Part shown: piece by piece, positions 1 through 32,000 of the stretch | Position numbering within the stretch: position 1 is the stretch's first letter | Layout: every line of letters begins with the position of its first letter | Assembly: GCA_027064425.1 (NCBI GenBank) | Contig: JAMOPO010000052.1 | Location: forward strand, 147,010 to 179,009 | Direction of reading: 5' to 3' | Source of the DNA: Methanobacteriota archaeon | GTDB lineage: Archaea > JAADCQ01 > Methanopyri > Methanopyrales > Methanopyraceae | DNA: 32,000 nt | Translations under genes and position numbers: made by a program | Notes under the pieces: generated by a model | The model's database searches: none | What the model saw: the letters and a program-made list of their open reading frames with translations, nothing else | What the model was told of the DNA's origin: nothing

Positions 1-58
1 GTCCGGGGCGGAGATAGAAAGGGAGGCTCTGCTGGAGCTGGGCCCGGACGAGCGGCCG

Positions 59-2395
59 GTGAGAGGCGTGCTGGACGGTGATCCGACCCCGCCGGACAAG
101 ATCCTCAACCGGGTCCGGGCGGCGGGCACCGTTCTGGCGCGCGGGGACCTGGCCAAGACCGCCGAGCGACTTCTCGGCGGCAAGGTCGAGCGGGCGGAGT
201 TCTGCCGCCGTTGCCTGGCCTCGGACAAGATCACGGTCCTTGACGGCGGGTACAAGTTCGGGGACGTGCGCGTCTGCGGGGAGTGCGCCGAGGAGATCCT
301 GGAGGAGGAGCTGAGGTTCCGCGTCCCGAACTTCTCGCAGACCCTGCTGGAGCGCCTGAAGGAGCTCTTGGACCGGTTCCGCGACGTCGACCGCGTGATC
401 GAGATGGTGGACCCCTCGTTCGACCCGGCCCGCGAGGACGAGAAGACGCGGTGGGACGTGGTCGAGGCGGAGGATGAGGAAGAGGAGGAGCGCCTGCCGA
501 TCTCGAAGGTGGACGCCCCGGCCCGACTCATCAGCCTCCTGCGCGAGCTCGGGTACCGCGAGCTGACCCCGGTTCAGACCAAGTGCGTACGCGCGGGCCT
601 GCTGGAGGGCGAGAACCTGCTGGTGGTGTCTCCCACCGGGTCCGGGAAGACGCTCGTGGCCGAGCTCGCGGGCCTGACCCGGGTGCTCGAGGAAGGGAAG
701 AAGATGGTCTACCTGGTGCCCCTCGTGGCGCTGGCCAACCAGAAGTTCCGCGAGTTCCGGGAAAAGTACGGCGAGAGGCTCAACGTCGGCGTCCGACTCC
801 AGGTCGGTGCGACCAGGCTGAAGGAGTTCTCGAGACCGGAGCGGGGCCCCGACCCGGAGGAGGCGGACATCATCGTGGGGACGTACGAGGGGTTCGACCT
901 GCTCCTCCGCACCCGGGCGATCGACCCGGACGAGATCGGTGTGGTTGTGATCGATGAGGTGCACAGCTTGGCCGACGAGGACCGAGGTCCCCGGCTGGAC
1001 GGTCTTATTTGCCGCCTTAAGACCCTGACCGACGCGCAGCTACTGGGCCTGTCGGCCACGGTGGGCAACCCGGAGGAGCTCGCGGAGTACCTCGACGCGC
1101 GCCCGGTCATCCACGAGCGGAGGCCGGTACCGTTGGAGTATCACCTCGTGATCAACCAAGACCGACGGCAGAAGTGGGACCGCATCGCCCGGCTCGTGGA
1201 GGCGGAGTGGGAGACGGAGTACTCCACCGGCTACCGGGGCCAGACGATCGTCTTCACCCACTCCCGGCAGAACACGCACCGCCTGGCCGACTTCCTCCAG
1301 GAGCGGACGGGGCTGGACGTCGCCCCCTACCACGCTGGGCTGCCCTACGACCGGCGCAAGTCGACCGAGCAGGCCTTCGAGCGGGGCGAGCTGGCGGCCG
1401 TCGTCACGACCGCGGCCCTCGGCGCGGGCGTCGATTTCCCAGCCTCTCAGGTGATCTTCGAGAGCCTGGCGATGGGTGTCGAGTGGCTGACGCCCATGGA
1501 GTTCCAGCAGATGGCGGGGCGGGCTGGACGGCCCGGTTACCACGACCGGGGCAAGGTCGTCCTGATGGTGGAGCCGGGGCGCCGGTACCACTCCGGTCAA
1601 GAGGACACCGAGGACAAGGTCGCCTTCCGACTGCTCGAGTCGGAGCCGGAGCCGGTCGAGGTGGAGTACGACGATGAGGACGAGCGCGAGCAGGTGCTGG
1701 CGCACGTGGCCAGCGGCGCCGCCTCCTCCCCGGAGGAGCTCCGACGGGTCTGCTCCGAATCCTTCGGGTTCGCCGGCGACCCGGAGCGGAGGCTCAAGGA
1801 GCTTCGGGAGATGGGGTTCGTGAAGGGGTTCAAGCTGACGCGCCGGGGCCGGGTGGCCGCCCGCTACTTCGCCGGACCGCGCACGGTGCACCGGCTCGTC
1901 GAGTCCGAGCGAGAGGATCCACTGCAGGCCGTGGCCGAGGTGTGCCCGTTCGAGCGGCTGCAGCTGTCCCCCTCGATCCGGCGGGCGGTCGAGCGGGTCA
2001 CGAGGATGTCCGTGCCCGCCCGCTTCGAGGACGCCCTGGAGGTCATCCACTCCGAGCGCCGCGAGGTGCTTGAGCACCTACCCAAGAAGGAGCGTGACCG
2101 ACTGATCAAACTGATCCGAGCGGTGGACTGCGGGTGCGATGCGTTCCCGCACTGCGATCACGTGCCCGCCAAGGCCTCTGCGCTGCTGCTGAGGACGCGC
2201 TTAGAGGGTAAATCAGTCTTCGCCATGCCCAGGGAGCTGGAGCGGAGGTACGGTCTAACGGCGTACCCGACCGACGTCGCGAGCTGGCTGGAGGAGGTGA
2301 TCCGGCTCCTGGAGTGCGCGGCCGAAATCGCGGAGGAGCCGGGGATGAGGGCGGCGGCGGAGGCCCTCGCCGATCCCTGGTCTACCCGCCGCTGA
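59..2395 (+). CDS. Superfamily-2 (Ski2/Hel308-like) DEAD/DEAH-box helicase with N-terminal zinc ribbon
   Basis: 778-aa ORF. Motifs read directly: Walker A VVSPTGSGKT, DEVH box (VVIDEVHSLAD), SAT (GLSATVGN), motif VI QMAGRAGRPG, and a CxxC...CxxC ribbon (CRRC...CGEC). The frame stays open back to window position 2, so the true start may lie upstream of the window. GTG 59 and GTG 68 are the in-window candidates. Confidence 0.8.
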   Translation: MRGVLDGDPTPPDKILNRVRAAGTVLARGDLAKTAERLLGGKVERAEFCRRCLASDKITVLDGGYKFGDVRVCGECAEEILEEELRFRVPNFSQTLLERLKELLDRFRDVDRVIEMVDPSFDPAREDEKTRWDVVEAEDEEEEERLPISKVDAPARLISLLRELGYRELTPVQTKCVRAGLLEGENLLVVSPTGSGKTLVAELAGLTRVLEEGKKMVYLVPLVALANQKFREFREKYGERLNVGVRLQVGATRLKEFSRPERGPDPEEADIIVGTYEGFDLLLRTRAIDPDEIGVVVIDEVHSLADEDRGPRLDGLICRLKTLTDAQLLGLSATVGNPEELAEYLDARPVIHERRPVPLEYHLVINQDRRQKWDRIARLVEAEWETEYSTGYRGQTIVFTHSRQNTHRLADFLQERTGLDVAPYHAGLPYDRRKSTEQAFERGELAAVVTTAALGAGVDFPASQVIFESLAMGVEWLTPMEFQQMAGRAGRPGYHDRGKVVLMVEPGRRYHSGQEDTEDKVAFRLLESEPEPVEVEYDDEDEREQVLAHVASGAASSPEELRRVCSESFGFAGDPERRLKELREMGFVKGFKLTRRGRVAARYFAGPRTVHRLVESEREDPLQAVAEVCPFERLQLSPSIRRAVERVTRMSVPARFEDALEVIHSERREVLEHLPKKERDRLIKLIRAVDCGCDAFPHCDHVPAKASALLLRTRLEGKSVFAMPRELERRYGLTAYPTDVASWLEEVIRLLECAAEIAEEPGMRAAAEALADPWSTRR

Positions 2396-2741
2396 GCTCC
2401 TCGAGCGCCCGGCGCGCGAGCTCCGCCGCCTTCCTGCCCCGGACGGTTAACGCCCCCTCCACCTCCGTGCCGAGCACCGTGGCGCGAATGCGGGCCTCCA
2501 CCTCCTCCTCTCGCACCTCACCCTCAACGTCCACGGAGTATCGATCCTTCGCGTCCTTCAGCCTCACCTGGTAGGAGTCACCCTCTAGCTCGACGTCGAT
2601 CTCCGCATTCTTGACGACGTCGACGACGGCCACCACCGACTGCTCCAGCACCTGCATCGCGAGCCGCATGACGTTCTCCGGCGTCATGTACTTCTTCACC
2701 AGCTTGTCGAGCAAGGCGGTGCCCCCGGTGGTGGTACCCAT
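2382..2741 (-). CDS. Hypothetical acidic protein (119 aa)
   Basis: C-terminal 119 codons of ORF 2382..3044, from ATG (MGTTTGG...). Composition is coding-like (EIDVELEGDSYQVRLKDAKDRYSVDVEGEV). The upstream part of that ORF is an S/P/T-rich shadow of the opposite gene. No family recognised. An alternative ATG lies 54 nt further in (MTPENV...). Confidence 0.5.
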   Translation of the reverse strand: MGTTTGGTALLDKLVKKYMTPENVMRLAMQVLEQSVVAVVDVVKNAEIDVELEGDSYQVRLKDAKDRYSVDVEGEVREEEVEARIRATVLGTEVEGALTVRGRKAAELARRALEELSGG

Positions 2742-3612
2742 GTCCGGCGAGCGCCGGGAGTACCGGCTGATCCCGGTGAGGGATAAGTACTGGCGGGTAG
2801 GCTCCGGGGCGTTGAAAAACGCGTTGACGGCGCTCGAGGGGGTTGAGCTGCGGGACGGGGACGTGCTGCTGGTCTCCGAGAAGGCGGTGGCCGTGGCCGA
2901 GGGAGAGCTCATCGACGAGCGCGAGTACGAGCCCGGTCCCCTGGCCAAGCTGCTGGTGACCCTGTGGATGAGGATCGTCTGGGGGCGGATACTGGGGCCG
3001 CTGCTGGGACCGCTGATGGATCCGCCGCTGCGCGAGGAGACCATCCGGAACTTTCGACGCTATCCGAAGCGGGAGGGAGCGATGCACAAGCAGATGATCC
3101 TTGAGGAGTTCGGCCTGCTTCACGCGCTGGAGCCGGTATCGGAGGCCGGCTGCGACGTGGGGAACGTCCCGGGGTACTTCGCCGCGCCCGTCCCGGCCTC
3201 GGCCGACCGGTTCGCGCGACGCTTGAGGGAGCGGCTGCGCGAGGACCGCGGGGTGGACGTGTCCGTCGTCGTGGGAGACACCGACAAGACGTACGAGCTC
3301 TTCGGTGTACTCTTCACGACGATCGCTCGGGCGCACCCGGAGATAATCTCCGGGACGGGCGTCCTAGGGTTCCTAATCGGCCGACTCCTGGCGCGAACCC
3401 TGGGCCCGACGCCCGTCGCCATCGCGGGCGACGTGGAGGTCCGGGAGGCGATTCGGCTCCTGAAAGAGGCCGAGCGGGTCCGGACGAAGGGGGCGGGGCG
3501 CACGGTCTACGACGCGCTGGACGAGGTGGGCGACCCGGGGCGCCTCGACGAGGACTTCCTGAACAGGTTCGAGCACGTGCCGATCGTGGTGGCTCGCCCC
3601 GTCAGCCGGTGA
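2740..3612 (+). CDS. CofE-like protein (F420-0:gamma-glutamyl ligase family-like)
   Basis: Starts at the internal ATG (MSGERREYRLIPV...) of ORF 2611..3612. The N-terminal pattern LIPV...GDVLLVSEKAVAVAEGELID and the later VVVGDTDKTY resemble the CofE family as I remember it. The first 43 codons of the track ORF are T/S-rich shadow. Confidence 0.45.
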   Translation: MSGERREYRLIPVRDKYWRVGSGALKNALTALEGVELRDGDVLLVSEKAVAVAEGELIDEREYEPGPLAKLLVTLWMRIVWGRILGPLLGPLMDPPLREETIRNFRRYPKREGAMHKQMILEEFGLLHALEPVSEAGCDVGNVPGYFAAPVPASADRFARRLRERLREDRGVDVSVVVGDTDKTYELFGVLFTTIARAHPEIISGTGVLGFLIGRLLARTLGPTPVAIAGDVEVREAIRLLKEAERVRTKGAGRTVYDALDEVGDPGRLDEDFLNRFEHVPIVVARPVSR

Positions 3613-4192
3613 GCTTCAGCCCGTACTTCTCGATCTTCTCCGCGACCTTCCGTGCCGCCTTCTCCGGCTCGTCCTCGGTCTTCGCGCCCGTGCACACGGC
3701 CTTACCCGAGTAGAACAGGAGCATCGCCACGTCGGGCTCCTTGAGCCGCAGCACCAGGCCGGGGAACTGCTCGGGCTCGTACTCGATGCCCTCCACGTCC
3801 TCGTCCTCCGTGAGCACCTCCGCGATCATGTCCAGGTCCAGCGAGACGTTGAAGTCAATCGAGGCCACGATGTTCTGGATCTCGATCTCGGGCTCGCCCT
3901 CGAACTCGACCCCGCACTTCTTCTCCAGGTCCTCCCGCACCCGCTCCACGCTCTCGTAGATCTGCTCCCTGGTCTTGGCCCCGGTGCAGACCATCTTTCC
4001 GGACCGGAAGATCAGCACCACGGTGCCGATGTCCTCCAACCGGTAAACGAGGCCCGGGAACTGCTCAGGCTCGTACTCACCCTGCAGGATCACGGAGCAC
4101 TCGTCCAGGTTAACTTCACCCTTCAGATCCACCGAGGCCACGATGTTCTGGATGTCTACCTCGGGCTCGATTTCCTTCGATTCTTCCGCCAT
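3602..4192 (-). CDS. tbp: TATA-box binding protein
   Basis: Two direct repeats of the TBP fold signature: QNIVASVDL / QNIVASIDF, EPEQFPGLVYRL / EPEQFPGLVLRL, and SGKMVCTGAKT / SGKAVCTGAKT. Start taken at MAEESKE (M7 of the track ORF); an upstream ATG at 4210 is possible. Confidence 0.93.
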   Translation of the reverse strand: MAEESKEIEPEVDIQNIVASVDLKGEVNLDECSVILQGEYEPEQFPGLVYRLEDIGTVVLIFRSGKMVCTGAKTREQIYESVERVREDLEKKCGVEFEGEPEIEIQNIVASIDFNVSLDLDMIAEVLTEDEDVEGIEYEPEQFPGLVLRLKEPDVAMLLFYSGKAVCTGAKTEDEPEKAARKVAEKIEKYGLKLTG

Positions 4193-5147
4193 TGGGAGGG
4201 GACCCCCCATCGCATGGTAGTGCCGGGACCGGCTCGCCCTCCAAATACCTCAGCCCCAGCAGGCACAGCCCTCGCGCCTCGAGGTCCTCACCCGCGAAGA
4301 CGGCCACCTCGCCACCCCACAGCTCCGACACCCTCCGTTTTAAAAGTTCGTTTTTAACACCACCGCCCGAGAGCACCAGCAGGTCCGCGTCGAACCGGGA
4401 CGCGTTCCTCACGATCGTCTCCGCCACCAGCTCGGTCACCGTCCGCAGCGCGTCCTCCGGCTCCCCCTCGAACTCGGAGAGCACGGGCTTCAGCAGCCGC
4501 TCCTGCTCCGGCGGAACGACGCCTAGACTGCCCTTGACCGGGCCGAACACCGGCTGACCGTCCGCCTCCAACCCCTCCAGCCTCCGCCTCAGCCCTCCGT
4601 CCACCTCGCCCCGGGCCGCGGCCCGCCCGCCCTCGTCGTACTCCTCCCCCAGCAGCTCCCGGGCCGCCAGATCGATGGGAAAGGTGCCGGGGCACACGAC
4701 CGCCTTCCCGAAGTCCGGGTCGCCGCCCTCGATCGGCGTCACGACCGCCATCGCGCCCACGTCCACGTGCACGCAGTCCGGGTACTCCTCCGCCACGCAG
4801 TACGGCGCGCCCACGGCGTCACCGTCCGGGGCTCCCCACGGGTCCCCGTACACCGCCAGCGTGGGCACGCCCGTCCGCTCGTGGATCATCGGTCCCAGGA
4901 TCAGACCCAGCTCGTCCACGATCGTGCCCACGACGACCAGGTCCGGATCCACCTCCCGGACCCGGCGGACGACCCGGGGGGCGATCTCGCGGCGCAGCGC
5001 GCGCCGGCTCTCCTCGAGCGGGAACACGCACGAGATCTTGCCGAAGACCCCCTCCTCCCGGGCCACGATCTCCCACTCGCCCCGCTCGTTCATCAAGCAG
5101 TAGTCCGTGCCCGTGTTCCCCAGCTGAACCCCCAGCACCCGGACCAA
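4116..5147 (-). CDS. ASKHA-fold (actin/Hsp70/sugar-kinase) ATPase-like protein, possibly methanogenesis-marker-12 / AnmK-like
   Basis: Phosphate-1-like GVQLGNTGTDY, phosphate-2-like HVDVGAMAV, and adenosine motif LVLSGGGVKNELL. Start set at TTG 5147 (GTG 5138 is an alternative), because the first 38 codons of the track ORF are S/P-rich and cover the divergent promoter. The C-terminal tail overlaps tbp. Confidence 0.45.
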   Translation of the reverse strand: MVRVLGVQLGNTGTDYCLMNERGEWEIVAREEGVFGKISCVFPLEESRRALRREIAPRVVRRVREVDPDLVVVGTIVDELGLILGPMIHERTGVPTLAVYGDPWGAPDGDAVGAPYCVAEEYPDCVHVDVGAMAVVTPIEGGDPDFGKAVVCPGTFPIDLAARELLGEEYDEGGRAAARGEVDGGLRRRLEGLEADGQPVFGPVKGSLGVVPPEQERLLKPVLSEFEGEPEDALRTVTELVAETIVRNASRFDADLLVLSGGGVKNELLKRRVSELWGGEVAVFAGEDLEARGLCLLGLRYLEGEPVPALPCDGGSPPNGGRIEGNRARGRHPEHRGLGGSEG

Positions 5148-5172
5148 GCGCGCCGGCCCCCTTCCCGATGAC

Positions 5173-5182
5173 GATTTAAGAG
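5173..5182. promoter_or_regulatory. Bidirectional TATA-like box (GATTTAAGAG) between the ASKHA gene and rpl22
   Basis: This is the only AT-rich element in the 77-nt divergent spacer. It lies about 48 nt upstream of the rpl22 TTG and about 30 nt upstream of the ASKHA TTG on the other strand. Confidence 0.45.
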
Positions 5183-5224
5183 CAGTGAAACCCCGGCCGG
5201 GGTCCGGAAACGGGGGCGGATCGC

Positions 5225-5704
5225 TTGACGAGGACGAAGAAGTGGCATTACTCGATTCCACCCGAGGAGCTGGACGAGGACCGCACCGCCAAGGCCTTCA
5301 TCCGCGAGCTGAGGATCTCGCCCAAGCACGCCCGCGAGATCTGCCGGGCCATCCGCGGCAAGCCGCTCGACGAGGCCAAGGAGTTCCTGAAGCGCGTGAT
5401 CCGGAAGGAGGAGGCGGTGCCCTTCAGGAAGCACAAAAAGAAGGTTCCGCACCGCCGGCAGATCCGGCCGGGATGGGACGCCGGTAGGTTCCCGCAGAAG
5501 GCCGCGCGCGAGATCCTACGGGTCCTGGAGCACGCGGAGGCCAACGCCGAGCAGAAGGGCCTGGACACGGACCGCCTCTACATAAAGCACATAGCGGCGC
5601 ACAAGGGCCGCGTGATCCGCGGCTGGATCCCGCGAGCCTTCGGGCGAGCGACCCCGTTCAACACGCCCACCACGCACATCGAGGTGATCCTGGAGGAGCG
5701 CTAG
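5225..5704 (+). CDS. rpl22: 50S ribosomal protein L22 (uL22)
   Basis: [33 protein letters not shown] and the C-terminal [19 protein letters not shown] are typical of archaeal uL22. TTG start with a TATA-like box about 48 nt upstream. Confidence 0.9.
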
Positions 5705-5718
5705 GGGGAGCCCCCGCC

Positions 5719-6435
5719 ATGGTGATGTACGGTGAGAACGTCCCGGTGCACAAGAAGTTCGTGCAGTACGGCATGCTGAAGACCGAGCTGGACGAGTACC
5801 TGGAGAAGGAGCTGGATCGCGCCGGTTACGGCGGGATGCGGCTCCAGCGCGTGCCGAACGCGACCAAGATCATCGCGTACGTCGAGCGGCCGGCCATCGC
5901 CATCGGTCGCCGCGGGCGCAACATCCGCCGCATCGAGGAGGAGGTGCAGGAGAAGTTCCCGCTCCTGGGCCGCGTCACGATCGAGGTCAAGGAGATCCCA
6001 GTACCGGAGCTCAACCCACGCGTCGTCGCCCGCCGGCTCGCGTCCGCGATCGAGCGCGGCGTCCACTTCCGTCGTGCGGCCTACGGCGCCCTGCGTCGCA
6101 TCATGAACGCGGGTGCCAAGGGCGCGCTCATCAAGCTCTCGGGCAAGCTGATCGGCGCTCGGGCCCGGACGGAGAAGTTCATGGACGGCGTGGTCAAGTA
6201 CTGCGGCGAGCCCGGTGACGAGTACATGATCGAGGGCTACGTCCAGGCGATCACCAAGCCGGGAGCCATTGGCGTTACCGTAAAGATCATGCCACCCGAC
6301 GTGGAACTGCCGGACGAGATCGAGGTCAAGCCGCCGGAGGAGGTGGAGGACAAGCTGAAGGAGCTCGTCGGCGAAAAGGCCGAGGAGGAGAGCGAGGAGG
6401 AGAAGCCGGAGGAGTCCGAGGAGGGGGAGGAGTAG
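5719..6435 (+). CDS. rps3: 30S ribosomal protein S3 (uS3)
   Basis: KH-domain region ERPAIAIGRRGRNIRRIEEEV followed by GAKGALIKLSGKL. Acidic C-terminal tail. Lies 14 nt after rpl22. Confidence 0.93.
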   Translation: MVMYGENVPVHKKFVQYGMLKTELDEYLEKELDRAGYGGMRLQRVPNATKIIAYVERPAIAIGRRGRNIRRIEEEVQEKFPLLGRVTIEVKEIPVPELNPRVVARRLASAIERGVHFRRAAYGALRRIMNAGAKGALIKLSGKLIGARARTEKFMDGVVKYCGEPGDEYMIEGYVQAITKPGAIGVTVKIMPPDVELPDEIEVKPPEEVEDKLKELVGEKAEEESEEEKPEESEEGEE

Positions 6436-6438
6436 CCC

Positions 6439-6672
6439 ATGGGCAAGTACAAGCTGCACTCGGACGACATCCGCGAGATGTCCCCGGAGGAGCGGCGCGA
6501 GAAGCTCAAGGAGCTTAAGGCGGAGCTGCTCAAGGAGATGACCTCCAAGTCCGTCGCCGGCGTCCCGGAGAATCCCGGGAGGGTAAGAGAAATAAAGAAG
6601 AACATCGCCAGAATTCTCACGATAGAGCGCGAGGAGGAGCTTAAGAAAATCCGAGAGGCCGAAAAACGCTGA
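6439..6672 (+). CDS. rpl29: 50S ribosomal protein L29 (uL29)
   Basis: 77 aa with the typical uL29 pattern IREMSPEERREKLKELKAELLKE...PGRVREIKKNIARILT. Lies 3 nt after rps3. Confidence 0.9.
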   Translation: MGKYKLHSDDIREMSPEERREKLKELKAELLKEMTSKSVAGVPENPGRVREIKKNIARILTIEREEELKKIREAEKR

Positions 6673-6690
6673 GGGGAAGGCCCCGGAAAG

Positions 6691-7011
6691 ATGCAGGACG
6701 AAGACGTCTGCCCCGTTTGCGGACTTCCGAAGGAGCTCTGTGTTTGTGAGGAGGTCTCTAAGGAGACCGTTGAGAAGATCAAGATCTACACGGAGCAGGT
6801 CCGGCCCGGCAAGATCGTCACCATCATCGAGGGCCTCGATGACACGGACGTTGACCTCCAGGAGCTCGCGAGCAAGTTGAAGAAGGAGTGCGCCTGCGGA
6901 GGCACCGCCAAGGAGGGCAAGATCATCCTACAGGGCGATCACCGGAACAAGGTCCGGGAGTACCTGATTAAGAAGGAAGGGTTCCCGGAAGACACCATCG
7001 AGGTCTCCTAG
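6691..7011 (+). CDS. sui1: Translation initiation factor aSUI1 (eIF1 homologue)
   Basis: N-terminal CPVCG...CVC zinc knuckle followed by the SUI1 core (KIKIYTEQVRPGKIVTIIEGL...LKKECACGGTAKEGKIILQGDHRNKV). Confidence 0.9.
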   Translation: MQDEDVCPVCGLPKELCVCEEVSKETVEKIKIYTEQVRPGKIVTIIEGLDDTDVDLQELASKLKKECACGGTAKEGKIILQGDHRNKVREYLIKKEGFPEDTIEVS

Positions 7012-7736
7012 CCGGCACCGGCCCTGAGCCCGGCGATGAACACCCTCCTACCAGAGACCTCCCGCGGGAACGCCACCCCAACCTTCACCTTGAACCCCTC
7101 TTTCTCCAGGAACTTGCCCCGGATCCGGCACACGGTCAGCTGGTGACGCACCGAGTCTTCGGCCCGCTTCAGCTCGCGCTTAAGCCACTCGTACTCGCTT
7201 TCTTCTTTCACGCCGGGCCGCACCCCTAGTTCGTCTATTATCACCCTAGGGCTCGCCCGCCCGTAGCAGCACGGGACCACCAGTGCGACGCGCGCCCCGA
7301 GCTCCCGGGCCAGCTCCAGCATCCGGTCCGTTAGCGTGCCGCAGAGGTGCAGTCCGACCACGACGTCCGCCCGTTTCACGCTGATCCCGACGCGGCCCGA
7401 GACCACCTCGTGCAGGTCCCACGTCTCGAACCTCAGGTTGCTCACACCCACGGACTCCAGGTACTCCTCCAGGACCGGCCACGACTTGAACTCGCGGACG
7501 TCGAACCCCAGCACCTCGCACGAGGGACACGACAGGGCCATCGCGGCGGTCAGCGCCCCGCGACCGCACCCGGCGTCCACGATCACGTCTCCCGGCCTGA
7601 CCCACGTGCACAGGAGCTCCAGCAGCCTCCCCACCTGCTCCCGCTTACGATGGGCGTCCCGGGCCGAGCTGGGGAACGCCTCTCGAGGCAGGTACAGCCG
7701 CTCCTCCCCGTGGGGGCCACGATACTTGACCTCCAC
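7008..7736 (-). CDS. Class I SAM-dependent methyltransferase (HLCG / PCCY motif type, Trm13/METTL25-like)
   Basis: SAM-binding motif I VIVDAGCGRGALT, followed by VVGLHLCGTLTD and VVPCCYG. The 4-nt convergent overlap is with sui1, and the 5' end overlaps the Rpp29 start. Confidence 0.7.
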   Translation of the reverse strand: MEVKYRGPHGEERLYLPREAFPSSARDAHRKREQVGRLLELLCTWVRPGDVIVDAGCGRGALTAAMALSCPSCEVLGFDVREFKSWPVLEEYLESVGVSNLRFETWDLHEVVSGRVGISVKRADVVVGLHLCGTLTDRMLELARELGARVALVVPCCYGRASPRVIIDELGVRPGVKEESEYEWLKRELKRAEDSVRHQLTVCRIRGKFLEKEGFKVKVGVAFPREVSGRRVFIAGLRAGAG

Positions 7737-7980
7737 GGCTCACCCCCCGAGGCCCGAGGACCTCCTTGGCAAAAAATTCAGGGTCGTAAGGGCCCGCTCC
7801 CGGCCTCACTACGGCACCCGCGGCAGGATCCTTGGCTTCACCAGGAACTGCCTGGTCTACGGCGACCGCCGGGACCAGAAGCTCCTACCGCTCGACGGAG
7901 TCATCCTCGAGGTGGAAACCGAGGAGGGGAGGATCAGGGTGGAGGGGGACCAGCTACTCCGACTCCTTCGCGATCCTTAG
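7726..7980 (+). CDS. rnp1: RNase P protein component 1 (Rpp29/Pop4 homologue), minimal 84-aa form
   Basis: Sm-like Rpp29 core LLGKKFRVVRARSRPHYGTRGRILGFTRNCLVYG...LPLDGVILEVETEEGRIRVEGDQL. The only in-frame start candidate (ATG/GTG/TTG) upstream of the core and near the opposite-strand methyltransferase start is TTG 7726. Everything upstream in the track ORF (7336..) is shadow of the opposite methyltransferase. Confidence 0.7.
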   Translation: MTSTAHPPRPEDLLGKKFRVVRARSRPHYGTRGRILGFTRNCLVYGDRRDQKLLPLDGVILEVETEEGRIRVEGDQLLRLLRDP

Positions 7981-8712
7981 CAGCTCAATGGGTACTGGCA
8001 CGACCAGCGTGACGTTCTCCTCCGCGGACACCTCCGAGAGCGTCTGAAGCAGCCGCAGCAGCCCCGGATCCACGCCCAGCTTCTCCGCCGCCTCCTTCAG
8101 GTCCTTAGCGGCCTGGCGCTCGGCCCGGGCCTGGATGATCCTCGCCCGCCGGTCCCGCTCGGCCTCCGCCTGCCGCGCCATCGCCCGCCGCATCTCCTCC
8201 GGGAGGACGACGTCCCGGATCTCCACGTCCACGATCCTAACGCCCCAGTCCCTCGTCTTCTCGTCGATGATCTCCTTGATCCGCTCGCTCAGCTCCTCCC
8301 GCTTGGCCAGCACGTCGTCCAGCTCCACCTCGCCCAGGACCGATCGAAGGGTCGTCTGGGCCAGGTTGAACACCGCCCCCTCGTAGTCCCCCACGTTGAG
8401 CACCGCGCGGGCCGGGTCGACCACGCGGTAGTAGATCACGGCGTCCACCTTGATCGGCACGTTGTCCCTCGTGATCACCTCCTGCGGCGGGATCTCCCGG
8501 GTGATGACCCGCAGGTCCACCTTAACCAGCCGGTCGATGACCGGGATGATCAGGTTCAGCCCGGGTGGTCGCGTGCCCACGTACCTGCCCAACCGCAAGA
8601 GCACGCCGCGCTCGTACTCGTTCAACACCCTCACGGACATGGCCAGCAGGACCAGCGCCGCCCCGAGACCGACCGCCAGCCACTTCCACGGGATCGTCGC
8701 CCACGAGATCAT
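7954..8712 (-). CDS. Stomatin/prohibitin-family (SPFH, band 7) membrane protein
   Basis: N-terminal TM helix, then NEYERGVLLRLGRY...PGLNLIIPVIDRLVKVDLR...TRDNVPIKVDAVIYYRV and a coiled-coil AEAERDRRARIIQARAE. Confidence 0.9.
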   Translation of the reverse strand: MISWATIPWKWLAVGLGAALVLLAMSVRVLNEYERGVLLRLGRYVGTRPPGLNLIIPVIDRLVKVDLRVITREIPPQEVITRDNVPIKVDAVIYYRVVDPARAVLNVGDYEGAVFNLAQTTLRSVLGEVELDDVLAKREELSERIKEIIDEKTRDWGVRIVDVEIRDVVLPEEMRRAMARQAEAERDRRARIIQARAERQAAKDLKEAAEKLGVDPGLLRLLQTLSEVSAEENVTLVVPVPIELLRIAKESE

Positions 8713-9146
8713 CGCTCTTTAACCCCCTCCCGCGAGGGTTCCGCCGGCTCGACCTCGAGCCGGCTCCCCAGCACCCTTCTCACGACGACGCGGTCACCCT
8801 CGCCGAGATCCGCCTCGGACACGGCGTCCCAGACCTCGCCTCGCACCTCCACTCGGAGCGGATCCGAGGACACCACCACTCCCTCCTCACCGCGCAGCTG
8901 GCTCGCGTCCGCGGGGCCGCCCTCCGCCGACCCGGCCCGCCGGCGCCCGACCAGTCCCCAAACCTGCATCACCAAGATCAGCGCGCCAGGCGGCCCGGTG
9001 ACCAGGAGGAGCTTGGGATCTCGGAGCCAGCTTCCCAGCCATAGGAGCCCGACTCCCACCGCGGAGACGACCCCGGTGTTGGCCAGGCAGTCCGCGGCGA
9101 TCATGGTCCCACCCGAAAGCATGAGGACGTGCGGGAGCCAGTCCAC
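8709..9146 (-). CDS. NfeD-like membrane protein (short form, C-terminal OB domain)
   Basis: Hydrophobic N-terminal half plus C-terminal GEEGVVVSSDPLRVEVRGEVWDAVSE..GDRVVVRRV, an OB-like beta segment. It has a 4-nt overlap with the downstream stomatin gene, which is the classic NfeD-stomatin pair. Confidence 0.7.
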   Translation of the reverse strand: MDWLPHVLMLSGGTMIAADCLANTGVVSAVGVGLLWLGSWLRDPKLLLVTGPPGALILVMQVWGLVGRRRAGSAEGGPADASQLRGEEGVVVSSDPLRVEVRGEVWDAVSEADLGEGDRVVVRRVLGSRLEVEPAEPSREGVKER

Positions 9147-9191
9147 GGCCCGGACCCCGCTACCTCTATTTCCACTACGAGCGTGAACCGA

Positions 9192-10514
9192 GTGGGGAGC
9201 ACCGTGGACGTCATCGTGGGTGCCGGTCCGGCGGGGCGGACCTGCGCGCTAGTGCTGGGCCGGGCGGGTAGAAAAGTCCTGCTAATTGACCGGAAGGGTA
9301 AGAAGGGGGTCGGTGGGAAGTGCCTCAACGAGGCGTGCATGGTGGTGGGCGCGCTGGTCGAGGTCGCGCGGTTGGTGGCCTGGTCCAGGCTGGGGATCCC
9401 CGGGGTTGAGCTGTCGGTGGACGTGGATTACAGGGAGCTGACGCGCGGGGTGAAAAAGACGCTCGCCAAGATCAGGTCCAAGCTGCTCAGGGAGGTGCGA
9501 GACGCCGGCGTCGAGGTGGTCAGGGGCGAGGTGGATCGGGTCGAGGAGGGTCCGGCGGTTCGGGTGAACGGTGAGCGGCTGGAGGCGGATCACGTCCTCC
9601 TCGCGACCGGCTCCGTGCCCAAGGTCCCCGACGTGGACGGCGTGGAGCTGGACGACGTGGTGACCTACCGGGAGCTCTTGGACATCGACCTCCCGGGAGA
9701 GGCGTGCGTGGTCGGGGGCGGCCCGACGGCCCTGGAGCTAGCGTTCGTCTTCGCGGCGCTCGGGTCCGAGGTCACCCTGACCTACCGGTCGCAGCTGCTG
9801 CCGGGCTACCCGCGTGAGGTGGTCAAGGAGGCGGTCCGGGACCTGAAGTTGGTCGGCGTCGAGGTGGTGCGCGGGGGCGAGCTGAGGGAGATCCGGGAGA
9901 CGACCAACGGGCTGGAGTGCGAGTTCGAGTGCGGCTTCGTGGTGGCGGACGTCGTGCTGCTGGGCACGGGGCTGCGCCCGAACTCCGAGGTGGCGGCCAG
10001 GTCCGGGATCGAGGTGGGTGAGGATGGGGAGGTCGTGGTTGACGACCGGATGAGGACCTCCATGCCGGGGGTGTACGCGGCGGGCGACGTCACCGGCCCT
10101 CCCTACCTGGCCCCGGTGGCGAGGTACGAGGGGCTGGTGGCGGCCCTGAACATGCTCGGGCGCGATGCGCGGCGCGAGCACCCCTCAATACCTCGGGTCG
10201 TGAGACTCTTCCGCGACATCGGGCGCACGGAGGTTAAGGCGGCGTGGGAGGGGCGTCGCGAGGCTCCGGCCGGCGGCTCGGCCTTCTGGCTGTTCGCCCG
10301 CGGGTTTGAGGGGAAGCTGGTGGGGAGAAGGAGAGGCAAGACGTCCGAGCTGTTCACGGTGGGCCCGAACGCGTCGGAGTTCCTCCACTACGCCGGCCTC
10401 GTGCTGGACGAGAACTCCGGCGGATCGGAGGTCATCGAGGTGCACCCGACGGCCGATCCCGTCATCCACCTGGTGAAGGAGCTCAGGCTGGAGGACCTAA
10501 TGAACCGCTCTTAA
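9192..10514 (+). CDS. Class I pyridine nucleotide-disulfide oxidoreductase (dihydrolipoamide dehydrogenase / glutathione reductase family)
   Basis: FAD motif DVIVGAGPAGRTCA, redox-active GGKCLNEAC, second Rossmann motif ACVVGGGPTALELA, YAAGDV, and a C-terminal HPT motif (EVHPTADP). The start is uncertain: GTG at 9183, 9192 or 9204. The track start 9129 overlaps the NfeD gene. Confidence 0.7.
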   Translation: MGSTVDVIVGAGPAGRTCALVLGRAGRKVLLIDRKGKKGVGGKCLNEACMVVGALVEVARLVAWSRLGIPGVELSVDVDYRELTRGVKKTLAKIRSKLLREVRDAGVEVVRGEVDRVEEGPAVRVNGERLEADHVLLATGSVPKVPDVDGVELDDVVTYRELLDIDLPGEACVVGGGPTALELAFVFAALGSEVTLTYRSQLLPGYPREVVKEAVRDLKLVGVEVVRGGELREIRETTNGLECEFECGFVVADVVLLGTGLRPNSEVAARSGIEVGEDGEVVVDDRMRTSMPGVYAAGDVTGPPYLAPVARYEGLVAALNMLGRDARREHPSIPRVVRLFRDIGRTEVKAAWEGRREAPAGGSAFWLFARGFEGKLVGRRRGKTSELFTVGPNASEFLHYAGLVLDENSGGSEVIEVHPTADPVIHLVKELRLEDLMNRS

Positions 10515-12169
10515 CCCTCCGGGAGCAGGTTCCTGGCCCTCTCCAGGTCCTCCTCGGTCACCTTCGGGAACACGGGCTCCGGCTCGGGTATCGAGCCGGC
10601 GCGCACGTCCCGGAGCGCCTCCTCCCACTCCTGATCGTGAACCGAGCTCTCGTAACCCAGGCTCCGCCACAGCTTGTCCGCGCTCTCCGGTAGGAACGGG
10701 GCCAGCATCACGGCTAGCGCCTTCACGATCCTCGCGCAGCCCTTCAGGACGCGCCTGCACTCCTCCGGGTCCTCCTTCCGCAGGTTCCACGGCTCCCGCT
10801 CCTGGAAGTACTCGTTCCCGAAGCTGGACAGGTCCAGGACCGCGTACAGTGCCTCCCGGAACTTGAAGTCCTCCAGCAGCTCCGTCACCCGCTCATGGTG
10901 CTCCTCGATCTCCTCGACGACCTCCTCCTCCGCCTCCACGCCCGGAATCTCACCGTCCAGGAACCGGTGGATGAACGAGAGCGTGCGGTACGCGAAGTTG
11001 CCCAGGTTGGCGATCAGCTCGTTGTTGATCTTGTCGCGGAACTCGTCCCAGGAGAAGTCCGCGTCCTTCGTCAGCGGGCTCATCGTGATCAGGTAGTACC
11101 GCAGGTAGTCCGCCGGGAACAGCTCCACGAAGTCTCGCACCCAGACGACCCAGCCCCGACTGGTGCTCATCTTCCGACCCTCGAGGGTCAGGTACTCACC
11201 CGCCACGACCGTGTGCGGCAGGTTCGCACCGACGCCCATCAGCATGGCCGGCCAGAACAGGACGTGGTGCACGATGATGTCCTTCCCGATGAAGTGGATG
11301 ATCTTAGTGTCACCATCGAACCAGTACTCCCTCCAGTCCCGACCCTCCCGCTCGCAGTACTGCTTCGTGAACGTGACGTACCCGATCGGTGCGTCGAACC
11401 ACACGTAAAACACCTTGTCCTCGTAGCCCTCGAGCGGGATGGGCACGCCCCAGTCGATGTCGCGAGTGATGTCCCAGTCTCGGAGCCCCTCCTTAATCCA
11501 CTCCAGCGCGTAGTTCCGGACGTTCCTGGGCAGGTTCTCGTTGGACTCTATCCACTCCTTCAGGTCCTCCTCGAACTCGCTGAGCTTGAAGAACAGGTGC
11601 TTTACCCTCCGCACCTCCGGCTCGGAGTTACAGATCACGCACCGCGGGTCCTCGAGCTGCGTGGGCTCGAGGTGCCGCCCGCACGCCTCGCAGTGATCAC
11701 CCCGCGCTCCCTCCTCACCGCAGTACGGGCACCGACCCTCCACGTACCGGTCCGGCAGGGGCCGCTCGCACTTCGGGCAGTACAGCTGCTCAACCTCACG
11801 CTCCTCGATGTACCCCTTCTCGTGCAACCGCTCGAAGAACCAGTGGGTCATCTTCACGTGCTCCTCGTTGAACTCCCGGCACGTGCACGAGAACTCGTCG
11901 AACTCAATGTTCAGCCGCTCCAGGTCCTCCTTGATCCTCTCGTGGTACTTGCGGACGATCTCCTCCGGCTCCTTGCCCTCGAGCTCGGCCTGCAGCGCGA
12001 TCGGGACCCCGTGGTTATCCGTGCCGCCGATGTGGACCGCGTCCACGCCTCGCATCTTGAGGAACCGGGTGTACACGTCCGCGGGCAGGTAGGTGCTGCG
12101 CACGTGCCCGATGTGCAGTGGTCCGTTGGTGTAGGCGAGGGCCGTCGTCACCAGGACCCGCTCGCTCAC
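10511..12169 (-). CDS. metG: Methionyl-tRNA synthetase
   Basis: HIGH motif (PLHIGHVRS), KMSKS motif (RKMSTSRG), zinc knuckles CPKC...CPYC...CEAC, and TDNHG. Confidence 0.93.
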   Translation of the reverse strand: MSERVLVTTALAYTNGPLHIGHVRSTYLPADVYTRFLKMRGVDAVHIGGTDNHGVPIALQAELEGKEPEEIVRKYHERIKEDLERLNIEFDEFSCTCREFNEEHVKMTHWFFERLHEKGYIEEREVEQLYCPKCERPLPDRYVEGRCPYCGEEGARGDHCEACGRHLEPTQLEDPRCVICNSEPEVRRVKHLFFKLSEFEEDLKEWIESNENLPRNVRNYALEWIKEGLRDWDITRDIDWGVPIPLEGYEDKVFYVWFDAPIGYVTFTKQYCEREGRDWREYWFDGDTKIIHFIGKDIIVHHVLFWPAMLMGVGANLPHTVVAGEYLTLEGRKMSTSRGWVVWVRDFVELFPADYLRYYLITMSPLTKDADFSWDEFRDKINNELIANLGNFAYRTLSFIHRFLDGEIPGVEAEEEVVEEIEEHHERVTELLEDFKFREALYAVLDLSSFGNEYFQEREPWNLRKEDPEECRRVLKGCARIVKALAVMLAPFLPESADKLWRSLGYESSVHDQEWEEALRDVRAGSIPEPEPVFPKVTEEDLERARNLLPEG

Positions 12170-12181
12170 CTCGCCTCCCCC

Positions 12182-12802
12182 CTACAGGACGTAGCCCCAC
12201 TTCACTGGGGTGACGTTGGCCAGCGAGACCGGCTTCAAATCCTCCGCCTTCAGCACTCCCGTGATCGAGTAGGCCACCGGGTACTCGTCGTCCAGCGACG
12301 CCACCTCGAACTCGTAGATCGATCCCCGCTTCTCGGCCCGGAACACCGCCAGGATCGCCGGCGCCCGCTCCAGCCTCCTCGCCAGCCGCTCCGGGTCGAC
12401 CCACGGGTTCCTGACCTGCACCTCCACGACGTACGCCTCCACCTGGTCGAGGAAAACCGCCGGCGCCCTGCCCAGCCCCTCCCGACGCAGCGTCCGGCTG
12501 ATCAGCTGCCCCAGCTCCCACTTGGACATGGGCCTCGGAAGCCGCACGATTATGCACGCCTCCACGGACGAGGGGGCCGTCTTAACGCCGCCCACCCTCA
12601 CGACGTACGGGACCCGGAGCAGCGCTCGATGGACGTCCTTCGGCTTGAGCCCCGGCCTCAGGTTGCAGATGACGACGTGGTAGCACGCCACCTGGGCCCC
12701 CTTGGACGAGATGGCCCACTGGTACGCCAGGATCCCCGCCACCGAGCCCGTCAGGGCGGCCGCCAAAACGACGATCGCCACCCTGCCCGCCCGCACGCTC
12801 AC
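12182..12802 (-). CDS. Hypothetical membrane-anchored protein (206 aa)
   Basis: GTG 12802 overlaps the upstream stop in a GTGA junction. One N-terminal TM helix (VAIVVLAAALTGSVAGILAY), then a soluble alpha/beta-looking region. The first 52 codons of the track ORF are G/R/A-rich shadow. No family recognised. Confidence 0.5.
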   Translation of the reverse strand: MSVRAGRVAIVVLAAALTGSVAGILAYQWAISSKGAQVACYHVVICNLRPGLKPKDVHRALLRVPYVVRVGGVKTAPSSVEACIIVRLPRPMSKWELGQLISRTLRREGLGRAPAVFLDQVEAYVVEVQVRNPWVDPERLARRLERAPAILAVFRAEKRGSIYEFEVASLDDEYPVAYSITGVLKAEDLKPVSLANVTPVKWGYVL

Positions 12803-13692
12803 AGCCCCCTGCTCACCGCCACGGTCATCAGTATCGACATCCCCGTCACCCAGGCGACGGAGTTCGGCGCCACCGGCTGCGCGAGGTAGCCCAGCACCCG
12901 GATCAGCGCCTGTACCAGCATCGGGAGCACCCCGACCACCGCGGCACCGACCAGCCACCGCTTACACCACCGCGGCCTCACCGCCCAGACCAGGTAGAGG
13001 CCCAATCCCGCCACCAGCGGCTTGCACATGAACCCGCCGTCAACGGCCCCGAGCACGGTGAGGAACCCGGCGACGGAGAGCATGATCGGCTCCAGCACCG
13101 TCCCGCGCCGCTCGTGCACGCTCAGCGGGTGGAGGAACCCCAGCGCGACGTAAGCGGCCACCGTGATCAGCGCGAGGGGGACGGCGAGAGGCCAGGGGAC
13201 GTACTTCGCCAGCACCGAGCCGTAATGGTACTTGGTGCGGACGTGGCGGAGCGCCAGGTCCAGAATCTTACCCACGCACGCCTTCAGCGCGTGGGTGTGC
13301 GTGAGGGACGTCGTCTCCCCGACCGAGCCTCCACCCGTGATGACGACGAGGGTGCCGGCCTTCATCCGGTACGGCGTGTTCAGCTGGATGACCAGCTGGC
13401 CGAGGTAGGGAAGCAGGGCGATGCCGACCACCGTCGCGCCCGCCGCGCGGTTCCCAACCTCGAGCACGGGCCGACCGTGGCCCGCCAGCAGCAGGCACAT
13501 CAGCCCAACGTGAGCGAGCAGGAGCGCGGGTTTAGCCTCCGTGGACCCCGTCAGTACCGGGTAGAAGAACTCGCGCACCAGGGCGTCGAGTGGCGTGTCC
13601 GTAGCGACCAGGAGCGCCGCGATTCCCAGCAGGAACGCTCCCGCGAGCCGGAGGTACCGGTCAACCCTCGACCGCCTCGAGGATGCGGTCAA
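12799..13692 (-). CDS. Hypothetical polytopic membrane protein (about 8 TM segments)
   Basis: 297 aa with repeated hydrophobic stretches (LLGIAALLVA, LLLAHVGLMCLLLAG, VVGIALLPYLGQLVI, PLAVPLALITVAAYVALGFL and others) and one soluble loop (GTLVVITGGGSVGETTSLTHTH). TTG start. No family recognised. Confidence 0.55.
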   Translation of the reverse strand: MTASSRRSRVDRYLRLAGAFLLGIAALLVATDTPLDALVREFFYPVLTGSTEAKPALLLAHVGLMCLLLAGHGRPVLEVGNRAAGATVVGIALLPYLGQLVIQLNTPYRMKAGTLVVITGGGSVGETTSLTHTHALKACVGKILDLALRHVRTKYHYGSVLAKYVPWPLAVPLALITVAAYVALGFLHPLSVHERRGTVLEPIMLSVAGFLTVLGAVDGGFMCKPLVAGLGLYLVWAVRPRWCKRWLVGAAVVGVLPMLVQALIRVLGYLAQPVAPNSVAWVTGMSILMTVAVSRGL

Positions 13693-14629
13693 CAGCCTCG
13701 GCCCCTCCGCGGACCAGCCACCTGCCGTCCGGGCGCTCGGCGACCTCCACCGGGTCGGTCTCCTCCACCTCGTCCAGGCTCAGCACGGGAACCCCCGACT
13801 CCCGGGCGATCCAGTGACTTAAGTGCCTCGGATGCAGCTCCCACACCTTGACCGCCCTGTTGCCCACCACGCACGCCTCAATGGTCACCCCGAACCCCCC
13901 GGAGAAGACGACCGTGTCGGCCACCATCATCGCGCCGGGCAGGTCCACGAATCCGCGCAGGCGGTCGAACCCCGGGGGCGCGCCGACGCGGAACGGAACG
14001 ACGAGCGGGTCGTGCTCGGACAGCCGCCTCAGGAGCCGCCTCGCCCCCTCCTCCGTCACGTCCCCTCCCAGGCAGACCAGCACACGATCCCGGCACTCCT
14101 CGGGCACCGGGCCCGGGATCTCACCCCTGAGGTGCCGCTCGGCGAGGTACTGGGCCAGCGGCGGCCCCGGGATGACCCTCGCCCGCGCGCCCGACCTCCG
14201 CTCCAGCTCCCTCGCGAACTCCCGGGAGAAGGGAACCAGTACCTCGGAGGCGAACCGGACCACCTCCACCGGGTTGTACACGTCCATTTCCACGTGCACG
14301 GACCTGACGCGCAGCGCCGCGGCCGCGAGCAGGGACTTCCGCGCGTCCCCGGTGTTGCCGGAGGATAGCACGACCGAGGGCCGATCCCGAGCCATCCGCG
14401 CCAGCACCCGGGTCAGGTCCACCGCGAAGCCGAGGTAGCCGCGCCACCCCTCCCGTCGCCTAGACCTGCCGAGCGTGCGCGCGTCCCGCCCCTCCCACCG
14501 TAGCACCTCGGAGCCGCGCCCGTGCCCGTACACCCGAACGTCCCAGCCCTCGCGCTCGAGCCGCTCGAGGACCGGGAGCAGGTTCTTCGCCGGCGAGGGT
14601 TCTACAAGGGCGAACGCCCGCTCACCCAC
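13661..14629 (-). CDS. GT-B / epimerase-like protein (DUF354- or MurG-like), function unknown
   Basis: GTG 14629 overlaps the hisB stop by 8 nt. The two-lobed Rossmann-like pattern (LLPVLERLEREGWDVRVYGHG...; DRVLVCLGG...; ADTVVFSGGFGVTIEACVVGNRAVKV) resembles the GT-B C-terminal nucleotide-sugar lobe. The W-rich N-terminal 168 codons of the track ORF are hisB shadow. Confidence 0.4.
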   Translation of the reverse strand: MGERAFALVEPSPAKNLLPVLERLEREGWDVRVYGHGRGSEVLRWEGRDARTLGRSRRREGWRGYLGFAVDLTRVLARMARDRPSVVLSSGNTGDARKSLLAAAALRVRSVHVEMDVYNPVEVVRFASEVLVPFSREFARELERRSGARARVIPGPPLAQYLAERHLRGEIPGPVPEECRDRVLVCLGGDVTEEGARRLLRRLSEHDPLVVPFRVGAPPGFDRLRGFVDLPGAMMVADTVVFSGGFGVTIEACVVGNRAVKVWELHPRHLSHWIARESGVPVLSLDEVEETDPVEVAERPDGRWLVRGGAEAVDRILEAVEG

Positions 14630-15221
14630 GTCCCAGCCTCCCCTTGGTGGACGGGACGCCCTCCTCGACCACCTCCACCGCCTCCCGCAGGGCCCGAGCC
14701 ACCGCCTTGAACATTGCCTCCACGGCGTGATGATCGTTGTCCCACGCCCGGAACTCCACGTGCATCGTGGTCCCGGAGTTCTCGCAGAAGCTGCGCCAGA
14801 AGTGCGGTACGTTCTCCAGCGAGAGCGGTGGATCGCCGATCCCGGGTCGGGAGGGATTGAACCCGCTGACCCGGAGGTAGGCCCGACCGGACAAGTCCAG
14901 GGCGCAGAGGACCAGGGAGCCATCCATGGGTACCATGGACCAGGCCATCCGGCGGATCCCGGACCGGTCGCCCAGAGCCTCGTCGAGCGCCTTGCCCAGG
15001 CAGATGCCCACGTCCTCCACCACGTGGTGATCGTCCACCTCCAGGTCGCCCACCACCTCGACCTCCAGGTCCAGTCCACCGTGAAGCGCCAGCTGTTCCA
15101 GCAGGTGGTCAAAGAACGGGAGCCCGGTGTCAACGTCGGCGGAGCCCTCCCCGTCGAGATCCATCCGGACGCTGACGTCCGTCTCCTCGGTCCTCCGCCG
15201 GACCTCTCCCACCCTGCTCAA
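14622..15221 (-). CDS. hisB: Imidazoleglycerol-phosphate dehydratase
   Basis: RRTEETDVSVRMDLDG, GLPFFDHLLEQLALHG, DDHHVVEDVGICLG, NDHHAVEAMFKAVARAL. These are the two conserved His-rich IGPD motifs. Confidence 0.93.
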   Translation of the reverse strand: MSRVGEVRRRTEETDVSVRMDLDGEGSADVDTGLPFFDHLLEQLALHGGLDLEVEVVGDLEVDDHHVVEDVGICLGKALDEALGDRSGIRRMAWSMVPMDGSLVLCALDLSGRAYLRVSGFNPSRPGIGDPPLSLENVPHFWRSFCENSGTTMHVEFRAWDNDHHAVEAMFKAVARALREAVEVVEEGVPSTKGRLGRG

Positions 15222-15247
15222 CGCGACTCTCCCCGCCGATCGATCCG

Positions 15248-15256
15248 TCTAAAAGG
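15248..15256. promoter_or_regulatory. Bidirectional TATA-like box (TCTAAAAGG) between hisB and the OB-fold gene
   Basis: AT-rich element in the 65-nt divergent spacer. It lies about 31 nt from the hisB ATG (minus strand) and about 35 nt from GTG 15287 (plus strand). Confidence 0.4.
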
Positions 15257-15286
15257 CCGGCTCGGGGCATCGGGCCGGGCGATCGC

Positions 15287-15685
15287 GTGGAGCGCGCGCT
15301 GGCGGCTGCGTGCGTGCTGCTGGGCGCGGTGCTGCTGTGGGCGTCCCACGGGGTGCCAGAGGATAAGGTTACGGCCGCGAGCCTTCGCGGGCTTCCGGAC
15401 GGAACGCTGGTGCTCGTGGACGGGAAGGTCTCACGGCTTGTCACGCTCCGGCGCGGGTGCTTGGTGGAGGTGCGGGTTAGGGACGGCACGGTGCCGGTGT
15501 ACCTCACGGAGTCCGCCGGTCGGGAGCGTGTGCCGGCCCCGGGCGAAAGGTTTCGAGCCCTGGGCCGAGTGGAATCCTACGAGGGTAGGAAGGAGGTGAG
15601 GGTTGATGCGTCGGGGCTACGTGCTGCCGGTGGCGGTGGGCGTTCTGGTGGCCCTGATCCTGCCGTACGTGGTGTACGGTGGTAA
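15287..15685 (+). CDS. Membrane-anchored OB-fold-like protein
   Basis: GTG start. N-terminal hydrophobic helix (LAAACVLLGAVLLWA), then an OB-like beta pattern (GTLVLVDGKVSRLVT..GCLVEVRVRDGTVPVYL...FRALGRVESYEGRKEVRV). The G/R-rich tail overlaps the next gene. Confidence 0.45.
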   Translation: MERALAAACVLLGAVLLWASHGVPEDKVTAASLRGLPDGTLVLVDGKVSRLVTLRRGCLVEVRVRDGTVPVYLTESAGRERVPAPGERFRALGRVESYEGRKEVRVDASGLRAAGGGGRSGGPDPAVRGVRW

Positions 15686-16409
15686 GCCGGAGGGTCCGGG
15701 CTACCCGACGGAGCTTTACGGGTTCAGGGTCAGCCTGGCGAGTCCCGATCTGGCCGTCACGGACATCGTACCCAGGAAGACGCTGCTGATGGAGCACGAG
15801 CTGCGGGTCGACTCGCCGGGCTGGTCGGTGCACTTCGTGCCGGACTGGCCTCCCGTCGTTCTGGTTCACGCGGTGAGAATGAGCGACGAAGAACTGGCGG
15901 TTAGGAACCTGTGGGCGGTCGTCCTCCAGGAGGGTGCCGGGCGGATCTTCATGCCGGACGAGTTCGTGGAGGGCGGCGTGCCGGGGCTGATCACGGGGAT
16001 CGCCGGCCAGGCGTGGGCGTGGAAGCACCTGAAGTGGGCCCGGAAGTACGGGGTGATCCACGGGCTGCGGAGGTACGCGCGGGAGGTGGGCCCGAGCCGG
16101 GTAAGTCGAGAGATCCGTCGGGAGTACGGGAAGGAGCCGTGGCGGGCCCTGCTGGACTTCTGTGAGATGATGCGGTGCAGCGACGTGGGGCGCTTCCTGC
16201 GCTCCAAGCGCCTGTCCTTCCGGGACTTCTTAACCAGCCGGGATCCGGAGTTAGTCGCCCAGGTCCTGACGGTGCTGGACCTGGGCAGACTGGACCCGGA
16301 GGTGGCTAAGAAGAGGATCCGGTACGTGTTGGACGCTCGGGCGTACCCGCTGCCAAAAAGTGAGGAGTGGGCGTTGAGGGAGGCGGCGCGGAGGCTGCTT
16401 CACGGGTGA
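15606..16409 (+). CDS. Hypothetical membrane-anchored protein (267 aa)
   Basis: ATG preceded by a strong Shine-Dalgarno-like GGAGGTGA. N-terminal TM helix (VLPVAVGVLVALILPYVV). No family recognised. Confidence 0.5.
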   Translation: MRRGYVLPVAVGVLVALILPYVVYGGKPEGPGYPTELYGFRVSLASPDLAVTDIVPRKTLLMEHELRVDSPGWSVHFVPDWPPVVLVHAVRMSDEELAVRNLWAVVLQEGAGRIFMPDEFVEGGVPGLITGIAGQAWAWKHLKWARKYGVIHGLRRYAREVGPSRVSREIRREYGKEPWRALLDFCEMMRCSDVGRFLRSKRLSFRDFLTSRDPELVAQVLTVLDLGRLDPEVAKKRIRYVLDARAYPLPKSEEWALREAARRLLHG

Positions 16410-17317
16410 AGGTCGATGCCCAGGGCCTCGCAGATCTCCTTGTACCGGTTGCGGATGGTGACCTCGGTTACCTTGGCGACCTCGGCGATCTCCCGCTGCG
16501 TCCGGCGTTCGCCCTCGAGGATGCAGGCGATGTAGAGGGCCGCGGCGGCGATGCCGGCGGGACCCTTGCCCACGGTGATGCCCTTCTCCTTCGCCTTCTC
16601 GATGATCTCCTGCGCCTTCGCCTCGACGTCCTCCGAGACGTTCAGCTTGGACGCGAAGCGTGGCAGGTGGTCCGAGGGCTCGGTCGGGCGCTGGTTGAGT
16701 CCGAGCTTGCGCTGCAGGACCCGGTAGGCGCGGAGGATCTCGTTCTCGTCGGGCATGTTCAGCGCCTCGGCGATCTCGCGGGCCGTGCGTGGGTGCCTCG
16801 TCTCCTTGCACGCGGCGAAGACGGCCGCTCCGAGCACGCTCTCGATCCCGCGCCCGCGGACGATTCCCTTCTCGTACGCCTTCCGGTAGATCGCGGCGGC
16901 GCGCTCCTTCGCCGGCTCGGGGAGCTGCAGCTTGGAGGCCAGCACCTCGAGCTCTTGGAACGCCTGCTGGAAGTTACGCTCCCGGCTGCTGGAGGCCTTG
17001 ATCCGGTTGTCCCAGGTTCTCAGCCGCTGCATGTGCGGGTTCTTCCGTCCGGAGGAGTCGCGCAGCTCGCGGTCGATGATCGTGGACAGGCCCTTATCCG
17101 GCAGCCGGACCTTCGCGGGCTCCCCGGTCCGGGAGCGGCGCTGCCGCTGGTCGGAGTTGAAGTGGCGCCACTCCGGGCCGGGGTCGATCACGGGTTCCTC
17201 GTTCACGAGCCCGCACTTCTCGCAAACGTACTCACCGCGCTCCTCATCGAAGACGATCTCGCGGGACCCGCAGGCCGGGCAGACCATCTCCCCAGCATCC
17301 TTCTCAGAATTAGCCAT
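16400..17317 (-). CDS. tfb: Transcription initiation factor B (TFB/TFIIB)
   Basis: Start at MANSEKDAGEM. Zinc ribbon CPACGS...CEKCG, B-finger/linker PEWRHF, and two cyclin repeats (RGRGIESVLGAAVFAACK; GKGPAGIAAAALYIAC). The upstream 62 codons of the track ORF overlap gar1 in another frame. Confidence 0.93.
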   Translation of the reverse strand: MANSEKDAGEMVCPACGSREIVFDEERGEYVCEKCGLVNEEPVIDPGPEWRHFNSDQRQRRSRTGEPAKVRLPDKGLSTIIDRELRDSSGRKNPHMQRLRTWDNRIKASSSRERNFQQAFQELEVLASKLQLPEPAKERAAAIYRKAYEKGIVRGRGIESVLGAAVFAACKETRHPRTAREIAEALNMPDENEILRAYRVLQRKLGLNQRPTEPSDHLPRFASKLNVSEDVEAKAQEIIEKAKEKGITVGKGPAGIAAAALYIACILEGERRTQREIAEVAKVTEVTIRNRYKEICEALGIDLHP

Positions 17318-17333
17318 GCCTCGGCACACCCCA

Positions 17334-17612
17334 TTACCTCCGCCGGGGTCGCCTACGCCTTCTCCTCGGGGGCCTACGCCTGCGTCTGGGCGGGATGAAC
17401 AGCTCCTTGCCCACGAATCTCTCCAACCGCTCCTTCGACTTGTCCCGGATCGCCACGTAGGGCTTGTCCGCAGGCCCGAACACGTCGACGATGATGCCCA
17501 CACGCTCCCGGCGGCGGGTCACCACGGGCGCGCCCAGCGGCGGTACCTCCTCGGCTCGGGCGATCAGGTTCCCCCGAGGGGTTACGTGCAGGGCCTTCCC
17601 GAGCCTGCGCAT
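17334..17612 (-). CDS. gar1: H/ACA RNP protein Gar1 with Arg/Pro-rich C-terminal tail
   Basis: MRRLGKALHVTPRGNLIARAEEVPPLGAPVV....VGIIVDVFGPADKPYVAIR is the archaeal Gar1 beta-barrel pattern. It lies 16 nt upstream of tfb, a gar1-tfb adjacency I recall as common in archaea. The tail is PPRRRRRPPRRRRRRPRRR. Confidence 0.85.
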   Translation of the reverse strand: MRRLGKALHVTPRGNLIARAEEVPPLGAPVVTRRRERVGIIVDVFGPADKPYVAIRDKSKERLERFVGKELFIPPRRRRRPPRRRRRRPRRR

Positions 17613-17648
17613 GGTGACACCGCCTCCATGTTCGATGTTGAGGCTCCG

Positions 17649-17662
17649 GCTTTATCCTTTAC
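17649..17662 (-). promoter_or_regulatory. TATA-like box (minus strand GTAAAGGATAAAGC) upstream of gar1-tfb
   Basis: Overlaps the stop codon of the ferredoxin/Zn-ribbon gene, about 43 nt upstream of the gar1 ATG. An SD-like GGAGGCGGTG follows about 5 nt before the ATG. Confidence 0.4.
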
Positions 17663-18176
17663 GCGTGAACCTCCGGCTAACGCGCTCCTGACGCGACCGC
17701 TTGTTGGCACACTCAGAGCACACGTCGACTTTCTTGTTGCTCTTAAACCTCTTACCACACAGTTTGCACCTGCACTCGTAGAGGCGCGCCCGCTTCCCCT
17801 CCCGCCTCGCCATCCGCTTGATCCGGCTCGTCCGCTCCACCTCCCGGGTCAGGTAGAACCAGGTATCACCGAACACGTCTCGGCCCCGCATGACCACCTT
17901 CCTCGCCACCTCCAGCCCGGACGGGTCCCCCCTCATGGCCCGGACCATCGCGCTTAAGAACTGCCTCTCCCGGTACCGGTAGATGTCGATGGCGTCGTTC
18001 GGGCAGACGCGGACGCACTCGTCGCACGCGTCGCAGGCCTCCAGGTTTACGATCACGACCTCGTCGCCCTTCACATCCAGCACGCCGCGGTCGCACACCT
18101 CCACGCAGAGCGCGCAGGAGGGACCCTCGCAGCGCTCCCGATCGATCTCGATCCTTCGGACCGCCAACTCCTCCAC
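17652..18176 (-). CDS. 2x[4Fe-4S] ferredoxin-domain protein fused to a basic C-terminal zinc ribbon
   Basis: Cys clusters CEGPSCALCVEVC and CDACDECVRVCP in the N-terminal 60 aa. C-terminal YECRCKLCGKRF....VCSECANKR is flanked by K/R-rich sequence. Confidence 0.65.
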   Translation of the reverse strand: MEELAVRRIEIDRERCEGPSCALCVEVCDRGVLDVKGDEVVIVNLEACDACDECVRVCPNDAIDIYRYRERQFLSAMVRAMRGDPSGLEVARKVVMRGRDVFGDTWFYLTREVERTSRIKRMARREGKRARLYECRCKLCGKRFKSNKKVDVCSECANKRSRQERVSRRFTRKG

Positions 18177-18184
18177 CCCAGGGG

Positions 18185-18589
18185 ATGAAACGCTTGAACG
18201 TGCATGTTAGGGAGCGGGAAGGAGACGTCGTGCTGGAGTTCTGCGGGGAGGACGGGTGCATCCAGGTGTCGGCCCGGGCCTTCTACACCGCGGTGATAAT
18301 GAGCGGCGAGGACACCGTGGAGAAGACCAAGGAGCTCCTCACCAAGCCCTTCGAGCTGCTCGGGGAGGATCCCCCCGAGGTGCGCGTCCGCAGGTCGGAG
18401 GATCCGGAGGGTACCCTGCTGAACCCTTGGGTGACCTCGTCGCACGAGGAGGTCGAGTTCTTTACGTTCGAGCTGGAACGGGGAGGCGAGACTTTAAAAC
18501 TCTCCTTGGCAGTCCCGCGCGGCTCTCGGGGCGGCACCTCAAAAATCAAGGAGGTCATTAACCTATTGAAGTCTCGACTCCCGTGGTGA
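18185..18589 (+). CDS. Hypothetical protein (134 aa), first gene of the FtsZ-like cassette
   Basis: Acidic, coding-like composition. ATG start 8 nt from the divergent ferredoxin-like gene start. No family recognised. Confidence 0.5.
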   Translation: MKRLNVHVREREGDVVLEFCGEDGCIQVSARAFYTAVIMSGEDTVEKTKELLTKPFELLGEDPPEVRVRRSEDPEGTLLNPWVTSSHEEVEFFTFELERGGETLKLSLAVPRGSRGGTSKIKEVINLLKSRLPW

Positions 18590-18607
18590 GCCGGAGGTGA
18601 GCTCGTC

Positions 18608-19537
18608 TTGTACCCGCGGGGTAGAAAGGCCACCCTGGCCGCGATCCTGCGCACGATCCTGAAGGATCAGCCCTCAACGCAGAAAGAGATAGCCGAGAAG
18701 GTGGGCGTCTCGCGGCGGTACGTGACGGAGCTGCTTCAGCCGCTGATGGAGAAGGGGGCCGTTTTCCGGACGTACGCCGTCGACATGACCAAGCTCCGCC
18801 GGCACTTCCCCGAGCTGTTCGAGGAGCTCGGTCGACACATCTACGAGGACATCGAGTCGCACCTGGAGAGCGTCCGCCCCTACTTCGAGCGGATGATCGA
18901 CCTGACGGAGTCACAGGTGGAGAGCGCGATCCTGGCCATCGAGGAGGACCCGAGCCTCGCCCAGAAGATCGTGAAGATGGACGAGGAGGTCAACCGGCTG
19001 GACGAGGAGATCCGGCTGTACGTTCGAGCGCTTCCAACGTTCCACCCGTGCGAGGAGGCGGGGAAAGTCTCGACGCTCCTCCTCGAGATCTCGCACTGCA
19101 TCGAGCGGATCGGAGACTACGCGTGCAACATCGCGGAGGTGGCGGACAGGATCGGAACGCTCTCCGACCTGGGGTGCTGGGAGGAGCTCAAGGAGGCCGC
19201 GGAGCGGGCCCGGTCGATGGTCTCGACCTCGTACGACGCGTTCCTATCCCTGTCCAAGCGTCGGGTCAAGAAGGCCGCGGAGGACGTGTACCGGCAGGAG
19301 GAGCGCGTCCACGATAGCATAATAAAGGCCTGCGACGATGCGATCAAGGAAACGGAGGAGTTTCCGTCCCGCGCCCGGTACCTCTTCGCCGTGTCACGCG
19401 TGACGAAGGACGTCGAGCGCATCGCGGACAAGGCCGTCGATATCGTCGACTACACGCGAGAGCTGGTCGAGGGTCGACCGCGCGACCTGACCCCGGAGCA
19501 GGAGGTGAGGGGAACCATCCCGGCCGACACCGCGTAA
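18608..19537 (+). CDS. Winged-HTH / PhoU-domain fusion protein
   Basis: TTG start 7 nt after GGAGGTGA. N-terminal wHTH (PSTQKEIAEKVGVSRRYVTELLQPLMEKGAV). Two PhoU repeats, each with the signature E(R)IGD/IAD: MDEEVNRLDEEI...IERIGDYACNIAE and EERVHDSIIKACD...VERIADKAVDIVD. Confidence 0.7.
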   Translation: MYPRGRKATLAAILRTILKDQPSTQKEIAEKVGVSRRYVTELLQPLMEKGAVFRTYAVDMTKLRRHFPELFEELGRHIYEDIESHLESVRPYFERMIDLTESQVESAILAIEEDPSLAQKIVKMDEEVNRLDEEIRLYVRALPTFHPCEEAGKVSTLLLEISHCIERIGDYACNIAEVADRIGTLSDLGCWEELKEAAERARSMVSTSYDAFLSLSKRRVKKAAEDVYRQEERVHDSIIKACDDAIKETEEFPSRARYLFAVSRVTKDVERIADKAVDIVDYTRELVEGRPRDLTPEQEVRGTIPADTA

Positions 19538-19553
19538 GGGGGGTGCCGGGACG

Positions 19554-20279
19554 GTGCACTACGTCGGGCTGGGCGGCTTCGGATGCCGGTTCTCCTCCCA
19601 CGCTTCCAACGCCGGCTTCCGAGTGCTCGCCTGCGTCGGCTCCAAGGGTGACCTCCTGCGGGTCTCGGAGGGCAAGACCGTCGAGGTAGCACCGGACATC
19701 GGCTACAACCGCGACTGGCGTCGAGCCTCCGAGGAGCTCGCGGATCACGAGAAGGCCATGAACACGATCCGCAAGTGCCTCGAGCAGCACCTGGACGGCC
19801 CCACGCTCATGGCGTTCGGACTGGGCGGAGCAGTGGGGTTCGCGCTCGCCCGACCCTTCCTCGAGGACCCTCCCGTCCCCTTCGTCCTCCTCGTCACGAT
19901 CCCGGGCGAGTCCGAGGATCCCCAGGTCCGACGCAACGCGCGCGAGCAGGTGGACGTGGTGCTGAAGGTCTCCTCCAAGCTCCCGATCCTCTGGGTGGAC
20001 AACGATATTGGTGGAGGCTACGACCGGGTCAACCGGATGCTCGAGAAGACGCTCTCCGAGTTCCGGGAGTTCCTGAACGTCCCGGTCGAGGAGCTCCCGA
20101 ACATGGCCGGGAACTACGCGGTCTCCCCCTCCCTACCCGGCGAGCGCGTGACCGAGGAGATCGTCAAGACGAACCCCAGCGAGATCCGTCGGCTCGTGAG
20201 CGATCGGGAGCCCGAGGAGCGCGTGATCAAGGAGGAGCGGAAGGGGCCGGACCCGGACTCACTGAGGGAGCTGTTCTAG
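19554..20279 (+). CDS. FtsZ/tubulin-fold-like protein, GTPase domain only, degenerate nucleotide-binding motifs
   Basis: GTG start 16 nt after the PhoU-like stop, with a G-rich SD. Loop order and spacing follow the FtsZ N-domain: GLGGFG (T1 position), IGYNRDW (T3 position), GLGGAVGFA (T4 signature position), IPGESED (T5 position), RRNAREQVDVVL, and ILWVDND (T6 position). No C-terminal domain or T7 loop. Confidence 0.55.
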   Translation: MHYVGLGGFGCRFSSHASNAGFRVLACVGSKGDLLRVSEGKTVEVAPDIGYNRDWRRASEELADHEKAMNTIRKCLEQHLDGPTLMAFGLGGAVGFALARPFLEDPPVPFVLLVTIPGESEDPQVRRNAREQVDVVLKVSSKLPILWVDNDIGGGYDRVNRMLEKTLSEFREFLNVPVEELPNMAGNYAVSPSLPGERVTEEIVKTNPSEIRRLVSDREPEERVIKEERKGPDPDSLRELF

Positions 20280-20292
20280 GGGGCGGCCTCCG

Positions 20293-20520
20293 ATGACTCG
20301 GAAGGCCAGGGTCACGCTCACGCTCTCAGAGGACGCCCTGGCCCGGGTCCTGGCGGCCAAGGACGCGCTGGAGGGGGAGAGCATCTCCTCCACGGTCGGC
20401 AAGCTGGTGAAGTTCGGGTTCGCCTACCTACGAGAGAAGTTCCCCGAGCTCTTCGAAGGCATCGACCTGGAGGAGTACCGCCACAAGGCCCGAGAGCGCT
20501 GGTTCAGCGAGCGGTCATAA
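20293..20520 (+). CDS. Ribbon-helix-helix (CopG/MetJ-like) small DNA-binding protein
   Basis: 75 aa. The N-terminal strand-helix pattern KARVTLTLSEDALARVLAAKD is typical of RHH. Lies 13 nt after the FtsZ-like gene. Confidence 0.5.
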   Translation: MTRKARVTLTLSEDALARVLAAKDALEGESISSTVGKLVKFGFAYLREKFPELFEGIDLEEYRHKARERWFSERS

Positions 20521-20529
20521 CTTTTAACT
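20518..20529 (+). promoter_or_regulatory. TATA-like box (ATAACTTTTAAC) upstream of argJ
   Basis: AT-rich element overlapping the RHH gene stop, about 30-35 nt upstream of the argJ ATG 20558. It suggests argJ starts a new transcription unit. Confidence 0.4.
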
Positions 20530-20557
20530 CCCCGCCTCCCCACGCCCGGGGCGCCGC

Positions 20558-21721
20558 ATGGAGGTTCCCTCGGGCTTCCTGCTTGGCGGCGTGAAGCGGG
20601 ACGTAGGCGTGGGCCTGCTGTTCTCCGAGACCAGGTGCTCGGTCGCGGGCGTATTCACGCGGAACACCCTCCGCGCCGCTCCCGTCGAATACTCCGAGGA
20701 GGTGTGCTCCCGCGGGCGCGCCCGTGGAGTGATCGTCAACAGTGGCCACGCGAACGCTCTCACCGGCGAGGAGGGGATGCAGGACGTCCTCCGGATGGCC
20801 GACGGCGCCTCACGGCTGTTCGGGGTGCCCGACGACGAGGTTCTAGTGTGCTCGACCGGAGTCATCGGCGAGCGGCCGCCCGTGGACAGGATCCTGAAGC
20901 TGGCCGAGGAGGTCTGGGAGTCCCGGATGGGGTCCGATCCGGAGCACGTCCGCGCCTTCAACGAGGCCATCATGACGACGGACACTCGGGAGAAGGTCTC
21001 GTCGTACTCCGGCGGCGACTGGTGCCTCCTCGGGGTGGCGAAGGGCGCCGGCATGATCCACCCGCGGATGTCGACCATGCTGGCCTTCCTGATCACGGAC
21101 GTCCGGGCCGCGTCCCACGATCTCCAGCCCGTGCTGCGAGACGCCGTCGAGGACACGTTCAACATGATCAGCGTGGACGCCGACGAGAGCACCAACGACA
21201 CCGTCCTCCTGATGGCCAACGGGGCGTCCGGGCTCGAGGTGGGCAGGGACGTGCCGGAGTCTGAGTTCGAGAAGGCCGTGAGGAAGGTGTGCGAGGACTT
21301 GGCCCGGGAGATCGCTCGGGACGGTGAGGGATCGACCAAGCTCCTGGAGGTGGAGGTGCGCGGGGCTCGGTCCCGGAAGGAGGCCAGAAGGGCTGCCAGG
21401 GCGGTGGTCTCCTCCAACCTGGTGAAGGCCGCCCTCTTCGGCGAGGACCCGAACTGGGGGAGGGTGGGCGCGGCGATCGGCGCCGCGCGGGTCGATGTCG
21501 ACCCGAGCTCCCTCAAGATCATCTTCGAAAGCTCGGAGGGAAGGGTGGTAACCTACGACGGCGGTCCCGTCAAGTTCGATGAGGAGGAGGCGGCGCGGAT
21601 TTTATCCGACCGAGAGGTCCGGATCGTGGTGGACCTGGGAGTGGGTGACGAGTCCGCCCGCGCCTGGGGGTGCGACCTGACCTACGATTACGTCAAGATA
21701 AATGCCGAGTACCGCACGTGA
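20558..21721 (+). CDS. argJ: Bifunctional ornithine acetyltransferase / N-acetylglutamate synthase ArgJ
   Basis: [24 protein letters not shown], and [23 protein letters not shown] (the autoprocessing site region). C-terminal [16 protein letters not shown]. Confidence 0.92.
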
Positions 21722-22983
21722 AGATCGGGCGCGCACAGGGGAAGCCCGCCGTGCCGGAGGAGATCATCGAGCTCAAGGGTCACATCATCGACTCCCTGAT
21801 CCTGTCCAAGGTGCTAGACACGATCATGGAGATGGGCGGGGACTTCGAGATCCTAGAGTTCGAGGTCGGAAAGCGCAAGACGGACCCCAGCTACGCCAAG
21901 ATCCTTGTGAAGGCGGACGACCCCGACCACCTCAGCGAGATCATCACGGAGCTGAGAAAGTACGGCGCGGTGCCCGTCGAGTCGGACGAGGTCCGGGTGG
22001 AACCGGCCCCCGCCGACGGTGTCTGCCCGCGCGGCTTCTACACCACCACCAACCACCCGACCTTCGTGAAGTTCGACGGCGAGTGGATTGAGGTGGAAAA
22101 CATCGAGATGGACTGCGCGATCGTGATCTACCCGGAGGAGAAGCGGGCCGTGGCCAAGCCCATCCGGGAGGTAAAGAAGGGCGAGCTGGTGGTGGTCGGG
22201 GACCGCGGGGTCAAGGTCAAGCCGCCGGAGCGACCGCGCGGTAGGACCGGCATCTTCGGGTTCATGGAGAGCGACGTGTCGCCCGAGAAGCCCACGCCCA
22301 CCCTGATCCGTCAGATCGCCGAGGAGCTCGAGGAGCACCGGAAGAACGGCAAAATCGTCGTGGTGGTGGGGCCGGCCGTCATCCACGCCGGGGCCCGGGA
22401 CCACCTCGCGTGGATGATCCGGAACGGATACGTGGACGTTCTCTTCGCGGGCAACGCGGTGGCCGTGCACGACGTGGAGGCGAGCCTGTTCGGGACCTCG
22501 CTGGGCGTGGACCTGGAGACGGGGGAGCCCGTGAAGGGCGGGCACAGCCACCACCTGTACGCGATCAACGAGATCCGCCGCGTGGGCGGCCTCAAGCAGG
22601 CGGTGGAGAAGGGGATTCTGAAGGACGGGATCATGTACGAGTGCATCGTGAACGACGTGCCCTACGTCCTGGCGGGCTCGATCCGGGACGACGGACCCAT
22701 CCCGGACGTGATCACCGACGTCATGGAGGCGCAGAAGGAGATGCGGCGCCACCTGCGCGGAGCCACGCTGGTCCTCATGCTCGCCACGATGCTGCACTCG
22801 ATCGCCACCGGGAACCTGCTGCCGTCCTGGGTGAAGACCATCTGCGTGGACATCAACCCGGCCGTGGTCACGAAGCTCATGGATCGAGGCACGGCGCAGG
22901 CGCTGGGGATAGTGTCGGACGTGGGGGTGTTCCTGCCGGAGCTGGTGAAGGAGCTCAAGAAGATTCGGAACGACGGCGAGTAG
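21718..22983 (+). CDS. LOR/SDH-domain protein (TIGR00300-like), possible ornithine cyclodeaminase-type enzyme
   Basis: GTG 21718 overlaps the argJ stop (GTGA). The N-terminal regulatory-like domain [46 protein letters not shown] matches the LOR/SDH conserved region as I recall it. The C-terminal part is Rossmann-like ([15 protein letters not shown]). Confidence 0.6.
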
Positions 22984-23242
22984 GTCGCCCCGGGCCGGAG
23001 AACTCCTCCACTCTCTTCTCGAGAAGCTCCTCCATCACTTTTTTAGCCTCTTTTAACGCCTCTTTGGTGCCCCTGAACGCCAGTACGGTGGTCTTCATAC
23101 CTCCCCGCTCCAGCTCCCGCTGGACGACTTTCACGTCGCACCTCCGCTCGACTTCGGCGATGATGTCAGCCGGCACGCCTAATGGGATGATCATGTCGTA
23201 CTTTTTGGCGTCCTTCTCCTCACCATCGCCGTTCTCGCTCAC
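22955..23242 (-). CDS. Hypothetical small protein (95 aa)
   Basis: Coding-like K/E-rich composition ([27 protein letters not shown]...[18 protein letters not shown]). Has a 29-nt convergent overlap with the upstream gene. No family recognised. Confidence 0.45.
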
Positions 23243-23271
23243 GGCGAGATCCCCGACGGGGGTGTGAAAGG

Positions 23272-24240
23272 TTGGCGGAAAAAGGTAGCGGGCCCAAGAA
23301 GAAGGGCGGAAAGGAGGACCGCGAGCGCGAGCGGATCACGGTGAAGTCCAGGCACTACGAGATGCCATTCTCACGCGGGGTCTTGGCCCGATCACTCACG
23401 GCCATCGGCGTGGAACCGCACAAAGCCTACGAGATCGCCCTGAAGATCAAGCGCGAGCTGCAGAAGGAGGGAGTCCGCGAGATCACCACGGACGAGCTGG
23501 CCGAGATCATCCGGGAGAAGCTCGAGGAGATCGACGAGTCGCTGGCCGAGCGGTACGAGCTCTGGCGCCGGATCAAGAAGCGCGAGGAGCCGATCATCGT
23601 GCTGATCGGCGGTGCTTCCGGCGTCGGGACCTCCACGATCGCCGCCGAGGTCGGCCACCGACTCGGCATCACGAACGTGATCGGCACGGACGCCATCCGC
23701 GAGGTCATGCGCCGCGTGCTGGCCGAGGAGCTGTACCCGACCCTCTACGAGTCCTCGTACACCGCCTGGAAGCGGCTACGGTACAAGCCCGCCGAGGACC
23801 CCGTGATCACCGGGTTCCTGGACCACTCGGAGCCCGTCGTCGTGGGCATTGAAGGCGTTGTCAACCGCTCGATCAACGAGGGCATCCACGTGATCATCGA
23901 GGGCGTGCACATCGTCCCACGGCTCCTCAAGAAGGAGATCCTCAACTACCCGAACGTGTTCGCCTTCATGCTGGCCGTGGAGGACGAGGAGGCGCACAAG
24001 TGGCGATTCTACGCGAGGTCCCGTGACACCAAGCTGTCCCGCCCGGCCGAGCGGTACCTGAAGTACTTCGAGGAGATCCGGAAGATCCACGACTTCCTGG
24101 TCGAGGACGCGGAGGAGCACGACATCCCGGTGATCAACAACGAGCATATCGACGAGACGGTCGACCAGATCGTGAGCTACATATCATCCAAGCTGCTGAA
24201 GGGTGAGAAGGAGCTGTCGAAGAGCACATCCTGGTGGTGA
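23272..24240 (+). CDS. pgk2: 2-phosphoglycerate kinase (ATP-cone + P-loop kinase)
   Basis: ATP-cone-like N-terminus (PFSRGVLARSLTAIGVEPHKAYEIALKIKRELQ), P-loop IVLIGGASGVGTSTIA, and ITNVIGTDAIREVMR...LYESSYTAW. TTG start. Confidence 0.78.
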   Translation: MAEKGSGPKKKGGKEDRERERITVKSRHYEMPFSRGVLARSLTAIGVEPHKAYEIALKIKRELQKEGVREITTDELAEIIREKLEEIDESLAERYELWRRIKKREEPIIVLIGGASGVGTSTIAAEVGHRLGITNVIGTDAIREVMRRVLAEELYPTLYESSYTAWKRLRYKPAEDPVITGFLDHSEPVVVGIEGVVNRSINEGIHVIIEGVHIVPRLLKKEILNYPNVFAFMLAVEDEEAHKWRFYARSRDTKLSRPAERYLKYFEEIRKIHDFLVEDAEEHDIPVINNEHIDETVDQIVSYISSKLLKGEKELSKSTSWW

Positions 24241-24244
24241 GCCC

Positions 24245-24667
24245 ATGAGCCTGCTGGAGGACCTCGAGCGGTGCCGGGCCGAGGATCTCATGACGGAGGA
24301 CCCGATCACCGCCTCCCCGGACGACGGGGTCATCGAGGCCTTCGAGACCATGCTCAGGAACGACATCGGGGCGCTCCCCGTCACGGACGACGAGAACCAC
24401 CTGCTGGGCATCGTCACTCGCACCGACCTCGGGAAGGCGCTCCTCGAGGACCGGTACGAGCCGGGGACCACCGTCGAAGAGGTCATGGAGGAGGACGTGG
24501 TGGTGGCGCACCCCGACGACGATCTCCGTACCGTCCTGAAAAAGATGTGTTCCGCGCCCGAGGGCATCTACAACCAGCTGCCCGTGGTGGACGATAACGG
24601 ACGGCTCTTAGGTATCATCGCGGATGGGGACATCATCAGGTGGCTCGCCAGTCGAGTGGAGAAGTAG
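24245..24667 (+). CDS. CBS-domain pair protein
   Basis: Start at MSLLEDL (ATG 24245), 4 nt after pgk2. Two CBS motifs (DLMTEDPITASPD...ALPVTDDENHLLGIVTRTDL and VMEEDVVVAHPDD...LPVVDDNGRLLGIIADGDI). Confidence 0.85.
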   Translation: MSLLEDLERCRAEDLMTEDPITASPDDGVIEAFETMLRNDIGALPVTDDENHLLGIVTRTDLGKALLEDRYEPGTTVEEVMEEDVVVAHPDDDLRTVLKKMCSAPEGIYNQLPVVDDNGRLLGIIADGDIIRWLASRVEK

Positions 24668-24669
24668 AA

Positions 24670-24888
24670 GTGAAGCTGAGCGAGCGGCCCCCGAGGGAGC
24701 TCTCAGAGCTGCTTCAAGATCACGGTCTTACGGTGCGGGACGACGGTCGGACCGTGCTCATCCGTGGGTCCAAGGACGATCTGCTGGAGGCCCTGCTGAA
24801 CGTCCCACCGAAGCTGTCCATGTCTTCCCGAAAAGTCATCAAAGAGCTGTGGAGGGCGCTGGGAGCGGACCGACCGCGGCTCCGCTAG
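24670..24888 (+). CDS. Hypothetical small protein (72 aa)
   Basis: GTG start 2 nt after the CBS stop. Coding-like sequence (LSELLQDHGLTVRDDGRTVLIRGSKDDLLEAL). No family recognised. Confidence 0.4.
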   Translation: MKLSERPPRELSELLQDHGLTVRDDGRTVLIRGSKDDLLEALLNVPPKLSMSSRKVIKELWRALGADRPRLR

Positions 24889-25772
24889 AACACCGAGTAG
24901 CTACCCTTCACCACCGAATTGTCCACCAGGAAGACCCGCTGCCGGCCCCCCATGTTGGACATCCAGAGCCAGAGCTCAACGCTGCCGCTCTTGGCGTGTT
25001 CCGGCAGGACCATCGCGGGCACCGTTCGACCCTCGAAGTTCACCGTCCGGCTCCCGATCTTCTCCTCGCCCGGGCCCAGCAGGGTGACGCTCACCCTACC
25101 CAGCTGTACCGTAAGCTGCTCTAGCACCAGACAGCCTCTGGCCCCCGTCTCCTTCAGCGCCCGCTCGATCTGCCGCTTGACCTCCACGTGCTTCCCGTCG
25201 CTAACGTTGCACAGGACCCGCCCGATCACCGCGTTGTATCGGACTTTAACGTCCGGACCGTCCATGACCCGGCGGCCGAGCTCCCGCCTAACCGCCTCCT
25301 TCACGCGCTTCGCGTCGGGCTTGCCGTCGTACGAGGCCTGGAACATGAACACGGATCCCTTGATTACCACGCTCCGCTGCGCCATCACCTTGTCCTTCAG
25401 CGCCTTCTCCACGTCCTTCCTGGCCTGATTGGGGTCCATCGTGATCGGCACCAGGGCGTCAACGATCACGACCTCCTGGCCGGCCAGCTTCGTTTTCTGC
25501 GCGGAGACTCTCTCCACGCCCTCGACGCCCTCCACCACCTTCTTCAGGTCCCGCTCCGACACCCCGGGCTTAGGTACGGTCAGGACCCGGACGATCGACA
25601 CCTGATAGTCGCGCACGATCCTCGCCTTCACGACGCCCTCCGCCGCGGCCACCTGGGTCGCCTGCCCGGTGAGGGTGAACGTGGGGATGGCGGACAGAAC
25701 CATCATCGCGGCCAGGAACAGGATGCCGCCCACCACGATCGTGCGTCGGTGTCGGCGAATCCAGTCGAACAC
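24885..25772 (-). CDS. Hypothetical membrane-anchored (probably extracytoplasmic) protein, 295 aa
   Basis: N-terminal TM helix (IVVGGILFLAAMMVLSAI), followed by several alpha/beta-looking modules each with a charged helix (DLKKVVEGVEG; ARKDVEKALKDKV; AKRVKEAVRRELG; EVKRQIERALKETG). Starts 3 nt after the CYTH stop. Confidence 0.55.
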   Translation of the reverse strand: MFDWIRRHRRTIVVGGILFLAAMMVLSAIPTFTLTGQATQVAAAEGVVKARIVRDYQVSIVRVLTVPKPGVSERDLKKVVEGVEGVERVSAQKTKLAGQEVVIVDALVPITMDPNQARKDVEKALKDKVMAQRSVVIKGSVFMFQASYDGKPDAKRVKEAVRRELGRRVMDGPDVKVRYNAVIGRVLCNVSDGKHVEVKRQIERALKETGARGCLVLEQLTVQLGRVSVTLLGPGEEKIGSRTVNFEGRTVPAMVLPEHAKSGSVELWLWMSNMGGRQRVFLVDNSVVKGSYSVF

Positions 25773-25775
25773 GGC

Positions 25776-26330
25776 TCACTCCCCCGCGCGCTCCATGAGC
25801 ATCTCCAGGTAGGACTTCCGGATCCGCTCGCCCTCGGCCCCCAGCTCCTCCGCCAGCCGACGGAGGTCCTTCTCCGCCCGCTCAATCTCGGAGCGGTCCT
25901 TCACGGAGCACTCCAGCTCCAGGAACGTCCCCAACCCCTCGACCTCGTCCAGCGTCACCTCAACCTCCCGTCCCGCGAACTTCACCCGGTACACCTCCCG
26001 TCGTTTCTTAACCTTCACCCGCTCCAGCGGCTCGAACCCTAGTTTTCGCAAAATTTTGTCCATGGCCCCGAAGTCCTCCACCTCGACCTCCACCTCCTCC
26101 CGGGACTTCTCCTCCCCCACCCGGGGCCCCTTGTACGTCAGGACGGTCCGATCGCCCGCCCGGCGCAGGCGTAGCGCCTCGTCCGTCTCCCCGAAGTCCC
26201 TGCACGGGTGCTGGTAGTACAGGTCCACCTGCTCCACCTCGCCCTCAGGCTCGCCCATCTCCCGGAGCCTCTCCCTGACCTCCTCCGGGTTCTCGACCGC
26301 TATCTTCACCTCCACCTCGAACACGCCCAC
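25776..26330 (-). CDS. CYTH-domain protein (class IV adenylate cyclase / triphosphate tunnel metalloenzyme)
   Basis: N-terminal ExExK signature (FEVEVKIAV), then DEALRLRR, VLTYKG, EVEVEVED and VTLDEVEGLGTFLELE. Confidence 0.8.
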   Translation of the reverse strand: MGVFEVEVKIAVENPEEVRERLREMGEPEGEVEQVDLYYQHPCRDFGETDEALRLRRAGDRTVLTYKGPRVGEEKSREEVEVEVEDFGAMDKILRKLGFEPLERVKVKKRREVYRVKFAGREVEVTLDEVEGLGTFLELECSVKDRSEIERAEKDLRRLAEELGAEGERIRKSYLEMLMERAGE

Positions 26331-27588
26331 TCCCCCGCAACAGCTCGGTCAGGAACCCCGGATTAACGGAAAGGTAGCCCAGGACCGCGCCGAGCGCCGC
26401 CGGCACGGCGCAGTCGATCCCGAAGAGCTCCATCACCAGCACCGCGGCCGAGACCGGGGCGTCGAAGGCCACCGCCAGGAACGCGGACATGGAGGCTGCG
26501 ACCGCCGCCGGTGCGGGCAGCCCCACCGCCTCGCGGACGGCGGACCCGAAGAAGGCCGACGCGCACACGACTGGCGAGACGAAGCCCGCCGGCACGCCGC
26601 TCCCCAGGGTGAGCGACGTGGCCGCGACCTTGCCCAGGAACGCCAGCAGCGACTCGGCCGGCCCCATCCGCCCCATCGCCGCCGAGGACGCCCAGTCCAG
26701 TCCTAACCCCGTGGCCTGCGGGACCACCAACCCCAGCGCCGCCACCGACAGTCCGGCGAGCAGTGATCGGGCCTCCGACCTGGGGATCCTGTGCAGCCAT
26801 CGGTAAACGACCTGGACCGCGAGCACCAGCCCCCGTGCGGCCGCGGCCGAGACCAGCCCCACGACTGTCAATTTAGGCAGGTCCACCCAGGAGTAAGCGT
26901 ACGGGGCGTGGGCCGTCAGCAGGTAGCGCTTCCCCAGGATCAGGCAGTAGACCGTGTACCCGGTGACGCTGGCGACGACGGCGGGCGGCAGGCACGCGTA
27001 CCTCAGCCTCCCCGTGAGCGCCTCCAGCGCGAACAGGGCGGCGGCGACCGGGGCGCAGAGGACGCCGGCCACGCCGCCGGACGCGGCCGCGGCCACCAGC
27101 CACTCCCGCCGCAGCCCGGTCAGGCCCCACCGATCCGCGCACCACCGACCCAGGGACACGCAGGATTGCACGCAGGGGCCCACCTGGCCCCCGCTACCGC
27201 CCGCCCCGATCACGACCCCGGCCAGCAGGAGCTTGAGCGCGCCGGCCACCGGGTTCCTGGCCTCTCCGCGCCGAGCGACGTCCAGGCCCGTGCCTGGGAG
27301 CTCCGGATGCAGCGAGCTCAGGGCTCCGGCAAGCGCCATTACCACCGGCGTCAGCCACCCTGATCCGCCCGACAGCCGGCTCACGACCGCGATGGTCCAG
27401 GTGATGGCGGAGGCGCACAGTCCGCCGGCAGCCCCCAGGGCCAGGGTCGCCGCCGTCCACCGCACCGCTAACGTTAGATCGGTCCGCAGGGCCGACCCCT
27501 CCCGGGGCCGGGTGATGGGGTGGGAGCTGAGGGTCGAGCGGCGCTGGGATGAGACCGTCTGCGGTCGGGTCCGGGAGCTGTACTCCAA
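26245..27588 (-). CDS. ClC-family (voltage-gated chloride channel-like) membrane protein
   Basis: Polytopic. Motifs resemble the ClC selectivity segments (GAGGSGGQVGPCVQ in the G(K/R)EGP position; GSGVPAGFVSPVV in the GxFxP position). The real start may be GTG 27465, because codons 1-41 overlap the divergent cupin gene. The 3' tail overlaps the CYTH gene by 86 nt. Confidence 0.55.
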   Translation of the reverse strand: MEYSSRTRPQTVSSQRRSTLSSHPITRPREGSALRTDLTLAVRWTAATLALGAAGGLCASAITWTIAVVSRLSGGSGWLTPVVMALAGALSSLHPELPGTGLDVARRGEARNPVAGALKLLLAGVVIGAGGSGGQVGPCVQSCVSLGRWCADRWGLTGLRREWLVAAAASGGVAGVLCAPVAAALFALEALTGRLRYACLPPAVVASVTGYTVYCLILGKRYLLTAHAPYAYSWVDLPKLTVVGLVSAAAARGLVLAVQVVYRWLHRIPRSEARSLLAGLSVAALGLVVPQATGLGLDWASSAAMGRMGPAESLLAFLGKVAATSLTLGSGVPAGFVSPVVCASAFFGSAVREAVGLPAPAAVAASMSAFLAVAFDAPVSAAVLVMELFGIDCAVPAALGAVLGYLSVNPGFLTELLRGSGRVRGGGEDSGREPGGGQGEAPGDGRA

Positions 27589-27844
27589 CGAGGACTTCTC
27601 ACTAGCGGAGGTCGTGGTGGATGGGGAGGGTGAGGAGCACTACCACGAGCGGACTCTGGAGGTCTATTACGTGCTCGAGGGGCGCGGTCGCGTTCACGTG
27701 AACGGGCGCCCCGTGGACGTGCGGCCTGGGGACGTGATCGTCCTGGAACCTGGGGTAAGGCATAAGGTGGAGGGCAAGCTCAGGCTCCTCGTCGCGTGCT
27801 CGCCCCCGTTCGATCCGGACGACGTGCACGTGGAGGAGGGATGA
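27515..27844 (+). CDS. Cupin-domain protein
   Basis: ATG 27515 (MGWELRV...). Cupin motifs GEEHYHERTLEVYYVLEGRGRV and PGDVIVLEPGVRHKV. The upstream 187 codons of the track ORF are shadow of the ClC gene. Confidence 0.75.
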   Translation: MGWELRVERRWDETVCGRVRELYSNEDFSLAEVVVDGEGEEHYHERTLEVYYVLEGRGRVHVNGRPVDVRPGDVIVLEPGVRHKVEGKLRLLVACSPPFDPDDVHVEEG

Positions 27845-27875
27845 TGAGCTAAGCCTACGCCGACCCGGGCCGGGA

Positions 27876-28178
27876 GTGATGGAACGGGTGAGCTGCCTGA
27901 CCTCCCGGGTTCGAGTCATCCTGCGGCTCCGGGTACCGGAGGAGGTGATCCGATCCCTCGACCCGGACTCGGACCCCTGGTGCTCCGTGCGCGACCGAAC
28001 GATCCGGATTCGAGGGGACGGGTTCGGGCCCGTGAAGCACGCCACCGACGACGTGCTCCGGTGCGTGAAGGCTGGCCTGTCGGCGGTGAGGGTGGCGGAG
28101 GATGCAGCCGCTGACGAGGAGGAACAAGGACGAGCACCCGGCCGTGACCGATCCGGACACGACGATCATCCTGGGTGA
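27876..28178 (+). CDS. Hypothetical small protein, weak Pcc1(KEOPS)-like pattern
   Basis: RVRVILRLRVPEEVIRSLDPDSD...RTIRIRGDG...ATDDVLRCVKAGLSAVRV loosely follows the Pcc1 beta-beta-beta-alpha pattern (A.D..LR). The assignment is tentative. The tail overlaps the next gene by 77 nt. Confidence 0.3.
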   Translation: MMERVSCLTSRVRVILRLRVPEEVIRSLDPDSDPWCSVRDRTIRIRGDGFGPVKHATDDVLRCVKAGLSAVRVAEDAAADEEEQGRAPGRDRSGHDDHPG

Positions 28179-28809
28179 CGTTCAGGCGACCCCGGACTGC
28201 GTGATCGGCGAGCGCGTCCGGCTGGGTCCCGACGTGGAGATGCGCGGGGCGTTGATCTCCGGGGAGTCCGTGGTCTACAACTCGGAGCTCGAGGGGTGCG
28301 CGGTGGGCAAGAGGACGACCGTCACGGGCCGGGTTTCGGAGGGCGTCACGATCCACCACGGCTCCGTCCTCGGGCAGCTGAAGGTCAGTGGGGACATCGA
28401 ACCCCCCGTCATCGGGTCCGGAGCCTTCGTGGGACCGGGGGTCTCTCTGCTTCCCGGCACCGAGGTGGGCGAGGAGGCCGTGCTCCTCCCGAACAGCGTG
28501 GTGACCGAGCGCGTCCCCCGCCGCGGCGTGGTGGGCGGGAACCCCGCGATGCCTCGCGGCGTGGTCGTGGACGTGGAGCGGGTGGAGGTCGAGTTCGACG
28601 GATCGGAGTTCGAGGTCGAGGGACGCCGGGGGCGCGCCTTCGATCTCAGGCTAACTGACGGCGGGCTGGAGGTCGAGGAGGACCGCCCCCACGAGTTCGG
28701 GGTGATCGCCGAGAAGCGGCCGAGGATCGTCCGGCTGGGACACGCGATCGAGCTGCCGCGGCGGCCCTTCACCTTCCCCCTCTACGTGCTCCAGCTGAAG
28801 ACCAAGTAG
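28102..28809 (+). CDS. Left-handed beta-helix (hexapeptide-repeat) transferase-like protein with unknown C-terminal domain
   Basis: Hexapeptide repeats IGERVRLGPDVEMRGALISGESVV...IGSGAFVGPGVSLLPGTEVGEEAVLLPNSVVTERVPRRGVVGGNPA. The C-terminal 80 aa are unassigned. Confidence 0.6.
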   Translation: MQPLTRRNKDEHPAVTDPDTTIILGDVQATPDCVIGERVRLGPDVEMRGALISGESVVYNSELEGCAVGKRTTVTGRVSEGVTIHHGSVLGQLKVSGDIEPPVIGSGAFVGPGVSLLPGTEVGEEAVLLPNSVVTERVPRRGVVGGNPAMPRGVVVDVERVEVEFDGSEFEVEGRRGRAFDLRLTDGGLEVEEDRPHEFGVIAEKRPRIVRLGHAIELPRRPFTFPLYVLQLKTK

Positions 28810-28820
28810 GGGGACCGCCG

Positions 28821-29426
28821 GTGCCCGTCCGCGACTCGGTCCTCATTGACACGGAGGTGGAGGAGGGCCTGGTCATTGGGAGCGTCCTGGAGGGTTGCGA
28901 GGTTCGGAGGGCGGCGGTCGTAGGAACCGTGGCCCACGGGGAGCGGTTCGAGGGGACGGTGGTGGTCGGCGGACGGCCCACCGACGGTGAGGTGACGGTT
29001 GTTCCCGTCCGCGCCGGTGAGTGGGGGGCCGCGTCCGGCGAGGACGAGGTGAGCGTCCCGGACTCGGACGGTGAGGACGTTCTCGCGATCGTGGCGGACG
29101 TGAGCGCGATGGGGCTGCTCCGCGATCTCCTGAAGATCGAGCCGCGACGGGTGGGGCACCACGCTCTCTTCACGTTCTCGGGCTCGCTGCCGGCCCGGCT
29201 CAGGAGGCGCCTGGTGGGGAACCTGGACCTGTTCCGGGAGTGCTGCCCGTGCGCCTACCTGCGAGTTAGCGGCACCGTCATCGCTTTCCGGGGCGGCAAG
29301 CAGGTCTTCGATGAGCCCGGGGAGGTCGAGTATCGGGACGTGCTGGTCGTGCGGGACGGCAGGCCGGTGCTGTCGGCCTGGAAGGCGGCGACGAAGAGCG
29401 TGATCTCCGAGCTGGGGGCCGGGTGA
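28821..29426 (+). CDS. Beta-helix-like N-terminal domain protein with Cys-containing unknown C-terminal domain
   Basis: GTG start 11 nt after the previous stop. The N-terminus SVLIDTEVEEGLVIGSVLEGCEVRRAAVVGTVAHGERFEGTVVVGG looks like short hexapeptide turns. The C-terminal domain (LFRECCPCAYLRVSG...) is unassigned. Its stop overlaps the next start (GTGA). Confidence 0.45.
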   Translation: MPVRDSVLIDTEVEEGLVIGSVLEGCEVRRAAVVGTVAHGERFEGTVVVGGRPTDGEVTVVPVRAGEWGAASGEDEVSVPDSDGEDVLAIVADVSAMGLLRDLLKIEPRRVGHHALFTFSGSLPARLRRRLVGNLDLFRECCPCAYLRVSGTVIAFRGGKQVFDEPGEVEYRDVLVVRDGRPVLSAWKAATKSVISELGAG

Positions 29427-30337
29427 CTCGCGTGGCCGGTCTCCGCGAGCTCCCGGACCTCTTCTGTCGGGCCGTCGTGGTGGAGGTCCTGTCGGGCCCG
29501 AAGCCGGGGCTCGTGGATCCCGTCTCACCGAGCCCGCACCGGGACATGGGGCCCGGCGAGTTCTTCTCCTGTCTTCCCGAGCTGAACCGGTGCCTGCGCG
29601 AGGCACTGGAGCTGGGGCTAGACCGCGAGCCGGTGGAAGAGGTCGTGGATCTGATCCCCGCCTGGAACGTGGACGTGCTGACGGCGTCCTCCGGCCCGAA
29701 CTCCGTGCGCGGGGTGCTGTTCCTGGGCGCCGTGTACTGCTACTCGGCCGGGTGGGAGGGGGACGTCTTCCCGTTCTCTCGGATCCGCGAGGTCGGGAGG
29801 CTCTGCGCGGAGAAGCTGTGGGACAGGACGGAGACGAAGTGCGGTCGAAGGCGAGTCCGAGAGGGATTAGCGGGAATCTTCGGCGAGGCGGCGTCCGGGC
29901 TTATGACCGCGAGGACGGTGTCGTTGTCCACCCTGGTCTCGGTGCTGCGCCGGGGCGGAACGCTTGAGGAGGCCGTCGTGCAGTCGGTCCTGGCCTGCAT
30001 GTCCGTTCTGGAGGACGCCGGGCTCCCCCCGCGGACGCGGGAGTGGGTGAGGCGAAGGTCCCGCGAGGTGTTGGAGATGGGAGGGGTGTTGACCCGGCGG
30101 GGTCGGGAGGAGCTCTGGTCCTTTGTGGAGGAGTGCGCACGGAGGGAGGTCAGCCCGGGCGCGTCGGGGGACGTGACGATCGTTGGGCTCGTGCTGCTCT
30201 TCCTCCGGTGGGGGAGGGACCTTTCCTCCCCGTATCTTGATCCTCCGGGACGGTGGGGTCGGGGAGCAGGTGGGGAGGACCGTTCGGGTCCTGGTGCGCG
30301 GGGACGGGACGCGGGTCGTGGCCTCTCGAGGGGATAG
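29423..30337 (+). CDS. CitG/MdcB-like triphosphoribosyl-dephospho-CoA synthase family protein
   Basis: GPKPGLVDPVSPSPHRDMGPGEFF matches the CitG N-terminal KPGLVD....H.DM motif. GPNSVRGVLFLG, GIFGEAASG and the C-terminal [17 protein letters not shown] follow the family order. The last 41 codons are G/R-rich and overlap the next ORF. Confidence 0.65.
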   Translation: MTRVAGLRELPDLFCRAVVVEVLSGPKPGLVDPVSPSPHRDMGPGEFFSCLPELNRCLREALELGLDREPVEEVVDLIPAWNVDVLTASSGPNSVRGVLFLGAVYCYSAGWEGDVFPFSRIREVGRLCAEKLWDRTETKCGRRRVREGLAGIFGEAASGLMTARTVSLSTLVSVLRRGGTLEEAVVQSVLACMSVLEDAGLPPRTREWVRRRSREVLEMGGVLTRRGREELWSFVEECARREVSPGASGDVTIVGLVLLFLRWGRDLSSPYLDPPGRWGRGAGGEDRSGPGARGRDAGRGLSRG

Positions 30338-30854
30338 GAAGTTTTTTAAGCGAAGCGAGGTCGGGGTCGAGCGAGAGTTAACGCCGTGGGAGGCCTACCG
30401 GGAGATTTGTACCCGGCTGGAGCTTAACTCGCTGGAACCTCCCGAGGACGTCGGGCACCCGGTCGACCCCGAGACGGGGTACCGGGTGCTGGAGCTCCTG
30501 GACCTGTTATGGCGGTCCGGGATCGAGGGGCTGGGCGTAACCGGCACGGTGGGCTGCGCGGCACCCCTCCACGACCTTACGGTGGGGAATCCGGTCGGGT
30601 GGACGAGCCTCCGGGTGGCGAACCCCGGCTCCGACCTCGACTTAATAATCAGGGAGAAGGGAACTCTACGGGAGCTCCTGAACCTGGGCTTTAGAGTCGT
30701 CAGGCGACGGGGTGACGGGGCGCTCCTGTCCCCGGAGCGGGTCACGGGTTTCCGTACTCCTCTACTCGACGTGAGGTGGGGGTGCGACGTTGGCGGACGA
30801 CCTGGACAGCCTCCTGCCGAAGACCTCAGAGAGCACCAGCCTGAGCACCCTTAA
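30183..30854 (+). CDS. Nucleotidyltransferase-fold protein, MdcG/CitX-like (candidate phosphoribosyl-dephospho-CoA transferase analogue)
   Basis: Pol-beta-type NTase signature [11 protein letters not shown]....GSDLDLII preceded by the helix [12 protein letters not shown]. The start is uncertain: 30183 on the track, a TTG near 30236 or a GTG near 30269 are plausible. The 3' tail overlaps pan by 65 nt. Confidence 0.45.
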
Positions 30855-32000
30855 GAGCCTGAAGAACGCGCTCGAGGAGCTGGCTGGTAAGTCGGACTCG
30901 AACATCGAGGGACTGGTGGAGGCGCTGGACGACCTGATCACGCTGATGGAGAAGACCGGGGTGAAGGACCTCCGCGACCTCATCGAGGAGTTCAAGGACC
31001 TCAAGCAGGAGAAGAAGCGCCTGGAGGAGCTCCTGCAGGAGTACTTCAAGCGGCTTGAGGAGCTGGAGCGGAAGCTGAAGGCGCAGGAGGAGAAGCTCAG
31101 GATCGAGGCGCGGCGCCGGAAGACGCTGGAGAAGGAGCTGGAGATGGAGCGGGACGAGAAGGCCGAGCTGCGGGAGGAGCTCCGGCGGAAGGAGGTGATG
31201 ATCGAGAAGCTCCGGAACGACCTGCAGCGGCTGAAGAAGCCGCCGCTGATCGTGGGCACGGTGGAGGAGGTGCTCGACGACGGCCGCGTCATCGTCAAGA
31301 GCTCGACCGGGCCGAAGTTCGTCTCGAACGTCAGCCCAACCGTGGACAAGGACAAGATCGAGCCGGGCGCGAACGTGGCGCTGAACCAGCAGAGCATGGC
31401 CGTCGTCGACGTGCTGCCCTCGGAGAAGGACCCGCGGGTCACGGCCATGGAGGTGGAGGAGGATCCGGACGTCACGTACGACGACATCGGCGGCCTCGAC
31501 AAGCAGATCCAAGAGATCCGAGAGGTCGTGGAGAAGCCGCTCAAGGAGCCCGAGCTGTTCGAGAAGGTCGGCGTCGAGCCGCCGAAGGGCGTGCTCCTGT
31601 ACGGACCGCCCGGCACGGGTAAGACCCTGCTCGCCCGCGCGGTCGCTCACCACGCGGACGCGACGTTCATCCGGCTCGCCGCGCCCGAGCTCGTCCAGAA
31701 GTTCATCGGCGAGGGTGCCCGGCTGGTGCGCGAGCTGTTCGAGCTGGCTCGGGAGAAGGCTCCGAGCATCATCTTCATCGACGAGATCGACGCCATCGGC
31801 GCCCGACGCATGCGGGACGCCACGAGCGGCGACCGCGAGGTGCAGCGGACGCTGACGCAGCTCCTGGCCGAGATGGACGGCTTCGACCCGCTCGACGACA
31901 TCAAGGTCATCGCCGCGACCAACCGGAAGGACATCCTGGACCCGGCACTGCTCCGGCCCGGCCGGTTCGACCGGCACATCAAGATCCCGCTGCCGGACGA
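30790..32000 (+). CDS. pan: Proteasome-activating nucleotidase (PAN, AAA+ ATPase), 3' end beyond window
   Basis: TTG 30790, about 8-10 nt after GAGGTGG. Long coiled coil, then the OB domain [27 protein letters not shown], Walker A GPPGTGKT, Walker [10 protein letters not shown], and the second region of homology [20 protein letters not shown]. No stop before the window end. Confidence 0.92.

Follow-up and report, generated by a model that had tools for sequence, protein, structure and literature searches.

Does the tight cluster of four plus-strand genes preceding argJ in this archaeal genome constitute one system built around a tubulin-like protein, and is that system related to DNA partition? 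The cluster lies in a stretch of 32,000 nucleotides, all of which was analysed and which is referred to here as the window. The original prediction described it as a single operon encoding an orphan protein, a fusion of a winged helix-turn-helix (wHTH) with PhoU, an FtsZ-like protein and a ribbon-helix-helix (RHH) protein. All four of these domain and fold assignments hold. Judged by gene neighbourhoods, however, the conserved unit is the pair of tubulin-like and RHH genes and not the four-gene set. The features on which the argument draws are listed in the order of their position.

17652-18176, minus strand: divergent ferredoxin/Zn-ribbon gene, left flank, starting 8 nt from ORF1
18185-18589, plus strand: ORF1, 134 aa, orphan
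18491-18501, plus strand: TATA-like element ACTTTAAAACT within the 3' end of ORF1, candidate promoter of ORF2-ORF4
18596-18603, plus strand: G-rich SD-like site before ORF2, GGAGGTGA
18608-19537, plus strand: ORF2, 309 aa, TTG start, wHTH and PhoU fusion
19538-19545, plus strand: G-rich SD-like site before ORF3, GGGGGGTG
19554-20279, plus strand: ORF3, 241 aa, GTG start, predicted tubulin/FtsZ-fold protein
19818-19838, plus strand: T4-loop equivalent GLGGAVG of ORF3 (aa 89-95), aligned to GGGTGSG with a 4-residue deletion
20094-20117, plus strand: T7-like segment LPNMAGNY of ORF3 (aa 181-188), N183 and A185 invariant in the family
20202-20276, plus strand: charged linker and C-terminal peptide of ORF3 (aa 217-241), low-confidence, ending in ...PDSLRELF
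before ORF4, plus strand: G-rich SD-like site, GGGGGCGG
20293-20520, plus strand: ORF4, 75 aa, CopG-like RHH protein
20517-20529, plus strand: TATA-like box ATAACTTTTAACT, overlapping the ORF4 stop codon and lying 29-41 nt before the argJ ATG (20558)

The predicted coordinates of the four genes were confirmed, with intergenic gaps of 18, 16 and 13 nt, and the SD-like sites proposed for the second and third genes can be read directly, as can another one before ORF4. Both proposed boundaries were also found, namely the divergent gene on the left and the TATA-like box of argJ on the right (ArgJ assignment: Pfam E 3.6e-138). This box, which has the counterpart ATAGTTTTTAAACT at the same place in M. 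kandleri, is a candidate argJ promoter and right boundary of the cassette, and its T-run may terminate the cassette too. The same four genes occupy the same place in M. kandleri AV19 and are also present in other Methanopyrus genomes, with syntenic flanks (TFB ... argJ) there as well; the SD site and TTG start of ORF2 are kept in M. kandleri. Identity to the M. kandleri AV19 proteins amounts to 47% for ORF1, 72.5% for ORF2, 66.7% for ORF3 and 90.7% for ORF4, compared with 70-83% for the housekeeping neighbours. Since all four are conserved at the protein level, they are real genes. The window copy is chromosomal, with TFB, Gar1 and argJ as flanks.

ORF1 probably has its true start at the TTG at 18194, giving a protein of 131 aa. 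Searches of Pfam and NCBIfam gave no family match, homologues are confined to the Methanopyrus lineage, and the gene evolves much faster than ORF2-4. The AF2 model (pLDDT 84) has an alpha/beta fold for which a Foldseek search of the PDB gave no match (best E 0.02, TM 0.30). The TATA-like element in its 3' end is one of just 27 AT-rich octamer sites in the 32 kb of the window, is similar in motif to the argJ box, and has the M. kandleri counterpart ATACTTTTAAAAGTTTT, located 41-57 nt before the ORF2 start of that genome. No AT-rich site was found in the 16- and 13-nt gaps between ORF2 and ORF3 and between ORF3 and ORF4. The element and its counterpart point to a separate promoter for ORF2-4, located within the terminal part of ORF1. 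The evidence does not amount to a single operon of all four genes, as had been predicted; the gaps are tight, and ORF2-4 are probably co-transcribed.

ORF2 consists of a winged-HTH (approximately aa 11-55) and a two-repeat PhoU domain (approximately aa 82-290). It is matched by the Pfam models PhoU (PF01895, E 1.5e-27, in two stretches) and HTH_24 (E 2e-8), by TrmB and MarR at their cut-offs, and by PhoU homologues in the PDB at E 1e-11 to 2e-5. The PhoU-type motifs ERIGD and ERIAD are readable in its translation, and it has the two three-helix repeats with an E/D-x-x-x-D motif by which the PhoU family is defined. Its assignment as a PhoU equivalog was rejected, as TIGR02135 gave 82.1 bits against a cut-off of 130.25 and NF008332 gave 56 against 342; Pst families were sought within +/-10 kb of the M. 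kandleri cassette and none were found. As in TK2245 of T. kodakarensis (AbrB/SpoVT-PhoU), PhoU is joined here to an N-terminal DNA-binding domain, and the two repeats with E-R-I-x-D motifs are shared with PhoU proteins; in contrast to TK2245, ORF2 carries a winged helix of the MarR/TrmB type in this position and not AbrB/SpoVT. ORF2 is described here as a putative ligand-responsive transcription regulator.

The FtsZ/tubulin fold of ORF3, named beforehand as a point at which the original prediction could fail, is upheld by structure matches, though the sequence libraries miss the protein: neither Pfam (including PF00091) nor NCBIfam gave a match at E <= 1, and the family profile found no tubulin among the PDB sequences. 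The AF2 model, built on a 2-sequence alignment, has a pLDDT of 76 and a pTM of 0.77, and its top 50 Foldseek matches in the PDB were all TubZ, PhuZ, CetZ or FtsZ (E from 2.6e-7 up, probability 1.00, TM(query) 0.51-0.65). Against BFVD, the top 10 matches were phage tubulins, with a sharp drop to E 0.02 thereafter. An exhaustive hmmsearch against 1.84 billion representatives yielded three Pfam-Tubulin-positive proteins (E 1e-5 to 2e-4), which are TubZ-like only, one with a TubZ_C_3 domain, and to which hhalign aligned the family with a probability of 94.7% and E 5.8e-8 over 170 columns. FtsZ1, FtsZ2 and CetZ, though far more numerous, did not appear in the HMMER search at E <= 0.001. Judged by its modelled fold and by profile homology to TubZ-like proteins, ORF3 is a member of the tubulin/FtsZ superfamily.

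Within this superfamily, ORF3 is minimal. A GTPase-type domain (aa 1-155) is followed by H7 and the T7-like loop (aa 156-190), after which the AF2 model contains just two strands and short helices as a remnant of the C-terminal domain. In the T4 equivalent, residues G89, G92, A93 and G95 are invariant across the family, which has the pattern G-[LI]-x-G-A-[VT]-G where tubulins carry the signature GGGTG[ST]G. ORF3 does not carry this signature, and its GLGGAVG has no counterpart of the Thr/Ser; in total, 17 positions are invariant in the family, among them all loop glycines. The T7-like loop, equated with the canonical T7 (N-x-D-x-x-D/E) by its position in the model alone, reads N-x-A-[RAK]-x-D in five lineages outside Methanopyrus, NMAGNY in the window and NLAGNY in M. 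kandleri, with no acidic residue in the Methanopyrus branch. The non-canonical T4 and the missing T7 acid in this branch make GTP binding, hydrolysis and polymerisation uncertain. At the other end of the protein, aa 219-232 have a pLDDT <50, and nearly all C-termini of the family show hydrophobic-x-[D/S/R/E]-hydrophobic-hydrophobic after a charged low-complexity stretch, a putative docking tail.

The M. kandleri orthologue of ORF3 (AAM02076.1 / Q8TX16) has been annotated "FtsZ" since genome deposition. ORF3 shares with canonical FtsZ the Rossmann-like fold of the GTPase domain, equivalents of the loops T1-T5 and a C-terminal peptide on a linker; however, it departs from FtsZ in its response to the sequence models, in its signature motif and in its C-terminal domain. 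The assignment as FtsZ was rejected, because an FtsZ_C domain and a family-model match are lacking and GLGGAVG stands in place of GGGTG[ST]G. The sole M. kandleri FtsZ listed by Pende et al. is AAM02034.1, which is not the ORF3 orthologue (PMC8178401 Supplementary Data 1).

ORF4 comprises an RHH (approximately aa 3-40) and a C-terminal extension. Alone, it has no Pfam match and reaches a marginal 13 bits against the RHH family HMM (E 0.012 among 2184 ORFs). The profile of ORF4 together with the RHH genes 3' of ORF3 homologues has CopG (1b01, 2cpg) as its top PDB match at E 0.002, spanning the whole RHH (positions 3-40), and those genes themselves match Pfam RHH_1, RHH_3, RHH_5 and RHH_9 (E 1e-5 to 1e-3). 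Across the beta-strand, 8 of 13 residues of ORF4 are matched in CopG, and the RHH pattern of an N-terminal beta-strand, a helix, a G-x-S/T turn and a second helix is readable as RVTLTLSEDAL ... G-E-S-I-S. Membership of ORF4 in the RHH (CopG/Arc/MetJ) superfamily is supported by these relatives and the CopG match. It is the most conserved of the four genes and is under the strongest constraint.

The ORF3 family is very small, with about 10 lineages that all belong to Methanopyri or to vent-metagenome contigs, several of them ORFan-rich, and the Methanopyrus lineage, including the window, forms its most divergent branch. Directly 3' of the tubulin-like gene, an RHH gene starts within 70 nt in eight of the ten lineages; the other two have the tubulin-like gene without RHH, and one such solo copy has a tRNA-Val gene 118 nt away. 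When the neighbours were compared all against all, the tubulin-like and RHH proteins were the only ones conserved across lineages. As the pair recurs in this many lineages at 25-45% identity, it is not due to chance. Homologues of ORF1 and ORF2 were not found beside any non-Methanopyrus member. The anticipated conservation of the four-gene neighbourhood thus applies to Methanopyrus, flanking synteny included, whereas beyond it the pair alone is kept. Likewise, there is no evidence that the PhoU-wHTH protein replaces a TubR-type adaptor, as had been proposed, because neither it nor ORF1 has homologues beside the other family members.

Iterated repeats occur upstream of several relatives. In lineage L002, an array of 7.4 x 11 nt (5845-5923) is followed by the TATA-like TTTTAATAT and the gene start at 6001; in L022, an array of 6.9 x 11 nt (1637-1711) lies 20 nt before the start of the tubulin-like gene. 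These are the only period-11 arrays with at least 5 copies in 167 kb of non-redundant sequence. In addition, L009 has four boxes spaced 11, 31 and 11 nt ahead of a TATA-like site, and upstream in L021 there are about 900 nt of non-coding sequence rich in repeats. In the window itself, no iterated or centromere-like repeats occur, either close to the cassette or elsewhere in the 32 kb, as originally observed. The contigs of several relatives consist almost wholly of ORFans, or the family gene adjoins MCM, Hjc, PCNA or Apyc1-like genes, and some copies are clearly chromosomal, such as that of L017 beside 23S rRNA. Searches of IMG/VR, PLSDB and GenBank phages gave no match; the ORFan-rich contigs carrying the family are probable mobile elements.

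TubR, the adaptor of TubZ, is a winged-helix protein whose gene lies upstream of tubZ. The type III systems TubZRC of plasmids and phages and the phage tubulins (TubZ of Bacillus pBtoxis/pXO1, TubZ of Clostridium phage c-st, PhuZ) resemble the pair described here in that the gene of a tubulin-superfamily NTPase adjoins that of a small DNA-binding protein, in that TubZ and PhuZ are the best structural matches of ORF3 and typically have a functional C-terminal tail on a flexible linker, comparable with the putative docking tail of ORF3, and in the iterated repeats upstream of ORF3 relatives, though not in the window. However, the partner here is an RHH protein whose gene lies downstream, in contrast to the winged-helix TubR with its upstream gene. 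ORF3 is also shorter, at about 240 aa as opposed to 300-480, with a remnant C-terminal domain and GLGGAVG instead of GGGTG[ST]G; its host is an archaeon, and the window copy is chromosomal and without repeats. The identification of the ORF1-4 cassette as TubZRC was rejected, since a TubR-type partner, tubC repeats and carriage on a plasmid or phage are all absent. The parC site of ParMRC from plasmid R1 contains 11-bp iterons that are bound by the RHH protein ParR. In this type II system and in type Ib ParA/ParG, an array of short direct repeats at the promoter is followed by the gene of a filament-forming NTPase and then by that of a small RHH adaptor; in the ORF3 family, the downstream RHH gene of eight lineages would encode such an adaptor, and iterons are present in relatives only. 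The arrays of L002 and L022 have the same 11-nt period as the parC iterons. The NTPase here has a tubulin fold in contrast to the actin fold of ParM or the Walker type of ParA, and ParR is related through the RHH fold but not by sequence, with ParG at E 0.87 only. The predicted likeness to partition systems is supported by the pairing in eight of ten lineages and the iterons of two relatives, but not by the repeat-free window.

Archaea are already known to have an RHH gene next to that of a tubulin homologue, namely in cdrS-ftsZ2 (PMC7439475, PMC9871819, PMC8178401). In this euryarchaeal locus (with cdrL), as here, the chromosomal genes of an RHH protein and of a tubulin homologue are adjacent and probably share a transcript, and the wHTH-PhoU gene may be compared with the second regulator gene, cdrL, which lies upstream of cdrS-ftsZ2 in haloarchaea (PMC7439475). 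The RHH gene is, however, located downstream here and upstream there, and the second regulator is of another family. The identification of ORF3-ORF4 as a cdrS-ftsZ2 locus was rejected, because the two genes stand in the opposite order and ORF3 is no FtsZ2 (no FtsZ_C, no FtsZ among the HMMER matches). The combination, originally not recognised as a described system, is not wholly without precedent, given the cdrS-ftsZ2 pattern and the existing "FtsZ" annotation in M. kandleri.

We tentatively favour, at a likelihood somewhat short of even, a filament and RHH-adaptor module of partition type that is fixed in the Methanopyrus chromosome behind a PhoU-type regulator. Its core would be the ORF3-ORF4 pair, laid out in the family as in a partition cassette: repeats, promoter, NTPase gene and the gene of a small centromere-binding protein. 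The main rival, a cdrS-ftsZ2-like module of division control, in which the RHH protein regulates division genes and ORF3 joins, caps or modulates the Z-ring, is rather doubtful. The FtsZ-CTD-mimicking peptide of ORF3 would then bind SepF or the FtsA-like protein unique to Methanopyri, and the module would replace the missing FtsZ2 in Methanopyrus and manipulate host division on mobile elements. Such a role is in line with the chromosomal conservation across Methanopyri and with the regulation of ftsZ2 by CdrS in the conserved archaeal arrangement (PMC7439475, PMC9871819, PMC8178401), and archaeal division is known to be controlled by viral RHH proteins such as aCcr1 (PMC9976878, PMC9976892). 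M. kandleri is listed with one FtsZ, SepF and the FtsA-like protein (PMC8178401 Supplementary Data 1), and therefore no separate FtsZ2 is recorded. The C-termini PWDIF, LTDII, FTDII, PLDFL, VLDLL and LRELF are similar to NEDQLDDFIDGIF, the peptide of M. smithii FtsZ that binds SepF and whose last residue is hydrophobic, but this likeness was judged by eye and the archaeal 'GID' motif is not literally there. Against division control also speak the restriction of the HMMER matches to TubZ-like proteins, the opposite gene order and the arrays of about 7 x 11 nt at the gene's own promoter, which a division regulator does not obviously need.

It is improbable that the four genes lie side by side with no function in common and that their spacing reflects only a compact genome, with ORF2 as a regulator that responds to phosphate or metal and acts on genes elsewhere, ORF4 as an independent small repressor or antitoxin-like protein, and ORF3 as the decayed remains of a pseudo-GTPase, perhaps from an element integrated long ago, that has no cytoskeletal role. 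The four-gene set does occur in Methanopyrus only, where the surrounding synteny is conserved as well, ORF1 and ORF2 never accompany other family members, the T4 and T7 loops of ORF3 deviate, solo copies without RHH exist, and the ferredoxin gene starting 8 nt from ORF1 indicates that tight spacing is general here. Yet the identity of ORF3 to its orthologue is close to that of ArgJ (70%), which points to ordinary purifying selection and not decay, and the strong conservation of ORF4, the invariant family positions and the recurrent pairing likewise argue against this reading. Very unlikely, in turn, is one four-protein system in which the wHTH-PhoU protein serves the filament as a TubR-like adaptor or phosphate-sensing switch, with the RHH protein as another component that binds DNA and ORF1 as a TubY-like accessory. 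The tight spacing, the probable co-transcription of ORF2-4, the conservation of all four genes across Methanopyrus genomes and the TubR-like upstream position of ORF2 fit such a system, but the absence of ORF1 and ORF2 beside any other family member implies that the module works without them. Moreover, the wHTH of ORF2 matches generic MarR, TrmB and HTH_24 models only, fusions of a DNA-binding domain with PhoU are a general class of archaeal regulators (e.g., TK2245, AbrB-PhoU), and ORF1 diverges much faster than the other three.

The genes, their folds and domains, membership in the family, the conserved pairing and the repeats of relatives are observed; for the favoured partition-type module, we infer polymerisation, DNA binding, tail docking, co-transcription and the biological role as follows. 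Dimers of the RHH protein would bind short iterated sites cooperatively, which would both autoregulate the operon and mark the DNA, while ORF3 would polymerise head to tail via its GTPase domain and the H7/T7 surface. Its extreme C-terminal peptide on the flexible charged linker could link the filament to the complex of RHH protein and DNA, or else to a different partner. Such modules would circulate among Methanopyri chromosomes and the ORFan-rich, probably mobile, contigs of the same vents. In Methanopyrus, the module would have become fixed between the ferredoxin gene and argJ, where ORF3 and ORF4 are probably co-transcribed with the wHTH-PhoU gene from the candidate promoter in the 3' end of ORF1. 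The Methanopyrus module would thus most likely be a regulated DNA-positioning or cytoskeletal accessory and not a plasmid partition system.

As judged from the sequences, the main result of this analysis is the consistent pairing of a tubulin-like gene with a downstream gene for a ribbon-helix-helix (RHH) protein in a very small family. In the window, which has a G+C content of about 67 %, the pair forms the second half of a cassette of four genes (ORF1 to ORF4), and the original prediction of its ORFs, gaps and boundaries is correct as written. The features of the locus are listed below together with identities to the reference relative Methanopyrus kandleri AV19.

17334-17612, minus strand: Gar1 homologue with an arginine/proline tail at its end (RRRRRPPRRRRRRPRRR)
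17652-18176, minus strand: divergent ferredoxin/Zn-ribbon gene, starting 8 nt from ORF1 (26 nt in M. kandleri)
18185-20520, plus strand: ORF1 to ORF4, with intergenic gaps of 18, 16 and 13 nt
ORF1: orphan protein, 134 aa, 47 % identity to AV19
ORF2: winged-helix (wHTH)-PhoU protein, 309 aa, 72.5 % identity to AV19
ORF3: tubulin/FtsZ-like protein, 241 aa, 66.7 % identity to AV19
ORF4: RHH protein, 75 aa, 90.7 % identity to AV19
TATA-like element ATAACTTTTAACT: overlapping the ORF4 stop, 29-41 nt ahead of argJ, right boundary
argJ: product matching Pfam ArgJ (E 3.6e-138), 70 % identity to AV19
21670-22983: gene after argJ, 437 aa, its M. kandleri orthologue having Saccharop_dh_N / ArgZ-like domains; the ORF start and the end of argJ overlap by about 50 nt
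TFB gene: 83 % identity to AV19

SD-like G-rich sites precede ORF2 (GGAGGTGA), ORF3 (GGGGGGTG) and ORF4 (GGGGGCGG), and no tRNAs or known RNA families were found in the window. The four genes are arranged identically in AV19 and another Methanopyrus assembly, with the ferredoxin gene and argJ as neighbours, and the synteny within Methanopyrus extends to IGPD, TFB and Gar1 on one flank and to the ArgZ-like, ATP-cone and CBS genes on the opposite flank. The identities to AV19 indicate that ORF1 to ORF4 are all genes under selection, with ORF4 showing the strongest constraint of the four and ORF1 evolving fast. The database entry P0027 and the alignment with M. kandleri favour the TTG at 18194 over 18185 as the start of ORF1. 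Since the starts of the ferredoxin gene and ORF1 are 8 nt apart, the promoter of each must sit within the coding sequence of the other.

AT-rich octamers are rare in the window (27 in 32 kb), and two of them, ACTTTAAAACT at 18491-18501 and TCAAAAATCAA at 18539-18549, are located in the last 100 nt of ORF1, while the M. kandleri counterpart ATACTTTTAAAAGTTTT lies 41-57 nt ahead of its ORF2 start. These sites resemble the argJ boxes in the window and in M. kandleri. The cassette had been read as a single operon; we infer a common promoter for ORF2, ORF3 and ORF4, predicted within the 3' end of ORF1, and a separate transcript is possible for ORF1. An inverted repeat of 17 nt (18481-18497 and 18566-18582, 88 % complementary, arms 68 nt apart) extends across the TATA-like element in the ORF1 3' end and stops 25 nt ahead of ORF2, and M. 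kandleri has the perfect palindrome ACTTTTAAAAGT in its place. Within ORF2, the site CATAATAAAG at 19318-19327 comprises two rare ATA Ile codons in a gene of 67 % G+C; M. kandleri has AAAAACATAATTAG at the matching position, about 230 nt ahead of ORF3, and the site could be an internal or antisense promoter. A sigma-70 promoter and terminator scan of the window was uninformative, as the host is archaeal.

For ORF3, searches of Pfam and NCBIfam gave nothing, phmmer against the PDB sequences returned chance matches only, and a word-indexed search found relatives in the Methanopyrus lineage only. An identical entry is present in a metagenome contig of 204.5 kb, and the next relatives form a cluster at 65-67 % identity, which includes proteins of Methanopyrus sp. 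SNP6, KOL6 and several MAGs as well as the AV19 orthologue AAM02076.1 (Q8TX16), named “FtsZ GTPase involved in cell division” and “cell division protein FtsZ”. The best 50 PDB matches of the ORF3 AF2 model (pLDDT 76, pTM 0.77) all belong to the tubulin superfamily, ranked as TubZ of phage PhiKZ, B. cereus TubZ and phage c-st TubZ, followed by CetZ and FtsZ, and in a viral structure library phage tubulins occupy the first ten places, with a twenty-fold jump in E-value behind them. When 1.84 billion representatives were searched exhaustively with HMMER, 11 proteins were retrieved, seven of them Pfam-negative with about 250 aa and three with Pfam Tubulin, one of which also has TubZ_C_3. In a profile-profile comparison, the small family of ORF3 and its homologues matched the three Pfam-Tubulin proteins with 94.7 % probability (E 5.8e-8) over 170 columns. 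Taken together, the structure matches, the HMMER search and the profile-profile comparison mean that the tubulin/FtsZ fold originally assigned to ORF3 stands.

A plain Rossmann dinucleotide-binding protein was also considered, as the family profile matched NmrA-type Rossmann proteins over GLGGAVG among the PDB sequences, and no tubulin was matched there; this candidate was rejected on account of the tubulin specificity seen both in the fold searches and in the profile-profile comparison. Even so, ORF3 departs widely from the canonical superfamily members. Its T4 signature GLGGAVG is 4 residues shorter than GGGTGSG, helix H7 is followed by two strands and short helices only, and the T7-like loop of the Methanopyrus branch is without an acidic residue.

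At the C-terminus, nearly all family members have a charged low-complexity stretch followed by a short peptide that ends in two hydrophobic residues, with endings that include PWDIF, PLDFL, PWSLL, VLDLL, LLDLL, LTDII, FTDII and GFSRFL, and SLRELF in ORF3 of the window, whose linker is modelled at a pLDDT below 50. Tails of this kind act as docking handles in FtsZ and TubZ. The family tails appear to resemble the SepF-binding FtsZ peptide of M. smithii, NEDQLDDFIDGIF, a likeness that we treat as a lead only.

The ORF3 family is found in about ten lineages, which come from Methanopyri or “Methanobacteriota” MAGs and from unbinned contigs of a few metagenomes. No member was detected in a scan of IMG/VR or by tblastn of one family member against the PLSDB plasmids and GenBank phages, and an initial scan of genome contigs with the Methanopyrus pair as query gave nothing. 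The Methanopyrus branch is the most divergent, with E-values of about 1e-11 to the rest as opposed to 1e-25 to 1e-48 among the others. The tubulin-like gene is followed at a distance of at most 70 nt by the start of an RHH gene (75-121 aa) in 8 of the 10 lineages, and when all ORFs within 4 kb were compared with one another, the tubulin-like and RHH proteins were the only ones common to different lineages. Of the four-gene neighbourhood, the pair is kept across lineages, whereas homologues of ORF1 and ORF2 occurred in this comparison in the Methanopyrus loci only.

The N-terminus of ORF4 reads RKARVTLTLSEDAL, with the turn G-E-S-I-S. CopG is the best PDB match (E 0.002, entire RHH covered) of a profile built from ORF4 and its positional homologues, which match RHH_1, RHH_3, RHH_5 and RHH_9. 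With hhalign, ORF4 matches the other RHH proteins weakly (probability 6 %, E 0.006), and the link of its own sequence to these homologues is marginal. ORF1 has no family match, its homologues are confined to the Methanopyrus lineage in a word-indexed search, and its confident AF2 model (pLDDT 84) matches no fold in the PDB. In ORF2, a winged helix that matches HTH_24 (E 2e-8) and, at cut-off level, TrmB and MarR is fused to a two-repeat PhoU domain (E 1.5e-27). The protein matches solved PhoU homologues with E-values of 1e-11 to 2e-5 and scores 82 bits against the PhoU equivalog model, below its 130-bit cut-off. Fusions of a DNA-binding domain and PhoU are an existing archaeal regulator type, to which TK2245 belongs; it contains an AbrB/SpoVT domain where ORF2 has a winged helix.

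The loci carrying ORF3 relatives (L numbers, each with its own coordinates) lie in various settings. The copy at L017 is chromosomal, as it adjoins genes for 23S rRNA and a Hel308-like helicase in a Methanopyri MAG; the stretch 3418-11253 contains, in this order, the 23S rRNA, the tubulin-like gene, the RHH gene, a Ski2/Hel308-like helicase gene (704 aa) that overlaps the RHH stop with its start, and tRNA-Cys. Since L016 and L017 derive from one MAG, this MAG carries two paralogues of the family. At L003, in the chromosome of a Methanopyri MAG, a solo copy without an RHH gene lies between MgtC and a histone-deacetylase gene, and a tRNA-Val gene (5807-5883) is located 118 nt upstream of it, an arrangement that could be the remnant of an integration event. 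Other copies are found on contigs that consist nearly entirely of unannotatable ORFs or beside MCM, Hjc, PCNA or an Apyc1-like hydrolase. The latter, a metallo-beta-lactamase-fold gene with a precomputed match to the Anti-Pycsar Apyc1 family, is situated directly upstream of the pair at L008 (4990-5640) and hints at a viral setting. The ORFan-rich contigs L006 and L009 have an additional small protein in common besides the pair (6888-7247 and 5827-6153, E 3e-16), and the left ends of L002 and L009 show the same gene order, which suggests that the contigs in each of these comparisons are related elements. Pfam and PHROGs annotated none of the large L009 ORFs.

In the window, iterated repeats are absent from the cassette and its vicinity, and the 32 kb as a whole contain no array of note. 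At L002, 7.4 copies of an 11-nt unit (5845-5923) are followed by the TATA-like TTTTAATAT and the gene start at 6001, and at L022, 6.9 copies of an 11-nt unit with a different sequence (1637-1711) lie 20 nt ahead of the gene start; these are the sole period-11 arrays of at least 5 copies in 167 kb of non-redundant loci and the window. L009 has four GGTTCCCC-type boxes, spaced by 11, 31 and 11 nt, ahead of a TATA-like site. At L021, a repeat-rich non-coding region of about 900 nt (141-830) precedes the pair; it includes 11-nt arrays, a duplicated 42-nt unit found again at 4232-4317 and a unit of about 48 nt that occurs four times at spacings of 76-96 nt, and looks like the origin or centromere region of a small replicon. 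The order in the relatives with arrays is array, promoter, NTPase gene and RHH gene. In the classic partition cassette parC-parM-parR of plasmid R1, the RHH protein ParR binds 11-bp iterons, and the layout of these relatives is the same.

The whole case for a module is computational. As the best explanation, which we regard as plausible rather than probable, the pair would be a filament-plus-RHH-adaptor module of the partition type that became fixed and modified in the Methanopyrus chromosome behind a PhoU-type regulator. A more far-reaching proposal, rather unlikely to hold as a whole, is an undescribed archaeal DNA-segregation system, a type II/III hybrid, in which a minimal tubulin-like motor of about 240 aa would use its C-terminal peptide to engage an RHH protein that binds the centromere and is seated on 11-bp iterons; the carriers of the system would be mobile elements of hyperthermophilic Methanopyri, and the Methanopyrus version would be a domesticated chromosomal one under a PhoU-type sensor-regulator.

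The main rival is a division module analogous to cdrS-ftsZ2, which we consider doubtful. An RHH gene beside ftsZ2 is a conserved archaeal pattern (PMC7439475, PMC9871819, PMC8178401), and its likeness to the pair lies in the RHH gene beside a tubulin homologue; however, the gene order is reversed in the pair, the HMMER matches include no FtsZ, and a division module would leave the iteron arrays unexplained. In its favour, the division proteins recorded for M. kandleri comprise one FtsZ, SepF (AAM01251.1) and an FtsA-like protein (AAM01666.1), FtsZ2 not being among them (PMC8178401). The sole FtsZ listed is another protein, AAM02034.1 (Pende et al., PMC8178401), and labelling the M. kandleri orthologue of ORF3 as “cell division protein FtsZ”, as the databases do at present, is misleading under either reading. 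That the four genes are unrelated neighbours with a decayed GTPase is improbable, and the four-protein system originally proposed, with the PhoU-wHTH protein as adaptor, is very improbable.

The genes themselves are already known from a published genome with an FtsZ label, as are, in kind, RHH genes beside tubulin homologues and filament-plus-adaptor cassettes. The literature search yielded no description of the minimal tubulin family, its consistent RHH partner or the 11-nt arrays of the relatives. If the partition-type module works as proposed, Archaea would have their first tubulin-based system of DNA positioning, a tubulin-fold motor would for the first time be paired with an RHH adaptor, and ORF3 would be among the smallest members of the tubulin/FtsZ superfamily and lend itself to testing how large a part of the fold is required for nucleotide-dependent polymerisation. 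Should the division reading be true instead, the pair would bear on division in the Methanopyri, which have pseudomurein, and on possible interference with it by their mobile elements.

Follow-up and report, generated by a model that had tools for sequence, protein, structure and literature searches.

The window (the whole 32-kb stretch of DNA analysed here) contains a tightly packed string of genes, in which an open reading frame for a short FtsZ-like protein, here called mini-FtsZ, lies between a gene for a PhoU-domain protein and a gene for a putative ribbon-helix-helix (RHH) protein (Table 1). In Pfam, the upstream product matches PhoU (E value of 1.5e-27) and HTH_24 (2e-8); its gene has the same place in the Methanopyrus orthologue locus (L001), and this synteny is limited to Methanopyrus. 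The Shine-Dalgarno-like sequence GGGGGGTG found before mini-FtsZ also precedes the TTG start of the orthologue at L001. The open reading frame is real and is held by purifying selection, with a dN/dS of 0.19 against that orthologue.

Table 1. Features of the mini-FtsZ locus (positions refer to the window)
Feature	Position	Strand	Description
Upstream gene	18608..19537	+	309 aa; winged HTH and two PhoU domains; same tight gene string
Palindrome GGAAAC-N6-GTTTCC	19348..19365	+	Within the upstream gene; tentative candidate RHH site
Shine-Dalgarno-like sequence GGGGGGTG	19538..19545	+	8 nt 5' of the GTG start; abuts the stop codon of the upstream gene
mini-FtsZ gene	19554..20279	+	241 aa, GTG start; predicted FtsZ/tubulin nucleotide-binding domain, helix H7, T7 remnant, acidic linker, and C-terminal peptide
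mini-FtsZ residues 1-175	19554..20078	+	Predicted S1-H1 ... S6-H7 core, from the AF2 model, invariant columns, and hhalign
mini-FtsZ residues 176-200	20079..20153	+	Short conserved post-H7 segment; invariant N183-x-A185
mini-FtsZ residues 201-241	20154..20276	+	Charged, low-confidence linker; conserved end peptide DPDSLRELF
RHH partner gene	20293..20520	+	75 aa; starts 14 nt past the mini-FtsZ stop

A sequence-only reading of this DNA had proposed an N-terminal domain of the FtsZ/tubulin fold, and the motif positions that it listed are all correct: GLGGFG at residues 5 to 10, ACVGSKGD at 26 to 33, IGYNRDW at 49 to 55, GLGGAVGFA at 89 to 97, VTIPGESED at 114 to 122, RRNAREQVDVVL at 126 to 137, and ILWVDND at 145 to 151. 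The loops of the core read T1 GLGGFG, T2-like VGSxxD, T3-like GYNRD, T4 GLGGAVG, T5 PGESE, and T6 VDND. The profile and structure searches recommended there were run, and the proposed fold is borne out by the AF2 model, Foldseek, and hhalign. From the single sequence, AF2 gave an unusable model (pLDDT of 40), and the family alignment was needed; the model built from the 11-sequence family alignment has a pLDDT of 71.5 and a pTM of 0.73, with a pLDDT of 80 to 90 across residues 1 to 150, and its elements follow the S1-H1 to S6-H7 order that defines the superfamily fold. Foldseek searches of the PDB with this model returned 199 matches with E values of ≤1e-3, and FtsZ, TubZ, PhuZ, and CetZ structures make up the whole top 50 (best E value, 1.4e-7; range, 1e-7 to 1e-5). 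In BFVD, phage tubulins fill the whole top 10, followed by a steep fall. An hhalign comparison of the family profile with an eight-sequence FtsZ profile (probability, 87%; E value, 3.7e-6) pairs residues 3 to 136 with residues 15 to 153 of E. coli FtsZ, with T1, T2, T3, T4, T5, and H5 collinear and the T5 glutamate E119 aligned to FtsZ E138; against E. coli FtsZ alone the match is marginal (E value of 0.056), and significance needed the eight-sequence profile.

Searched against PDB sequences, the family profile has an archaeal FtsZ1 as its top match (E value of 0.016), and neither phmmer nor HMM profiles placed the window protein. No Pfam or NCBIfam family matches the window protein, and the Pfam Tubulin family (PF00091) is approached by 2 of the 11 family members, among them the M. 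kandleri-type orthologue, at a score below threshold (E value of 0.028; 15.1 bits against a cutoff of 33). The tubulin T4 signature is [SAG]-G-G-T-G-[SA]-G in PROSITE; residues 89 to 95 read GLGGAVG and the family consensus is G-L-G-G-A-V-G, with Val for Thr in most members. Could the motifs be chance likenesses in a protein without the tubulin fold, such as a degenerate fragment of an ABC-type ATPase or some generic Rossmann protein? The lack of Pfam and NCBIfam matches would fit, and so would a weak phmmer match in the PDB to the ABC transporter ATPase 3d31_A (E value of 0.0018) over the signature/Walker-B region. However, the best Foldseek matches are all tubulin/FtsZ and the hhalign match keeps T1 to T5 collinear, which makes such a protein extremely improbable. 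The 3d31 identity was itself dropped, since Walker A is absent, the match is lost once family profiles are used, and the fold search disagrees with it. Judging from the predicted model and the profile alignment, the gene encodes a genuine, much diverged member of the FtsZ/tubulin superfamily that has kept the nucleotide-binding half. This fold-level call is not new, since the M. kandleri AV19 orthologue (AAM02076.1/Q8TX16) has long been annotated as "FtsZ GTPase involved in cell division." In line with the sequence-only reading, which could not assign it to a known minimal FtsZ-like family by eye, the protein fits none of FtsZ1/2, CetZ, TubZ, and FtsZl1/2.

The T1 to T5 loops line the nucleotide pocket of FtsZ. 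The 18 invariant residues of the family alignment (G7, G8, G10, G29, S30, D33, G50, R53, D54, G89, G92, A93, G95, A97, A99, E119, N183, and A185) fall almost wholly in these loops and in N-x-A, a likely trace of T7. Because the invariant residues are concentrated in pocket-lining loops, the pocket looks maintained, if re-tooled, and the degeneracy and poor nucleotide binding suggested in the sequence-only reading are not supported by the alignment. The predicted absence of a C-terminal domain is confirmed: about 65 residues follow H7, mostly charged and modeled with low confidence (pLDDT below 50 for residues 189 to 232 of the AF2 model), and Pfam gives no FtsZ_C match. The claim that T7 is missing stands for the canonical NxDxxD, replaced by N183-M-A-G-N-Y in the window protein, but fails for the site as a whole, where N-x-A is invariant family-wide and some relatives keep the second Asp (N-x-A-x-x-D). 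A relaxed hhalign alignment of low confidence places N183 on FtsZ N207 and A185 on D209, and residues 176 to 200 are likely what is left of the T7 loop and H8. The description "GTPase domain only" falls short as well, as a conserved C-terminal peptide follows behind the acidic linker. Across the family, the tails consist of acidic runs and then end in PWDIF, PLDFL, TDII, or LRELF; the terminal peptides (e.g., DPDSLRELF and DSPWDIF) lack GID and resemble NEDQLDDFIDGIF of M. smithii FtsZ in composition only.

The family consists of roughly 11 clusters and is restricted to Methanopyri. Word-indexed searches, exhaustive phmmer, and scans of genomes, metagenomes, and viruses found no relatives outside Methanopyri and related MAGs, nor did tblastn against PLSDB and phages. 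Paired members are only 21 to 35% identical to one another. A number of relatives were found on short contigs, among many genes that have no known relatives and beside genes for PCNA, MCM, and Hjc. PHROGs gave nothing informative for 20 neighbour proteins of three loci (L007, L010, and L012), and no PHROG, IMG/VR, plasmid, or phage match supports a mobile-element nature of the short contigs. PADLOC had no match for mini-FtsZ or its RHH partner, and literature searches by accession, by locus tag, and for a TubZ/RHH system in archaea yielded no description.

The survey of orthologues and gene neighbourhoods that the sequence-only reading had called for revealed a conserved RHH gene directly downstream of mini-FtsZ, 10 to 25 nt away, at 10 of the 12 distinct loci; two subfamilies (P0018-type and P0024-type) are without an RHH neighbour. 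A profile made from seven such downstream proteins matches CopG (1b01/2cpg) over positions 4 to 41 (E value of 7e-4), and individual members match RHH_3 (5e-5), RHH_5, and RHH_1 in Pfam, with no Pfam match for the window copy itself. At this marginal profile level, the partner is a predicted ribbon-helix-helix DNA-binding protein, and it carries an extension of 40 to 50 aa past the RHH domain. The window copy is 89% identical to that of L001, with a dN/dS of 0.07. The near-constant pairing of mini-FtsZ and RHH suggests a compact DNA-positioning module, undescribed in archaea so far. A different reading would make mini-FtsZ a nucleotide-dependent switch or enzyme that does not polymerise and serves an unrelated function, retaining only a tubulin-type Rossmann-like fold, with the RHH protein as a local regulator. 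The loss of the canonical bottom interface and of the catalytic T7 Asp residues, the new invariant T3 residues R53 and D54, and the subfamilies without RHH all agree with it, but a conserved disordered linker with a docking peptide is typical of cytoskeletal or partition NTPases rather than of enzymes, and the RHH pairing is close and widely conserved. We regard this reading as decidedly unlikely.

Repeat arrays accompany the gene pair in some relatives. L007 and L017 have about eight 11-nt iterons beside a TATA-like box, 50 to 150 nt upstream of the start codon, and L012 has eight 72-nt direct repeats upstream, with an inverted array at the opposite contig end. No repeat array lies beside the cassette of the window or of L001, where both pairs belong to a string of closely packed chromosomal genes. 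The palindrome GGAAAC-N6-GTTTCC is the sole match in the 32 kb, with 0.05 expected; it recurs at the orthologous site in L001 and, with one mismatch, makes up the core of the L012 72-nt repeats. Lying in coding sequence, it could reflect coding constraint or could be coincidence. One 20-nt exact IMG/VR match to a repeat sequence (L034) falls in single-copy, coding-like DNA and was judged a chance match. The conserved RHH partner and the repeat arrays of relatives, both missed in the sequence-only reading, move the likeliest role from the FtsZ-filament cap considered there to a DNA-linked module.

A two-gene operon spread patchily over chromosomes and mobile-looking contigs is also what a toxin-antitoxin-like or addiction pair would look like, with mini-FtsZ as an effector that arrests growth, perhaps by poisoning FtsZ, and the RHH protein as an autoregulating antitoxin on upstream operator repeats. 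The RelB-like antitoxin family of NCBIfam matches 4 of the 7 RHH partners weakly (E value of 6.5e-4), although such matches reflect the shared RHH fold; the post-RHH extension is antitoxin-like, and the repeats overlap a promoter-like TATA box, consistent with autoregulation, although eight-copy arrays of 72 nt would be unusual as operators. Moreover, mini-FtsZ is much bigger than typical toxins, no toxin fold was found, PADLOC is empty for both partners, and in Methanopyrus the pair keeps a stable synteny and is held by purifying selection. Taken together, we find an addiction pair improbable.

Compared with TubZ/TubR/tubC and PhuZ, the module has in common a tubulin/FtsZ-fold NTPase (with PhiKZ TubZ/PhuZ, c-st TubZ, and Bacillus TubZ among the best Foldseek matches), a flexible C-terminal tail, an adjacent gene for a small DNA-binding partner, some mobile-looking contexts, and, in some relatives, iterated repeats by the operon (8 × 11 nt in L007 and L017 and 8 × 72 nt in L012, against one palindrome in the window and L001). 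The C-terminal tail of TubZ contacts the TubR-DNA complex. In one report, this flexible tail is needed for assembly dynamics (PMC5322520). Unlike TubZ, mini-FtsZ lacks the C-terminal domain and the NxDxxD of T7, has GLGGAVG in place of GGGTGSG, is restricted to Methanopyri, and shows no detectable sequence similarity; its partner is an RHH protein encoded downstream, whereas TubR is a winged HTH protein. The gene order, NTPase and then RHH, is that of ParM/ParR/parC, and the direct repeats of about 11 bp beside the promoter in L007 and L017 recall parC of plasmid R1, an array of about 11-bp direct repeats beside its promoter. The NTPase is of the tubulin and not the actin fold, however, and the window cassette has no adjacent repeats. 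FtsZl1 and FtsZl2 likewise have highly diverged FtsZ-like N-domains, and FtsZl1 lacks recognisable elements distal to H5 as well as the C-terminal domain (PMC2875224). FtsZl1 differs in having an extended coiled coil, an alpha-helical C-terminal domain, and a membrane-remodelling gene context, in a paper in which Methanopyrus is unmentioned (PMC2875224), whereas mini-FtsZ has 241 aa, a short charged tail, and no Tubulin_2-type Pfam match. CetZ is another archaeal tubulin-superfamily paralogue, with 3zid and 4b46 among the top Foldseek matches, but has a full C-terminal domain and canonical signatures.

Canonical archaeal FtsZ1 and FtsZ2 have a homologous nucleotide-binding domain, and the acidic linker and peptide of mini-FtsZ are reminiscent of their SepF-binding CTD; mini-FtsZ is about 130 aa shorter, lacks FtsZ_C and the "GID" CTD motif, and stays under the Pfam Tubulin threshold. 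A systematic survey (PMC8178401) records a single FtsZ entry for M. kandleri (AAM02034.1), along with SepF and an FtsA-like protein, and leaves the orthologue of the window protein, AAM02076.1, off its FtsZ list. The division machinery of Methanopyrales is unusual in having a single FtsZ, SepF, and an FtsA-like protein. Archaeal ftsZ2 has a conserved neighbour in the RHH gene cdrS, which one survey names "parD" (PMC7439475, PMC9871819, PMC8178401). The mini-FtsZ pair resembles cdrS-ftsZ2 in that an RHH gene is the immediate neighbour (PMC7439475, PMC9871819), but here it lies downstream of a truncated, unclassifiable paralogue, and not upstream of a full-length ftsZ2 with which it is co-transcribed, as cdrS is.

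These parallels lead to the view of mini-FtsZ as a modulator of cell division. A half-FtsZ with an intact nucleotide ("top") face and no proper bottom face would cap or poison filaments of the sole canonical FtsZ of Methanopyrus or compete for SepF through its FtsZ-CTD-like tail, the RHH protein would be a CdrS/aCcr1-like cell-cycle regulator of the pair, and mobile copies would manipulate host division. The cdrS-ftsZ2 neighbourhood is a precedent, as is the reported control of Sulfolobales division by viral RHH homologues (PMC9976878); the survey lists for M. kandleri a single FtsZ with an FtsA-like protein and SepF, the acidic run followed by a hydrophobic-D/E-hydrophobic-hydrophobic tail resembles the SepF-binding NEDQLDDFIDGIF, and the window copy is chromosomal without a repeat array. 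On the other hand, the gene order is opposite to that of cdrS-ftsZ2, the tail likeness is compositional, the upstream arrays in two lineages exceed the needs of a simple operator, and the invariant T1 to T5 pocket with N-x-A suggests an activity of its own, beyond a decoy surface. We consider a role in modulating division possible though doubtful.

Our best explanation, put forward tentatively and at less than an even chance, is that a tubulin-fold NTPase and an RHH adaptor position or partition DNA. The reduced protein, consisting of a nucleotide-binding domain, H7, vestigial T7/H8, an acidic flexible linker, and a C-terminal docking peptide, would act with the RHH protein as a two-gene module. 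The RHH dimer would sit on repeated DNA sites, the iteron arrays in relatives and, in the window genome, perhaps the candidate palindrome about 200 nt upstream. Nucleotide-bound mini-FtsZ would then self-associate through its intact "top" and reduced "bottom" faces, and its C-terminal peptide would tie it either to the RHH protein on its DNA or to an anchor in the membrane, for instance SepF. The whole would amount to a compact counterpart of TubZ/TubR/tubC and ParM/ParR/parC, and the chromosomal copy of Methanopyrus may be a domesticated version. The analysis shows the fold, the family, its purifying selection, the gene pairing, the arrays of two lineages, and, at a marginal profile level, the RHH nature of the partner; from these we infer nucleotide binding, self-assembly, contact between the RHH protein and the tail, and the DNA-positioning role. 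Head-to-tail polymerisation of the canonical type, with hydrolysis, is doubtful for a protein that has neither a C-terminal domain nor the catalytic aspartates of T7. Several observations weigh against a partition model: the cassettes of the window and L001 have no flanking array, the RHH gene lies downstream and not upstream like tubR, its product has a fold unlike that of TubR, two subfamilies have no RHH neighbour, and the short contigs have no PHROG, IMG/VR, plasmid, or phage matches that would mark them as mobile elements. CdrS-type RHH proteins adjoining ftsZ2 are transcription factors and not centromere binders (PMC7439475). The more far-reaching proposal, that a single-domain half-tubulin, an RHH adaptor, and centromere-like arrays form an unrecognised tubulin-based segregation system of archaea, carried on Methanopyri mobile elements and domesticated on the Methanopyrus chromosome, is speculative and unlikely.

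To our knowledge, all characterised cytoskeletal proteins of the FtsZ/tubulin family have two domains. The C-terminal domain provides the T7 loop that completes the active site of the neighbouring subunit. A conserved family under selection that retains only one half raises the question of whether the nucleotide-binding half can assemble or signal alone and how hydrolysis is triggered. Our literature searches found no paper on DNA partition of the TubZ/PhuZ type in Archaea. If the partition module is real, the combination of a tubulin-fold NTPase, an RHH protein, and repeats would extend tubulin-based partition to archaea and join the type II and type III designs, and a true segregation system would mean that the FtsZ/tubulin N-domain alone can be a cytomotive or switch module. 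If FtsZ or SepF is the target instead, the Methanopyrales, with their pseudomurein walls, would have in mini-FtsZ a natural, genetically encoded modulator of FtsZ. Either way, neither current annotation describes this family well: the AV19 orthologue is called "cell division protein FtsZ," and relatives elsewhere are called "hypothetical protein."

The mini-FtsZ gene, found solely in Methanopyrus and related Methanopyri, is real and under selection: its product is 65 to 67% identical to the ortholog at L001, the orthologous Methanopyrus locus (dN/dS 0.19), and the upstream wHTH-PhoU gene has a dN/dS of 0.12 over the same pair. The window has a G+C content of 67%, and the Shine-Dalgarno-like GGGGGGTG element also precedes the TTG start of the L001 ortholog. 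Homolog searches recovered a small family, consisting of the window protein, P0002 (a cluster of Methanopyrus proteins with 65% identity to it), and about nine remoter clusters of 230 to 335 aa from Methanopyri metagenome-assembled genomes and hydrothermal metagenomes; identity among members is as low as 21 to 35%. P0002 includes M. kandleri AV19 AAM02076.1/Q8TX16, named "FtsZ GTPase involved in cell division" at its source, so the fold assignment is already known from the AV19 GenBank annotation. In member P0022 (335 aa), the conserved part begins at M85 (MKVVVCAGGCG...), probably the true start, and the N-terminal extension in the database probably reflects a mis-called start.

Features of the mini-FtsZ cassette and of loci carrying family relatives
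Locus	Feature	Position	Strand	Details
Window	Mini-FtsZ ORF	19554-20279	+	GTG start, 241 aa
Window	Shine-Dalgarno-like GGGGGGTG	8 nt 5' of mini-FtsZ start		Right behind stop codon of preceding gene
Window	RHH partner gene	20293-20520		75 aa; begins 14 nt past mini-FtsZ stop codon
Window	AT-rich island ATAGCATAATAAAGG	19314-19328		Inside wHTH-PhoU gene, ~230 nt 5' of mini-FtsZ start
Window	GGAAAC-N6-GTTTCC	19348-19365		Within wHTH-PhoU gene, 206 nt 5' of mini-FtsZ start
Window	Overlap of ArgJ and next ORF	21670-21721		52 nt as listed; ORF 437 aa, unannotated
L001	GGAAAC-N6-GTTTCC	4797-4814		Orthologous site
L007 and close relative L017	About eight 11-nt iterons (CGGGYNGAG..), then TATA-like TTTTAATAT	50-150 nt before start codon		
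L012	Eight 72-nt direct repeats	230-800 nt 5' of probable true start (M85 in called protein)		
L012	Second, inverted 72-nt array	6278-7175		Near far end of 7.5-kb contig
L012	N-terminal extension of called P0022	1279-1530		84 residues, reaching into repeat array
L012	17-nt palindrome TCATCACGGAGTGATGA	590-5852		Nine sites (<=3 mismatches)
L012	42-nt tandem units	2970-3061, 5033-5119		TCATCACGGAGTGATGA palindrome inside
L004	23S rRNA gene	472-3517		Upstream of mini-FtsZ copy, 1.5 kb away
L004	P0017-type locus, RHH and helicase genes	5763-8140		RHH stop codon overlaps start of 704-aa Hel308/Ski2-like helicase gene
L002	tRNA-Val gene	4807-4883		Immediately 5' of RHH-less P0018-type member
L008	P0024-type member and neighbors	340-4808		Adjoins MCM helicase gene, Hjc resolvase gene, 1.2-kb non-coding repeat stretch
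L008	70-nt x 2.9 repeat	3436-3634		With GTTTCC...GGAAAC, in the 1.2-kb stretch

Pfam and NCBIfam searches with the window protein gave no match, and phmmer against PDB sequences returned a weak ABC-ATPase as its sole match. Single-sequence AlphaFold prediction was unusable (pLDDT 40), and an alignment of 11 family sequences was needed; the resulting model (pLDDT 71.5, pTM 0.73; residues 1 to 150 at pLDDT 80 to 90) follows the element order of the FtsZ N-domain as far as the long helix H7 (residues 152 to 174). Foldseek against the PDB yielded 199 matches at E <=1e-3, the top 50 all being FtsZ, TubZ, PhuZ, or CetZ and the best being PhiKZ TubZ (3zbp; E 1.4e-7, TM 0.57), and in BFVD phage tubulins account for all ten significant matches, after which the scores drop steeply. 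Comparison by hhalign of the family with an FtsZ profile of eight sequences (E. coli and plasmid-borne ftsZ genes, one copy haloarchaeal) places residues 3 to 136 on FtsZ 15 to 153 (Prob 87%, E 3.7e-6), and the top match of the family profile among PDB sequences is archaeal FtsZ1 (9v7v; E 0.016). The agreement of these searches makes a predicted FtsZ/tubulin fold well supported. The ABC-ATPase identity is rejected, since Foldseek, hhalign, and family-profile results all point to FtsZ/tubulin, and a protein lacking the tubulin fold altogether is hardly credible. The sequence-only reading had aligned seven motifs with FtsZ loops by eye: all seven positions check out, T1 to T5 and H5 fall in identical register in hhalign, and the structure model groups the protein with FtsZ, TubZ, PhuZ, and CetZ, in line with the FtsZ-fold N-domain that this reading predicted; of its proposed profile check, the direct Pfam match failed and the profile-profile match to FtsZ held. 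At the level of modeled fold and profile, mini-FtsZ belongs to the FtsZ/tubulin superfamily, but the traits that define FtsZ proper, TubZ, CetZ, and FtsZl1 are lacking, namely the signature motif, the C-terminal domain, the T7 loop, and the architecture or gene context of those families. No description of the truncated family, its RHH partner, or the repeat arrays was found in the searchable literature.

As had been claimed, the entire C-terminal domain and the catalytic NxDxxD of T7 are missing, and T4 reads GLGGAVG instead of the tubulin signature GGGTGSG. Eighteen positions are invariant across the family alignment (G7, G8, G10; G29, S30, D33; G50, R53, D54; G89, G92, A93, G95, A97, A99; E119; N183, A185), and all except N183 and A185 lie in loops lining the nucleotide pocket of FtsZ, with E119 on the T5 glutamate (E. 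coli E138) in hhalign. Since these residues are retained despite identities of only 21 to 35%, the pocket has the pattern of a maintained rather than a decaying site, and we do not endorse the earlier suggestion that the protein binds nucleotide poorly. A nucleotide switch unrelated to the functions considered below is unlikely. N183-x-A185 comes shortly after H7, and relaxed hhalign places these residues, at low confidence, on E. coli N207, the asparagine of T7, and on D209; the motif at this position is N-M-A-G-N-Y in the window, and N-x-A-x-x-D is kept in some relatives. The last ~40 residues are charged (model pLDDT below 50). At their very end is a conserved short peptide, which reads DPDSLRELF in the window and DSPWDIF, DPWSLL, DPLDFL, or LTDII in relatives. 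Taken together, the missing and present parts suggest an architecture of N-domain, H7, vestigial T7/H8, flexible acidic linker, and putative docking peptide.

The key new fact about the surroundings of mini-FtsZ is a conserved partner gene. Ten distinct loci (window, L001, L004/5, L006/13, L016, L018, L007, L017, L010/11, and L012) carry a small gene (75 to 111 aa) at this position, and seven of the ten downstream proteins are mutually alignable; a profile built from the seven hits CopG, an RHH repressor, over positions 4 to 41 (E 7e-4), and single members match Pfam RHH_3, RHH_5, and RHH_1 and the NCBIfam RelB-like antitoxin model. A toxin-antitoxin-like pair is nevertheless quite improbable. 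Between the window and L001, the RHH protein is 89% identical (dN/dS 0.07), whereas mini-FtsZ is far less conserved. Two subfamilies are RHH-less: the P0018 type, next to a tRNA-Val gene, and the P0024 type, whose neighbors are MCM and Hjc.

The genomic settings vary. Nearly all genes on the short contigs L007, L010, and L012 are without a match in Pfam or PHROG. A PCNA gene is present on L010, and genes for MCM and Hjc on L008. These four contigs look like putative mobile elements; no relatives were found in IMG/VR, phage, or plasmid collections. The L008 repeat stretch may be where replication starts in an element that is either integrated or extrachromosomal, and the tRNA-Val gene may indicate an integration site. 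For other copies a chromosomal location is clear. The L004 copy, 1.5 kb from the 23S rRNA gene on contigs as long as 383 kb, is possibly in an operon with the DNA helicase. The window copy belongs to a tightly packed gene string syntenic with L001 (TFB, Gar1, ferredoxin-like gene, 134-aa ORF, wHTH-PhoU, mini-FtsZ, RHH); ArgJ follows in the window, and L001 stops shortly past the RHH gene. The ORF after ArgJ probably starts further downstream than listed.

Repeat arrays precede the mini-FtsZ/RHH pair in two lineages (L007/L017 and L012), and L012 as a whole resembles a small replicon rich in repeats. No array was found in the flanks of the window cassette. The palindrome GGAAAC-N6-GTTTCC occurs once in the 32 kb (0.05 expected) and lies, one mismatch aside, at the core of the L012 72-nt repeats; the window RHH likewise shows its greatest similarity to the L012 RHH (35%). 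Judged from sequence, the palindrome is either a candidate RHH site or a chance product of coding constraint. The ATAGCATAATAAAGG island (L001 counterpart, AAAAATATAATCA) contains rare ATA Ile codons despite the 67% G+C genome and may be an internal archaeal promoter of the pair.

We tentatively propose that mini-FtsZ and RHH form a DNA-positioning or partition-like module, in which an RHH dimer would tag repeated DNA sites. The half-tubulin, with nucleotide bound, would self-associate, and its terminal peptide would link it either to DNA-bound RHH or to an anchor in the membrane, a logic shared with TubZ/TubR/tubC and ParM/ParR/parC. Somewhat doubtful is the main rival, in which mini-FtsZ would modulate the division machinery of its host. 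The RHH regulator CdrS is a typical companion of archaeal ftsZ2 (PMC7439475; PMC9871819; PMC8178401), an intact top face with an absent bottom face would make a plausible filament cap, and the tail resembles the SepF-binding FtsZ peptide NEDQLDDFIDGIF by composition; Methanopyrus has one surveyed FtsZ, plus SepF and an FtsA-like protein (PMC8178401). Under the partition-like reading, a single-domain half-tubulin might conceivably, if rather improbably, underlie a system for tubulin-based segregation of DNA in Archaea.

Follow-up and report, generated by a model that had tools for sequence, protein, structure and literature searches.

Overlapping genes for a CitG-like synthase and a lineage-restricted protein in Methanopyri: a possible MdcG-like partner and a candidate role at the methanopterin side chain

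The CitG and MdcB synthases (EC 2.4.2.52; PF01874) have an established chemistry, in which the hydroxyl of a sugar displaces adenine from ATP, resulting in an alpha-linked 5-triphosphoribosyl adduct. MdcG and CitX form a phosphodiester between the phosphoribosyl group and a hydroxyl, with release of pyrophosphate. In bacteria, the gene that overlaps citG or mdcB is the one for the cognate transferase; the overlap is 4-25 nt for mdcG/mdcB and citX/citG, and fusions have also been found, of PF03802 with PF01874 in many proteins and of PF10620 with PF01874 in one (P0041).

In the side chain of tetrahydromethanopterin (H4MPT), ribose is joined to ribitol by an alpha-ribofuranosyl link and, through a 5-phosphate diester, to 2-hydroxyglutarate. 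To our knowledge, none of the enzymes that add alpha-ribosyl-5-phosphate and hydroxyglutarate to methanopterin has been assigned in methanogens. The biosynthesis of H4MPT is a target for methane mitigation.

The connection between CitG and H4MPT is not new, as there is prior art from methylotroph genetics. A gene island with the order mch-orf5-orf7-fae was described in Methylosinus, and in Methylomonas DH-1 the genes for mch, an alpha-L-glutamate ligase and a 'triphosphoribosyl-dephospho-CoA synthase' are consecutive; both papers fit the statement in the initial annotation of the present locus that a CitG-like gene (orf7) is found among methylotroph H4MPT genes. Methanopyrus itself uses H4MPT, its Mch enzyme being MK0625. 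Our literature search returned no paper connecting CitG with methanopterin in archaea. The methylotroph orf7 was not found when sought on plasmids and megaplasmids, and the second CitG-like loci of Caballeronia and Azospirillum, considered as orf7 candidates, were ordinary mdc and cit operons.

The CitG-like gene and its neighbourhood

The window (the whole stretch of 32,000 nt that was analysed) comes from a heat-loving methanogen of the Methanopyrus lineage. It contains an operon-like cluster of five genes on the + strand, which is kept in Methanopyri:

28102-28809, + strand: hexapeptide protein, 235 aa; Pfam Hexapep, E 2.3e-14; opens the tightly packed cluster
28821-29426, + strand: orf201, 201 aa; restricted to Methanopyri among the loci examined
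29423-30337, + strand: CitG-family ORF, 304 aa; Pfam PF01874, E 2.4e-31
30227-30244, + strand: frame-switch block, 18 nt, TCCCCGTATC[T/G]TGATCCT; 97% identical in five lineages
30237-30854, + strand: ORF2, 205 aa from the TTG at 30237 (most likely start); restricted to Methanopyri and under purifying selection
30543-30647, + strand: most conserved core of ORF2, with invariant columns and a candidate metal-binding Asp-x-Asp at 30633-30641
30790-32000, + strand: proteasome-activating nucleotidase (PAN), an AAA ATPase; Pfam AAA, E 5e-46, and Prot_ATP_ID_OB_C, E 1.9e-18

The assignment of 29423-30337 to the CitG family, made initially from its motifs, was borne out. The product matched PF01874 with 109.9 bits (cut-off 27) over profile positions 3-283 of 284, both hallmark motifs were found (KPGLVDPVSPSPHRDM and SPGASGD), and the family invariants were kept, with 25 invariant columns common to seven Methanopyri and three bacterial CitG/MdcB sequences. 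It can be considered a family member and not an equivalog of CitG or MdcB, because its scores were far below the NCBIfam cut-offs: 79.6 bits against 272 for CitG and 88.9 against 282 for MdcB (TIGR03125, TIGR03132), and 73.1 and 54.9 bits against 280 and 477 for NF002315 and NF007503. Against cut-offs of 272-282, the scores for CitG, MdcB and PRK01237 (73.1 bits) amount to roughly a third of what a true CitG/MdcB equivalog requires; with the same Pfam model, canonical MdcB reached 264 bits compared with 110. The sequence therefore makes a solid case for a divergent but intact CitG-family enzyme, and the predicted product is probably an ATP-dependent triphosphoribosyl transferase.

Our searches detected a single CitG-family cluster in each Methanopyri lineage and no other, and the proteins were 49-81% identical across these lineages. 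In the PF01874 profile search, only bacterial CitG/MdcB appeared besides Methanopyri among the 120 matches listed; three of the top unnamed matches lie in canonical bacterial operons, and the closest relatives outside Methanopyri, among the matches listed, were ordinary bacterial CitG/MdcB from canonical operons. A contig scan for archaeal CitG homologues with narrow derived patterns retrieved three Methanopyri MAGs only. A CitG homologue has been annotated in another methanogen, Methanobacterium formicicum.

The statement that the window holds no citrate-lyase or malonate-decarboxylase genes stood up to both tblastn and Pfam scans. With 14 canonical proteins of the two systems as tblastn queries against the 32-kb window, the best E was 0.16, and no lyase or decarboxylase subunit and no acyl carrier protein (ACP; PF06857) was detected in the approximately 34 longest ORFs. 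The citCDEF and mdcACDE genes and the ACP were also absent from 10 kb of the M. kandleri-type locus. As this archaeal CitG is without a known carrier protein, a new acceptor or a new substrate would be expected for the CitG family, even if the H4MPT idea discussed below is wrong.

The hexapeptide gene, conserved and collinear in L001, L004, L005 and L006, encodes a transferase-like left-handed beta-helix (hexapeptide-repeat) protein extended at its C-terminus by about 85 aa, for which the NCBIfam acetyltransferase matches were weak only and far under their cut-offs. The orf201 product begins with a hexapeptide-like stretch, continues with a variable, acidic linker in which a Ser-Gly is conserved, and ends in a domain whose RECCPCA motif is invariant. 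Its orthologues were 47-81% identical at four loci, and its stop overlaps the CitG start in the sequence GTGA. It had no match in Pfam or NCBIfam, and phmmer against the PDB gave a lipoate-protein ligase only (E 0.17). In a search for an acceptor, the hexapeptide protein, orf201, orf100 and ORF2 were aligned with CitD/MdcC by hhalign, and nothing was significant; for orf201, the conserved SG fell on the prosthetic-group serine of MdcC/CitD in an alignment that was itself not significant (P 0.09, probability 0.6%). The PAN gene, with its start at TTG 30790 preceded by GAGGTG, runs past the end of the window; it is the final gene of the cluster, has the same position in L001, and is probably functionally unrelated. 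No Rfam families or tRNAs and no recognised H4MPT genes were present in the window.

ORF2 is a real, lineage-restricted gene

Comparative sequence analysis showed that ORF2 is a real and constrained gene, present in this lineage only. Its six homologues were all from Methanopyri, and an exhaustive HMMER profile search of 1.84 billion (1.84e9) representative proteins retrieved Methanopyri only, in three representative clusters. The dN/dS of ORF2 was 0.15-0.37, with dS up to saturation, so the constraint is at least that on the CitG-like gene (0.21-0.49). Variable sites peaked at third codon positions and the GC periodicity was of coding type in the ORF2 frame, while protein identity was 50-84% across lineages. 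Conservation ends near 30786 (...VRWGC), and beyond it a tail of 22 lineage-specific codons overlaps the start of PAN. All candidate catalytic Asp residues were invariant, including another invariant Asp at 30714-30716.

An overlap of up to 155 nt between the CitG-like gene and the next ORF had been described initially; this is correct for the maximal ORFs, as are the +1 frame of the second and the G/R-rich CitG tail, but the start of ORF2 has to be revised. The most likely start on sequence grounds is TTG 30237 rather than TTG 30183, which most likely gives an overlap of 101 nt. The tblastn alignments began at residue 1 of this model in 4/4 loci, and no start codon other than TTG/GTG at 30237 was kept throughout the five lineages; the downstream GTGs chosen by gene callers read GTT/GTC in the window and CTT in L001. 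The overlap of 101 nt implies co-transcription and probably coupled expression.

The layout is genuine and conserved in five Methanopyri assemblies, with ORF2 in +1 in each. Within the 18-nt block, selection passes from the CitG frame (SPY[L/R]DP) to the +1 frame (PRI[L/V]IL); only the first base of the start codon varies in it, and the flanking nucleotide identity was 0.60-0.71. The constrained part of the CitG-like ORF stops at approximately 30244. Its final 31 codons (30245-30337) are a G/R-rich read-on into the next gene under no protein-level selection, and in L001 a TAG truncates this tail 23 codons sooner. In the overlap, identity was 72% in the ORF2 frame, 39% in the CitG frame and 37% in the unused frame. 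Because selection switches frame at a block with a conserved start, these are two genes overlapping by 101 nt and not a frameshifted fusion.

Two other explanations for this layout can be weighed here. That ORF2 is not a gene at all, and is a chance open frame in a genome of 67% G+C or the product of an assembly or sequencing frameshift, could be suggested by its lack of family matches and by the long spurious ORFs that are plentiful on both strands of the window. It is extremely improbable, as the dN/dS values across lineages effectively refute it, ORF2 is as well preserved (50-84%) as CitG is (49-81%), coding-type periodicity of both GC and variability tracks its frame, and the same layout was repeated in five independent assemblies, whose agreement rules out a sequencing-error frameshift. 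The initial annotation had also raised a frame change producing a CitG-nucleotidyltransferase fusion, an idea which did not survive, given the two-frame layout in five independent assemblies, the start at the switch and the absence of a conserved slippery site. A programmed +1 ribosomal frameshift (or an RNA-level event) at the 18-nt block, making a fusion like the bacterial ones, is very unlikely. ORF2 is +1 without exception, the frame of selection changes inside an ultraconserved block, no conserved Shine-Dalgarno-like sequence precedes the proposed ORF2 start, and both activities occur as natural fusions; against this, no slippery motif is kept, as three lineages have CTT and two have CGT for the central codon, the variable base retains a start (TTG/GTG) in 5/5, a stop in L006 closes the ORF2 frame nine codons upstream of the block, and the domain order in the bacterial fusions is the opposite. 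We know of no case in which +1 programmed frameshifting has been established in archaea.

With two separate genes, the 101-nt two-frame overlap and its sharp switch of selection illustrate how a stop codon can drift when a genome is rich in GC. The overlap also calls for caution with gene callers, whose ORF2 starts differ between assemblies.

Possible functions of ORF2 and the CitG-like enzyme

ORF2 had been labelled an MdcG/CitX-like nucleotidyltransferase (NTase). At the level of families this label failed: 30183-30854 had no significant match to MdcG, CitX or NTase profiles, and no model of Pfam, NCBIfam, PADLOC or PHROGs was matched above threshold, even when all homologues were scanned permissively. 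The window ORF2 did not match Pfam MdcG or CitX at E <= 1, and MdcG_N (PF20866) matched none of the seven ORF2 homologues; MdcG (PF10620) was matched by one of the seven with E 0.22, among four weak matches from 24,736 models. Homology to CitX was ruled out at profile level (hhalign against a 13-sequence CitX alignment, probability 0.1%). A profile match of ORF2 in the PDB was an artefact on concatenated RecA chains, with an i-E of about 200 for each stretch.

What stood, weakly, was the MdcG part of the label, for the catalytic-strand motif only. The hhalign comparison with the MdcG profile (P 6.7e-4, probability 27%) covered 21 columns around GSDLDLI, pairing the core segment beginning TS with TGl.Yv...SDlDLL of MdcG, and its score of 30.0 was above that of every one of 120 column shuffles (at most 21.3) and that of the reversed profile (13.5). 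In a low-confidence extended alignment, a later Asp of ORF2 paired with the invariant Asp of the MdcG RLDGE. Of the MdcG invariants (G-S...W...S-D-x-D...D-x-E...W-R-E), the G, S-D-x-D and later D have candidate counterparts in ORF2, all of them invariant there, and W-R-E and the Glu of D-x-E have none. The candidate NTase motif of ORF2 can be written as VGN-x14-DLDLI or GT-x26-DLDLI, with an invariant Asp 25 residues on; compared with the Pol-beta motif hG[GS]-x9-13-Dh[DE]h, the Gly-Ser is replaced and the spacing is at or past the usual range. A loose NTase-like regular expression, picked after the motif had been seen, matched ORF2 and nothing else when the window was translated in six frames (64,000 residues).

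Both AlphaFold models of ORF2 were of low confidence (pLDDT 55.8 and 58.6). With the first, the top Foldseek matches were ANT(2'')-Ia (E 6.7e-3, the best, and probability 0.99), Cid1, Pol beta, GLD-2 and LnuA, with TM-scores of 0.32-0.36 for the NTase matches and none at E <= 1e-3. With the second, Foldseek returned noise, with no NTase match and a best E of 0.94. The profile comparison and the first model weakly suggest that ORF2 may faintly resemble MdcG-type nucleotidyltransferases.

A tentative reading, to which we give somewhat less than an even chance, is that these two overlapping, co-oriented genes encode a CitG-like synthase and an MdcG-like partner, with the H4MPT side chain as the candidate acceptor. 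By analogy with its family, the CitG-like enzyme would let a sugar hydroxyl displace the adenine of ATP, forming an alpha-linked 5-triphosphoribosyl adduct. From the resemblance of the ORF2 core (G-x14-GSDLDLI-x24-D) to the MdcG catalytic strand, we infer that ORF2 could be coupled to it by spending the triphosphate, with a phosphodiester formed between the phosphoribosyl group and a hydroxyl and pyrophosphate released, as in MdcG and CitX. The acceptor would not be a citrate-lyase or malonate-decarboxylase ACP; the H4MPT side chain is favoured because exactly these two bonds occur there, and a CitG-family enzyme is chemically suited since inversion at C1' of ATP yields an alpha-O-riboside. 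It is plausible, by this analogy, that the pair may help to build the methanopterin side chain. A partner using the CitG-made triphosphate would explain the H4MPT phosphodiester, and with the Methanopyri pair, both proteins of which are small and thermostable, the H4MPT idea is open to a direct test. Further points in favour of the reading are the tight bacterial pairing of transferase and synthase genes, the CitG-like orf7 beside mch in methylotrophs and the use of H4MPT by Methanopyrus. Several points speak against it. ORF2 has no relative outside Methanopyri, where a wide distribution would be expected of an enzyme that every methanogen needed for H4MPT; it is below every family threshold, the hhalign probability is low and both models are poor; adjacency is not specific, the gene order is the reverse of the bacterial one, and the closest CitG relatives outside Methanopyri, among the matches listed, are ordinary bacterial CitG/MdcB.

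A more specific version, that ORF2 is the MdcG-like enzyme of the last H4MPT steps, linking the 5-triphospho-alpha-ribosyl intermediate that the CitG-like enzyme would make on the ribitol of the H4MPT precursor to (S)-2-hydroxyglutarate with release of pyrophosphate, is distinctly unlikely. If true, it would mean a small-molecule re-use of CitG/MdcG prosthetic-group chemistry, with ORF2 analogues in other methanogens diverged past sequence recognition.

The main alternative is that the CitG-like enzyme acts without ORF2, in H4MPT or another ribosylation, and that ORF2 is an unrelated orphan whose GSDLDL is coincidental or serves another nucleotidyl transfer. We regard this as doubtful, but with an appreciable chance of being right. 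Linkage of the CitG-like gene to ORF2 in related genomes was formally confirmed; however, every Methanopyri genome compared shows the same gene order across the whole 8-kb region that extends from the gene for 2-phosphoglycerate kinase as far as ORF2, so adjacency is uninformative in this compact genome and was dropped as proof of functional linkage. The orphan reading also draws on the missing family-level match, the second structural model without an NTase match, the absence of ORF2 from other archaea at sequence level while CitG homologues are annotated in other methanogens, and the methylotroph H4MPT islands, which list no NTase-type gene beside orf7. Against it are the local MdcG profile match that tops all shuffles, the NTases dominating the top Foldseek matches of the first model, the co-transcription and probably coupled expression implied by the overlap, and the bacterial precedent that a cognate transferase is what overlaps citG/mdcB. 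A classical CitG/MdcG-type system, with 2'-(5''-phosphoribosyl)-3'-dephospho-CoA transferred onto a serine of an unrecognised archaeal carrier (maybe orf201, or one encoded elsewhere), would use the sole experimentally established chemistry of the CitG family. It could also account for the translational abutment of orf201 and CitG, the placing of the orf201 SG on the prosthetic-group serine, and the neighbouring hexapeptide-repeat protein of acyl-CoA transferase type. This is nevertheless unlikely, considering the non-significant orf201-ACP alignment, a window without ACP, lyase or decarboxylase subunits, and the low score of the CitG-like protein relative to the equivalog cut-offs and to canonical MdcB.

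Comparison with known systems

Compared with CitG/MdcB, the Methanopyri protein has a full-length match to the family model, conserves KPGLVDP-x6-H-x-DM, N..RG..F and the C-terminal SPG.S.D, and is similarly long if the unconstrained tail is left out. It differs in being only 25-31% identical to bacterial members, in its scores (73-89 bits, against the 272-282 demanded by the NCBIfam equivalog models), in its lineage-specific C-terminal ...SPY[L/R]DP extension and read-on tail, and in its context, which has no citrate lyase or malonate decarboxylase and a partner gene downstream and not upstream.

ORF2 is like MdcG (PF10620 + PF20866) in its size of about 200 aa, with a conserved catalytic core in the C-terminal half, in the SDLDL strand with G-x14-16 before it and an invariant Asp 25-30 residues after it, and in overlapping a CitG-family gene. 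Unlike MdcG, it has no recognisable W..RE or MdcG_N domain, carries an extra invariant GVxGTVGCxAPL segment, and has no MdcC acceptor nearby; the gene order is also reversed, the synthase preceding the transferase-like gene in Methanopyri. With CitX (PF03802), which is linked or fused to CitG in bacteria, only the proposed role is shared, without any sequence or profile similarity. The Pol-beta-type minimal NTases (ANT(2'')-Ia, LnuA) were the top Foldseek matches of the first model, and the predicted order of helix, strand ending in Gly, linker, Asp-x-Asp strand, helix and two strands with a third Asp is the same; however, the linker between Gly and Asp-x-Asp is longer in ORF2, its invariant sequence is unique to the ORF2 family, and the fold match is absent with the second model.

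The methylotroph orf7 islands, compared by published gene order, are alike in having a CitG-family gene in an H4MPT organism without citrate-lyase or malonate-decarboxylase context. There, orf7 adjoins mch and an ATP-grasp ligase and no ORF2-like neighbour is listed, whereas the Methanopyri gene adjoins ORF2 and no recognised H4MPT gene. In the C-P lyase pathway, a nucleophile displaces adenine from ATP with PhnI to give an alpha-ribosyl 5-triphosphate, from which a second enzyme, PhnM, removes pyrophosphate. These enzymes belong to unrelated families, their substrate is a phosphonate and their second step is hydrolysis and not transfer, but the two-step logic is the same as in the route proposed for the CitG-like enzyme and ORF2.

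Gene order around the CitG-like gene

The CitG-like gene is the third of five genes packed head to tail on the forward strand, in a window with a G+C content of 62-72%.

Features of the window (coordinates, strand, description)
28102-28809, +, hexapeptide-repeat protein, first of the five packed genes
28821-29426, +, orf201, a 201-aa protein, second
29423-30337, +, CitG-like ORF, third
30183-30854 (maximal ORF), +, ORF2, fourth
TTG 30790 to window end, +, PAN, the proteasome-activating ATPase, fifth
Window ORFs scanned with Pfam and NCBIfam (about 34): housekeeping genes (helicase, TBP, TFB, MetRS, ribosomal protein S3, ArgJ, nickel-pincer-type ornithine cyclodeaminase, 2-phosphoglycerate kinase, CBS, CYTH, ClC channel, cupin and PAN)

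The identical five-gene order was found in the M. kandleri-type contig (L001). By its proteins the window belongs to the Methanopyrus lineage: the top homologues of the CitG-like ORF and of ORF2 both carry the name Methanopyrus, and three related loci came from Methanopyri/Methanobacteriota MAGs. Gene order from the 2-phosphoglycerate kinase gene through ORF2 is preserved in every Methanopyri locus, even where the proteins are about 50% identical; the conserved adjacency of the CitG-like gene and ORF2 therefore says little.

The 2-phosphoglycerate kinase (23272-24240; NF003259, 454 bits) has an N-terminal ATP-cone and is 88-96% identical across the Methanopyri loci, far above the conservation of neighbouring genes. 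The enzyme serves the synthesis of cyclic 2,3-diphosphoglycerate that is typical of Methanopyrus and Methanothermus. At 20558-22983, ArgJ (E 3.6e-138) is followed by a nickel-pincer nucleotide-dependent ornithine cyclodeaminase (TIGR00300, 656 bits, cut-off 411), an arginine/ornithine/proline pair whose maximal ORFs overlap by 52 nt. The regions 2611-3612 and 4116-5261(-) hold a divergent CofE-like protein (F420_ligase 73 bits; TIGR01916 54 bits, cut-off 181) and an ASKHA/AnmK-like protein (46 bits, cut-off 387); both probably represent variants, specific to Methanopyri, of families of cofactor enzymes or sugar kinases. ORFs of 240-490 aa with no Pfam or NCBIfam match were seen at 12182-15133(-), 15603-16409(+), 19554-20279(+) and 24885-25772(-). 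The last (295 aa) is kept at 45-78% in other Methanopyri loci and is therefore real; the others may be orphans or spurious high-GC ORFs.

Nearer to the CitG-like gene, orf100 (100 aa, 27876-28178) runs 77 nt past the annotated start of the hexapeptide gene and is kept at 49-80% in other Methanopyri loci. It may be a further genuine small gene in overlap; alternatively, the true start of the hexapeptide gene may lie more downstream. The product of orf201 (28821-29426) is a Methanopyri protein without family match, with a hexapeptide-like N-terminus and an acidic variable linker in which a Ser-Gly is conserved. Its invariant NLD[LV][FL]RECCPCA motif hints at metal or redox chemistry; its sole PDB trace is a lipoate-protein ligase (E 0.17).

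Two overlapping genes at the CitG-ORF2 junction

The initial annotation had suggested that a +1 frame change could produce a CitG-NTase fusion. Instead, the CitG-like ORF and ORF2 are two genes with a 101-nt overlap. In the window and in four other assemblies alike, ORF2 lies in the +1 frame with respect to CitG, which excludes sequencing error as the source of the frame change. Amino-acid identity was compared frame by frame in five lineages, and selection was found to switch frame within an 18-nt block, TCCCCGTATC[T/G]TGATCCT (30227-30244), in which identity between lineages is 97% while its flanks reach 60-71%.

Selection across the junction in five lineages
Last 40 codons of the CitG domain: identity 0.59 in the CitG frame, 0.39 in the ORF2 (+1) frame, 0.41 in the third frame; variable sites by CitG codon position 1/2/3, 18/19/30
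96 nt 3' of the SPY[L/R]DP motif: identity 0.39 in the CitG frame, 0.72 in the ORF2 (+1) frame, 0.37 in the third frame; variable sites by CitG codon position 1/2/3, 26/15/11, with the peak at ORF2 position 3
18-nt block: window 30227-30244; L001 1848-1865; related Methanopyri loci L004 6805-6822, L005 6799-6816 and L006 6766-6783

The lone variable base of the block is the first base of a TTG/GTG codon, and the conservation of the block may be explained by dual coding plus the start codon. This codon, at 30237, is the only potential ORF2 start kept in all five lineages; the downstream GTGs picked by gene callers read GTT or GTC in the window and CTT in L001. With the 30237 start, tblastn alignments of ORF2 begin at residue 1 in every locus.

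Production of a CitG-ORF2 fusion by programmed +1 frameshifting would agree with our finding no conserved Shine-Dalgarno-like sequence upstream of 30237. However, it is not supported, because the central codon of the block is CTT or CGT, leaving no conserved slippery site, the ORF2 frame of L006 meets a stop nine codons before the block, and bacterial fusions have the opposite domain order; we regard it as highly improbable.

Beyond the block, the G/R-rich distal end of the CitG tail is dispensable: a TAG in L001 (1788-1910) closes the CitG frame 23 codons short of its end in P0009 and P0010, CitG-family proteins of 307 aa from Methanopyrus sp., therefore tail length is free to vary. The same stop-codon drift accounts for the 3' end of ORF2, which in the window carries a 22-codon lineage-specific C-terminal tail reaching 65 nt into PAN (30790-30854; PAN start TTG 30790, preceded by GAGGTG), while the M. 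kandleri-type orthologue ends ...PRGC directly before PAN.

ORF2 is a real, constrained, Methanopyri-only gene. A word-indexed search recovered only six homologues, all Methanopyrus-type, and from 1.84 billion representatives an exhaustive profile search with HMMER drew three clusters and no others. Its dN/dS between lineages is 0.15-0.37 (0.18 at an unsaturated dS of 0.59), a constraint no weaker than that on CitG (0.21-0.49), and its codon phase is tracked by both GC content and variable sites, so that its being a non-gene is barely conceivable.

Family relationships of the two proteins

The CitG-like protein (304 aa) covers the whole Pfam CitG model (E 2.4e-31, 109.9 bits, cut-off 27) and has 25 invariant columns in common with bacterial MdcB/CitG, including the hallmark motifs on which the initial annotation had based its CitG-like assignment, which is thereby upheld. 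Identity to the bacterial enzymes is 25-31%, a canonical MdcB reaches 264 bits with the same Pfam model, and four NCBIfam equivalog models give 55-89 bits against cut-offs of 272-477. Judged by its sequence, the protein is a distant member of the CitG family and not an equivalog of CitG or MdcB. A CitG homologue was already annotated as such in Methanopyrus and in other methanogens. No solved structure for the family was found by profile search. The reported lack of citrate-lyase and malonate-decarboxylase genes in the window also held: MdcA/C/D/E/G/H and CitC/D/E/F/X queries gave a best tblastn E of 0.16, and Pfam/NCBIfam scans of about 34 window ORFs found no ACP, lyase or decarboxylase.

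The description of ORF2 as an MdcG/CitX-like NTase did not hold at family level. No significant match was found in Pfam, NCBIfam, PADLOC or PHROGs, and a permissive scan of 24,736 Pfam models with seven ORF2 homologues gave four weak matches, MdcG among them (E 0.22, one member). Against an MdcG profile of 14 sequences from bacterial mdc operons, hhalign gave a probability of 27% (P 6.7e-4, score 30), exceeding every one of 120 column shuffles (maximum 21.3, median 12.9) as well as the reversed profile (13.5), and paired an ORF2 segment beginning TS with MdcG TGl.Yv...SDlDLL. A low-confidence extension places the invariant Asp of ORF2 (30714-30716) opposite that of the MdcG RLDGE motif, and a Gly/Trp/Thr stretch opposite GS..W..T. 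This resemblance is confined to the catalytic strand and does not place ORF2 in the MdcG family. Membership of CitX was rejected (hhalign probability 0.1%); MdcG and CitX profiles are equally blank to each other (0.4%).

Of two AlphaFold models, the first, from a shallow alignment, had a pLDDT of 55.8 (flanking helix and strands 69-87, invariant 30-residue linker below 40). Its top Foldseek matches in the PDB, none at E <= 1e-3 and with TM-scores of 0.32-0.36, included ANT(2'')-Ia (E 6.7e-3, probability 0.99), Cid1, DNA polymerase beta, GLD-2, LnuA and TUT7, all NTases. The second, of the M. kandleri-type orthologue (pLDDT 58.6), kept the order of helices and strands, folded the linker as a hairpin and gave no NTase match (best E 0.94). 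On this mixed structural evidence, an NTase fold is no more than plausible.

Possible function and bacterial precedents

In CitG/MdcB, the 2'-OH of dephospho-CoA displaces adenine from ATP to give an alpha-(1''-2')-linked 5''-triphosphoribosyl product, which CitX/MdcG joins to serine as a phosphodiester with release of PPi. The Methanopyri CitG-like enzyme would likewise displace adenine with some sugar hydroxyl, and ORF2 could spend the resulting triphosphate. Among possible acceptors, the favoured candidate is the H4MPT side chain, which calls for exactly these two bonds: an O-glycosidic alpha-ribofuranosyl link to ribitol and a diester of ribose-5-phosphate with 2-hydroxyglutarate. Methylotrophs make dephospho-H4MPT, without the phosphate and hydroxyglutarate, and this would be consistent with their H4MPT islands having no ORF2-type gene. 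An H4MPT acceptor also fits the position of the CitG-like orf7 next to mch in those islands, and Methanopyrus being an H4MPT organism.

CitG-type chemistry is quite probable for the CitG-like enzyme. That ORF2 is its partner is a serious possibility, the 101-nt overlap meaning that both share one transcript, and the bacterial gene overlapping citG/mdcB (by 4-25 nt) or fused to it being that of the cognate transferase. H4MPT as the pathway served is a more tentative assignment. It is countered by the expectation that a step which every methanogen requires would not hinge on a Methanopyri-only protein, unless ORF2 analogues have diverged past recognition or been displaced. ORF2 could also be an unrelated orphan, a somewhat doubtful reading that suits its restricted distribution and sits less easily with the MdcG-type strand. 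It is unlikely that the pair is a prosthetic-group system of the classical CoA type, acting on an acceptor protein that escaped recognition; hhalign set the conserved Ser-Gly of orf201 against the ACP serine, but not significantly (P 0.09).

The connection of CitG with H4MPT is a prior idea from methylotroph work. New here are the correction to two genes, between which selection switches sharply, the finding that ORF2 is a protein under constraint and confined to Methanopyri, and a weak MdcG-type motif that scores above the null and turns the idea into a concrete proposal, open to testing, for how H4MPT synthesis is completed. In bacterial loci (L002 3203-4745, L016 184-1152, L021 5481-6933), the synthase gene is preceded by mdcG or citX, which overlaps it by 8-25 nt, and CitX-CitG fusions are very common, together with one MdcG-MdcB fusion (P0041, 529 aa). 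The transferase always comes first in these pairs and fusions, whereas in Methanopyri the synthase does.
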